Origin: Marsupella aquatica
Lineage: Eukaryota > Plantae > Marchantiophyta
Length of the DNA: 64,000 nt
Assembly: GCA_973895155.1 (NCBI GenBank)
Contig: OZ316898.1
Coordinates: 498,751-562,750 of the forward strand
Reading direction: 5' to 3'
Numbering within the stretch: the stretch's first letter is position 1; every line of letters starts with the position of its first letter. This document shows, one piece after another, positions 1 to 64,000 of this stretch. Made by a program: the position numbers and the translations under genes. The notes below the pieces were generated by a model. It was not told where the DNA came from and searched no databases. It saw nothing but the letters and a program-made list of their open reading frames with translations.

Positions 1-798
1 ATTGGGAACATCTCCACAGGAAACTCTGCAAAGAAACCAAGAGACAACATAGGCGGTGTTGAGCAAATTTCACTATGTTATCTTAACTAGGGCTACACAG
101 GTAACTCTATAAAACTAAGAATAAATGACTAACATATACATGTCATGGTAAAAACTTGTCGTGTACTACAGTACTAGGGAAGCCCTTTGGTAGACGGGCA
201 TTGATGCCAGGTGGGCGGAGTGCGCGGAAGAGCTGGACGAGAGTCCGCTGACTAAGGCAGTCAAGCGTGTATAGAGTGCTATGGAATGGACTCTGAGGGG
301 AGAAGAGGGTCATGGGAGCTGACACAATGACCTTGCGGGGGAGGGGGAAGAGAGGGAGAGAGGACGAAGAAGAGTGGTGAGAGACCGAGAGAAGAAGAGA
401 GCAGAGAAACTCAGGCGAGGCGTTCTTCCCTTGCTGCTGCGGGTTCGTCGCGTGGTGGTGGTGGTGGTGGACTGGTGTGTTGGTTTCGGAGGGATCGGAC
501 GAGACGGAGCACGCGGAAAGCAGCGAAAGGGACAACTGAGATCGTAGGCAAGTGTTGGCGAGTCGGGGGAGCGATTTTGATGGTGTGAAGGAAGGGGATC
601 GGCAGGTAATGAACCATCGAGCGAGAGAAGGCAAAAATTAGTAGAGGTCGACGAGGAAGAGCAACAGGGCGAGAGGATTGCGGGAGCTTGTGTGTTTCTT
701 ACGGGGGAAAGTGGGACTAGGATCAGGAGTAGGGGGAGGACGAGCGGGGAAGAGGAGAGGGTAGGGTTGAAGACAACAAGAGAAGGAGGGCAGGAGCC

Positions 799-4248
<3,450 letters not shown>

Positions 4249-5550
4249 AGAAAGCTGGCTCTCTGGGACTGTCACAGAGTAGAGATCTGCTGTATGGTTC
4301 CTAGAAAGCATATTTTTTAATGAAAATATGAGAACATTCCATTTACACTCCTGTACCCACGTGAACGTGTTGGCCACGATACCGCGTTGTCTGTAGGTTT
4401 GCAAGGCCTCCCACACTCAGGGCCATTGTAACGTTGTTAATCTTTTACTTCAGCATTGCTCCACCTCGCTTGCCTTGCCTCCATTGGAATACCATGAGTG
4501 ATTTGACAACTTTGTTTGTCACTGAAGACTGTCCCAGTGGGCACTTGGACATGAAATCATGGGATTTTTGGTATCCCATCTGCTCATGGGTCGCGGAAAC
4601 CTTCATAATTTCAATGGAGTTACGTCACAGAAGGATGAGTGAGAGAACTGACCTAGTAAGGAGACCGGTGGTGTTGATCTTCCAGTAGAGATGCTCAGAA
4701 CTAGGCAGGCAAAGTGGTTGTTCTGAGTTTCCACTGGATGTCAGGCGAGCCCCTTTGTTTATAAGTTATCTGTGGCCAGCGTCAATGTTACTCTCGAGGT
4801 ACTGGTAGTGGACAGTAGCTTTGGACAATCTTGTTGTTCCCTCCAACTCCGAGCTGCTGGTGTTCTTCAGAATGACGCACAATGCCCCGGTTCCGTGTTT
4901 AGTGAGAGAGTGGTTTAGTTGTCACCGTAGACATGTAGGTAGAAGTTTTGGGTCTTCAGATTTGTAAACTGTACTACTTTCTAAATGTAGAAGTTTCTGG
5001 TGCCTGCATCGACAGTTTCGCAGGGTCTTTCAGCTCTTTGTCACTGCTGTTTGAAGAGGTCCACTTTGTGCTCTTTTTAATTTGAGCTCCTTTGAGGATG
5101 ATCATCCAGAAAGTTTCTTAGTGGCATTGCTGTATTGCTTCTTATCGGCCTTGGTGTGGTTCACCTGTGGTGTATGTTAGGTGGTATAATATGTTGATAG
5201 AACTCTGAAGTAGCTTGTCAGATGTCTGGCTTTCTAATTGGCGGAAGAGATGGGGATTACCTTTATGGCTGAGGAAGTGTGATTCTTTTTCTTGTCATGT
5301 CCATGCAAATCTTAATAATATCCAGTACAAACCACGCCTTTTATCTTGCATGTGGTAGATTGAAGGTACCACTGTGGGCAAGATAAGTATCCACCTTTTA
5401 AGTCGACAAAATGTAAGGATGTACATTGTGGGAGCGGCCGAGGGCTGTCTCTAGTTGGTGGATTGCTCATTGAGGGCTTTCCTGGAAATGAATTTGAGTT
5501 GCTTGTTCGAGCGGACCATCGAATGACTACATTTCTTCATATTTATTCTT

Positions 5551-5888
5551 AGTGGAATCTGCAAAGTTGGGGAACGCACCTCCACCCCCTCTGTATGGGA
5601 GATAAGATCCTGTGAGCGGGAACCCAGATTCCTATTGGAACAGGTAGAGAGCATGCACAGGTAGATTTTGACCTCAATTGCTGCTTCGTCATCACCATAG
5701 CTTTTTGAAGACAGCTGCAGTGGAATCTGCAAAGTTGGGGAACGCACCTCCACCCCCTCTGTATGGGAGATAAGATCCTGTGAGCGGGAACCCAGATTCC
5801 TATTGGAACAGGTAGAGAGCATGCACAGGTAGATTTTGACCTCAATTGCTGCTTCGTCATCACCATAGCTTTTTGAAGACAGCTGCAG
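5551..5888. repeat. Apparently perfect 168-bp tandem duplication
   Basis: The unit agtggaatctgc...gacagctgc starts at 5551 and again at 5719. The translated ORFs repeat identically. Confidence 0.93.
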
Positions 5889-6268
5889 AGGTGCACAACG
5901 ACTTCCAATCCAACCGGTGTCTGTTTATTGGCTTCCAAACAGATTTTTCAGTCACCAATTCTTCAAATCAGGATTTCGATCACCATCAAATCCTCCAAAT
6001 CAGACCTTGCAATTTCCTGATCAAAAACTCTCCCGGGTATCCATGATCTATCACGCTGCACACAGTTCCCCTTTTGTTTATAGAAATGAATATCACTGGT
6101 CATTGGCCAACCCAGAAAATCTAAAGCAATTTGAGCAGCTCAAACGTTTCTTGGGAAATTTGTCCTCCATGCTACTTAACTACTATTCCCCCTCATGACA
6201 TGGTGCACTTTGATTACCCAAATAAGTGTCTGATCTAGGTTCCTTTATCTGTCTCGTATGTTAGATAA

Positions 6269-6390
6269 ATCTGACTTTGGTCTTAGGTCAAGTGCTCCAA
6301 GCCATCATCATGGTCTTTGGGTTTGCGGTTGATCTGACTTTGGTCTTAGGTCAAGTGCTCCAAGCCATCAGCATGGTCTTTGGGTTTGCG
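6269..6390. repeat. 63-bp tandem duplication
   Basis: atctgactttggtcttaggtcaagtgctccaagccatc... occurs at 6269 and 6332. Confidence 0.88.
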
Positions 6391-6429
6391 GGTTGTTTGA
6401 GTATGGTCTTCTATCCGTCTTTCCTTTGC

Positions 6430-8720
6430 GTATCTCATATCCTTTGGTTTTTGGTTGAACTTTGGTGATACCGGCGGCTCTTGCAGGCTTTAGCATTAGT
6501 CCCTGATTCATCTTTGTTAAATTGTCCACGATGACATCTGACATCCGACTTGGTATCGTCCATTGGCTCCTTATCCAACCCTCTCAAGTGAGGGATGATG
6601 CCCTCCTCCGATTCTTGACCCCCTTTTGGCCTCGGCTTCACACTTGTCTTTGTTGTTGTCCAATTTGGTGTCTTCATCGTCCCACCAATCGTTTGGAGGA
6701 GGGTCCATCTTCTTCTGCTTGTCCTGCTAATGCGCCCTATTGAAGGTGTTTGCAGCAGCGGCCAACGTCCAACCCAAGGCTTGTCCTCCTCCTTAAAATG
6801 CTCATCCAGGGAAGTTAACGCCTCTTCCTCGGGTCAGGTCGGATCTGGGATTCTCTCCTCCATGGGAGAGCCTTTTGCGCTCTTAGATCGAGTGTTCTTA
6901 GTCATGGCTCCAGCGATCAAAATTGCTCCCAGTTGACCCACCAAACTCGTCAAAAAACCAAGTCCCTGCAAAAATCTGCTAGGATTTTTGGATTCTGACT
7001 TAGTTCAACTTTGGCCCAATCTCTATAAAAGCAATTGCTCTAATACCACAAGTGGTCGACTTAGCCACCCAATGCCCTCACCAAACCAAGTACTCTTGCC
7101 TAAGTACCCTTGGGCCTAAATGCCTTGACGAAACTCCACAAACCAACTTGATGTCTCTATCATCGCTAGCAGCAACTCCCATACGAAGCTGCACTCGCTC
7201 CTCAGCATGATCATCGCTCAATGGCCTCTATTATCTGCACAAGCAACCAACCCCATCGGTAAGAGTAACTCGCTTTGATCTCTGATCCCACGTCATTCAT
7301 TTGTCTTGCCTCAAGCTCAATAGTTGTTCGTTAATAGGTCAATAGATAGAGTCTCCCATGCCCGTGTGGCCTTGCCATAAGCTGAAGCTAAGGTTAACAC
7401 CCATTGTTTGTCCAGAACAACCCTTCTATTGGGTGCCGCCCAAGCTTCTCCGCTTTCTATCCATTATCAGTTGACCGCCTTGCCTCTAGAATATGCCCAT
7501 GGCCCAATTAGCTAGCTTGTCCCACACGTCGAGACCAGTTTGGCCTTGACTCTAGCAACCATCTTCACAGCTAACTCAACCAAGAGTCCAAAGGCAAGAT
7601 GCACTTGGACCTCTACACCTGTCCCCTACTATGGATTTCATTCCCAATGCAAGTTGTCATGGGAAATTGAATGCAGCTTGGCTGCTATTTTGGCAAAGCG
7701 AACGCCATTGCAAACCATGAGGACCAAAGGCACCTGTAGACCAATTTGAGATTAGCAGGATGTAATCCTCTTTGAGAACTTTCCAACACACCCAAGAAGT
7801 CCCCCAACAGACTTCCCATTGAGGAGATATTATCATTTTTGTTCGGTTTTTGCCCTTAGTAGCCTGACTGCCGCGCTTCATGACTTGGGCTTGCCCTTAC
7901 CTACTGGGAGCCACTCCCCTCATATATGCTTCTAAAGACCTGTCACTCTTGACCAACTTTGGTCACCTATTTTTGGCCCTTTACTTGGACTCCCCTAGGC
8001 CCTCAGTCTTAACTAATACATGGAGGACGTGCAAACGCTCGAAGGATAGTTTTTATTCATTTTGAACTAATAATTATAATTATTACCGGTAATGAGGGAA
8101 CTTTTAATGGTAAAATAGAAATAACAAGGGGTGAACACAAAAAGGGCCCGATCGCAGGGGGTCCACTTCTTTTACATGGAGTGAGTGCCCAGGGTTGGAC
8201 TCCAACCCGATCAACTAGACACGAAGCTAACTTGTTAGGCCCAAAACCTTCTAATTAAACGTTCGTAGGTGAAGTGTCTTAGCCTGTTTTGATTGGGCTG
8301 ACACAATGCTCATGCAGGGCCCTTAGAACACATTGTAAGTCTAGGATCTTGCACAGTTACATCCAAGCTACGTTTATCTCATGCGCCAAGCATCCGTTCT
8401 GTATGAACTGAACTTCTTTGGCCTTAGGCTCAAAAGGACCTCTCACTTGAGCCCTCAAAACTCAAAATCCATCCGGAGGCCCAAAAAATCCGCCTTGACT
8501 TGGCCTTTTCCATGACCCGACCAACTACCAACGCAAGTCCAAATCCTTTGTGTCACCAGCTCAGCGTATTGCCTTTGCTAGTGCAACGCTTCATTGCCCA
8601 CAACTTTTCCCATAATTAGTCCCAATCGGATGGTCGTGCTAGGGGCCTGGACCATAGAGGAGCTCAACGTTGGAGACAACAATATTGGAGCTAAGTGATA
8701 GGGTAATTGAGTTTTGTGAC
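6430..8720 (-). mobile_element. Degenerate truncated LTR retrotransposon: LTR (~8720-7050), tRNA-iMet PBS and gag-start remnant
   Basis: 7050-8720 is a diverged reverse-complement copy of ~11222-12702. On the minus strand it is followed by TGGTATTAGAGC (7048-7037), a one-mismatch iMet PBS, then a decayed ORF starting MTKNTRSKSAK near 6906. Confidence 0.6.
7993..8194. mobile_element. 202-bp MITE with 8-bp TSD, nested in the old LTR
   Basis: TSD ttggactc at 7985-7992 and 8195-8202. TIRs ccctaggccctcagtc vs ccctgggcactcactc (13/16). The segment is absent from the paralogous LTR copy. Confidence 0.75.
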
Positions 8721-9580
8721 TATTTTTGCTCAAATTTATCATGATTTTACAAGAGTAACCCGACGGGATAGAGATAATAAATGGCCGTACACTATACGTA
8801 GTAGAGGCAGAAGCATAGTGCTAAAAGTCTATCCACAATATTCAGGAGCTTCATAATCACCGTTGTACGCAGACTGGTGTTGTGTAAAAATATAATTGCA
8901 TCATCCTTTTTGAAGGATAGAAGATCTTCTAAAGCATTTACATTTAGAAGGTCGCATGACTTGGATTGAAGCATTTGAGGAATGCAATACTCATCACAAC
9001 CATCAAGTGTTAGACTACTTAGATAAATGTGCTCATGTTGAGACTGAGACTCTGGCAGCAAAGATATATTGGATAAGAAAGCAAAAATGTTTCATCCGAA
9101 GGAATGTAGCATACTCAAGTGAGAATCTAAAATATAAAATAATGATATGGTTTGCTCCAACAATGAAAACAACAATCTATGATATATGAGATATTGATAT
9201 CAACGATGATTGGAAAACAAATTTCTATAAATATTCTAATTTGGGAAATGCTTCAACTTTTATCCAACATCAATGCAAATTGGTTGGAGACTCTATTATC
9301 GATTACATTGAGCCCAACTTTGCGATGCCTCTACTAATAGATAAGCAAAAAAGATTTATGATTGCGTCAAAAATTGTTACAAAATGCAGTATACAATTGC
9401 AATTCAACGAGCAATTCAAAATTTACAATGTTGGTGGAAAGTAAAAACCTTTCTTGATTGAAGCTATTTTGCACAGTATCTAGCTTAACAAACAATTTGG
9501 GATTACCATTGGCATTGATCAAAATTGCACCCATAGGAGTTATAGCTCATGCCTTATTGATAAGATCGATGCCAAAATTT

Positions 9581-9720
9581 GAGGCTTTGAAAATAGTTGC
9601 ACTCTTACGATTGCAAAAACGCTGAAAGCATATACAATATTTGGTTATTGAGGCTTTGAAAATAGTTGCACTCTTACGATTGCAAAAACGCTAAAAGCAT
9701 ATACAATATTTGGTTATTGA
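9581..9720. repeat. 69-bp tandem duplication
   Basis: gaggctttgaaaatagttgcactcttacg... occurs at 9581 and 9650, with 1 mismatch seen. Confidence 0.88.
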
Positions 9721-11221
9721 TGTCCATGATAGGGTTAAAATCACTTGCAAAATAGACTAACTTGCACTTGCAATAAACATTTTCAATCTATTATTTAATT
9801 GAAGATATTGGGCAACTTCCTCCCGTGGGCAATACTTCTCTATTTAGGGCCCTATCATTTAGGCAAAGATGCACTAGATCAAGCGTTGCTAGAAAAAAAC
9901 AACATAACTTTTTAATAAGATTTCCATAATGCATGTTGTCAATAGTATTGCACCAATGAGACTATGGCCAAAAGTAGATAAAGTTTTGTACCAAGCTGTT
10001 AAGCTTTCATCCCCTTAACGGACCCCTTAGTGTAATCTAGAAAATCCTATCGATGTAGTCATAAGTACAAATGGGTTAGATACACCTCATCCCCTAATCT
10101 AGTTGTATGTTATGCTAAATGTCATTATATTGGATATTGTTTGTCAATGTTTTCCCGAACATTCTTTAGGATTGATGTGGAATTATAGCCATCATGGAAT
10201 TTGCATCAATATGCCTTCTTATCTTCGGTGTCACTTAACCATTCATGCAACTAGTGCCCATTTGGCCCACCAAGTACTGCCATTCTTACCAAGGTGAGAT
10301 TCCTCAACGGATAATTGAACATTGTCTTGGTGCTTTTGAACTTCTCCGTGAGATATTTAAGAAAGTAAGGAAAAAGCAAAACAATTGCTCATATGAGTAG
10401 TTTTTTGGTCACATAAAGCAAAATTATTTAATGTTAGCAATTTTGTTTGCAATAATCTTAACTATGCAATTTACATTTTCTGAGGGGATTATTATTATTT
10501 TTAGTTCCCTAGCTAACAATAAAGTTTTTGCTAATACTTTTTTTTCACATTGTTATTTGACTCTTCTCTACCAATGTTCTTATCAACATCAACCTCAACC
10601 TCAATTTCAATATAGGAATGCTCCTCGATATCAAACGTTATCCTATTATTGGGCTGATTCCCTGTGTATGTCTCCAATCCAATTTTGGGCTGGTTTGTAT
10701 ATGGACCTTGTACCAATATTGGGCTCCCAATGTTGGTATGACTCATAAAATAAAACTTATTTAATATCATTTTTTTGTTTGTCAAGTGCCTTAGTTTGCT
10801 CTATGTTGACTTCCTCCCTCGTTCCGTTCATCCACCCTTACAACCTCGGATGGTGCTTTTATCAAATTATTTTTATTTAAACTCTTGGTTGAACATATCA
10901 TTGGGCACCTATATGTCCCCTTGGCGGTGGCAAAGGTGGTGGAGATGCTACTCCCTTAACCCTTCACAGCCATTGAGGCCTGACATAGCTAATTAGCCAG
11001 TTGTTGAATTTAGTAAGCTTTCTCATCGAGTCATGTTTGTAATTTGTCTTTTTTCTAGACCAAGTTCTCAGCCTCCTCTTTGGCACTATCTTGATGCTAA
11101 ATGTCAAGGTTGATATCTACTTGTAAGAAATCATCAACTTAAACAAGGCAACACCATGCTGAACATGACCATACACTTGATCACACTCTACGCTCAAGAG
11201 ACACCACCATTGACCTATGAA

Positions 11222-12702
11222 TTCACGGAACTTGACTACCTTAACACTTAGCTCTGGCGTCGCTGACTCTGATGCCGAGCTCCCCTATGGTCCAAACCCG
11301 GAACGGCCATCCGGGGAGGACTCAGCATGAGGAGACTTGTGGGCAATGGGGCGTGGCACCGGCGAAGGCAAGGCGCTAAGCTGGTAACACACACTAAGGA
11401 CTTAGACTAGCTGGGGGCAAGTCGGGCCATGGGAAAGGGCCGGACTCAAGGTTGACCGGCCAGACCCTCAACGGACTTTGAGATCTGAGGGCTTGGGTGA
11501 GAGCTCCTCTTGGGCCCAAGGCTAATGGAGTTTACTTCATGTACAACGGATGCTTGGGGCACAAGATATGGCCTGACCCAAGTTTGGCTGCTTGGGAACA
11601 CCAAGCGACGACCGGTTCTGAGGGCCTAGGCATGAGCACTGGGTTGACACAATCACAACGGGCTAAAGCACTTCACCTAGGGACGCCTAACTAGAAAGTA
11701 ATGGGCATAGCTAGTTGGTGGCGTGGCCAAACGTGCAAGTTGGGGTTCACGTGGGGGGCCAAAATTTGGGGACCAAAGAAGGTCCGAGGGTAGCAGGTCT
11801 CCAGAATCATATATGAGGGGAGTGGCGTCTCCCGGGGGGCCTAAGGGCAAGCCAAAGTCATGAGCCGCGGCGGTTGTGACACTAAGGGGAAATGTCAAAT
11901 GGAAACGACGATAACTTCCCAACAGGAAGTTTGTTGGAGGACTTCTTGGGTGTGTTGGAAAGCTCTTGAGAAGGACTAAAATCCTCCTGAGATCAGCTGG
12001 GTCTAGGGGTGTCATGGATTCTTGGGTTTTGTGGGGGCTATCTTGGCCGTTTGCCAAATCTTGCCAAAACAACAGCCAATTAAGTAGCGTTCAGTTTCCC
12101 AAGGGAGCTTGGGTTGGGAAGGCGAGGCCAAGTAGGCATGGAGGTTGAGTTCCAAGTGAACCCTAGGCTATCAATTGGGTGAGAACCGGGAGTTGGTTGT
12201 TAGAGTCGGGACCATTCTGGTCTAGGCGTGTTAAGACAAACTTTAGGACAAGCTACGCTATTTGGGCCATGAGTATGTTCTGGGGGTAGGGTGGTCAGTT
12301 GGTGATGGATAGGTATGAGGGGGAACCCGGGCTGCACCCGAAGAGGGGTTGTTCTCGACAAATAGTTGGTGTCGGCTCTAGTTTTGGCTTATGGCAACGG
12401 GGGGACCTATAGTTGACCTAATTACCAATGTCTGTTGAGCTTGAGTTAGAAAGCTAGACTTGGGGAGATCTAGATCCTGGTGGGTTACTTACCGGAGGGT
12501 GTGGTTGCTTGTGCTGACCGTGAGGACCGTTGAGCAATGGTCGTGTAAGGAGCAAATGCAACTTCATGGGAGTAGCCGTCGGGGGTGCAAGGGGCATCAA
12601 GTTGCTTGCTCAAGGAATTTTGTGGAGGCATTCGGGCACCAAAGGCACTTAGGCATGGGTGGTGGGCTTGGTGAGGGCATTGGGTGGCAAGGTCCACCAC
12701 TT
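11222..12702 (+). mobile_element. Old LTR-like repeat (probable solo LTR), inverted paralogue of 7050-8720
   Basis: Collinear reverse-complement similarity along ~1.5 kb (e.g. ttccaacacacccaagaagtc, ccacccaatgccctcacca). Boundaries are approximate and no TSD was found. Confidence 0.6.
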
Positions 12703-15620
12703 ATGACCACGGATGGAGAAATTCTTAGAGTTAGTCAAGAACTAGAGTCAAATCCTAACAATCTCCACGTTAACCTCACTTCTAACACAGCCCATGAATC
12801 GCGTCAAAATAAAGATTCTAATATATTTGATTGGAAGTACCTTAGATAAATTTGATCCCCAAAACATTTAAATACTCTTTGAAAGGTAAATAGGTCAAGA
12901 GATGTGATCAATCATAAAATTCATTTGGAATCCCCAAGATATTTTGAAGTACTTTAGATATATGTGATTTCACTGTTTTTTTGTATGATATTTTAAGGAC
13001 AAATGAGTCAAAAAATCTTTTGAATGTGAGCAAGTGAAAAATTATAATGATGAAAAATAGACTATTCGGAGATTAAAAGTTTGTTAGATTCTCAATTTCA
13101 TATTCTTAAAGACTCAAATGATGGTTTCTTTCTGTTTTTTTGGTACCTTTTGAGTTTTTGCAAAAAATATGATAGTTTCAGGTGTATTTCTGGCATTTTC
13201 ACATATTTTGAAGGTTTCTTGAGCAAATATTCTTATTGTTAGGTTTAGTAACCATCCTTTTGTCTGACTTCTTGTTTAACCAACAATACTATGGGGTATC
13301 GTCAACTATCCTTGAGTACTCTAGGATAATGTGACCCCTCTAGACAAATAGTAGTAACAAAATTTAATTGCCAACAATCAAATCCATAGAGACAAGATAT
13401 TCATCTTCAAGAAAAATGTAAGAAATGGAAATTTTGTGTGATGCAACATTTCTAGTAAATGATCCTCATGGATGAGCCTCATAGAAATTCTAGATGATGT
13501 GACATGTAGGTTGACCCAAGTTTTGCAGGAGGCTTATATTGGAGTTCAATATGCTTCCAAGGTAGAATGTTTGGATCTAACTTCTTCTCCATCATCAGAT
13601 TATCATGCTTTTACTCTAAGTTTTACTTCAAGATGTTTCCTCTATGGTTCCAAAAGAGTCATATCAATGAAATCTTTCAAATTGAGTAGATATTGCTACA
13701 ATGGATCACAAGAGCTATGGCAATGAGAGTAAGCATAGAGCTGCATGCAGGCAAGAAGGTGCAAAAAATGTGTTTTGTGTTACTTGGCATTTTCTAATGA
13801 ATATTATGTCTGAACAGGGGTATTTAAATTGGGGTTGATATTGGCTTGCATTGGTGGAGTTTGAAAATTTAGATTCAAGACCTCTATTTTCCATGAAAGC
13901 ATGAGTAACTTTAGCAATAGGATCCGCAAATTGTAGAGTGGGTGAAAATGCTCTTAGTTGGTTGAATTTTAGTTCACTACTATGATGTGAGTTGCACATC
14001 ACTAAAGCATGTTCTGAAGTTTATTGTAACCATATACATTTGATATCCTGCTTTTCCAGGTTTTGCTCCAAAGTATTTGCTTGATGAGACCCAAAAATAA
14101 AAAAATTACTTGATAGAACCCTTAGTTGGGGTCTTGGGTACGTTGATTCAAGGTCTATCAAGGTCAACCAAAGATCTGAAATAGTCAAGGCTCCTATCAA
14201 GTAACGCTTTTCATTTGGGGATCCATCAACCAAATACCTTGTTTTGCCCCTTTATTCTAGATACAAGAGCTTGGCTACTCTGAGGCTTTTTTCCTTGTAA
14301 TAGTTTTTGCCCCGTTTTGGAGGTCCTCTCTCACTCAATTCTCAATGGGATCCATAATACCCAATTGCTTTGAATTGTTCTTGTCAAGGCACATCAAACC
14401 AATATGAGATATGACACAAATAGTTATGTATTGGCATACATATGGTTACATTAGTTTTTATATATATCCTTCTCATTGTTGGTCAATCGCTTCCTTGCTG
14501 AGGATCAAACCTTACTTTAATCTCTCATGGAGGTTGAGGAGGCTTCCCTTCCATTTCAGGTTCATTTGCAAGAGGTGCGATCATTCCTACCAAATCTTGG
14601 ACGCGCTATGCTACCTTTTTTTTAGGAGGTTTTATCCTTGGACCCCATCTGTCTTCAGGCTGACCTTGCTATGTGTATGCACACTTTCACCCTCTCTAGC
14701 ATCTTTGCCAAGACACCTGAAACAAACCAAGTTTAGATTCTTTCTTTTGGAGGGTGGCTTCAGACCAATCCGACCATCCCTTATCTACGGATGTCTTTAG
14801 AGGAGTTCTTGACTGCCATTGATCTTTGTCTAGGGATGCCTTACCCTCTTCTTGTAGGTTTACGTACTTCATGCACATGTGGAAACCCGTGTGGAAGCCT
14901 GATGTCATAGGGATACATCTTCTTCGTGCAATTTGGTAGGTAAACCATAGTTGTTCATGATATTACTTAGGTTCTTTATGGGTCCTTGATACATATGTAG
15001 TGGGAGTGTTAGGATATGCCTCTAGTATAACCTATATACTTCCATAGTACTAAGTAAACTTCAGTAGACTAGGATAGCACTAGTTTGAGTTCCAGGTTCC
15101 CATAGACCATGGGAGGGGGCATACCCAAGGGGAACACAAACTTGTGCTCACACTTGAAGGTTCATTATCTAGGAGAGAGAGCGAGGAGGTGAGAGGAGGA
15201 GCTCTAGCATGTTAGCTATAGAGCAGGTGTAATTGCATTGAATATTACTAGATTTCTTTCATGGCCATGGACCTAGCCCAGACGGGGTGAACCACACACC
15301 TTCAGTGTCAAAGTCTATGGATGTTTGTTCACATGTGTTGATGCTATCTCGTTCAAACTAGATTTATTCCCAACAGGGAGGTGGTGCTCGAACTACCTGG
15401 TCCTCCACCATAGCAATTATGGGTTGATCTTACCATGGTCTGTGATGGTCGACATACTTTGGTGAATGTTGTGGTAGCAAAACCTTTGTGTTGGGACATC
15501 ATCAAGATAGCGACGATAACCATAGGGGCATCCTGACCAGCCACGACAAAGGAGGCAAAAATGTGTTGCTCAAGCTTCATCGGATACCTTCCTCCCCCTT
15601 GCTATTGAGATATTTGAGTG

Positions 15621-16645
15621 TGTGACGCTGCCGGTACGGCGGTTAATGAGTGATTCAGTCTAATTGCGCTCGGCACGCGCGTTAGGTGGGTCTTAGGCCG
15701 CTATTATTAGCATAACGACAGTATTTAGGTAATCATTAGGGGTAGGACATCATTAGGTAATAAGGGGGACTTCAGGTTCGGGCTGGCGGCGGGTCGCTAT
15801 TCGCACACCCGGGTTACGAGCGTGGAAGGGCCCCTCCCTCGGGTCCGTATAACGAACTTAAGGAAGCGGCCACTGACGCACGCTGACTCGGACCGGCGGA
15901 GTGGCCGGTACACCACAAGCATGAGCGGTTCAGCCTATGGGCGTCGAGGAGACGTCGGGGATCGACAAGCCCTCAAAGTATAAAAGGGGAGCCAACCCTT
16001 TGTAGTGCACCAGTCCATCAGTCCGCGCGCCAGCTTCGACCCCAGCTCTCTCGTTCTCTCTAGGTCGCCACTACTATCTCCTCTGAATGTCGCACACGAT
16101 CCTCTCCATCTCGGTCATTCGATTCTGGATGCAGTTCCTATCTACCGGAAGACGTATTACATTGGCGGGAAGGCGTATTTCGCTAGCCACATCGAAATCA
16201 TTCTTGGGTGGTACGCCCGGTTTGATCGACGAACCCTTCCCCGCATCAACGTTACAAAGCTGGTCCCAGCTAGGTGGGTTTTTCCGGCATTGGAGAGATG
16301 GCCCCAACCCGAGGCCCGAAGTCCAGTGGACACGCCAACTTCACCCACCCCACCTCCACAAATAGCTGTAACCGTAACCGAGGAGGCGCCGGAGGGGTCG
16401 GTCGTCGCAACCGTTGATGCGACCCAACTAGCCGGGCTAAGTACAGAAGTTGGTACGGCAGAGGTCTTACCCGAACCCGGGTCTCCCAAGGACCCGCCGG
16501 TGGCAATTCCGGAGAACCGGACATCGCTGCAGGAGGACACTCCAGCCCCTTCCCACGTTATGTCCCCCAGGCTGGACGTCACTGCCCCGGCCCCTGCGCG
16601 TGTTGACGTCTGCCCGTGCCCAAATCCGGACAGGCACAACTTGGA
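15621..16645 (+). repeat. 5' LTR, internally deleted
   Basis: 15621-16151 matches 21640-22170 (offset 6019), and 16147-16645 matches 23559-24057 (offset 7412). About 2-3% substitutions by eye. After 16645 the sequence runs directly into gag. Confidence 0.92.
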
Positions 16646-19600
16646 AGAAACGAGTGAAGAAGGAGGGGAAGATTAAACCCCGGGCGCGAAGAACGATACC
16701 AGATCCAAAGGCTGCCGAAGCAGACAAGCTGAACGAAATCACGGATCGACTCAAAGCACTGTCAGTACATCTTGCGGAAAAGCCGGTGGAGAAGAAGAAG
16801 CCATCTGAGATTCGAGCCCATGCGTGGTGTTCAAAGTGCTTCCAATCCGGCCATGTGGTGCAGGAATGCCCAAGGTGGAAGAACCGAGTTCACCAAGTAG
16901 AGCTGGATGATGTTGACAACCCGGGCCCCGAATCGGAGTCCACGGAGTATTTCTCTGAGGACCCTCCTGATTCTGTGTACCAGATTTCAACGGTAGGTCC
17001 GCGTAATTTAGCGGGTAGAACCGCGTACCCCTACCCAAGTAATGGCCGGAGTTTCCAGGTTATCAGTAACCCGAGCATCCCTCCTAAGCCAGGGATTTGG
17101 CGGTCCCCGGTTTGTTACAACTGTGAAAAGCCAGGACACTTTGCGAGGGAATGCACCGAACCAAGACATCAGGGAGATGGCCGGGGCACCCCACTATGTC
17201 AAGTTTGCAAAACGGAGGCTCATTCCACGGCCAACTGTCCGTTGGTAATCGCTGCTCGAACGAGTGCGGCTAGACCGGCCCAGGCTGGACCAGTCACGAG
17301 CGATGCAGTCGTCCAAATGATTGCTATAGAATGGCAAGATGACAACACCGAGTGGGTGAATCTGGTGGACGTGGCGGAACACCCTAATCCATTGGATGAG
17401 GCTGAGTGCTACCGAGTGTCGACAAGGGCCGAACGGAAGGAAGAAAAGACGGAGGAGAAACGAAGGAAAAAGCAAGATACTACTCTGGTGCAGCCAGCAA
17501 TAAATATACCCCCGGAAAAGGACGATGACTACCGATGGGACGACCCGAAGCTGTTCTTCCCCCGCATCGAAGAATTGGTAAAGAAACAGCTGGAGGCTTA
17601 CGAAGCTCGGGAATACCAGAAGGCAATCGATAAGGACATCAAAGAAGCCGAGACAGCCCGGCGACAGGAGCAAGAAAAGCAAGATAGACAAGAGGAAGCC
17701 AAGCAGCAGCCAACGAAAGAAACAAAGGAGGACTATGATATTAAGGAGGACGTGAAGAGTTGCCCGGTTACAGCGACGGTGGGGCAATTGCTGCAGAACA
17801 ACCCACAGTACAAACGACAACTAAGGGAGTTGCTCATGGGTCGTCGAAGGAGGAGACTACCCCGAGTTGGGAGTGCGGACTGCAACATGATATGCGAGGA
17901 CCTTGGAGCGCCGGACATCTCGATCGAAATTAATAACTGTACCATCAAGATGGTTCTTGTAGACGGAGGAGCGGGAGTCAACATCATGACTGAAGAAATG
18001 TCAGTCAAGTTAGGATACCTCACGTATCAACCCACGGCCCGAGCTATCAGATTAGCAAACGGGGCAAGGGTCCTCCCATTAGGCACGCTCACACGAGTGC
18101 TCACTCTGGTGGGAGGGGTAGAGTTCTATCTCAACTTCTTAGTCATGAGGCCGGTTCGTCCCTCCTCTTACCCGGTTCTTCTGGGCAGGCCGTGGTTGTA
18201 CGGTGGCCGCGTAGTCACGGATTGGGGAAAGAAGGAGCTACGGTTCGGGGAACCCACCGTACGGGTATCCTGGGCAATGGACGATTATCAGGGAGAAACC
18301 CCACAAGGACCCGAGGAATATGATTCGGAGACCTCGGAGGAAGAGAAACTCAATATGATCGAACTCATCTCGTCCCTATCCGAGGAAGATGTCTTCGGAG
18401 TTGAAGCAACCCGAGAAACACATCTCCTAAATTACTCGAGGGCTGCCATTGAGTCCACCCCAAGCACATCTACTGTCAGGGATGCGGAAACGCACGAACA
18501 ACTCGTCGAGACGGAGGACACGGCTCCAGCTAAGCAGGGAGCCGAGGCTACTCCTTCCATTTCAGAGCCTCGTAACCATGAACCAGCCCAACAACCGCCT
18601 GAGGCCGAAAACTCAAGACCGAGACATAAAAAGCGAGTCTCATGGGATCCGTCCATTCCGCAATTGGAGGAAGTAAACCCCATCCCGAGACCAATCCCGG
18701 TCCCACCCATGTACGGAGGAGTTCGGTTAGCTGAGCTTGACGCGAGCCTGGACCCGAGTCTGCGAAACCAGGTTGAAGTCATCAGGAAGGAGCACTACCG
18801 GAAGTACACTATTGGGATGGACAAATCTTTTAACCTGGGCCACGCTCTGACGGGGAAGGCTGAAAAATCCATCCAAGCTTTGCTCAAGGAATATGAAGAT
18901 GTGTTTGCATGGAGTCATCATGATTTAACAGGCGTCTCCCCCGAGTTGGGAGAACACACGATCGATCTGAACCTAGGAGCCCATGCGGTACGACAGCGAC
19001 AACGTCGCATGAATCCAAGGTACTCCATCTTAGTGAAGGAGGAAATTGATCGTCTCCTCGCCGCCGATATCATTTACCCGGTAATGGCCAGCGACTGGGT
19101 CTCTCCCATTGTCATTGTACCAAAGAAGGGAGGTACGAATGGAAAACCTAAGATTCGTATCTGTTAGGACTACCGTAAGCTGAATGACGCAACCCGAAAA
19201 GACCATTACCCATTACCATTCACGGATATGGTTCTAGATATGGTGGCCCGAAATGAAATCTATACATTTCTTGACGGGTATTCAGGTTATAACCAAATCT
19301 GGATTCGTCTCGCGGATCAGCTCAAAACAACTTTCACTACGGAGTGGGGGACGTTCGCATTTCGGAGGATGCCTTTTGGTCTGTGTAACGCCCCGGCTAT
19401 GTTTCAGCGCCTTATGATGAATATCTTCCACGATTTCCTACGGGAATTTTTGGAGATATTTATCGATGACTTTGCCATCTTCGGAACCGTTGCCATGCAC
19501 CCCGAACACCTACGATGAACGTTGCAACGATGCCGAGATGTTAACCTCAAACTACATCCCGCCAAATGCTTCTTTGGGGTAGAGGAGGGGGTGTTACTCG

Positions 19601-21672
19601 GGCATCGTGTGTCCAAAAGGGGCATTGAGGTGGACCAAGAGAAAGTTGCGGCCTGGATGGCGGTGGTGTTCTCCGTGGATCAAAAAGCAGTACGATCCTT
19701 CTTGGGCTGCGTAGGGTATTACCGCCGGTTCATTAAAGACTTTGCTAAAATTGCGTTGCCCTTAACTGAGATGATGAAGAAGGACGCAGTGGTCGAGGAG
19801 ACCCCCCGAAGACGGTTTGCTTTTGAGGAACTCCGTAAACGGCTCACCACCGCGCCTATCATGGTCACCCCAGACTGGAATAAGGAGTTCCACGTGTATG
19901 TCGATGTGTCGGGGTTCTGTATCGGATCCGTACTTAGTCAGCTAGATGAGGATGGACGTGATCACCCCATCTATTTCGCTAGCCGTCAACTATTTGCAAC
20001 CAAAAAGAATTATTCCCCCACTGATCGAGAAGCTTTGGGAATAATCTACTCGTGTAAAAAATTCTGACACTATCTGCTAGGCTACAAGGTCATTTTCCAC
20101 ACGGATCATGATAGCCTGAAGTACATGGTCAATAAAGCGGATGTGACAGGACGGATAGCCCGGTGGGTGCTACTTCTCCAGGAATTTAATTACGAAGTAA
20201 GGGTTCGCCCAGGAAGGGTACACCTCAATGCTGATTTCTTTTCACGACTGGACGGCATACCAGTCGATCAGCCAATTGATGATATTTTTCCGGATGAGGA
20301 GTTGTTCCACGTGGGGGAAGGGACACCAACGTGGTACGGCTCAATAATCACCTTCCTTTTAATGGGCCGCATCCCTGACGGCATCAATCAGGAGGCCGCC
20401 ACTATGTTTTTACGGAAAGCTGGGCCTTACGTCATGATATAGGGTCACCTACATAAGGAAGGTATTAACGGAAAGTTACGACACTGCTTAGAGTATAAGG
20501 AGACACTTATCGTGATACGGGCCCTGCATGAAGAAGAAGCTGGAGGCCATTTCGCGGCAGTTACGACAGCCCGAAAGATTCTGGACTCGGGGTATTGGTG
20601 GCCTACGTTGCATCGGGATGTACAGCGCTTCATTAAGGGTTGTGACTTGTGTCAGCGAGCGGGGGCCCCGAGGCGGGCTCATCATCACCCGCTCACATCT
20701 GTGCTTCCATTGGCACCATTCGAAAAATGGGGAATTGATTATATCGGGCCGTTCACTCCTGTTACCCGAAGGCGAAGGTGCAGATACATCCTATTAGCTA
20801 TTGATTACTCCACCAAATGGGTCGAAGCGCGGGCTACGGTAAAGGACGACGCCACAACCAGTGCCAGATTCTTATACGAACAGATTTTCACCCGATTCGG
20901 ACCGCCCTTGGAATTGGTAAGCGACCGTGGAACCCACTTCCTCAATGACACCGTAGCCCAGCTTACGGAGCGTTACCTAGTCAAGCACCGCAAAACTACC
21001 CCGTATCATCCTAAAGCCAACGGGATGGCGGAGAGAGCAAATGGTATCATTGGGAAGATCCTCAACAAAACTATAGCTGCGCACAAAACGAATTGGGATG
21101 ATAAGTTGTACGCAGCGGTGTACTCGTATAATCTAGCTTACAAAACTACTACGAGTCACAGCCCGTACTTTCTGGTATTCGGCCAACATTCGTTGGTGCC
21201 CGTCAAATTTGAAGTGCACACTCCACGGGTCAGCATTCGGGATCGCTTACCTGAATCTGAAAGTCTGTCAGACCGAGCTTATCAGATTGAAGCCTTGGAA
21301 TAAGCACGGCTACTGGCAGCTCGACACACCATGAAGAAACAGGCAACTTCGAAGAAGCAGCACGACAAAGGACTACGGAGGGTCGACGTCGTGGCAGGCG
21401 ATCTAGTCCTTCTGTACGATAGTAGGTACATGCAGTTTCCAGGGAAGCTGCATACCCGGTGGTTGGGGCCCTTCCTTGTCAATCAGATCTACCGAAACGG
21501 ATCTTTGGAGCTTGCGACGTATGCCGGCGATTTACTCCCCACGCGAATCAGCTACGATCGTGTAAAAAAGTACCACCATCAAGATGACGACACCGATAGC
21601 GATGTTCACGAGGACACTTCACAATTAAGCAGGGAGCTATGTGACGCTGCCGGTACGGCGGTTAATGAGTGA
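16646..21672 (+). pseudogene. gag(C-terminal part)-pol of the gypsy element; single frame with 5 in-frame stops
   Basis: Three CX2CX4HX4C knuckles, protease LVDGGAGVNIM, RT DYRKLN..KDHYPLP..FLDGYSGYNQI..FIDD, RNase H, integrase HHCC plus D-D-E (GIDYIGP, SDRGTHF, NGMAERAN), and a GPF/Y motif. Stops at 19165, 19516, 20065, 20440 and 21301 are all in one frame. Confidence 0.95.
21623..21639 (+). promoter_or_regulatory. Polypurine tract
   Basis: aattaagcagggagcta lies immediately before the TG start of the 3' LTR. Confidence 0.6.
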
Positions 21673-21997
21673 TTCAGTCTAACTGCACTCGGCATGCACG
21701 TTAGGTGGGTCTTAGGCCGCTATTATTAGCATAATGACAGTATTTAGGTAATCATTAGGGGTAGGACATCATTAGGTAATAAGGGGGACTTCAGGTTCGG
21801 GCTGGCGGCGGGTCGCTATTCGCACACCCGGGTTACGAGCGTGGAAGGGCCCCTCCCTCGGGTCCGTATAACGAACTTAAGGAAGCGGCCACTGACGCAC
21901 GCTGACTCGGACCGGCGGAGTGGCCGGTACACCACAATCGTGAGCGGTTCAGCCTATGGGCGTCGAGGAGACGTCGGGGATTGACAAGCCCTCAAAG

Positions 21998-22004
21998 TAT
22001 AAAA
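21998..22004 (+). promoter_or_regulatory. TATA box of the LTR (copy at 15979-15985)
   Basis: TATAAAA followed by a pyrimidine-rich patch, about 100 bp upstream of ATG 22106. Confidence 0.6.
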
Positions 22005-22105
22005 GGGGAGCCAACCCTTTGTAGTGCACCAGTCCATCAGTCTGCGCGCCAGCTTCGACCCCAGCTCTCTCGTTCTCTCTAGGTCGCCACTACTATCTCC
22101 TCTGA

Positions 22106-24757
22106 ATGTCGCACACGATCCTCTCCAGCTTGGCCATTCGATTCTGGACGCAGTTCCTATCTACCGGAAGGCACTTGGCCGATTCATTGAAACACGCCAA
22201 CCCGCACCGATACAAAATCGAACGCGAATACGAGAGAGCCATCCGCCTAGCAGGACGACACCACTACATCCTTAACTTTGACTACCCGTCTCAGAGCGAG
22301 CTTTACCGACCAGCAGAGGTATCTGGGTACTTCTTCAACGGAGACAAATATATCGGGTTCTAGGAAGCATTGCTTCGGCTTCCGGACGAGGTCTTCAACA
22401 TCCCGGGTACAATCGACCTGTAGCGACATCACTTCGACCACATCCCTGCCCAGGTTCGGGCTGTCATTAACGGCGAGTCCAGTACCAACCGTTCGACAAG
22501 GGCGTCCGCACTCGCTTCGGAGAACTTCTACCAGCACCTGCAGAGCTTCATGGGAACTCGGCCATCGACCAACATGACCAACTCAGCCGTGCCCGTACCC
22601 ATACCCGTGCCCATGCAACCTCAGGCTCAACCTCAGGCTCAGCTTCAGCTTTAGCTTCAGCCTCAGCCGCAGCCTAGCCAAACCCCACCACCTATCACCC
22701 AGCTAGCACAGGTACGCTCCGTCATCAACGCTGTGGATCTTAGCGATGACGACGAGGCTACCCCACCCTTGACCAGGCGGCCCAGAGGAACAAGCGCTCG
22801 GGGGGCCGACACTATATCGTCCCCACCCCCTGCTCTGACCCTAGGAGCGGCCCCAACAGACAACATGGTGACCGTGGCCGCCCCGGGCCCGTTACCAATG
22901 GTAGTGGCACTCCTCAGGCCCGATCGGGAGGATGGGGAAGTATCACCTTCCCCGAGTCAGTCACGGGGAAAGAAGAGGAAGGAATCCGCCACTGCATCCG
23001 GGTTACCGTTGGCCACGGTAGCCGTAGCCAAGGTGACAATGCACCGCATGGGGGAAAACGTTCACAGCAACATCCTCCATCCCAAGCATGCGGTGTACCT
23101 GAAGACTCAGGGATTTGAGCACCTCGCCTCTCTCCCCTGGAATACTTGCAGGTACTACGGGGAGGACATGACAGAATTCATCAAGAATTATGACGACGTA
23201 CGTCAATAGACTCAACTACGGGGAAGGAATATGTCCCTCACAGAAGAACGGCTCAAGATGATCTTCGGGTTACCCGAAGGTGACCATCGAGTCGAATCAC
23301 GGGCTCCCGGGGGCAAGGGGGCCAAGTACCAATCTTCAAGTTTTCCCTCAGAGGGAGCAGTAGACAACGGGTTCGTGATGAGGACCTGCCTCATGCCCGA
23401 GATAGCTGAGCGGCTGGAGTTCCAAAGGTACGCTCTCCACATGATGGAACCCCAGGGGGAGATCTCCGCCGCCCAGGTTATCCAGGTCGAGAACTATCGA
23501 CCTAGGAAATGGGCATCGTACTTCGCTAAGAAATTCCATGAAGAGATGGAGCGGCAAAGGAAGACGTTGTACATTGGCGGGAAGACGTATTTCGCTAGCC
23601 ACATCGAAATCATTCTTGAGTGGTACGCCCGGTTTGATCGACGAACCCTTCCCCGCATCAACGTTACAAAGCTGGTCCCAGCTAGGTGGGTTTTTCCGGC
23701 ATTGGAGAGACGGCCCCAACCCGAGGCCCGAAGTCCAGTGGACACGCCAGCTTCACCCACCCCACCTCCACAAATAGCTGTAACCGTAACCGAGGAGGCG
23801 CCAGAGGGGTCGGTCGTCGCAACCGTTGATGCGACCCAACTAGCCGGGCTAAGTACAGAAGTTGGTACGGCAGAGGTCTTACCCAAACCCGGGTCTCCCA
23901 AGGACCCGCCGGTGGCAATTCCGGAGAACCGAACATCGCTGCAGGAGGACACTCCAGCCCCTTCCCACGTTATGTCCCCCGGGCTGGACGTCACTGCCCC
24001 GGCCCCTGCGCGTGTTGACGTCTGCCCATGCCCAAATCCGGACAGGCACAACTTGGACCTCTTTGTACAGGGTACGTTCCTGAACGGGCTTCTGGGAGAT
24101 TTCTCTCATCAAATTGCCCGGGATATCGGGGAGTTCATGGCCCGGAAAGTAGCCTATTTCTTCAATCAGGAGTTGGTTGCCGCCGTAAAGGCAGGTCGGG
24201 CCCAGTCGGAGGCCCTTCAGAGGATAGAGCGGTACCGGGTGGAGTCCGTGTACCTAAAGAACGAAGTGGCGGCTCAAGAGGCTGAGCTTCTGTAACTACG
24301 ACCCAAGGTTGCAGCCGTCGATGAGTTGTTAGCAAAGGCGTACACTCTTACCGCCCTAGCCGAACAGGCCAAAGCTGGGAACGAGGCCGAGATTACACGA
24401 CTCCGGAACCAGATTGACAGTTTGAAGACACAAGCTATCACCTGGCAGAAAGACCTGGAGGAGGCCGAGGAGCGAGCCCAGCGGGACACGGCGGAGATAG
24501 CCACGCTGTAGGCCGAGATAGCGCGGCTCCAAACCGAGGCCGAGAAGCAGGATCAGCTGGCGGCTAAACTGACGAGCGACGCCCAGCAGCTGGAGGAGGC
24601 ATGTCAGGAGGCAGCAGAGGAGACGGACGCGGCGAGGCAAGAGAACGAATCTCTGTTGGACCAGGTCCAGCTCCTCAAAGCGGACAATGAGAGGCTTCGA
24701 AGGCAGCGGGATGGCCGTTCCCATTCGGGCGGCTCTGGCAAGCGTGCCAGGCATTAG
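22106..24757 (+). pseudogene. LTR-encoded accessory protein (~883 aa): N-terminal domain, Q/P linker, basic NLS-like RGKKRK, conserved globular domain, C-terminal coiled coil
   Basis: ORF-track pieces 22106, 22733, 23231 and 24326 share one frame. There are 6 internal stops (22361, 22421, 22652, 23207, 24293, 24509) and no frameshift. Homologous to the ORF at 36367-39743. Confidence 0.85.
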
Positions 24758-26669
24758 CGGCGGAGTAGGAATAGATTAGGATTAGGATTGGCTTAGTCAG
24801 GCTCTTGGGATAGGCATCTGCCTTAGGTATAGCAGCGCTGCCCTGCTGTCCAGCCTGCGTAGATTAGGATCTTCTAATAAGACACAGCCATTTTCCGGCC
24901 TAACTGTCAGCTTAGTTAGGACCTTAGTCAGCGAATCTTCGGCGAGAGGACACCCCGTCCCTCGGCTCTTAGTATTTAGTGCACCCCTCGGTAGAGGCAG
25001 GGGGGTTTTTAGTTTCAGAGTCGGACATCCGCGGGATATGCGGGGAGTCCCGACCTCTGGGAATGAAAGAGTACCAAGGGGAGGGGGTAGGACTAAGCTC
25101 ACCGGGCGAGTGCGGAGCCGGGCTCCGTTGTAGTGTGCACCCTCGGCCTTGAACCTGTTCATTCCAGGGCTGTCGGGTCAACTAAGTGTACGCATATGTC
25201 CCCTTTGTAGTAAAATCCTTTCCCATCATTTTCCTTCGTGTAAATCGAGATTGTATGCATGTGTGCGCATATGTGTGTGGGTTTCTCGTATATGGGTGGC
25301 AGCGCCAGGCCAAACGCACTACCCGAGACGTGCACAGGGTGCAGCCTGTGGGTAAGTGGTTGCGAGCACGGGTTGGGGACCTGTATCATCGAATCCGGAT
25401 CGAAGGCGGACAGCACGAAGGCTTAGAAGCCCTTAAGCCGGGGTCGATCCTGCTATCGACTAAGGTACGTTCCGGCGGCGGAACACAAACCATACCTAGG
25501 AGGTGTCTGTATTTAGCAGTAGGCGCACTTAGCGCTAGTTTACGAGAATAAGGTGCATTACGTGCTTCCCTTCCTGCCCGAACCCTCAGATTTACGAGGG
25601 ATGTGCCCATCTAAGCTGAAGTCTGAGTTAAGGCCGAAGCCTACGACGTGACAGAGTGTCTTCATCATTAGGTTGATGGATTTCTTCGATAGGCTGCTTG
25701 TGATATTCATGGACGGATGGGTCTCATCAGACCCCCACTATCCATCTTGACCACACTTTTGACAATGCATTTCAATGGCCTTACAACGTGCTCAAGCTTG
25801 AGAAATTTATTGTGGACACGTCAATGTGGGTGCTGTTGTGCCTCAGAGGACACTTGCCCCCTAGAGTACATTCCTATCCCACTTGCGGATTTAATTAGTA
25901 CACTAGATATGGACTATTAGCTCTTGCCACATGTACTTCCTACTAGTGAAGTCTTAGCTACTCTTCCCCTTCTTTCCTTCTCGTTTTCCAGGGTTGCCCT
26001 TGCTTTCATTTTTTCTTGTTTGGTGTTTGTACTCTTTGGACCTGTTTTTCTTTCCTTCCTTCTTTCCTTTCTTTTGTTTTGTTCCAAATTAATAAATTTT
26101 GGTGGAAGTTTAAGTCTTCAAAAAAAGAAAAGAGTTTTGTTTTTCCCATCATTTGCTAAATTTCGCCCCCCGGGGCCCGGGTATCCCGCTGGGTTTCGCA
26201 CCGGGCGAAAAGCTGACGACAGCCAGGGCCGACTTTTTCTTCCTGCACTCGTATTCCGATACAGACTACGAAGTAATTTTTTACTCTGAGAAAAGAATCC
26301 TCCCTGCAAAGCTGATCGATGGCGACTACGGCACGATTCGAATCGCCTACGATTCGCGCTTTGTGACGACGGTGCGAGAACAGCAATGCTACTGTACTCT
26401 AGAGGCCCAGGAGAGACCCAGCTACACACGCATCAGGAGCTCGATTCCGGGAAGTGTGGAGCCTTGCCGTGAAGATTGTGAAATGGGCTTGCGGTGATCC
26501 TTGAAGTAGAGTGATCAGGAATTGCGATCTCCATGCTCTGTCCGAGAGGGAGAGAGTGAGTGGATTGGGCTCAGGAGCTATTCGTGGTTGAATCGTTGGT
26601 CTTGGGATACGATAGTGGAGGGAGGAAATCGGCGATTCAGACGGTGATCAGAAAGCAGAGCAATCCATC

Positions 26670-29600
26670 ATGGACGGGAGGTCGTTCGCGCTGGCTGTGG
26701 TGGCCTCGATGATACTGGTCACCGCGGGTTTCTTGGCTGGAAGAAGCGTTTCCCCCATCGAGGTGGTGCAATCCTTGTCTTCAACGTGGTCCACTCCTCT
26801 CGACTTTCTGCCCGTCTCGACGAAATCGAGCTCACTGGAGGAGGTCGTGCCTTCTCGTCCAATAACGACGGAATGGCCTAGCGAGTACATCGAGATGGAT
26901 GGTCAGTTGCGTTCCGTACTCTCTTCTTCTCTTCCCTCTCTTCTTCAGCTGCGAGCAGTCCCTCGCTCCTTCGGTCAGACTTGCGCTCTGGTAGTCCTAT
27001 AGCAACTGATGAAGAAGCTCTCGGATTGGTGTGTAAGTGGTCTTCGGGAATATGTTGATGGGCTTCGAACTCTTTCTTTAGCTATTTCTATCTCGAGATG
27101 TTCTTTTTATGGAAGGGACTCAATGACCACAAGCCGTCTAAAATTTACGGGACGAAGTTGGGTTATTGTGAGATAGGGTGGAGTGCCTGCAGACAAAATC
27201 ATAGAGACTTCTACTGTACACAGCGTACTGTTCGAAATTGTGGAATGATCTCGTGAATGATGAAATTTCTTTGTGGCAGTGAAACAAAAGGTGCTGACGA
27301 AGCAGCCTCACGAGTATCTCGACCTGGCGTCCATCCCGGAGTACTTCGATTGGCGAGATGTGAATGGTAATGCACTAACTTGCTCATAGTTGAACAGCTC
27401 ATTCTTACTAATTGTTGTTGTGATACTTCGAGTTGAGTGTCCACGTAGCCCTTATATGGAATTCACAGCTGTAACTCTTCACCTCGGTCCGTTTCTTCTT
27501 TGCTGTGCAGGAACGAGCTACGTGACCAAAGATTTGAATCAGCACATTCCTGTCTATTGCGGTTGGTGTCACTATTGATCTTGTCTCGCCATGTTGTAGT
27601 CAACATTTGCTCGAATTTTGGTGGTTTAAATCAGTAATTTTTGTAGTTAAAAGTCATGCGATATCACTATTTGCAGCTGGAAATCCCGTCTGTGGGTGAG
27701 GTACAATTGCATCACCTTGGATATTAGAGTTGAACAAGAATATGCATGTGTTTATTTGTACAATCCGTGGCGTCCTTCTTCCTATTATCTCACGGTCAAA
27801 ATCAGAAGGAAGCAAATGACCTGTTGAGGTCATTCTTTCCCCAAGAAGGGTTTGCGTATGTGTTCATGGCTAGAATCCCGGGCGTCCTTTTTACTACAGT
27901 GTCGGTCAAAATTTCAGACGGAAGCAAATCGCCTGTTGAGGTTCTTTTCCCAAGAAGGCTATAATCTAAATTGATATACTCAGTTGTAGTCGTTCTTTTG
28001 CTCTGCAGGCTCTTGCTGGGCTCATGCAACCTTGAGCGCCTTGGCCGATAGGCATAAAATACTCCGGAATGCACAATGGCCTGATGTTGAATACTCTGTG
28101 CAAGTGTAAGGCTATCCACCCTTTTAGCTGTAATATGAGTGGCATCTATCTTTTCTGACTGAACATGTTCTCATACTGGCCGATTTAGGTCAGGAAATGG
28201 ATACTTATTTGGTCCTTCCCCCCGTGAAGACTGGAAATTGTCAGCTCTCAGGGTCTTGGTATCACATGTGGCTTTCCTGCATCTGAAAATCTTTGCACAT
28301 TGTAGCGCTGGTTATCATAGGAGTCTAAATTTTCTAATTGCGTCAGCCATTTCAGTTTCTTTGCATCTACAGCCATATCGGAAGTGAAGCATTTTCGTCA
28401 CTGAAAACATTGGTGGTTTTGCAGAGTGTTGAATTGTGGGCAGGAGGTTGCTGGAACCTGTGATGGTGGGAATCCTCTTGCCGTGTATCAATTCGCACAC
28501 AACTTCGGCTTACCTGAGGACACATGCCAGGTCTAGTTCTTATGGGATGTCCATTTCCATTGTCCCTTGGCTGGTCGTGACAAGTTTGTAGATAATTCGT
28601 TGTGCCAAAGTTTGAGTATCGGTCCTGATCTGGTAAATGATTGCGCATTACCGTACTGATAATTCGGTTCGCACATCAAAGACTTTTGCCAAGTAATGCG
28701 TGTGGAAATGCAAGGTTTTCTGGCAGAACGTGACTCTTTGGGCCCAAAGTTTTTATTAGGAGTGGAAGTCAGGATCCAAGTTTAGTGGGAGGGCATATAC
28801 GTATAGTGTCTTGTCCTTGGATACAATAGTAGAGTACAAGACTGTCTACCTTAACTTTTGAGATACCGTAATGTCTCCGATCGAAGAGATTCTCTTGTGA
28901 TCTATGGCAGCTTCTCCTGGACAATATGCAGTGTCGTATTTCTGTATGCTGAAGCTGGTATTTGAGACCTGCAAGTGTACCCCCGCAAGTAGTCCTCTTA
29001 AGTAAATCATTCATTGAGCGAAAACCTCCCAGTAGCTCCTCCGAGCTTAACAGATGTGATTCAGAGAAAATCAGTTAGTAGAACTGTATCTAGGTCAGAA
29101 ATCCCAGTATCTGGATGAGAATTTCCTGGATAGTCCATCGATCTGGAGACTTCAACGGAGAGAGGTCCATTCTCCGACAATGATCTAAAAATTCTTCCAC
29201 ATGATTCGTTCCTCCCTTCCGAACTCAATTATATCGGCTACTCCAGCGAAGTCGTTAAATATCTGTTCCCGTCCATCGAATGGTGACAGTACGATGAGAC
29301 ATTGTATGCTTCCCCGCAATGCTTCTAAGTTGTTTATTGATGAAGTTGTATTTGCTGTTATTGTGGGTACTCGGCGAGCAGCTTTACAAGGCTGTTGATG
29401 AGGAATGTACACCAATTAACATTTGTCGCGATTGTTCACCACCTGCTGGAAACATCTTATCCTGCCAAGCTGTCTCTGGTTACACTCAGCATTCAGTTTC
29501 CGAGTACGGGATAGTCTCTGGAGAACTGAACATTGTAAGATCTCTCGCCATCTTTTAGTGAGGATTCTTTACCCGTCATGGTGCTGGATAATATCTACTG

Positions 29601-30848
29601 TATATATCGGCCTCGACTCAATAACCACATTTGTGTCTGTACTGAAGACTCCCTAACGGACGTTGGTTTACAGATGGCGGAAGTTTACGAAAGAGGCCCG
29701 GTTGCTTGCCTAATTGATGCCACTGTTCTGCACGACTACTACGGAGGATACATTATCAAAGATACGTGAGTACTTTCGGTTTTCCCTTTCTGGACCTCAG
29801 CCACAAACAGCTTCCTTTTTAAAGTTATATCGCTAGATTGAATGAACTATGGCTTGTGGACACTTTCATTCTGGGTACAATGAGTTGTGATTGATAAACT
29901 GGTCCCGTGATACAGAGATTGATTTAGTATCTCCTTTCCGCAGTGCAGATGTTTCTGTTCAACATGTTTGAATAACAGTCAGCATGGGAAGTGCATGAAT
30001 ACTTTGCATGCCGTGAATTGAACTCAACCTCGTAGGCCAAGCAGTGAGAGGGGTGGGATTGTTTCTGTCTGGACGTTGTATAGCGTTTCTGGGTAGCAGT
30101 ACTTGTCGAGTCCAGGCTGTGTATACGGTAATCGTTCTAGATCATTTATCAATACCCTACGGTCACTTCAAGTCTTTCTGGAGGCAGCCCCACTGAAGTC
30201 GGCAGGAAGATATCACTGTGTTAATAATGGTCTTTTAGTCATACTAACAGCATTGAGGAAACCGTGTGCAGTGTGCCAGCTGCTCACAACCATGTGGTGA
30301 GTATTTCCGGGTGGGGTGTGGACAATGGCGTTAAGTACTGGGTGGTGCGAAACTCTTGGGTAAGATTTCCCCTTCCACAATTTGTTTTGTTTATTTGCAG
30401 TTTCTCCTAGATGTGGTTTCTGTTCCTCAAGATATGTTTTGGAACTTGTTATCTAAGGAATGTACTCCAAATCGTGAATACCAACAAAACAGTGATAAAG
30501 TAATGGTTGGTGTATCCCTCCCTAAATGTTTTGGAACATATCATCTAGGGAATGGCAGCAAATCGCGAATACCAACTAAACAGTGATAAAGTAAGCAGCT
30601 TGAGAAGACTGCTCACCGAAGTAGAATTGTTGCAGGTTTAGAGGTGGTACTCTGGATAAACTTTTGGTTATTTCTTTTCAAAAACTAATTCTGTCATGCT
30701 GACAAATGCACAGGGTACTTACTGGGGTGAGAAAGGCTGGTTCCGCATCATTAGAGGGGTCAATGCACTGGCCATCGAAAGTAGTTGCTCCTGGGCTGTT
30801 CCCAAAGATGGCGGCTATTGCTTTTCAGCCCATGGTCTTAAGTGTTAA
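26670..30848 (+). CDS. CTSZ: Cathepsin X/Z-like papain-family cysteine protease (9 exons, 346 aa)
   Basis: Exons 26670-26901, 27280-27366, 27511-27561, 28009-28105, 28425-28530, 29382-29534, 29674-29765, 30272-30359 and 30714-30848 total 1041 nt in frame. Contains [37 protein letters not shown] and [16 protein letters not shown], with an N-terminal hydrophobic segment. Confidence 0.92.
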
Positions 30849-33242
30849 AAGATCACGAGCGGCTATCATCTACGAGTACACGCCATATCCTCCACATATT
30901 TTAGAAACGGCACACATGAGGTCAACAACCGAGGCTCTTCTCTAATGTATAGCACTGTCCCCGTGTACTGTTTTTTATTCGTTTTCCCCACTAGCTTGTA
31001 ATCCAACCGCCTCTTTTTAGTCTACACCTGCACAAGTGCAGATCGACGAGGAACTCAGCAGGCAGCACCATTATCTGACCTGGCATCCTAGGTGGAGTAT
31101 GTTTTTATCCTAGCCACTTTGGGAATGCTCGAAGTAGGGTCTGGCGTTTCAGATCCTTTTCAACCAGTGTGTATCACATGACAGGCATTCAACCCTCGTG
31201 AATGCTCGATATGTTTGGGCATATAAACACGCAATGTTATCATTTATTAATTGTAAATTAAATTATATCTGTTGTAAAGTACCTTTGAGTGGTGAAAATA
31301 AGTTGCACAGTCAAGTCCAACTCTACCTTCTGATTCTGCAGAGAATTTTAATACTACTCCAGAATTTTAATAAACTCCTTAAACCCTTGATCTTGAGCCC
31401 AAATTCAAATATAGAAATGAGAATCTACTGATACCCACAGTTGAGAACACTTTTTCCTTGATCTGTTTGATATCTTTTGACGCTGCTATATGGCACCTCC
31501 AATCTCCTAGGTTCAATTTTTGTTACTTTTTAAATTCTAAGTTGGGCCTACGAGGCCTGCCTTCCTTGTCTGTCTTTCAATTTCAAAATTAATTGATCCC
31601 CCCCCCCACCTTTTCGAATATTAAGCCTGGATGGACAGGGGTTCATTTTGCCCATCCCATGGACTCAGTAACATGTGGTCTCAATTTACACCCGGCTGCT
31701 TTTGGAAGCACTCTTCATTCTTGAGAAGGACACGGCTTTTGGAAGGACTCTTCATTCTTGAGATGGATGCCTGGAGTAGTTTTTTCAAGCATCCCAATCA
31801 ACTGTAACATGTTGGGTTTTAGCAGACTTTTGCACTTATTTGGACAATTTTGGATCTCTTTTATAGGTCTAAATTTTCCAACAGGGTCTCTGTATTATGG
31901 TTGCTCCAACTTTAAACCATCTCCCCAAAATGGTAACAAGAAGCTTTTAATACTATCGTATCTAGATAATGAGAAAAATAAATTCTTTAAGGTACTTAAA
32001 AGTGTGAAGATTACTCCCAAAAAATTGAAATAGTTTGTCTTGTAGTGTTTCCCGCTTGAAATACTTGTCTCAAGCCTTTTGTTTCTGGTAGTCACTGTGA
32101 ATCATGTTTGGGTAACATTTATAGTTATCCATGGCAAATAGTTGTTTCCAATGACTCCCAACAAACCCTTTGCTTTTATTGTGAAGGCTTTTAAAGATCC
32201 AAACATAATTGTGACGGTTTGACAGAAGACTTTAAACTAAGAATGATCAATTTTTGTGACCTAATTACATTGCACATGTGATGCAAATTTGTCTCCACCA
32301 ATTTCAACATCGTAAGGGCTCAACAGCAAAGTACTGCAGGTGGTTGTCCCACAACAAAGACACTACTTAAACAAAGGTAGACTAGCTTGCAGTGGTGTCC
32401 AACTGGGCATGCTGTGGCTTATGTGACCCACAATCCCAGCAAACCCACTTAGAGACATATCAGCTAAGGATCCAAGTCTATCAGTGGAGTAGGCCCAAAG
32501 TATCCAAGAACTTCATCACTATTCTACCGCAGAGATGAATGCTCTTCCGGCAGCCTTCGCTGGATTATTTGGTATTATGTAGATGAAGGATATGCGAGTT
32601 ACCATGAACGTGGTTAAATTCCACACAGCAAGGCCCATCCCGTGAATTTCTCTTGTCCGGTACCTACATAGAAACACGTGGGATGATGTGCGGAAGCATT
32701 TGAGAGTTATCTTGATAAAATACCATATTACAAAGCCCGTTCTAAGGGATGACCTTATTGAATAATGTACATTAAGCGTCCTGAACGTGATATATCAAAA
32801 GAACTGCAAGGAACAATCCCTGGGTCAAGCCCAGAGACGAGATTGCTCTTCCTTTCTAGAAGGAACATGATGAAGGCAGCCACCCTATTTGCAAACAATC
32901 TCAAGGAGCTCCTGTCCTGGTAGCTCCTATCCTGCTTATGGCTTCCGTGTAGAGAATATTCCAGTAGGCCGTTCCTCCATCCAATATCTCCTAGATGTAG
33001 TCACGCAACAATTACCATATAAAACCATCTTTCGATATCCAAAGAGCAAAGCCACCAGTGTTGTCGGCAGAAAATCGAACAGTAAACTCCTCAATGGCTG
33101 CATGCCCCAATAAAAAACAATTCAGAGCAATTGTGCAACCAGTGTAGTATAGTAGTGGACCCCTCGGCGAGCAAATGATCCCAAAAGAAAAACTCCAAGA
33201 GAAGAATCCTTCCCCGACAGATAATGGACTAACCTTAAGCTC

Positions 33243-35011
33243 TTAGTCAATGGGCACCTCTACCTCCATTTTCAAGCCAGCTTTACTTAGGACCTACCAA
33301 AGGAACAATACCACTGTGTCAGTGACCCAAACCACATAACTCCAACCCCTACAACAAGCTTGATTGACCAAAAATTGGAGCCAAAGGAACTTAACAGAAT
33401 TTCCTGAAAAGTTGATGAGCTGGCATTTCGCCTTAAAAAAGGTGACTTTACAATACCTCTCTAAACTCGTCTGGGGCCAAAGAGCTATCTTTTGAAAAGC
33501 CTGATTCTTCCAGTGCTTGAGTTACCACAGCCTGCACAGGACGGAGAGCAGCGACCATAAAGACAGAGTATTGTTTCAATCTAACCAACTTCGCCCTGCT
33601 CAAAAACTATTCAAGGGATACTGGGACGTGTGCATTCTTTTCCTAAAAAGTATGACCACAAGGCACTGTAAGGTATGGTGCGGTACCTGGCGCTGCTCAT
33701 CAGTGAGAAATGAACCCGAAAGATCTCGTAAGACTTGCATGATATCGTCGCGTGAAATTTTTCCGTTGCTTCGAATGTCATAGACTTTAAAAACGACTGC
33801 AGTGGAAGAAATATGAGATTTATGTCATTCAAAAAACTAGCAACTTGTGGCTTCGTTGCTTACGCATGTAATCTAGCTTACTAGAAGTACAAGTTTATCT
33901 ACCCATTCCAGAACAACGCATTTCTGAATCATCCTCCATCACAGTCCAGATCTCAAAGTCGGTGTGGGTCATTGTTAAGACGTGGAGATTTAGAGGTAAG
34001 ATATTTACAATCTAATTTGTGCTGGATCGGTGCTCTTGGGCTGAAAGCTGACAGGACTGCAACAAACTCCTTGAAGTTCAAGCCTTCCAGTAGTCCCAAC
34101 AACCTCTGTATCAGAAAGACAGAGGAACCAAAATAAGTTGACAAGCTGTCTATGATAGCTCCTCTAATACTGTAAGTTATAATTCATTATTTCAAAACGG
34201 ATGGGCATGACGACCTTCGGTGAGAGGGCATCCGAAGGCACTTTCAATCCCAATATCATGTGCTTCTCCTACTATCCAGCTCTCTAAAGATCTAATTTGA
34301 AAGAAAGCAAAGTCTGAACCGACCTGTGAGAGCGGGTTGAGAGCGAATTCTGGGACAGACATAAACTCGTCTCCAGAAATGTAGCCTTTTCCATTGCGAT
34401 CTAAAGCGCAGAATCTTTGATACAGAGACACTATTTCTCTTTGAGAAACTGCAAACCAGGATCCACATGAGCGATTTCTCGTCCAAAATTACAATTTCTG
34501 TTTCACTAATTTAGCCGTGTACTCACAATCGGACAACAACTCCAGATATGAGCGTCAGTCGATAGGCCATTTGAATCGTACAAATTCCATAACCTGATAG
34601 GAGACAAAAGCACATCCTAGCGGTCTCACGGAAAACTTGAAGTTTCTTTATGAACCTGCCTTTGAAAGTATCAATGTAGGGGCCAATGCGTACATCTCCT
34701 CCAGGAAATCACTGTCTAGTATAGTGGCCAAGGCGTGCATCTCCTCGAAGCAATCACTGTCTAATGGACCCTAACAAAATTTAAGCAAAAGAACAATGCC
34801 ACTTTACAAAAACCCAAGCTCCTCTGATTTTAGCATGTCGAACTTGAGATCCTCACAGTTGCGCCTTTGTCAGTGAAAGGTTCTGGAAGCCAATGACAAA
34901 CGCACTCATCTCGGTAAGAAAGAGGGACAGAGAGACCTCACATAGATGAGAACAGTGATTTTGCACCTCCTCGATGTCGTACTGGGTTAGCATGGATGTG
35001 TTGTTCCCCAT
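33243..35011 (-). CDS. Calcineurin B/CHP-like EF-hand calcium-binding protein (6 exons, 175 aa)
   Basis: Exons 35011-34942, 34448-34324, 34105-34009, 33796-33687, 33531-33457 and 33293-33243 total 528 nt. Protein reads MGNNTSMLTQYDIEEVQ..LYQRFCALDRNGKGYISGDEF..FKVYD..MEVEVPID*, with an MGxxxS myristoylation motif. Confidence 0.93.
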
Positions 35012-36016
35012 CCTTCCCGGCTTTCAATTTCCGCAAGTGCTTCAAATTCCCGAGCTATCCAACTTGAGTAGACACGGACACCGAGAAACCCACCTGAAAT
35101 GCAAAAATGGGGCAACCGCACCGGACAGTCCTCGAACCTCTCAGAGAGCACTCGCTATGGCCTTCGATCGAGATCGACACCTGAATTGCGGCCGTCCGCC
35201 GTGCAGCAACGAATCCGAGAGCAGCACCAACAATCGTAGCTGATCCGCGGCCATCTCCAACGAAACGATAGCAGAGTCGCAACCCCTGCCCTGCCCTGCC
35301 CTGCCCTGCTTTGCTCTTCTTGGCCGAATGCAAAGTCTCGTCGCTCGGCTTGCTAGTGTACACTGAACATCAGTCCCAGCAAGTATATTCCGCGTCTTCT
35401 TCTCGTGCACGTAGGTTTTCTTCGTTACTTAATTGTTATATATATATCAAATTGCCAAAACTACAGGAACGCCATACGCTACACGGTCCCAAAGGCAAAA
35501 GAACCCAATAAAGGGGGGAAGGGACCCCAAGAAAACCAAAGAGGCCCCACAAGTTAAGGAGTATCCCACAAAATCCAAAAGACCAAACGACAACCTAAAG
35601 AACCCTACTGGGCGGTAAACTAAAAAAGCGAGCTCTAGAGTAAACTGCCTTGAAGGGTCACAGAGGGGAATTTGTCTAGAGGCCCTAAAATGGATTGCCT
35701 TGGCCCTGCGTAGGATAGTGAAAGTCTGGGCCCCCTGAAGGGTCACTGACACCCTCTGTCGAAAGAAGGCCACGAGGACAGAAACAAAGGGAAAAGGCCT
35801 CTGCTCGATACAAAACACAACACAAGCCTGAAGGAAGTGGTCAAAATGAGGGTGGAGAGCGCCAAAGACCTCAAGGGTAAAAGGGTAGAAAAGATCCCCC
35901 GGGTAACGAACCGCATAAGCCTCCTCCTTGAGCCGAGCCGCCTTGGCGGCAGCATGTCCAGGAACATAGGCTGCCTCAACAACATTACTCCCCCCTAGTA
36001 GGATCTACAACCACCA

Positions 36017-39000
36017 TGTGATGCCGTGCCAGGATCACGAAGTACTTAGTTAAGCCTAAAATAATGGCTAAATAAAGATTAGGTAGATATAATTAGGGAG
36101 TTATAAGGATCGAAGCCGATTGCAATATGTTCGGGGGAAATTGTGATGGGATCTGATCCAATGGTCGCGATTAAGTGGGATTAGGGTTATGACCTAATCA
36201 GGGCTTGATCAGGTAAGCCATCAGGAGGCGGCTTCGTAGGGAGGGGACCGACACTCTGTACACTAGTGCAATTGCTTGATCGATCAACCTAGGGAGGTGG
36301 AATCAGCTGCCGATCGATCGGAGGAGGTGGTTTGGGAAATTGCGCAAGTTCTTGGCATTCGGTGGAATGAACACGGTGAATCAGGCGGGGAAGTTTTGGG
36401 GTTGTTTGCTTGAAGAAACAAGGCAGCTGATACCTACGTATGAAGACGTTGAGCCGGAGCGCGCAGCCAGAGAATGAGCAAAGCTTGCGCGATTGTGGGG
36501 AATTCACCAATCGGCATTCGTAGATACAGAGGAGGTGTTGGAAAAGTTCTCGTGGACACCCACCAGTGCGGAGCTTGACGAATTGCTAATTCGGGAGAAT
36601 AAGGTCATGGGGATCAGGGAGGCAATCAAGAACGTCGGGCAACCACTTTGGGAATTGAAGGGTCACACTGCAAAGTGGACGAAGGTAGCTATTCTTGGGG
36701 AGTATTAAGGCGCTGAAGAGATGAAGCGCAAGGGAGTTTCGGCATCTGCAACTCCAGCAAAGTGAACTAGGTCGGAGAGACCAATCAAGATGGAATCCGG
36801 GCCAATTAGAGATCGGGCTGTAGAAGATAAAAACATGACAGGGTGGGCGAACAGGTTACCTGCCGATTTACAATTATAGTTTGCAAGAGATGAGGATGAG
36901 GTCTTCAGTGCCGTTCAGGATAACAAATATGCAGGATATATGAATGACATTGGGTTGGAGGGCTTTGTCAGGTTGTCCTGGAGAATGGTAGACATACCGG
37001 ATGAGGATCTGTTGGACTTCGTGGGATGCTGGGAGGCTTCTTCCAACACAACGATGCTGTATGAAAAGGTGTTTGAATTAACACCTGCGCTTATCGAAGC
37101 CGTGTTCGCTTTACCAACAGGAAGGAAGACAAAGGTGGAGCAGAGGAAGACGTTGCCGGACGACCAGTTCAGGTCATTTCCAGGGCCTTCCACTAAGAAT
37201 GGGTTTTTCAGGAATCAATGTACCAACCCACATATAGGGCAGCTGATTGATTTCCTGAGAGTCACATTGCATTGTACCTTGCCGAGAGCAGAAATCGGCA
37301 AAGCCCAGGTATTTTTGGTAGAGAATATTGATGCAAGCCGAGACTACAATGGCTATCTCTTAATGCAGTTGAAGAAGGCATTAAACGAAGAGAAGCAGAG
37401 CATTGGGGAGGGAGCGGTATCCAGACTAGGGTACCATCTGCAATTACTTTGCCGATATGCAAGAAGCCAGTCTTTTGCACCAGTGTTGCCTATACAGGAG
37501 CGGATGCGGATCACTGCACCACTTGAGGAGGTGGAGGAGGACGAGGAGCCTCTAAACATACGATGCCACGGGAGGAGGTCGGCAACACAGGCAACACGAG
37601 AACGGGAGCATTCCCCTATCAAGGAGCCAGAGGTAGTAACACATGATGTAGTGAGAAATCCGTTACGCCGGCCTACTCGTAATAATCCATATGCAGGCAT
37701 CCAGTTGGTCGAGAGGAAGATGACTGCCGAAGAGAGAAAGAAATATGATGAGCGAATGGATTCGGAGACAGATGAGGAGGTAAGCCGAGGCCAGGAGAGG
37801 CCGGTAGTAAAAGCTTCTAACAGAGCCCAAGTGAACGGACCCGTGGAGGAAGGTCAACCAGCAGCAGCCCAACAATTTTCAGAGGAAGAGATCGGGGAGG
37901 CCGGCATGTTAGGTAGTCGGGTTAATGTGGATGATTACGACGACGACTATGTCGATCACGGGGAGAGGCCGGTACCAGGAGTTAGAACGATGGGAAGGTT
38001 TTGTAGAAGACTTCCCGCGGTCTTCTATGGCAAACCGGAGGACCAGAAAATGCCAGAATCTCCTCCACCAGATGTGACGCCATTGGAATTCAACAAGATG
38101 AAGGAAGCTGAAGCCGGGCTACATGAGAAGATTAAGGAGTTGGGGGCCCGGAATGCAGAACACGAATGCCAGCTACCAGGAGGAGAGCTCGGAGGAGAGT
38201 GGCCGGAAGGAATAAGACGGCTTAGTGAGAGGCAAGCCGAACCTCTCACTGACTTCGACCAATTACGGGCAGAAGCTTGGGAGAGACGACCTCGATGGCA
38301 GATGCCAGTATCACCTGGGAGGTCAAACTATGCAAGAAATCGGGCTAAGGAGTATGGAGACATGTGTGGACTCTTAGCCTTAGAAATATTCGGCAACGAG
38401 TTGGAATCCAGGCTATTTCTTAGAAAAGAAATGGCTGATCAGACAAGACTGGAGGAGGCAATGACATTGGAGCATTTGAAGAAGAAGGAAGTAATCGCTC
38501 GACTTCACTCCATGGAGGCCGTAGTTGCTAAGACGAAGTCTGTCAACCAACTCAGCAGGATCTCTTGGCTAGGCAGTAGGAATTGGAAGTGGCAAACAAC
38601 CAATTGGAAAACTACCAATTGGATAACCAGCAGATCAAGGAAAAGTTGACGAAGATAGAGCTGGAGTTAGCCAATTCAAAAGTAGAAGTACAGGGTTTAA
38701 ATCGCCAAGTTGAGAGGCTCAAAAAGACGACTAAGGAGCAGGCCACCCAGAGCGAAAAGGCCTTGGCAGAAGCCCAAAGGAAGTATGATAAGTTACTTGA
38801 CCGGTTGGAGGCCATGCGTGAGAAGCATGATGACGCCATGTGCACGACGGCCAATGATCACCTAAACCGGGTTCAACAGATACGCAAGGAGCTTCAGGAG
38901 GAGCTAACCAGGACAAAGCAGGCATGGACGAACGAGGTCACAAAACTGGAAGGTATCAACGACTCCTTGAAAGCAACCGTAGATAAGCAAGAGTTGGAGA

Positions 39001-40651
39001 TCGTGCAGATCTTAAATGAGGAGTTGAAGACGGCCAGGGCCGAGATACTATGGCTTAACGATGAAGTTGAAGACGTATCTCAGGAATTGGAGGAGGCCAA
39101 GGATAAGATGGTCGGGTTGCAGAGGCGTGCCGACAATCAAACGCAGAAATTGAAGAAGTATGTCGAAGCGGGATATGGGTCACCAACTGAAAGGCTTCCC
39201 GACAGTAGTATGGTAGGCGGAAATATAGTGAAGCCGAAGCCGAAGCCAAGCTCCCTGTTGTCAAGCGTGACTGGGGGCAAAGCCATGCAGTTGGTGGCAG
39301 ACTTGGCAAAGACGTTCATGGGGCCAGGCGATAATAAAGTTAAGGCCCTTAAAGCCACTCCGGAGGAAGTCGAGAGCATGGCCGCTCACATTTGTGGTAC
39401 TGTGGCCCTGAAGGCAACGGTGGTAGAGGTAAGTACTGCAGATCAACTTGGAGCTACGGTAACAGGTTTAGATGATGGTACTGCTTCTATGGACGCACAG
39501 AATGTGAAACCGTGGGTTATCGAGATCGAGCGCATCGGGGAAAAGGCTTGGATTGAGGAAGTTAAGGCAAAGGCTCTCCAAGCCGTTTCCCAGGAGGATG
39601 CCAATGCAGATGCCGATGCCGAGACCGAGGCCAGGGCCGGCAAACCAGAAGCCGAAGTCAAGGAAGCCGAAGGGGTCAGGCCGGGGCCGATGGCAGGAGA
39701 AGGTGCAGAGTCGGAAGATTCGGACTTACCCCCGGTCATCTAACAATTAAGGAGGGCCAGTCATTGGTTGGAAGGAGGACATGGCGGCAGGAGAAGGGCT
39801 TGGGCCAGAAGGGCGCGGCCGTTGTAGGATGGGACAGGGCAAGTAGCGCCCTGTCGGCTTAGGTAGTAGTAGATGCTCGGTTCACACATGGTTCCGGGCT
39901 ATTCCAGTTTTTAGGTGATAGTTTTTTGGTAGGATTATCGCGGTGGAAGGCCGTGTGTGGTGGTTAGGATTTCCGTTTGTTTTTTCCTGAATGCGCTGCA
40001 AGGATAAAAACCTGGGCAGTGTGGCTTCGGGGGCTTTTTCTTAGTCAAGGCTTTAGTGTTAATCTGTATTGTTGTGAGCACAGGAAGCTCTCGGCTAAAT
40101 CTAGACCGTAGGGTATCAGTAAACCACCAGTTCCCTTGGATTTCTGAGCAATTGTTTGAATTGAGTTGGCCTCGTTGCATAGTTCGCAGATTCTTGCCAT
40201 CCAAGAAATTGAGTGTTATGATATCTGTTGCTTGATCGATTTAAGTCAGATAGGGTGAACTGTTGAGCAAAATACAATCGCATTGTCTTGATTGGAAACT
40301 GCCCAATCAAACTCTGAGAGAAAAGTGAGGATTGAGAGTGTTAGTCGGTGAAGTGTGGGTTGAGTCAGTCTGAAAAAGACCTTCAGCCGGCTTAAGAAAT
40401 TAAGCCGTAGAGGTACATTCCGGGGGCGGAATACAAATATACCTGAAGAAGTTAAAGAGGAATTAGGTGTCTCAGTTGTGCACAATTCACAAGCCCAGTG
40501 AAAGAATTGGTCCGGTAAGTGTGGATCGAAGGAGAGTATCGCGTTTCCAAGCCGAATAGCTGCCATAAGGCAAGAGGACGGACATAAACAAGTGGTTTAT
40601 GATCGGTTGAGGGTAGTTCTTGGGGTTAGAGGTCTTGGGAAACGTGCCACA
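36017..40651 (+). mobile_element. 4635-bp solo LTR-like insertion carrying a long ORF
   Basis: Starts TGTGATG and ends GCCACA, flanked by cacca (36012-36016) and tacca (40652-40656). Excision restores the host RLE frame LGDVVVVDPT. No gag/pol and no terminal direct repeats seen. Confidence 0.82.
36367..39743 (+). pseudogene. LTR-encoded accessory protein homologue (~1120 aa) with long coiled coil
   Basis: ATG 36367 is in frame with track ORFs 36493 and 36940. Stops at 36475, 36706, 36763 and 36877; a 1-nt frameshift near 38540; a further stop at 38577; then ORF 38583-39743. Aligns by eye to the 22106-24757 protein in two domains. Confidence 0.82.
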
Positions 40652-41379
40652 TACCACATCACCGAGAGAACGAACACCTGCCCAAGAAAAAACCAGGTCA
40701 GCCCGACGCATGTCAGGAACACCATTCCTAGGGGGAAGGACATGTTGTTGCTCCATAGCAACATGGTACCCAGAGTCCCGGGCAATGGCAACAACCACAT
40801 CCCAAATGTCATTGTCCTCTCGATCCCATGGTTGCACTGAAAAATATGAACATCGGATGGGTCCAGAGATGCCCACATACACAAGAGGGTCGGCCGAGGA
40901 GGCAAGGGTGAGGGTGGCCTAGACGGAGGTGTATAGATGTGGCGAAGAGGAAGGAGCTCATGCAGAAGGGGGCCCAAAGAGGACTTGCAGAAAGCCAGGA
41001 TCCTGAATTAAAACCCGAGCAAGATAAGAGGCGGGCCCAAACTGAGTCTGAACGTGCATCAGAGAGCATGCTAGAAAGTTAAGGGAGTGATGGTGCATGC
41101 GGTTGAAAATCACCTGCTGAACACAATCCATATTGTCAAAGACTACCTCCACAAAAGCAGAAACAATAGCATGCACAACTTTGGGTAGTAATGACCGAGT
41201 GTGGTAGAGCTAAACCTGGATAGGAAGACTGCCATCCTCCACCCCCATGACATGGTCAAAAAGGATGGGCTGAAGATCCATAATGAACCGGGAGGCCAGA
41301 GCAGGGCCCACATGTGCCCAACAACCAAGGATGACACAGGGGGCCATGGCCACAGTAGAGAAAACACCCATGCCCCCAC

Positions 41380-41706
41380 TGTTAGGTATTTACTCAAGGT
41401 CTACGGTTACGACATGTACCATAGTTAGGCTGACCATAGTTGGAGATGTGGTTAGGTTAACTAGGATGCACACTATATGCCAAACGATGTTTGCTTGGAT
41501 AAGTGGAACTTAAGGCTCATTGTTACGGAGCCACATGAGAGATGAGGAGAGCTTACACTGTGAAGACTTGGTTTAGCCGATGGGCTTAGAGTTCAGTAAA
41601 GCTCTCTTGTGGCCTCGAGGAGGTGAACCACGTACCTCTTGTGTCGACTACTTGATCGTTGGATGTGTCATGTGCTTACCGTTGTGATTGTCGTCTATGC
41701 TCAACA
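41380..41706 (+). mobile_element. 327-bp solo LTR
   Basis: TGTT...AACA ends with a perfect TSD CCCAC (41375-41379, 41707-41711). Removing it restores the host frame. Confidence 0.88.
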
Positions 41707-44700
41707 CCCACCGGACGGGGGCAAAGAGGCCTGCCGAGAAGCAAAAAGAACCGTCCTCTCCATCAGCCTCAGTACCAATAAGGTGACCAAAAGCCTCCAT
41801 CACGGTGGTGTCAAAAGATAGCCGAGACAGAAACATGGGGGTGGGAGGCAAAGTCCAAAGAATTGTTGGTTATGGTTGCAATTAAAGTGCCATGGATGAA
41901 AGGCGGACGGGCAATGGTACAGTGGAAGTGGTAGATGAGAAGGTATGTACCAGAGTTGGGGCAGGTATACTACCATGGCACAGTATTGCAGCACGATAAA
42001 GATAGAATATTATAATAACCTGCCTGGCAGGTGTCAATCTTGACTATATTTGATATGCGACTTCGTATGATAACCGGTTGGTCTTGGCTGCTGATGTTTG
42101 GCCTGGCCAGTACGGATTTTGCTATACCTGGTTTTATACCAGTAAATCCCATGCAGTATACCCTAGTGCTATATAATTTAGCGCAATGAAAAAAAATTCC
42201 CAACAGTCAAAGGCTAATCTGATTCTAAATAAAAAATCAAATGGACTTAGAGTGAAATCTTGAAAGCATAATCCATTTTAGTTGAAAAGTAGAAAATATG
42301 ATTTCAATAAAGTGTGAATAGTAAATAAATGAGAGGGCAATGAGTGAAAACCCTCACTAAATGACATTTTAAGTTGATAAAAAAATTAATGTATAGAAAG
42401 TGAATAGTGAAGGAATGAAAGAGCAATGAGTGCAAACTTACATTATAAGACAAGAGAGAAAAGAATTATCAGAGCACTTTAGTTTGATTCTTAACTTTCC
42501 ACTCAATCTGCACATAGGACAAAATTGTTTTTTACTAACCTACCCCCCAAATTAATCCGTGGACCCCCAAGTTCATTGAAGGAATATGTGTGTGATGAAG
42601 TGAAATTGTTTTATTGGAGCAAATGAAACAAAGTGGTAAATGTTTTATTTATGCAAAATAGTTTTATGATATTATATCTGATTTACCTAACAATGTCTAT
42701 TTTCCCTCTAGGTGGCATTGTACTTGTGCTTCAAAGAAGCGCCCACTGTCGATGTCTCATCCCTGTTTGGAGCGGGGACGTCGGTGATTCATAGGCCTTC
42801 CTCCCTGCTCCTCTGCAAACGATCGATCAGCGTCTGTGCATGCTCTTTGGCCAAGCTGACCAGCATGTCGATTGGCATCTTGAAGTCGTGCCTCAGCCTT
42901 GTCACCTGGGTTAGGTGTGCTCCCTTTGTATGTTGGATGTATTCACGTGCGCTTCCTTCTTGGTCAGCTGGTCTTCATTGAAAGGGACTTCCATGAACCT
43001 GAGGACCTCTTTCTGCACTCCTGTGTTTCAATTTGTGGTTGAGTTAGTACGTTATTGTTCTTGAATGTTGTGAAATGGGTTTGAGTGGGATTCTGAGCTT
43101 GTTACCTGTCGTTGGTCTGTCATTGTAGAGTTCCTTGAAATCTTTGAAGAATTTCTTGCAGTTGTCAATCAATTTTGACATGTCTCTTTTGCTGATGCCA
43201 GAGTCCCATTCCGAGGTCTCCATTCTCATACCGTCTGCGTACTCAATCTGTTTGGTCGTGGGGAAGTTTTTCTCAGGACTGTGGTCCCCTGTAGGCAGCT
43301 CACGCATGATCAATCACGCCGGCTTGACTGCTGTCATGGGCTGTAGTGAAACAATGACAAAGTGTTAGTTGGTGTTAGTGTCATCGTCCCCTCCTCTTCA
43401 TGGATCCTCAAATTCTGCAGCTCCCGTATTCACAGCCAGAATCCTGTCAATCGACGCAGTAGCGGATCTTATTAGAGTGGATACCCTCTTCCTTGTTCTG
43501 ACTGACCATACCCTCTTCCGTGTTCCGCTTCTATCCTCTGCCTTGTTCTGGCCATTCCTCTACACCTCAAACAACAGAAAACGATGCTCAGGCTCGACAC
43601 TACCCGACGCTCAAGCTCTAAGACACCAACAGACGACACCAACAGACTTACGTTACTTTCATTGGACTCCTCTACCAAGACATAATGCACTAGTCAATTA
43701 ACAAGGAGACTTTTTCTTTACTTTTTTAATTAACTCAGAGAATGATTGCTTTATTCTATGTTTTGAAAAAGACCCAAATGTAAATAAAACAGTTACAAGG
43801 ACAGTTTTGCCTCAGTTTTTTATCTTTTGATTTGCATGTCCTTTTTTTTTAATTCTCTTTGACGGCATGGCGCCCAGTTTTTACAGCAAAGTTGCCACAA
43901 ACACTAATGCAGAAGTTAAATTCTATCCAAAAACAAGTTTGTTCCTGTTTGCAGCGTGCCATGATGATGTGGCGCACTGTGGAGCCAGGAATTTTGGAAA
44001 GGACCTCTAATGGGGGTCCATAACTAACCATATTTACGAACCTGTCCCTCAAACTATTTTAATTCCTAAGTATATGGGTTAACTTCAACTCATGTGCATA
44101 ACCTGAGGTTGTTCCATATTGGTTGCATGACACATGGCAAGGTGTTGTTGGCCACACCAAACCCCGGTTGGGTCTACCCTAACCCAGGCCAACTCCTTCC
44201 CATAATGACAATTGAGGGAGTACCACCTCAGGTCCCTTGTGTTGCAATAGGGCCGCCACAACCCCGGCTTCCTCCCAGCCCCAATGAACCTGCAAAGACA
44301 GACCCGACAACAGGGTCGTCCTTCCTTCCCATGGCGCCCCTATTTCCTTCTCAACGGACTCTCGTTTCCAAAAGCGCTCCCAGGCCAATAGGGAATGACC
44401 TTGGGTTAAGTACATGCATTACAATTAACCCATGTACAAAAAGGGGGATTGACTTAGAAATTAAAATAGTTTTGGGGATAGATTGGTAATTATGGTTGGT
44501 TTGGGGGATAGGTTAGTAAGAAATGGTATAACAAAAAAGAAGGGAACCACACTCCCTCCTTGCTGAAGACTCTCTCCTCTGAATCTAGTAAAAATAAAGA
44601 TTTTCTTTCCTTTGCAAAGAGATATCCTATCTTAATTTAGTGCTCAATTTTTCATTAATGGAATGAAACTAGGTCCAAGAGTGCAAGTCATTCAAGTACT

Positions 44701-44980
44701 CTATTGGTATCATAGGAAGCCCTAAACCAATACTTGATACTTTAGGACTCATCATATAAAGCTTGTGTGTATTGGGATTCCTACTAGGTTCCAAAACTGG
44801 GCGATGGCTCTCCTGAGTGGGCGCGTTGGTTGCCCAAGTCAGACGAGTGCAGCCTTTGCGAGGCCCAAACTAGCCACATAAGAGAATTGACACAAGCCTG
44901 TTTGAGATTTTGCACATCACATCGCTGTTTAGCAATCAGGCTATTGTGCTGTTAGCCTCAGGTCTGAAAGTTTAGTAGAT

Positions 44981-47900
44981 ATGGCAGAAACAAGGAACCT
45001 CCAGTTTTCAGGCAATCTAGTAACGGTGACCCGAACACGCAAACTAGAATCAATGAAGTGTGTGTTAGACGATCGGCGGGTACAAATCAGAGCATTGACA
45101 GTCAGAACGTGGGAGTGAGAAGAAATGGAGATGTTCATTGGGAACATTCTTACACGGCAACGTACTGCACAACCCAACCATCGGCACTAGGAAGAAGAAG
45201 AGGATCATGATCCAGCAACACAGTGGGATAGAGAGAATGACAAGAACGAAGACAAGGACGAAGAGGAATACAACAATCCCTATGACCCGAATCTGGATAT
45301 TGAAGTTGGATGTATGTTACTTGCAAGGACCTGCAAACTCAGCTTGTACACCTCCCAGAGGCACCTGAACATCTGTCTGTTGGGATGAGAGTGGTGATGA
45401 TAGTTGTGGATTGCAACGTCATCGCTAGCAGAATCTTGCACCTTCAGAAGAGAGGAATCATCCTCTACATTGTTGACTTCAACCCAACTCATGACTACTT
45501 CAAAGACTGGGGTATGACGTAGTCAATGCTGGCATGAGGGTCAAAATTGAGCAAGTTAAGGTGCTGGCTTGCTATAACTTTCTCATTGTTGTGTCTAACC
45601 CGGAAGACCAAAACACATTCTGATGGAACCTTACCTCAACATGGGCAGGCATATGGTGGTGGCCATGCCCACGACCATGCCTTGGACACCGGATTTTGAT
45701 ACAAGGGCGATGAAATCCACTCAAGCCCAAGTGTTAGATGATCTACCACTGCTTAACCCCGCATTTGAATACTATGCCAATCAGATGCTAGCCAAGGTTG
45801 GCACTATGCTTTATGCTGACACATAAATCTAGAAGCAAATTCTCTCATAGTTGAGGTTGTGTCTTATGCAACCTTAATGACGACCTGATAAAATTCATCA
45901 ACCTCTCAATCCCAGGCGTAGGAAACTATAAAGTGGATGTCATTTATTGCACTCTCCCTGATGCATGCTTTGGTTGCAAGCAAAGGGGACATAGCCTCAT
46001 ACTGCCCCAACAAACAAAAGAAAGCACCAAAGGAAACAAATCAAAGGACTTGGAAAGACATGAGCAACCAGGGAGAAGAACCTAGGAAATCAGCTAAAGA
46101 CACTGAAGGATTTCAAACAGTGGGCAACCAACAAGGGAGCAACAATAAGCATACAGGAATAATACATGATAGCAACAAAGCTGACACGGCCAACCCCTTT
46201 GCTGCTCTAGCTGATCTTGAATAAGGGGAAATTGAAGGTGGAGACTAGATTGTCCAAGGAGACATCCCAAAAAAATATATCCAGTCTTTTGACTCAACCA
46301 GTCAAGCTTGAGAGTAAGAGGAAAACAACATTGAATTTGGTTGTACAGGTTGATTCTTCGTTTGTCATTCAGAACAACACCCAACCCAGGCTCTCACCAA
46401 CACCTCCCAAGAGCCAAAAGCTCTAATGCTGACCACATGGAGATCAAAACGCAAACAAACCCAAGGAAAGCAACTAGCTCACCAGCAGGAACCAACATCA
46501 CCGGAACCAATAATACACCAAAGAAAATGCAACAAAACACACAGGTGTTGAAGAAGAAAAACAATGATCTTTTGGCAGCAAGGAACCTTCCTTTGCTTCC
46601 AACAAAAGGATGGCCAAACTGATACCAGAGGAAACACTCAATGAGGTATTCTACACTGAAACTCACCAATTGCAACCAACACAACTCTTAGCAACTATAG
46701 TTCATCACTAAAAAGTGAGTCCACGAAAGGAGGTACACACCAGAAGAATCGCGAAATCCCAGTCCAGATCAATGGAGGGGGAAGAGATAATCAAATTCCA
46801 AATGGAGACAAAACAAGGACACCCAGTCACTCGGTGATTCTACCCCAACAATGCTTATGATGACAGCAACCTCACCAATTGTAACTGGAACGTGAGGGGC
46901 TTGGGAGAACACTCTCACGCACTACGGTTCAAGAAGTGGATCAGTGAACACCACCAAGAACTCTAACTCCACCTACTTTAAGGTGGATGTTGGTATCATT
47001 GACTCCCCAACTTTGGAGCAGATAATGGAGGAAATATGGGCAAAGCACATAGTTGAGCATGAGGATCCAAGAGTGAACTGGAATTAAGTGGGGGGAGTGA
47101 TTGGGAAGTTTCTACAAAATGAAAAGAGGAGGACAAGATGTGGTTGACCATTCATCTGGGAAACCGGCTGCAATAGCTTAGGTTTGCCCACAATCAGATA
47201 GAAATTGATGAACTGCAAAGAGAAGAAGAAAGGGCCCGGAAAATGGCAATGGAAGAAGCCACCCTAAACTTCTGCGCTTTAGGGTGGCTTCTTCCATTTC
47301 TTCTTCTTCGATCACCGACAAAGTCACATATGAGGGTAACTGTGCCCTGGTTGTCACTCCTAGCGAGGAAGAATTTGAAAATACTGTCCACGACCTCCCT
47401 AAAGACAAGGCCCCTGGAATTGATCGTGTGACTGCAGAGCTGTTGAGGAAAGGATGGAACTACATGAAACCTGCCTGCATCAATTTGGTCTGGGCATTAT
47501 AGGAAGAAGTCTGCAAGGTCTATAGCTGGGTAATGATGGTAGCCTTTGCCACCAGCTATTTGCAGACGATACAGGCCTTTTTCTATCCACCAAAGAGGCT
47601 GAGTTCAACACTACAAGAGACACAATTCAGCAGTACAAAGATCTCCAATGCGCTGTTGAATATTCAAAAATCCAAGATCATCCCCCTCTTCATAGAAGGG
47701 GCATCTATTCGAGTTGGTTAACTCATACCCGTTGTAAGATAGTTAAGGAAAGGGAAATCATAGAATACCTGGAATGTCCCATTGGGTACAGGGTGCACCC
47801 CTCCCAGGAAATGGCTTCTTGATGGGAAAGTGAGAAAACAATTTTTTCACTGGAATGACCAATGTCTGACCATGGCGGGCAGAGCTATCCTGTTGAAACA

Positions 47901-48130
47901 CGTGCTTTGGGCCATTTCCACCTACCATCTAATGATCCTTGAGCTCCAGCTGACCGATTATTGGGAACTAGAAAAGATCTGTAGAAGATTCTTATGGGGA
48001 CCTTCACAGTCTAAAGGGAACAAAAAGTCCTCATAGCGTAAAAAGATATCACTGCTGCGAAAGGTACTCACTTGACATCAACCCTTTCAGCAAACAAGCA
48101 CAGGCTTTGAAGATGCAACACATCACAACC
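44981..48130 (+). mobile_element. Degenerate, internally deleted L1-clade LINE
   Basis: ORF1-like region with zinc knuckle CFGCKQRGHIASYCP (~45965), endonuclease start NWNVRGLG (~46883), and RT-region motifs KDKAPGIDRVTAELL and AGRAILLKHVL..LEKICRRFLWG. Many stops and frameshifts. Confidence 0.8.
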
Positions 48131-48497
48131 CCAGTTTCACTTCAGAGTGATCAAGTCCATTCATAATGAACGCATGCCCTTTATAATGAGAGGGTAACCC
48201 ATAGCCCTTATACAGGTAGTTGTGATTTAGGAGGTTCAAGGCAACAATGTAAAGCAGTTGAGCCATGGAGAGCTAGGGTACACCTAGCATGCCTTTGATG
48301 AGCAAGCCCCTTGCTTGGACACCTCCAAACAATGGATTCTCCTGAAAGCTTTTGGTCGCTTTCCAACAGAAGCTCTACTAAACTCCGACATGGTGAGGAT
48401 GAGGTATGTGTTTGTGTACATTTACCCATGTGCGAAGACAGTGGCCAAATAAAAAATGCTTTAATTTACAGACTCTACTAAGGTCCCACATGTAGTG

Positions 48498-48524
48498 TTT
48501 AGGGTTTAAACCCTAAACCCTAAA
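48498..48524. repeat. Short inverted interstitial telomere-like repeat
   Basis: Sequence tttagggtttaaaccctaaaccctaaa. Confidence 0.7.
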
Positions 48525-49615
48525 CATCGACCCATGTGCAGAAACGATGACTGAATAAAAAATGCTCAAATTAAGTTAAGTTCTCACAACAATTTCCATT
48601 TAGGGCACGACAAACAAGTTTCACTCTCTTTCCTCCTGATATCGAGCTTGAACAACAGCAACATTTGGACCTACTTGGCTCAATTGATTTTATTACAACA
48701 AAGTGAGAATGCCGTGGATATTCAGATTCCCTTGTACCTGAACTAGAAAGGGTTTCTCCCGTACCCTAACTTCCTCAACATAGACAGAAACTCTTGTACT
48801 CTGTTCTTTACTTCTGTTCGAAATTGTTTCCCCAGTGTCTTCCAGGATACAAGAGTACCCTCACATTAGAGTCCCAATTAATTCTGTACAAATTGACGGA
48901 TGTCAGAAAATATCTACCAGGAAACCTGTGGAGTGTTTGCTCCCAACAATCACGGGAATCAATGAGAATAATCACTCGCGTCCATGGGGTCTCACTTCTG
49001 AAACAATTTCTAAACAACCTAGACTCAACAGAGAAATCCATTATCGGCGTGTGTCGTGATGGTTCGGATTTTAAGTAGAAAGTTTGACCACATCAACAAA
49101 TCTAACTTTCGTCCAGTACACTTGTATTCATGAAGGATGGACTTGAGTGGTCATCCCGGTGAGCGTCACATTGAATTCTAACGCATCTAAACGATTTCGG
49201 AGCCTACGAAAAGATTGACTACAGATAGCGAGAAGGCACCATTTAAGAACAATGCTGTGCTAACGGAAAGCTATGAATCCACTTTATGGACACATAACAT
49301 GGATGTATCAATAGACCGGCACAGAGGTAAAGCACATACCAATACACCGGCAACAAGCAATTGCATTTGCTAAGTAGTATCGCACGCTAAAACCATTTCT
49401 CTAGTATAACTTTCAGACACAGCGTGTATTGGCTCAACAGCCAACTGGATATCATTGTATCCAGCAAGGCTTAGTGGCAGTATTCCTCCATGCAAAAGGT
49501 CGCCGATGAGCTTCTCCTTCCGTGCATTCAACTTGTGCAAAACTTTGGTAGATTACTGGTGACCTGCTAACTGTAACGACTGAATTAATGTATTAACAGA
49601 ATGACATACCAAACC

Positions 49616-52600
49616 TTATCGTCTCCCACCATCAAACTCGTCAAGTCCCTCAACCGGTTGCCAAAGCTGTTTTCTGGCCATTAAGATCTTCTCATCCCCA
49701 TACGATAGAGCATCTGAAGCCAGTGTAAAATCTTCTTTGGACCATTTATCCCAGCGCAAGGCTGTCAAATACCTGCTGATCTGATTCACCATGGAAGCTT
49801 TGTCCCTGATAATGATGATCCCCAAAGGTCGAACTATGCGATCCATCTCAAGGAGCAGATCCTCGATGCTGCAGCCTCTTTCATCTACTTTAGAGAACAC
49901 ATTCCACGCATGCAAAAGGTCGTATGTGCGAGGATATGTTGAGAAGGCTTCACACCTGATGGGATAAACGAGTGAGAATGACTTACTAAAAATAACAAAT
50001 AAGTAGTATTTAAAAAAAAATGTCAGCAACGGCTAGAATCTGAGGACTAGAAATTCGTTCGGCGACCTTGTAACAGCAGAATCAAATACGGATTATGAAA
50101 CTTAGCTGCCCATATACCAAAGAAAAATATCCACTCACCAGTCATGCAATGATCCAATGAGACCACGATCGTACACTGCCTTCAAGGTGTTAGGAGCGGA
50201 TGGGGCTACCACGTTCATAACCCACACGGGTTCCTTAGCCAAGGCTGCAGAAAACCCTCCAAAGTTGGCATTCATGTCCATTATATTCCGGACACTGTGA
50301 GATTCAAGTTGTCCAGCCTTCTTCAGCTGTTTCCAGTAAAATTGGACCCTCTTTTCCCAGACAAACTGTTCTGCAGCAAGGTTGTATTCATTAGTCCTCT
50401 GCTTCTAATTAAACACTCAGGGTTCAGAAATTGATGGAAAACATTGTTTGTACGACAGCTCACAGGAACAGTGGTCCCAAGAATTGTTCTTCAAGGCAGA
50501 TTTGCATTACCGTGTCTGTCTGAAAGGTCTTATCGCTGATAAGATCATCACGCAACCTCGGTGGAATAGCGGTTAGTCGCTGTGGCCATGGTTCCACGGT
50601 ATCTTCATAATCTGCAAAACGAACCTTTCAGATTCGCATTCGACAACGAATAACAGTGAAGGGAAATCCCATATCGGCCTGGCCAACAATGATATTGAAA
50701 AATCTGGACCTGGATAAAGAATGCCAAGACTAGACTAGGAGTACACCTCCATAACACCGCAATCTCCTTGCAGAGGGCGCTGACAGCCACAATTTATGCA
50801 CCAACGGTGCATCCTAGCTCTCCCGGCCCACAGTTAGGAAGCGAAACTTACATTTTGTCAACGGCGTAATGCAAGTCTTCATTTTGACAGACCAAGACTC
50901 ATCTGGATCCTCACGTGCGCTGCAAAGAGGAGGATGAGTTCCTGGAGCTCGTTCTTCATAACATTCATTGGTCAAAGGCTTTCTCCAGATGACGGTTTGA
51001 AGCTCTTTAGCGACTTGTTCCCAGCACATATTCTTCACAAGGATGTTCATTTCATCCCATTCCTGCCTGTCAGAATCGGTCTCCTTATACACTGCCGGGG
51101 ACGACCAGGCGAAGAAACCACCCGGTCTTAACAGGCGGTCGACTTCAAGAAGCAGGATTCCATCCCGCTTGTGCCAATCGATACGACAGCGGGAGCAGTG
51201 CGCCAAATCGAAAGACTTACTCGGGTAGGGAAGTCTCATCGTTCCCAGTACACCCAGCATCGCTGGAATTCCTCTCTCAAGGGCAAACTGAATTTGGTTA
51301 GCATGCACGTCATTAGGGGCTAAAGACATAGCAATTATATCTAGAGGCAGCAGAAACGCTCCAAAACTGGCTACTCCACAACCGACATCAAAGACTACTC
51401 TGATCTTTCCTCCACTGCTGAGATCTCCGTCCTCATTCCCCAACATCTGCACAGCAACCAGAAAAAAAGTTGAGAATCTAGCCACAGAGATCAATTTGAT
51501 AAGAATTCAAAATCGGTAAGTCTGTAGCACTACACTTTCCTGCAGATCATTCCCTGTCTCGAATTCATGAAAGCCTAAGCATGTGGAAACCAAATGAGGA
51601 TTAAACTGAGGACAACTCGAAGTGTACCTTGCCGAGATTTGCTATATACTTGTCTGCTCCATCATGGAAATGCGTCCCGCCGCCCGGAAAGGTAGCTTTG
51701 TCACCCTTAAGCTCCATCCAGTGCTGATCTGACTTGTTCACAGCAAGAAATGTATGCGGGACGTTGGCTTGCCAAACTGCGTCTCTACTTCGCGGCCACC
51801 GAACAGGTACCTAAGAAGAGATTCTAGAGAACATGTGAGTAGCCAGTCATATACTTTGAGCGCTGTGGGTTAGAAATAATAAAAGGAAAACTGAAAACAA
51901 AGCTAGAGCGTGCAACAAACGAAAAGCATTGGTGTAAAAACCCTTTGAGGGCAAACTACTAGCTTTGAGACCATGTGGATACGGAAGGATACCAAATGAG
52001 GATACATACCTGGTAATTAGGAGGAGGAGGAATTAGACAGTTGAGTCGCCGGTGGGAAGGCGGGCAATGACGTTCATAATGTTCCATTACTGAGGTATTC
52101 AGCTTCATTTTGAGCTTCTTCTGAGTCGGCTGGTCCAGGCAGGGAATCAGCTCAGAGAACTCTTGGCTGCAAACCTGGAACCATGGCAAATATGAAGCTT
52201 CTCAGTCCTTTTGCTGCATTTGCAGTAAATATCATCGATCGTTTAACATCTACAGTTTAGAACACTGTGGACATTCTCTACCGGCAGGAAGATACAAAAA
52301 TTCTGGCTAATGGCATCAAGTGTGCAAGCGAGGGGGACAAATAAAGTCCGAGAGAACCCCAACGTAAAGAATTGATAGCAACCAGAACGGAAAGCATTCC
52401 ACAAATTGCAGCAAAAACAATTATAATGTCAAATCCGCGCCACTCACCGGAAATGACTTTAGCGTGACTTCGTCCATTCCCTCTTCGTCTTTGAGGTCAT
52501 CGGTGCCAGTCTCAGTATCTTCGGTTTCTGCCTCCTCCTGTAAATCTTCCTTGTCCTCATCTTGCTCCTTGTCAATTTGGCGCAAGTGAGAATCGGAGTC

Positions 52601-52894
52601 GGTTTTGGTCGTCAGAGCCATCACTTCATCTTCTCTAGACGAAAGGATATCGACTATCTGCTGGTGGACATGTCGGTTAATTCCGACCTTCATGATCTCC
52701 TCCATACGTGGATCATTGTCACTAGCTCCAATCGAATGCGCAAGGTGAAAGCGGGAGTTGAAAAAGGAGCTATAGTATATCGTGAGCAAAGACAACATCA
52801 ACGCGGTTGCACATACTGTCACAAACACGCGCCTTCTTTGCACGGCATCTCCGTTCCTGGAACCCCGCCTCATTGTGGATGCTTTGCCTTGCAT
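49616..52894 (-). CDS. PMT: Putative SAM-dependent pectin methyltransferase, PMT/DUF248 (Methyltransf_29) family (7 exons, ~685 aa)
   Basis: Exons 52894-52448, 52174-52010, 51810-51628, 51446-50852, 50611-50511, 50365-50139 and 49955-49616 total 2058 nt in frame. N-terminal TM plus acidic stem; motifs ERHCP, FPGGGTHF, DVGCGVASFGA, IMDMNANFGGF, YDRGLIG and FSTYPRTYDLLHA. The start could alternatively be ATG 52873. Confidence 0.94.
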
Positions 52895-54560
52895 CCAGTA
52901 AAAATTGTCAAAACCTCTGGATTTCGGACAACGAAGCTGAACCCTGGGCCTGCTTCACCTCCGGTTGCTTGCTGCGCGTTCTCTGTCGGCCCACCCCAGG
53001 CCTTTAGCTTGAAAAAGTGGATCCTGCCAAACAACAAACGGGGGATGGAAGATTCGCAATTTCATTTTGTAGTCTTACACTTTCGCACTCCATGTTTAGA
53101 ACGTTTCCTCGGAACATTTCCAGCCAGGAAATATGTCGACTGCACCTCTTGCTAGCTGCGCCAAAGCACTCAGCAAGAGGCGATTTGTCGCCTCAGTAGC
53201 GGGGGGTTGTTGAGTCATTAACCTTCGGAGAAACAGCTCCGCTGCCAACGAATCAGAGCAGCTCTCCTTCCTTCTCCCGGCTGTCTTCTCTTCTGTCGAC
53301 CTCAAACGGTGTGTCACTGGATTTCCAACGCCAGCACGAGCCCCCGCCCCTCAAGTTCTTCCCCCGACTGGAAAGACCAGCAGCTCTTCGGTCACTCGTT
53401 GGTTAGTGAAATCAATGGCAAAAAGTACGAATCGGTTCCAACGTCGCGCTAGGAGCTGCAAACCACATTACTGCCTTTCAAATGGTGTGATCAAACGAGA
53501 ATACTCACGAGGAATTCAACGCACAACGCCCAGTGCAAGACGCACGGAGCGATGGTTGCTACACGGCCTAAATTTCACCACACTACATCCAACAGAGAAA
53601 CGAAAAGAAGAAGTGGATATCACACTATACCGTGACCCAAAAGAGGAGCAGCAATCGATCGAGAGGATTTAAACCCTGGCGCGAGAGCAAGCAAGCAAAA
53701 AACACAAACCACCGCCACCGCGTGCGCCGCACCACAAGTGAGGCACATAGCAAGCGAGCGGGGAGGCGCCTTTTTCGGAGATCGCAGTGTTGGAGCGAAT
53801 GTGTACTACCGCGAACCTGCACTCCTGCGCTGCCGGTCCAATATGGAAGGGAACAGGAGGCAAATAACACCAGCGAATTGCTCTGCATCTCAATTTGGAT
53901 CGCTTCGCATTGCGCATATTCTACAGTACGAACAGAGCGGGAGTGGTGAAGAACTACGATCTTCACGGTCTTCCAGAGGATTGTCCGTATTCAAATTTTG
54001 CTGTTGGTATTCTCTGCGCAACAGGGAAAGTTATGCTCTGATGGACCGGACACAAATCATGAAACCCGGTTTGACTCATAAAAGAGTCTCTAGCCTTATT
54101 TATTACTACATTTGTCATAGTAATTAGTTATATATTTTGTCGCTCTTTTTAGTTTACACATTCTAGGGTGGCTTTACAAGAACTTGGGCCAGATGTTCCT
54201 TTTTAGATGTGTGAACTGAAATCCTAACCATATGTGAGAACTGGACACACTTCACTTTACATGAACTTTGGGGCACAAACAAGCAAAACCATTACCCAAC
54301 TAAGTCACCAGTCAGTGGGCGCCTTGAAAGTGGGTTTCAAGGGGTCCCTTTTTTGCTAATGTGTGCATCTTTTGTTGACAAAAATTTAAGTGGGCAAATT
54401 TAGGGTCTAAACAATTGGAGCAAATAGCCTCTTTTTTCAGTGAATTGCTTTATTATTTTCAGACCTGACACTTTTGGCTCAGGCATTTTAAATTTTGTGT
54501 ACATCTGTTGCCCCTCCAGCTTGGGGTGGGTCTCTTCCTATCACAAATTAGAGGTGACTA

Positions 54561-54964
54561 TTGTCTTCCCCCGAACACAATGCCATGGAGGGTATCCGAA
54601 TAGTGGGCCATGGGGCGCTCTATTTGAATAGTGCACCCGGGGCGTTATATTCAAGTTTTGACTATGTGTTTTCATTTTTTGTATTTGTTGGGCGTTGTGT
54701 TTGAAAATGGGCGCTGTGTTCTAAAATTGACATTGTGTTTGAATATTGACATTGACATATGCTTCTTGAATTTTTTACTATTTCTGCTCAATATAGAATA
54801 GTTTTAGGGTCACATCTCGAACACAGTGTCCAACTCAAACACAACGCCCGGGCGCTGTGTTAAAATGATGTTGTGTTTGAAGAAAAAATATTTTTTCTTA
54901 CGGAGACCTAAAACAATCCATTTTCAAACACAACGCCCGGGGGGCTGTGTTCAGGGGAAGACGG
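54561..54964. mobile_element. Tc1/mariner(pogo)-type MITE
   Basis: TA on both flanks. TIRs ttgtcttcccccgaacaca vs ccgtcttcccctgaacaca (16/19). Internal repeated gggcgctgtgtt / aacacaacgccc motifs. Confidence 0.75.
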
Positions 54965-55544
54965 TAGGTGTGGAACAGGTTGGGATGGTAGGATGGCAAG
55001 GGACTCATCCCCAAGGTAGAGAAGCAGTGACAAGATACAGCAATTGAAGTGAGGGGAGTTTTGACCATCTGGTGCTAACCTGAATGAGTTTGTCTAAGCG
55101 ACTGTGGAAGAAATGGCAAAGTACTAATTGAAACTAAAGGACTGATGAATTATGTATCTGGACAAAATGTGGGCAACCTAGTAAATCCCATTATTCTTTA
55201 ATAGAATGTGAGTTGAAAGGGTCCATGGGGAGGGAGGGAGGGCTGGGGTAAGAAAAATCATTAACAAGCTAAATGGGTGTGAAGTTGCACAAATATATTA
55301 TATCAAAGCCTTCTCTGAAAATGTCATGTGTGAGAAATCCTCAAAGCTGTAAAATTAAAATATGTTTTCAAGTTTGCTAGGGTGCAATTGTATTCATAAA
55401 GTCAATGTTCTCGTGAGTGTCATGGCTCGTTTTACTACACATGCACCTCTGTCTCTAACAACTATTGTGTGTAAAGCATATTGTGTCTCTCAATGGACAC
55501 TTAAAAATGATATCCAAGTATAAAATTGGGGTAGAATGGATATC

Positions 55545-55820
55545 CTATTATGCTTCAAATTCATCTAGAAAAACTGAAAAGGAAGCATGGATGGACCATT
55601 AGAACCCAAATGTCACCCCATATTGGTTAGTTGCGGCATGATGATTTAGGAGTTTGGGAGAGAACCCTGCCATTGTTGGTCACCTACTATTGTGCCTCAA
55701 ATTAGTCTAGGAAAACTGAAAAGGAAGCTTGGATGGACCATTGTAACCCAAATGTCACCCCATATTGGTTAGTTACAACATGATGGGCTGGGAGTTTGGG
55801 AGAGAAGCCTGGTATTGTAG
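55545..55820. repeat. Diverged ~142-bp tandem duplication
   Basis: tctag(a/g)aaaactgaaaaggaagc..cccaaatgtcaccccatattggttagtt occurs at 55564 and 55706. Confidence 0.85.
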
Positions 55821-57421
55821 ATTTGTAGGTCACCTGGTAGGTGACTTATGCACCCAAGTTACTCCTCCATGGAGGCAGGGGTGTAGCTTGGAGAATGAGT
55901 ATTGAAGCCTCAATCATCCAAGTTGAGCCATTTTAAGCTACTGCCTAGCTTGAGGACCTATTTAGGGAAAAATAGGTTTCCCAAAAACTTTTCCATGACC
56001 TTCAAAGGTACACTGAAAGGATTTTGTGACACCCTAAAAGATTTGAACTAGAGAAGTGTGTAGAATGTCAGGTAATTGTGGTACTCAGGACATTACGTGA
56101 TTTTGTGACAAAGAGACAAAGAAAGTATCTCAGACATTGTTGTGATCATGGAACAGTTACTTATGCTGATTTGAAAATAAATTGTAGGCAAGGATCATAG
56201 TCCACTCCAGCGTTGTTGCTTAGGATAATGTTCCCATACAATCCATGATACAAGAATGATGAAACTTGGAGGATCACTCATTACAAAGTTGTTCACAAAT
56301 CCAATCCAGTTTACTTGGAGTACTTTTAAAGCAGTACTATTACCTTCCTAATAAGCATTAGAGCATACATAAGGATGGGTCCACAAACTAATTGGCAGTA
56401 AAGTGACATTTGGTAAAGTTTTACCATGTATAGATCCAAAGTCTTGCATGGCAAGTGGGTTGGCTCGACCTGTAGTATATCGACCGGGTTTTGTTCCGGG
56501 TGTGACCACTTTCTTAATCACATTTATGGTTTGTGTTTTTGAATTACATCGATGGTTGGGTGGATGGGTGTGTGTTTGCACAACATAAAACAAAAATAAT
56601 TCTTTGATCTCAAACTGCTCTTTGATCACACGTCCTGGTCTAACAAACCAAGGAGTCCATCCAGGTTGCAAGGTTAAACTTTGAGGTCCTTACAAGCATC
56701 AACCAAAGCTTGAATGGCCGCCACCCTGCCAAACCTCAGATAGACTAGTTGTTACATCCTATTTTTCCTCAATGGAGGTATTTAAACATTGAATCATTAA
56801 TTTATTGAAGCAAGTTTAGCAGAATCACTGAAGTTCCTGCAACAACAATGGGCTGTACACCTGAGTATGGCTCAATCCGATCGTAGCTGATGATATCTAT
56901 TTCTGGATTGTTGCAAGTGTTTCCATTTCCCACAATGTGTAGCACTAGTTCTTTTCCTCCTACAATTTGCATTGTGGCTTGTCAGTTATCTCGTGTTGTC
57001 TCTTGGAGATGCCACAATAGAGTTGGGATTCCCCATATGCTGGTTGTTGTGTCAACGATGGCAATGCCAATAGGTTGGTCCAGGTCTAGGGCAGGATAGG
57101 CATTCCGGTAAGTGCACATCAAAATGTGACAATATATGTTGTACTGTGTCATTTCATACCATGAGAAACCTAATTATTTTTGTTGAAACCACTGAATGTT
57201 ATTTTAAATAGGCATCTGGTTGTCAGTTTTTGATGTGCAATTATTGGGATGTGCAAGCTTGTGCGCAAGCTAGTGGATAGAGATGGATAGATGGTTGTGA
57301 GATGATCTAGTGTAAACAAAGCCCATGGCGTTCTCTATTAAGATATGGGACATCTCCCATCTATTCATAGATATGGTGTGCCTTGGTAGTCCATATCCAC
57401 TTACGAAGGCACCCATATTGT

Positions 57422-57759
57422 TGTTGAGCAAAGATGACATTCACAACGCCAAGCCTCTAACCATCCAATGAACAAGTAATCGGCACAAAGAAATATGTGA
57501 TTCACCTCAGCTGAAGCTACATCCACGGGAACACGCAAGAGCTTTACTGTATTCTAGGCCCATCGTCCATACCAAGTCTCCAGAATACAAGTTTTCAATT
57601 GGCTCTATAACAACGAGTCTGAGTTCTCCTGATCCAAGCAAACACTATTTGGGGATATAGTGTGTAGCACGACTAACCTAGCTAACCAAGTCTACGAGCA
57701 AGATTACGCTAACTATGGTTGCAGTTGTAACTCTAGACCTAAGAGTAAGTGCCTTAGTA
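57422..57759 (-). mobile_element. Degenerate solo LTR of the same family as 41380-41706
   Basis: The reverse complement matches ..gacttggt..gatggg..cagtaaagctct..gaggtgaa..tgctcaaca. TSD is degenerate and the right boundary approximate. Confidence 0.7.
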
Positions 57760-59221
57760 ATAATTCTGGTAGGTGGAGCATTGCGTGTATTTTGAAAATA
57801 AGGCAACTTTCTCACAGTTTGGGTTGGGCGTACATATTGATAATCACACAACTTCTCATCCAACCTTATGAGAGAGATTCAATACAAATGTGTGGATACA
57901 CATAACACCCTGCAATAATTCAAGACCTATAATTGTTATCCTCCCAACATTTTGCTGATCTAGACCCTGCCACACAGAATCATAAATATCATAGAGATAT
58001 TCTTGTAACTATTATATTGTTTTCTTAATATTGATATATATTTCAAATCACTTCGTTGGTCCACATGAACATTGAACTTTATGTATCACTGATGAAAGTG
58101 TGCATAGATGATATCAATGTCTTCATATCCCAATTAAATCTCAACATACACTTGTCACATGACTCTGTGAATATTGCTTCTAACTGTGCTGATTGATGAA
58201 TTTTAGTCACATATCCAGAAATTAAGCATCAAAGTGATAACATATCCATATAAACAGACTGCATATCTTCTCATAATATATCCAAGTGGTACATACCCCA
58301 CAAATTCTATAGATTCTCATATAGCAAGGAATCAACTCGTGATAAACAACATTTTGCACTTTTGTTTTCACATAAGGTTGCTTAGGGAATGTTATCATTG
58401 TGATTAGACATAGACCGACTGAACAAGATTTGTTCAGGCTACAGTGAGCAATTATGGTAATAAGTGGTTGACAATATTAATTCAAGATTGCAATGTCTAT
58501 GTTAAGCCCTGCGATTGGGGCAAAACCAAGTCAACAATACACCTGAATTTGAATCTCACATCTTTGCAGCGATGTCTAGATGACTGCAGGGAGACATGGA
58601 CCAAGGAAAGGCTAGCTGTTGCATCAAAAAATTGCTTTTGTAACATTATAGACAATGGCAGAGCAAGCATGAGTGAGATATTAAGAGTTTATGCATTGAA
58701 AATAGTGGATTTCTGGCACCAGATCCTGATTGTCCATATAGTAAGCATAGGTCACTGAATGGTCCTGGAGTAGACACTTTTGCACGGGCCTCACTATATG
58801 CCCTCGCTGCTCTGTCCGTCAGCTTCTACACATCTCAAGTCACACCTCACTATTCACACTGTGTAGGGTCAGTCTGAGTGTTTCTCCATGCGCTCTGTTG
58901 TTATGTATGGAGATTTGCAATCCCTTAGCGGAGGAGCTGCTGATGGGGGCCCGGATAATGTTTGGCTCAAACTTAGGTTTAGTCAGACCATGGAAGTCTA
59001 TGAACAGCTGAGATGTCCCCGATCACACTGTTGTCTCTTTCTGTGTCTTATTTCTGACGTTCGGGCAGTAGATGGTCTTTGTAGGCTATACATAATGATA
59101 CAAGGACAATTTGCTTTTTACGTTGTAATTTTATTATTGGCTGTAGTCTTGGTTTTGGTGCTCATCATAGAGGAGCAGTGGTTATTGTGAAGCATGACCA
59201 TCCGTTTCTTGTGCGCGTCCT

Positions 59222-59226
<5 letters not shown>

Positions 59227-59276
<50 letters not shown>
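59227..59276. repeat. (AG)25 microsatellite
   Basis: Read directly from the sequence. Confidence 0.97.
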
Positions 59277-59277
<1 letters not shown>

Positions 59278-59368
59278 ATTTTGGGTCTTCTGGTCCCTCG
59301 GGGATTGTAAAAATCTATCCCAGCATTTTGAGAAATGTGGAGGTCTATCTGGGCTTCGATTTCACATA

Positions 59369-61279
59369 TCTACTTCTATAATATGCAACACCACCAAAAT
59401 GTTCTTTGGTCTGCTTACTGAATTAGAGATGGAGTTGGGGATGGAGTCGTTAGATTTTTCTAAAGATTTTGTGTACACTTGAATTGATTGACCATGAGTG
59501 TCAAATGATATACTTCTGTTTATAGCAACAGAGTATATGAGATGATTCTTATGTGAAATCACCTAAAATGTGTCTTTTTATTCTATTAAAGTACACACTT
59601 TGGAGAATCATTTAGGGCATGACAATGTTTTGGATTTTTGCATAGCCTATGATTCGGAGACTTTAGAAGGAAGAAAAATGGGAGTTAAAATCAAAATTAA
59701 CACCGGGTTAAAATGTTCCCCTCCCAATAGCATTGTATGACCACACCTTGACCCCGCAAAGCCCCGAGGGGCCATCACCTCTCTTGCACTTCCTCTTACC
59801 CTCCCACATCCTTGCTCTCCTCAACAACATAGCTTTCACAAGAATAACAACATCATTTTCCAGAATAAAAGAAAAATGCAAAAGTGGAGGCAACTTTTTT
59901 TACATTTTTTGATTCATTTTATTTGTTTTAGCTTTTGTAGAAAAATGGTCCCAAATTTTGTAATTCCATCAAAACCTCCAACATTCATATTAGAACACTT
60001 TATAAGAAATGCTAAGTTAATGAAGGTCATCACAATCAAGCTCCCAACAGTTTTTCTCCACAAGACCAGCCTTGCTTGACATGCCCCATCATCTCTATTA
60101 GTCTTGCTTGTGCTCTAATTCTTTCCCCAGTCGGAAGCCCAGCGCTTTGCCCCCATTTGCCTCCTTTGTCCCCACTTTTGTTCCATCTTTTTTATCATCA
60201 ACAATAAAGATTTCTTGCCCTCCTTGCCCTACTCTTATCCATGTATTCTCACTATATGGGATGTGGTGAGCCATATCCCATATTTTTGTGTTGACTTGAA
60301 TTACAAAATTGCATGTGCTATTTTGAACAAGATTTACACATTGACAAAACTTTTCACCTGAAATGATCAAGAAAGAATTATGGTAGATCCTATATTTTCA
60401 GTTTGATTCACCTAAAAACTCCAGCCTTCAATCAACACTTATTTACATTACCTCAAGGTTTCTATGCAATATTTTGGCATTGGGCTTGGCAACAACATGA
60501 CCGCAATAACTGCAGCACCCTCATGACTGGAATTATTGCATCGTCATAATGACAATATGATTTCAACAACATCTAAGATGTCTAAACAACTTTCTTGCCT
60601 CGCTTGCATTTCTTTGCATTTAGTGGGCTCATGTGCATTTCTTTGCTTTGCCTTTTTCCAACATCTTTGCCTCACTGCAACATCTAAACTTGTCTCAACG
60701 TCTTTGCCTCACCTCAACAATTTTGCCTTGCCTTGACATGGCTGCAACAACTATATGGCCGCAATGACACATAACATGCATCGACATCTACCTTGCAAAG
60801 CCTATATTTTCTTGCTTCACCTCATATCTTTGCCTTGCCTCCATATTTTTTCCGTCTTGACATCTTTTCTTGCCTCAACATCTTTTTTTGCCTCAATATT
60901 TTTGTGCTCATTTGACATCTTTTTTGACTGAACATCTTTTCTCGCCTCAATCAATATCGTTGCCTTCCCTTTACATCTTTTTCTTTCCTTGACATATGTC
61001 TCTCTTCTCAACATCTTTTCCTCACCTCAAAATCCTTTTCTCTTCTCATCATCTTTGTCTCACCTTGACATTTTTTTTTCACATCCTTTTCTTTTTTTGG
61101 CCTCTTTTTCTCACTGGAAATCTATTTCCTTGACATCTTTTTTTCTCCTGTAAAGTTTTTTTTCTATTCAATATCTTTTTTCTCTCATTGACTTTTTTAT
61201 GTCACCTTAAAATTTTTCTCTCCTCTACATTTTTTTCTCACCTCAACATCTTCTATATAACACACGGGCACTAGACTAG
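59369..61279 (+). mobile_element. Probable non-autonomous Helitron
   Basis: 5' end A|TCTACTTCTATAATA and 3' end cacacgggcactagaCTAG|T, i.e. inserted in an AT dinucleotide. Hairpin is degenerate. Internal ~20-bp degenerate repeats (acatctttttctcgcctca) at ~60580-61250. Confidence 0.6.
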
Positions 61280-64000
61280 TATAACAGATTAATGTAAATA
61301 AATTAGACTAAGTCAAGAAAGTACCCTATACACATTTAGTCATAATTATGAGGTTTTTCCCTTGTGTTCCCCTCTACTGGGGCTATGGCCTCTTGGCTTA
61401 TGTGTCCTGTTTTGCACTTTTTGTTCTATGGGTTACTGTTGTCGTCTTTGCTGGTTCGTTGAATCGCACGCCGGTGGGAAACAGAGAGACACCTGCTCAC
61501 ACGCAGCGAACCAAAGAAACATAAATGCGATGCTGTCGTTGGTGCCTGTGGGGGATTGGTCGTTTCGTTCACTTCCCTGTGGCCCCACCCTTATCTGTTG
61601 CTTACGTTGCACTAAATCTTGCTGATATTGCAAAGTTGTAGACTGTAGACTTCCACAGGTGCTACTGTAGACTGCTGATAGTAGAATTTCAGGAAATCTA
61701 CAACAGCACCCGTGGAAACGAATTGATATCGTTCCTTTGGGCCCGACCCTGTTCAGGTCTGTCGGTGTGCGTTTCCCAGTAATTGTCTCCGCCGGTGGGC
61801 TGCTCCACGGGAATGTTATTTATAATAAATAAAGCATCCTTCGAGGAAAAATCAAAGGAAATAATGCTCGGATGGACCACTCACATGAACCTCACATGAA
61901 CCTCTTAGCCCGGATATACCAGTTTGTTGTTGACTAGAGAAGTATACATTTCCTTACAACAATATTTGAGTAAAAACCCTTGCGGTCCATCTGGATTGAT
62001 ATTCATTTTCCAAAATCAATAGTATCATTCTGTTCGTGTTGTTTTTATGACGAACGTGTCATAGCCGAAAGGTCAGGGACAGCCTGGAAGGAAATGTTGC
62101 GACCAATGGACGATACGGACAAAGATGCTAGTGATTTCATGCTTTGCATTGACAGTTTGCATTCCAGGTAAATCGACACAAAGAGATACACTCCTCGGGA
62201 CTCATGGACGACCTGGAAGGGCTGATCATCGGTCGGTGCGGCCAAGTCTGCACATGGATCTTTGAGCGATTGGTGCGCAGTGGATGATTGTGGTAATGCT
62301 GTGGTACCACAGAGGACTTCGTTGCGATGATTTGCAAAGCTTTCTCACCGAATCCGATCTGAAAAGTCGTTTACGATACAGCACATTTCCAGGCGGTTTC
62401 CAGGTCAATCTACACAAAGAAATTGCACGTATAGAGCACAGCTGAGTCGCCTCCCGTGCCTTGACGACGGGTGTGCTGTCTGTAGAGTTGTGGAGAGACA
62501 GTCCTAGCCTGCAGGCCTTTAGACTAAGCACAAGCAATTATCGGGAGCAGTTTCCTTGTAGCTGTTCACAAGTTCAACCTTTCAATTGCCCTGAAAGATC
62601 TTTTTTAATTCCATTCGCAAAGACAGCATAGCATATAAACAGGTGGTCCCAAAGGGTAACACCGGGGGTGGACCGAAGTTGAACCTGTGAATTGATCTGA
62701 AGTGCCGATTGGCCTTGCCGGAAGTAGATTATGGACATCGTCTTTTCTTTTGTCGTTGTTCGGGCAAAAATGAGATTCATTCAAGCTTTATAAAGGTTCC
62801 TGCAGAGCGGTGGCAGGAGCAGATCCGGCGGCGGCTGGTCGGCGAGGGAGCCATTCGAGCACGATATCCCTCGACTGCGTGGAGCGGGAACTGATTGTTG
62901 CTTTGTTTCCCGCCGTTTGGATGGCAAGTGCAACTCGTTGATAGATGGACTGGATTTTACAGTAGTTGGGTCGTGTATTGCCTTCCTCACCACACCTGAA
63001 AGCAATGCAGACCACTCCTCGCGGCCGGAAGCACAATAGCACATGGATGGTAACGAGGACTTGCAGACGTAGGAAAGTGTCGACTCTCGCCGTCCAGCTG
63101 CTATAAGTTTTTAGTTCTGACATCGTTAGCGAGATGTCAAGTCACAGTGGCCTCTGGGGCACAAGGTACACTCCAGTTTTTGAGCTTACTTTTGCTTACA
63201 GACCTTGCAGACCAATTACCAGTCCACATCCGACGAACAGTGTTACTGGCCTCATGAATGCCATTTTTGCCACTGAACGCATCATACTTGAAAGTATAGT
63301 CCAGAGGAACCACAGTAGTTGCGTAATTTCCCTAACCGTGAACTTTTCATTCTTCACATTCATCAAATAACTTGCATGAAGTTGACAACAATGCGGACAT
63401 AGAATTCCTCCACATAGCTCAAAGCATTAAATAACCTGATTTCGATATTAAAGCGCGTATGATCTCACTCCCCTGGCCAACCTTTACCGTAGTTCATTAG
63501 CCGATCTCCTTGTGGACACGACACTTACAGAGCCTTTATCTTTCAAGGGGTCTATGCGAAGCTCTCGGCTGCTCTCAATTTGAGCTATTCCTAGTATTAT
63601 TATGAATCAGCAGAAAACCTGTGAAACTCAAGGCCAATGAATCTACTCATTCGAGTGTCGATGACAACAGCTTCGCGGTGAAGGCAGCAAAATTCGAGTA
63701 ACAGAAGTTCGTCAGATCCCATAACCAGCAAGATCAAATGGGATGCCCACTGTTCTATGTGAAATCAGCACCATCACGAATTGTTGAGGCTTTCGTCTCT
63801 TGTAAACAATGAATACAGAACAGAGATGTTGATGGATAGGTCCTTGGTTTGAACTTCATGTCCAATTCAAGTTCGTTCAATCGCGTCGCGAACAAGATGG
63901 AAATATGTACGTCATATGCGGCCCTGACCAGTCCAGCTTCACCCGTCGTGAGCAATGTGTGAACATAAGACGTCAAGGTTGCCACAAGAATCACTTATTG

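Follow-up and report, generated by a model that had tools for sequence, protein, structure and literature searches.

ORFs that lie in the retroviral U3 or overlap it are known from MMTV (sag) and HIV (nef), and solo LTRs derived from recombination are normally seen as dead ends. VANC21, a DUF1985 protein of the Arabidopsis VANDAL Mutator-like transposons (PDB 9lnj/9lnk; PMC5735166, PMC13547354), is reported to bind DNA motifs and to cause demethylation of its own transposon family; in these reports VANC appears as an accessory protein of DNA transposons that has variable regions and a coiled coil and is dicot-specific. The literature also reports structural homology between VANC and MAIN/plant mobile domain (PMD) proteins and puts the host MAIN/MAIL proteins and the retrotransposon PMD-A (no assigned function) in a VANC/PMD fold group. 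PMD-A, Transposase_32 and Transposase_28 are found in extra ORFs of the non-chromovirus-like Ty3/gypsy elements Ogre, Athila and Retand, up- or downstream of gag-pol and, in PMC6317226, PMC5418596, PMC11728184, and PMC7264820, drawn between the LTRs; PMDs are described there from angiosperms. PMC7264820 leaves open what the accessory ORFs of plant retrotransposons do, and PMC5418596 whether PMD proteins arose in retrotransposons or in hosts. Giant LTRs of 3 to 5 kb are carried by Retrosat2/RIRE3 and Ogre (PMC3485330, PMC6317226) and are described as non-coding, with ORF0 upstream of gag-pol. The literature searched contains no plant accessory gene inside an LTR; most subscription papers, Repbase, and the REXdb supplements lay beyond reach and may bear on novelty.

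The unit at 36017..40651 (plus strand, 4,635 bp) of the 64-kb window, i.e., of the whole stretch of DNA analyzed, is a solo LTR of a Ty3/gypsy-type family. As stated in a preliminary description of this DNA, it has TG..CA ends (TGTG at 36017, CACA at 40651), contains no gag or pol, and is flanked by a 5-bp target site duplication (TSD), CACCA at 36012..36016 and TACCA at 40652..40656, with 4 of 5 positions identical and a single transition. Public contigs from other copies of the host repeat contain the empty site, where 35992 is joined to 40657 without the unit; because one of them has a single CACCA, the TSD was originally 5 bp and one copy has mutated. The host is a 3' fragment of a LINE-like repeat (35700..40900, outer limits approximate, minus strand), recognized by its frame continuity and its repetition in the runs. 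It has no Pfam match, and in a motif it resembles an RLE-type LINE. Excision of the unit with one TSD copy does restore the host frame on the minus strand (…RRADLVFSW…LGD|VVVVDPT), which shifts again about 10 codons past the restored junction. In public runs, contig depth is high over the whole 4.6-kb unit and steps at both of its ends; the best DNA run used for the contigs may be the window's own sample. No PBS or PPT adjoins this copy, and 36017..40651 has no terminal direct or inverted repeats of its own.

The solo LTR contains an intronless accessory gene of about 1,125 codons (36367..39743, plus strand), identified by coding bias and homology. The preliminary description presented it as one ORF of about 1,120 codons in a stand-alone cassette. 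The offsets given for its ATG (350 bp here, 466 bp in the other LTR) are exact, but the frame is interrupted by five in-frame stops (36475, 36706, 36763, 36877, and 38577) and a frameshift near 38540-38580, and this copy is a decayed pseudogene rather than a working cassette. The coding bias is nevertheless clear, with 4 stops in 723 codons versus 16 to 42 in the other five frames and, in the second part, 1 stop in 395 codons versus 8 to 26 in the other frames. Among the best 40 of 709 differences, 27 fall in the ORF and two of these hit stops, where contig depth is nearly all non-stop; these two stops look copy-specific. There is no clear TATAAA upstream of the ATG. At the ORF stop lies a PPT-like word (39743..39756, plus strand), possibly a relic or a second polypurine tract; the pattern was defined after this site had been seen, and two matches to it occur in 5 of 100 shuffles. 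Near the LTR 3' end there are two short inverted repeats (40388..40444, plus strand) with modest folding z-scores (-1.0 to -2.3).

A related gene is found in element 1, a Ty3/gypsy retrotransposon at 15621..25653 (plus strand) with a perfect TSD, GAGTG, and the domain order PR-RT-RH-INT (Pfam). It has no Pfam match to a chromodomain or an additional RNase H at E ≤ 1, which is an absence only, and from its motifs presumably resembles Athila. Two deletions have cut its 5' LTR, leaving 15621-16151 and 16147-16645, and the PBS and the 5' part of gag are lost. The 3' LTR (21640..25653, plus strand, 4,014 bp) contains the homologous accessory gene (22106..24757, plus strand, 883 codons with 6 internal stops), preceded by a TATA-like word at 21998, 108 bp upstream of the ATG. 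The 5' LTR remnant contains a second copy of part of this gene, and the gene therefore lies inside the repeat.

Comparison of the two proteins bears out their collinearity in part. The domain order is the same and two domains align significantly: the conserved N-terminal domain (36367..36666, plus strand, ~100 aa), whose alignment score with the element 1 N terminus is reached by 0 of 500 shuffles, and the central domain, which shows 27% identity over 203 aa (E = 2e-18). A non-significant protein alignment, which the preliminary description had named as refuting its reading, is not what the comparison gives. The remaining regions do not align significantly: shuffles reach the score in 406 of 500 cases for the linker, in 101 of 500 for the pre-coil helix compared directly with element 1, and in 56 of 500 for the coiled coil. 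A profile search found no third copy of the central domain in the window. At the DNA level, the earlier statement that there is no similarity to 21640-25653 does not hold, as 40411-40444 and 25463-25497 are 86% identical across 35 nt (E = 4e-4). The alignment of the last ~300 nt of the two LTRs also outscores each of 200 shuffles. The 35-nt motif has two matches in the window versus none in 100 shuffles, with a pattern built from these same two sites, and none in viral contigs; a single metagenome match was rejected as bacterial-looking and due to chance. The stretch after the stop is about 900 bp long in both families (908 and 896 bp).

Other copies provide the junctions that this one lacks. 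In public run X2, a PBS-like loose end follows 40652, with four T and then TGGCGCTAGAAGG (7 contigs, agreement 0.63); this junction comes from that run only and is one row among the best 24 of 1,559. The word satisfies the REXdb rule (TGG 0 to 5 bp after the LTR) and has no match in the literature searched; the 64-kb window has no tRNA gene. In one of two contigs from run X5, the left end of a relative of the solo LTR is preceded by a PPT/integrase-tail tract, identical to that of element 1 (21609..21639, plus strand) at 26 of 31 nt by hand count, in a contig of depth 9 that has another organism label and is ~93% alike over 57 nt. The assignment of the solo-LTR family to Ty3/gypsy follows from this shared PPT. 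Neither a full-length copy of the family nor an intact ORF was seen, and the window has no full-length copy. The ends, the empty site, the PBS-like and PPT junctions, and the protein homology support the earlier proposal that another, divergent family has the gene-in-LTR layout and is reduced here to a solo LTR. Its "independent" status is not upheld. Since the PPT tract, the 3' motif, the post-stop length, and two protein domains are common to both families, a single origin kept through divergence is indicated, not repeated invention.

The central domain (36880..37500, plus strand, ~200 aa) is predicted to have a VANC (DUF1985)/PMD-like fold. Its model (pLDDT 82.6, pTM 0.81) superimposes on residues 299-533 of the VANC21 chain with Z = 7.6 to 7.7 over 194 of 207 residues (rmsd 4.1), at an identity of 7 to 9% and a Z under the tool's caution line of 8. 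VANC21 is the sole chain with Z ≥ 5 among 48,161, the next one having Z = 2.2. Foldseek gives it a TM of 0.48 (E = 2.3), versus ≤0.17 for the other rows among the matches listed. A sequence search of PDB returned 0 matches, and the viral fold library nothing at E ≤ 0.001 (best, A0A890CAY5; E = 0.022, TM 0.34). The central domain has no Pfam match, and the DUF1985/DUF287 profiles match neither the window proteins nor any of the 21 alignment members. Transposase_32 (PF20167) is weakly matched by two of the 21 members (E = 0.006; best, 16.9 bits against a curated cut-off of 45), and no window protein matches it or PMD (PF10536); nothing reaches the curated cut-offs. Assignment of the central domain to the VANC/PMD fold group is thus a prediction from the model. 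A shared fold by itself shows no function.

Among 1.84 billion representatives there are 14 homologues at E ≤ 0.001; of 10 clusters examined, 3 carry a name, in each case Calypogeia fissa. Word-based searches for homologues returned nothing, which is weak evidence, one of them having covered unsuitable lengths (1,379 to 3,935 aa). A search of the alignment for a conserved stretch found none, and Rfam gave a chance match only. The N-terminal domain of the element 1 protein aligns to homologue P0026 (with a score seen in 0 of 500 shuffles), that of the solo-LTR protein compared directly does not (203 of 500), and the structure model of this domain is unusable (pLDDT 52). A helical segment (38224..38541, plus strand) aligns to homologue P0017 (0 of 500 shuffles) and precedes a predicted coiled coil (38559..39173, plus strand), whose heptad signal is reached by 45 of 1,000 shuffles and whose Pfam coiled-coil matches are sub-threshold only. 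Neither LTR protein has a transmembrane helix by 19-residue hydropathy, the highest value being 1.24 in the solo-LTR protein and 1.1 to 1.3 over both; the possibility of an env-like protein was rejected for want of a membrane helix. No clear VANC-type tandem target arrays are found in the LTR, where TRF reports short arrays only, and the top word of its non-coding part, AAGCC (14 versus 3.1), does not exceed the best word that a shuffle yields.

The reading that we favor, as somewhat better than an even bet, is that the unit represents a family with gene-bearing LTRs of 4 to 4.6 kb, whose protein, predicted to have a VANC/PMD-like fold, would likely bind DNA and regulate chromatin so as to help the element to escape silencing. 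Full-length members would have the structure LTR-PBS-gag-pol-PPT-LTR, and LTR-LTR recombination would have left the copy at 36017..40651. The likeliest place of the gene is in U3, behind a promoter of its own, for which the TATA-like word of element 1 might serve as a parallel, and transcription of the genomic RNA may begin in the final ~0.9 kb, close to the shared inverted repeats. Given this U3 placement, each LTR, solo ones included, would be a self-contained transcription unit. The central domain might recognize short motifs within the non-coding LTR DNA of its own family, the coiled coil might multimerize the protein, as reported or predicted for VANC21, and the bound multimer could keep LTR promoters open in cis and in trans. 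A bolder version, which we put forward tentatively, has non-seed-plant retrotransposons carrying a VANC-type, sequence-specific anti-silencing gene in the LTR, such that every LTR, even a solo one, is a promoter-gene-target cassette that unsilences the family in trans.

The same solo LTR and the same fold could instead belong to a protein of replication or integration that tethers the pre-integration complex to chromatin, handles RNA, or scaffolds the particle, like the accessory ORFs of Athila, Ogre, and Retand. PMD, Transposase_28, or SMC-like-coil ORFs are common in non-chromoviruses, and nuclear or regulatory roles have been proposed for them; the protein has an extra N-terminal domain with no VANC counterpart shown, and no target-motif arrays were found in the LTR. 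On the other hand, the one match of solved structure is a DNA-bound, sequence-specific anti-silencing factor, and a position inside the LTR would probably separate the gene's promoter from gag-pol. We consider this role about half as likely as the favored one. Replication or regulation aside, the layout itself might be functionally meaningless, an upstream PPT having taken over and swallowed an ordinary 3' accessory ORF. The word at 39743-39756 would then be the old PPT and the ~900 bp after the stop in both LTRs a normal LTR length, with a single event ancestral to both families. We regard such an accident as improbable, given that the layout was kept even as protein identity fell to 27% and that the PPT-like word is missing after the element 1 stop at ≤1 mismatch; it concerns origin and fits either function. 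Least probable is a non-autonomous element bounded by its own short LTRs or TIRs, which the preliminary description had named as an outcome that would refute its reading, or a captured host gene. The window does lack a full-length copy of the family, but the unit has neither terminal repeats nor introns, its contig depth is high throughout, the homologous gene sits within the proven LTR of element 1, and PBS-like and PPT/integrase-tail junctions border other copies.

A gene-in-LTR family, apparently from outside the flowering plants, ties the questions of accessory-ORF function and PMD origin to the one solved anti-silencing structure and allows a direct test of whether an LTR-encoded protein binds and unsilences its own LTR. 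If the anti-silencing reading is true, an LTR retrotransposon would have such a system, the VANC/PMD fold would be older than flowering plants, and a retrotransposon origin of the fold would be favored. For annotation, LTRs can hide kilobase ORFs that enter databases as "unnamed proteins," and a solo LTR is not necessarily a non-coding remnant.

With MMTV sag and HIV nef, the solo-LTR gene shares its place within the LTR, but those genes belong to animal retroviruses, encode unrelated proteins, and are far shorter. The LTR length is similar to that of Retrosat2/RIRE3 and Ogre, whereas about 73% of the solo LTR is coding. Like the PMD-A-type ORFs, the gene is accessory and belongs to a Ty3/gypsy element, here a probably non-chromovirus-like one. 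Its product is predicted to fall in the same fold group through the PMD-DUF1985 link reported in the literature, and two of the 21 alignment members weakly match Transposase_32; it has no Pfam PMD match. Unlike the ORFs of Ogre, Athila, and Retand, it lies downstream of the PPT and inside the repeat, and is therefore duplicated and survives in solo LTRs. VANC21 is the nearest known counterpart in predicted fold, and VANC is likewise a transposon-encoded accessory protein with variable regions and a coiled coil. The LTR protein differs from it in its 7 to 9% identity, in having no DUF1985 Pfam match, and in the absence of visible tandem target arrays, and any similarity in activity would be hypothetical. 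Finally, the gene sits not in a VANDAL Mutator-like element of a dicot but in a retrotransposon LTR, probably of a non-seed plant.

The unit at 36017-40651 (4.6 kb) begins with TGTG, ends with CACA and is flanked by CACCA and TACCA, bearing out the TG..CA ends and 5-bp TSD of the preliminary description. Contigs from public sequencing runs join the flanks without the unit, in one contig with a single CACCA. At the left end the summed depth of the contigs rises steeply (e.g., from 166 to 18,671 in run X2), and at the right end it drops from 82,858 to 3,250; these steps are a sign of a repeat family and do not give a copy number. Both boundaries are thus firmly placed. The unit lies in a LINE-like fragment that resembles the RLE type; a Pfam search of this fragment returned no match. 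Excision had been said to restore the host frame exactly. The minus-strand frame is indeed continuous over the junction without the unit and one TSD copy, but it shifts again about 10 codons on.

The earlier reading of this unit as a solo LTR holds. Searches for terminal direct or inverted repeats of its own, such as short LTRs or TIRs, found none, and other copies display PBS-like and PPT-type junctions, seen as short stretches with no full-length copy among them. Behind 40652, an X2 loose end (7 contigs, agreement 0.63; among the 24 of 1559 loose ends listed) reads four T and then TGGCGCTAGAAGG, which fits the REXdb PBS rule. In one of two contigs from run X5, the tract right before the TG start matches the PPT and integrase tail of element 1, a Ty3/gypsy retrotransposon, at 26 of 31 nt (hand count). 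This run has a different organism label, and the contig, of depth 9, is ~93% alike over 57 nt. Every difference in this tract is a transition. The unit is a genuine solo LTR whose gene has decayed, and confidence in the gene-in-LTR architecture is high. In X1 and X3 contigs, its right end (40651) is joined to 36417 in the opposite orientation, which suggests that one family member was inserted into another.

The accessory gene runs from an ATG at 36367 to a stop at 39743. The length first proposed, ~1120 codons, is nearly right (about 1125), but the frame is broken by five stops and one frameshift. Coding bias is strong: a stretch of 723 codons has 4 stops versus 16 to 42 in the other frames, and another of 395 codons has 1 versus 8 to 26. 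Two of the 27 in-ORF differences, drawn from the 40 of 709 listed, fall on stops of the window copy, the other three stops not being among those rows; both look copy specific because nearly all contig depth reads otherwise there. The window copy is a pseudogene. A PPT-like word at 39743-39756, found with a pattern built after the word was seen, lies on the stop of the gene and might be a relic or a central PPT.

Element 1 (15621-25653) has the domain order PR-RT-RH-INT and a perfect TSD. A homologous ORF lies within its 3' LTR (21640-25653), and part of this ORF occurs a second time in what is left of the 5' LTR (15621-16645), which demonstrates that in element 1 the repeat includes the gene. 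The 5' LTR has suffered two deletions, each joint showing short microhomology: one took away the 5' half of the gene in the LTR, and the other brought the LTR next to mid-gag. Where both LTRs can still be compared, 24 of 1030 nt are different, including 20 transitions. The pol frame crosses the PPT and stops ~10 codons inside the 3' LTR (21541-21672), leaving no 3' noncoding region after pol.

The window also contains two diverged inverted copies of a ~1.7-kb repeat (7047-8719 and 11223-12705, ~68% identity) and a further inverted pair (41384-41706 and 57422-57754). Exon-like pieces at ~3000-4100, ~27000-30700, ~32000-35100 and ~49500-53700 look, from inspection and from their motifs, like parts of host genes for a PP2A catalytic subunit, a cathepsin X/Z-like protease, a calcineurin-B-like EF-hand protein and a CDK-like kinase. 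The sole piece confirmed by Pfam is a PMT-type methyltransferase (50814-51506).

The two LTRs had been described as lacking DNA similarity, which proves incorrect: both have a 35-nt motif close to their 3' ends (E=4e-4), and the alignment of their last ~300 nt scores higher than all of 200 shuffles. The 5' ends show no significant alignment (11 of 200 shuffles reach the score). The proteins, described as collinear, can be aligned over two regions, the N-terminal domain (0 of 500 shuffles reach the score) and the central domain (E=2e-18); the coil, the linker and the helix preceding the coil do not align significantly. Both genes stop ~900 bp short of the LTR end. The shared 3' DNA, this post-gene length and the aligning domains therefore indicate that the gene-in-LTR layout was inherited once and kept during protein divergence to 27% identity. 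Short inverted repeats are made by the shared motif and by a neighbor of it, and one pair has changed in a compensatory way between the families. Because the z-scores for folding are modest, an RNA hairpin is indistinguishable from a DNA site. A match to the motif in a bacterial-looking metagenome contig (L001:1918-1940) was dismissed as chance. TTAGG-type words cluster, not clearly above chance, in noncoding LTR parts of both families (21700-21780, 24762-24920 and 36078-36190).

Pfam searches with the accessory protein yield just sub-threshold coiled-coil matches, and a search for a membrane helix found none, which argues against an env-like identity; that assignment was rejected. A full HMMER scan finds 14 relatives of the central domain; of the 10 clusters looked up, 3 carry the name of the liverwort Calypogeia fissa, and we infer a non-seed plant as the host of this gene family. 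The AlphaFold2 model of the central domain is good (pLDDT 82.6). Foldseek gives it no significant match, with a TM of 0.48 for VANC21, a VANDAL anti-silencing protein of Arabidopsis, versus 0.17 or less for the other listed rows. In VIA-align, run against 48,161 chains, VANC21 scores Z 7.7 (rmsd 4.1, 194 residues), under the caution line of that program but spanning the whole domain; the next chain has Z 2.2, and a repeat run agrees. This match is consistent with a weak Transposase_32 hit in 2 of 21 alignment members and with the published link between the VANC DUF1985 and MAIN/MAIL plant mobile domains (PMD) (PMC13547354; bioRxiv 2024.09.27.615353). Transposase_32 is also present in an Athila accessory ORF (PMC11728184). 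Judged by the model, the central domain probably has a VANC/PMD-like fold.

Full-length elements would have the order LTR-PBS-gag-pol-PPT-LTR, from which LTR-LTR recombination would have left the solo unit. The accessory gene most plausibly lies in U3 under its own promoter; element 1 has a TATA-like word at 21998, and the solo unit was searched for a clear one with none found. Genomic RNA would start in the last 0.9 kb of the LTR, keeping minus-strand strong-stop DNA short, and each LTR would be a promoter-gene-terminator unit.

VANC21 binds short motifs in the noncoding DNA of its own family and removes methylation (PMC5735166). By analogy, the accessory protein might bind its own LTRs and keep them open, but such an anti-silencing role is tentative, with somewhat less than even chances. 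A search for VANC-like motif arrays found none, which counts against it, as does the membership of the fold group, which also includes host regulators and the retrotransposon PMD-A, whose role is unknown (PMC5418596). The main rival to anti-silencing is that the protein serves replication or integration.

Retroviruses have genes in LTRs, e.g., MMTV sag, and the gene-in-LTR layout as such is not unique. A literature search of incomplete coverage found no case of a plant accessory gene within an LTR. Among non-chromoviruses, LTRs of up to 5 kb are known, as are accessory ORFs that encode PMD-type domains; in the available text of these reports, the ORFs lie up- or downstream of gag-pol and the giant LTRs are treated as noncoding (PMC6317226; PMC7264820; PMC3485330), whereas here the ORF is inside the LTR and the solo LTR carries a gene. 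By sequence and element type, the accessory protein is not a member of the VANC/PMD families, but it is predicted from its model to share their fold and, by analogy, may work like a VANC/PMD protein.

Follow-up and report, generated by a model that had tools for sequence, protein, structure and literature searches.

A gene family inside the giant long terminal repeats of two elements in Marsupella aquatica, with possible remote kinship to the PMD/DUF1985 group

Accessory genes of plant elements and of a retroviral LTR

Extra open reading frames (ORFs) of plant retrotransposons have been described, in the sections available of the relevant papers, from the internal region of the element (PMC6317226, PMC11963269, PMC3485330, PMC6431247, PMC5418596). 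For example, the 'PMD-CC' ORFs of the non-chromovirus Tat/Ogre elements (PMC4408406) are, like the genes described below, large sense accessory ORFs of plant Ty3/gypsy elements with long LTRs, and encode a globular domain with a coiled coil behind it. However, these ORFs are reported as internal, 5' or 3' of gag-pol, and match PF10536, whereas ours lie inside the LTR, encode an additional N-domain and have no PF10536 match. PMD has been reported in 57% of Ogre elements (PMC6317226), PMD-A clades have been described (PMC5418596), moss Tat-like elements are reported to be without extra ORFs (PMC4408406), and the available text of three papers reports no function for retrotransposon-borne PMD (PMC11963269, PMC5418596, PMC4408406). 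Similarly, Retand TRP28, Athila ORF1 and Retrosat2 ORF0 (PMC11963269, PMC6317226, PMC3485330) are family-wide accessory ORFs of large plant Ty3/gypsy elements, but these are described as internal, TRP28 in antisense, and our protein has no Pfam match to PF04195 or PF03078.

VANC proteins (DUF1985; PMC5735166, PMC13547354) are a second point of comparison, being element-encoded accessory proteins with a coiled coil and a conserved domain amid variable low-complexity linkers; DUF1985 is also the nearest named family to our protein in the ESM Atlas. VANC is reported to bind arrays of motifs that share one orientation and lie in non-coding stretches of the element that encodes it (PMC5735166), and pentamers of VANC and of the Athila domain, formed via coiled coils, have been modelled (PMC13547354). 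In contrast, VANC is described from eudicot VANDAL/MuDR DNA transposons, whereas the host element here is Ty3/gypsy, and our protein, known from sequence alone, has no PF09331 match and no long motif or tandem array in its LTRs.

A protein gene inside an LTR, copied along with it and retained by solo LTRs, has a precedent in the sag gene of MMTV (PMC4667437). The likeness is one of layout and implies no link in sequence or function, as sag encodes a superantigen in a retroviral U3, whereas the ORFs described here, of 883 to about 1,125 codons, may sit downstream of the LTR promoter. In titles and abstract openings, which covered few subscription papers, we found no account of a large LTR-borne gene in a plant retrotransposon; since a gene in this position is already known from MMTV, we regard the layout as unusual but not unique.

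Two elements with a gene inside the LTR

The two elements lie in a 64,000-nucleotide stretch of M. aquatica contig OZ316898.1 (the window). Element 1 (15621-25653, + strand) is a Ty3/gypsy retrotransposon that starts with TG, finishes with CA and is flanked by an exact 5-bp target duplication, GAGTG (15616-15620 and 25654-25658), where 0.16 exact duplications are expected by chance across the 164 candidate ends. A single frame with stops (16646-21672, +) encodes the remainder of gag (zinc knuckle), protease, reverse transcriptase (RT), RNase H and integrase, in the Ty3/gypsy order of the last four; Pfam gave no match to a chromodomain or a second RNase H. Its RT resembles what we take to be the non-chromovirus (Athila/Tat/Phygy) lineage. 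The integrase frame extends 33 nt inside the right LTR (21640-21672), and a polypurine-tract-like run (21627-21636, +; nine of ten purines) ends 3 nt ahead of that LTR.

The right LTR of element 1 (21640-25653, +; 4,014 bp), delimited by repeat comparison, its ends and the depth profile, contains the whole accessory ORF (22106-24757, +; 883 codons with six internal stops). The sole TATAAA of this LTR (21998-22003, +) is followed by a CT-rich tract and stands 108 nt before the ATG of the ORF, as a candidate LTR promoter. The left LTR (15621-16645, +) is 97.6-97.8% identical but has suffered two deletions: its first 531 bp match 21640-22170 (97.6%) and 16147-16645 match 23559-24057 (97.8%), so that the equivalent of 22171-23558 is missing, and a cut at the equivalent of 24057 has taken the LTR end, the primer-binding site (PBS) and the start of gag. 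The pair differs at 24 of 1,030 sites, 20 of them by transitions. The first deletion shows a short microhomology, GGAAG (16146-16151), and the second (16636-16645) fuses LTR ORF sequence to gag, with the PBS and capsid removed.

Element 2 (36017-40651, +; 4,635 bp, TG...CA) is a solo LTR, with no gag-pol between its ends, and is bounded by its termini, target duplication, contig depth and empty-site joints. The left target-site copy is CACCA (36012-36016) and the right TACCA (40652-40656), four of the five letters matching with one mismatch. The relic that it interrupts, a non-LTR retrotransposon, reads on across the insertion site, with the downstream part at 35447-36016 (-; reading continuity and empty-site contigs) and the upstream part from 40652 to about 41300 (-). 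Its accessory ORF spans 36367-39743 (about 1,125 codons) with one frame change: frame 1 (36367-38649, +) has 760 codons with four internal stops before 38647, and frame 2 (38580-39743, +) encodes the coiled coil (about residues 1-198), behind which lies a small region at the C terminus. TATAAA is absent from the element 2 LTR.

Public contigs provide further copies. Element 2 DNA was present in six public runs, none recorded as RNA, of which four were examined. Summed contig depth, which is not copy number and was used for boundary steps only, was 3,907-22,476 inside element 2 in run X1 against 546-1,449 in three pure flank bins, and drops after 40655; over the element 1 LTR it is high throughout and falls in run X1 from 82,189 to 1,795 after 25667. 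Contigs of runs X2 and X6 join across the whole of element 2, representing the empty site. A loose end behind 40652 carries TGG within a few nucleotides, resembling a PBS (seven contigs of X2, agreement 0.63); no tRNA matched it, and none of the contigs listed extends to gag. The LTR units of both elements are high-copy.

In both elements the ORF lies wholly inside the LTR, starting 350-466 bp from the LTR start and ending 896 bp (element 1) or 908 bp (element 2) before its end. We are highly confident of this anatomy, and position inside the LTR is the most solid feature of the accessory gene; as a consequence, even an orphaned end-repeat carries the whole gene. The DNA of the two LTRs has almost no similarity, the best match being one 35-bp hairpin motif near the LTR end (25463-25497 in element 1, 40411-40444 in element 2, both +; blastn 86%, E=1e-4). 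RNAfold predicts a stem in both LTRs, and the hairpin is a candidate RNA signal. An Rfam search gave no match.

Both LTR elements sit inside the C-terminal part of related non-LTR relics (14479-15620 and 25654-25750, +; 35447-36016 and 40652-41300, -), the likeness of which is seen between 14479-14886 and 40869-41299 (tblastn E=1.7e-11). From their motifs we assume these relics to be restriction-like endonuclease (CRE-type) non-LTR elements; Pfam gave no match for them. Two of two insertions in such relics may reflect target preference or relic abundance. Other repeats in the window include an inverted pair about 68% identical and 2.5 kb apart (7047-8719 and 11223-12705; no Pfam match), which may be two repeat copies or long terminal inverted repeats, a 67% identical inverted repeat (41384-41706 and 57422-57754), a MITE-like unit with 50-bp inverted arms (44022-44501), an imperfect palindrome (14069-14241) and two-copy tandem duplications of 63-168 bp (5551-5886, 6269-6394, 9579-9716 and 55545-55818). 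Pieces of host genes encode a metallophosphoesterase (733-1128, +), a plant Methyltransf_29 protein (49616-51506, -) and an EF-hand protein (33600-34490, -), presumably calcineurin-B-like, with exons about 1.5 kb from element 2. The segment at about 29300-29770 (+), without a Pfam match, may in our assumption hold papain-family protease exons.

Conservation of the protein and decay of the window copies

An earlier note on this DNA had proposed, from motifs aligned by eye, that both elements share a two-domain protein family, and had not pointed out that the gene lies within the LTR. The motifs that it quoted share one frame from 36367, and the likeness is borne out: searched with tblastn against the window, the element 2 frame (stops as X) gave a single non-self match at E<1, with 27% identity over 195 aa (E=3e-15) at 23054-23632 in element 1. 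In shuffle tests the core pair scored 183 against 29.5+/-4.4 and the N-domain pair 53 against 23.5+/-3.8, with none of 1000 shuffles reaching 53, while two cross-pairings were not significant (352/1000 and 391/1000). The N-domain likeness is thus weaker than that of the core, and tblastn gave no N-domain match, yet it is significant. Among 1110 six-frame windows, the best match to the N-domain outside the element 1 copies was the element 2 N-domain (53), ahead of the next unrelated window (44). A third block ahead of the coiled coil, alike by eye, was rejected (553/1000 shuffles).

The proteins share a layout of N-domain (about 115-125 aa), variable linker, core (about 200 aa), a P- or D/E-rich linker and a coiled coil. 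In element 1 the N-domain runs to about 22480 and is followed by a P/Q-rich linker, a basic patch (KKRK at residue 289), the core (23039-23650), a P-rich linker and the coiled coil (about 24206-24733). In element 2 the N-domain (36367-36711, +) is defined by the shuffle test against its element 1 counterpart, and the core (36880-37485, +) is stop-free and, as an Atlas lead, likely PMD/DUF1985-like. The coiled coil proposed in the earlier note for both proteins is supported by a heptad heuristic and weak coiled-coil Pfam matches, whereas the basic patch it placed before both cores is present in element 1 and replaced in element 2 by a K/R-rich stretch (20%, residues 116-170) with a stop within. 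The cores themselves are little basic (K+R 29 vs D+E 26, and 23 vs 27). Neither protein has a transmembrane segment (top 19-residue hydropathy 1.11-1.34) and Pfam gave no Gag match, so the gag or env identity that the note had weighed against its own reading finds no support in the sequence.

The coding frames contain six stops (element 1) and four (element 2), whereas each of the remaining five frames has 23-39 or 16-43, respectively. Conservation at the protein level without similarity of the DNA, a collinear N-domain and few in-frame stops indicate selection on the accessory gene, and by this sequence evidence the gene family inside these giant LTRs is real and selected. Word searches recovered a third relative, the 220-aa fragment P0003 (E=7e-22), their lack of further matches being a weak negative; no relative was found in the metagenome and viral contigs scanned, and PDB sequences gave no match to the accessory protein. 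That the ORF is a dead passenger with no role, an old insertion or a chance open frame, is very improbable, for although both window copies are broken and the ORFs of both LTRs span GC-rich DNA, the conservation is of protein only, the position in the LTR is the same and the stops are private to the element 1 copy.

Decay is a property of the copies in the window. At five of the six internal stops of element 1, 96.6-100% of the depth in X1 and X2 carries a codon other than a stop (among 40 of 449 rows), and an indel difference near the frame change of element 2 was seen in three of four runs (among 40 of 842 rows). Because other copies differ at the breaks, these are features of the window copies, and the family's frame is open at those five stops. 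Run X6 covers the core and the last kb of the LTR and leaves much of the linkers and 5' part uncovered, gaps to which we give no weight. In run X1, A>G and T>C make up 116 of the 206 places that differ; the window copies have decayed mainly through loss of C and G, as expected of methylated DNA, which suggests that they did not escape silencing. These copies are broken and the full protein is probably not made from them. The observed/expected CpG ratio is 0.75-0.94 in the LTR elements (21640-25653 and 36017-40651) and 0.27 in a relic at 45800-48200, presumably LINE-like from its motifs; the higher ratio of the LTR families may reflect youth or weaker methylation.

Possible kinship of the core and modes of action

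The earlier note had described the protein family as unrecognised and had likened its core to the plant mobile domain. Pfam, searched with the intact cores and with fragments of them up to E values of 5-10, gave no match to the four profiles it had named (PF10536, PF03078, PF04195 and PF20167) or to PF09331, and the accessory protein had no Transposase_28, Transposase_32, Athila ORF1 or Gag/capsid match; the N-domains had no relevant match. The family is therefore unrecognised by Pfam, and by HMM the accessory protein is not a PMD or DUF1985 member. The kinship survives as a lead from the ESM Atlas, where the core scored as protein-like (2483). Its best clusters are unnamed (0.93-0.94), and the nearest named families are DUF1985 (0.91; 154 of 256 features) and PMD (0.90; 168 of 256, a label that sits on 20% of the cluster's members), both below the 170 features that true members typically share. 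The nearest 30 clusters listed are all streptophyte, and 30 matches to named clusters comprise 17 to DUF1985, three to PMD and ten without a common family. The ten best family-bearing matches belong to one family or clan, although ten agreeing clan matches also arise for a third of shuffled proteins, and the cluster and named-cluster results count as one source of evidence. AlphaFold models of the core are too low in confidence to be used (pLDDT 34.0 and 35.5), and the absence of Foldseek matches to the first of these at E<=0.001 therefore carries no meaning. In our assumption, the helix, short hairpin and LT-x6-F-[GA]-LP motif of the core resemble the PMD/DUF1985 families. On balance we consider the core a probable remote relative of this group.

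If so, the protein may act on silencing. PMD and the DUF1985 domain of VANC are reported to be structurally alike (bioRxiv 10.1101/2024.09.27.615353; PMC13547354), which makes the analogy with VANC better founded than it was in the earlier note. As a whole, the explanation that this is a PMD/DUF1985-like DNA-binding accessory factor acting on its own family in the manner of VANC is our tentative preference, with somewhat less than an even chance of being right. The LTR's own promoter would transcribe the accessory gene, with the ORF placed first on the genomic RNA and solo LTRs included as complete transcription units; the protein would oligomerise via its coiled-coil tail, bind LTR DNA of its own family and dampen silencing by the host, in parallel with the action of VANC on behalf of VANDAL transposons. 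The TATAAA 108 nt before the ATG and the CT-rich tract make it likely that the gene is read from the LTR promoter, and transcription from this box to an end within the final 900 bp of that LTR, so that each LTR is a unit, is rather more probable than its opposite. Anti-silencing in trans by a protein bound to short repeated motifs outside the coding part of the LTR is, if anything, slightly more tentative than the explanation as a whole. On the + strand of the non-coding parts of both LTRs, TTAGG shows a mild excess (counts of 10 and 7 where 2.6 and 2.7 are expected), but this does not hold up once all 1,024 five-mers are allowed for (best p=3.5e-4), and ATCGA outranks it across both LTRs; neither LTR holds a long motif or tandem array. 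The low basicity of the cores and the methylation-like decay of the window copies also count against such a role. That the LTR is a fully self-contained anti-silencing gene, the repeat itself holding a promoter, a PMD/VANC-like gene, its target motifs and a poly(A) signal, is doubtful.

A serious rival to the LTR-promoter reading concerns expression and origin only; the element 2 LTR, as noted, lacks TATAAA. The ORF would lie in U3 with its own upstream promoter, as in MMTV sag, genomic RNA would start downstream of it, and a 3' internal accessory gene would have been drawn into the LTR. A 3.6-kb R/U5, which transcription from upstream of the ORF implies, would be unusually long, and TTAG clusters also occur immediately behind the ORF (14 where 5.7 are expected). 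Both LTRs lack a second TATAAA downstream of the ORF, however, which speaks against this arrangement, and we regard it as possible though clearly less probable than transcription from the LTR promoter. Precedents are reported in sag itself (PMC4667437) and in the 3' extra ORFs with their own promoter of Grande (cited in PMC11963269).

A job in the replication cycle, for the same gene and possibly the same fold, is unlikely: the protein would bind element RNA or cDNA, for example at the shared hairpin, or tether the integration complex to particular chromatin. The hairpin near the 3' end is the only DNA feature common to both LTRs, the integrase has no chromodomain match, and both elements interrupt LINE relics that are related to each other, in each case within the C-terminal part; two insertions, at different positions of an abundant repeat, are however too few to indicate targeting. 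A Tat/Rev-like regulatory role has been proposed for TRP28 ORFs (PMC11963269), whereas the PMD/DUF1985 members tested are reported to act on chromatin silencing (bioRxiv 2024.09.27.615353, PMC5418596, PMC5735166).

Equally unlikely is a core of new fold unrelated to PMD/DUF1985, in a coiled-coil scaffold or a particle-associated or env-like factor. The lack of an HMM match or of one in PDB sequences, the single relative from word searches and the unnamed best Atlas clusters are consistent with such a fold, and extra ORFs are reported to have many origins (PMC6317226), including an ASY2-like domain in ATLANTYS (PMC13547354). All named Atlas neighbours nevertheless fall within DUF1985/PMD, and the absence of any hydrophobic segment (top 19-residue hydropathy 1.34) speaks against an env-like role.

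Surveys seek extra ORFs in the stretch that the LTRs enclose and count LTRs, solo ones among them, as non-coding. A gene of 900-1,100 codons in this position is therefore easily missed, and LTR-borne genes could explain why some plant lineages have been scored as without extra ORFs. If the core is PMD/DUF1985-like, the family bears on whether PMD arose in retrotransposons or host genes, stated as an open question in PMC5418596, as a deep branch relevant to a derivation of PMD/MAIL genes from Ty3/gypsy elements, and supplies two diverged protein-LTR pairs for probing VANC-like anti-silencing in retrotransposons. Should the anti-silencing explanation hold as well, a retrotransposon would have a system of the VANC kind: the many solo LTRs that host recombination produces would go on supplying a factor that frees the whole family, and the host's main route of retrotransposon deletion would seed helper genes.
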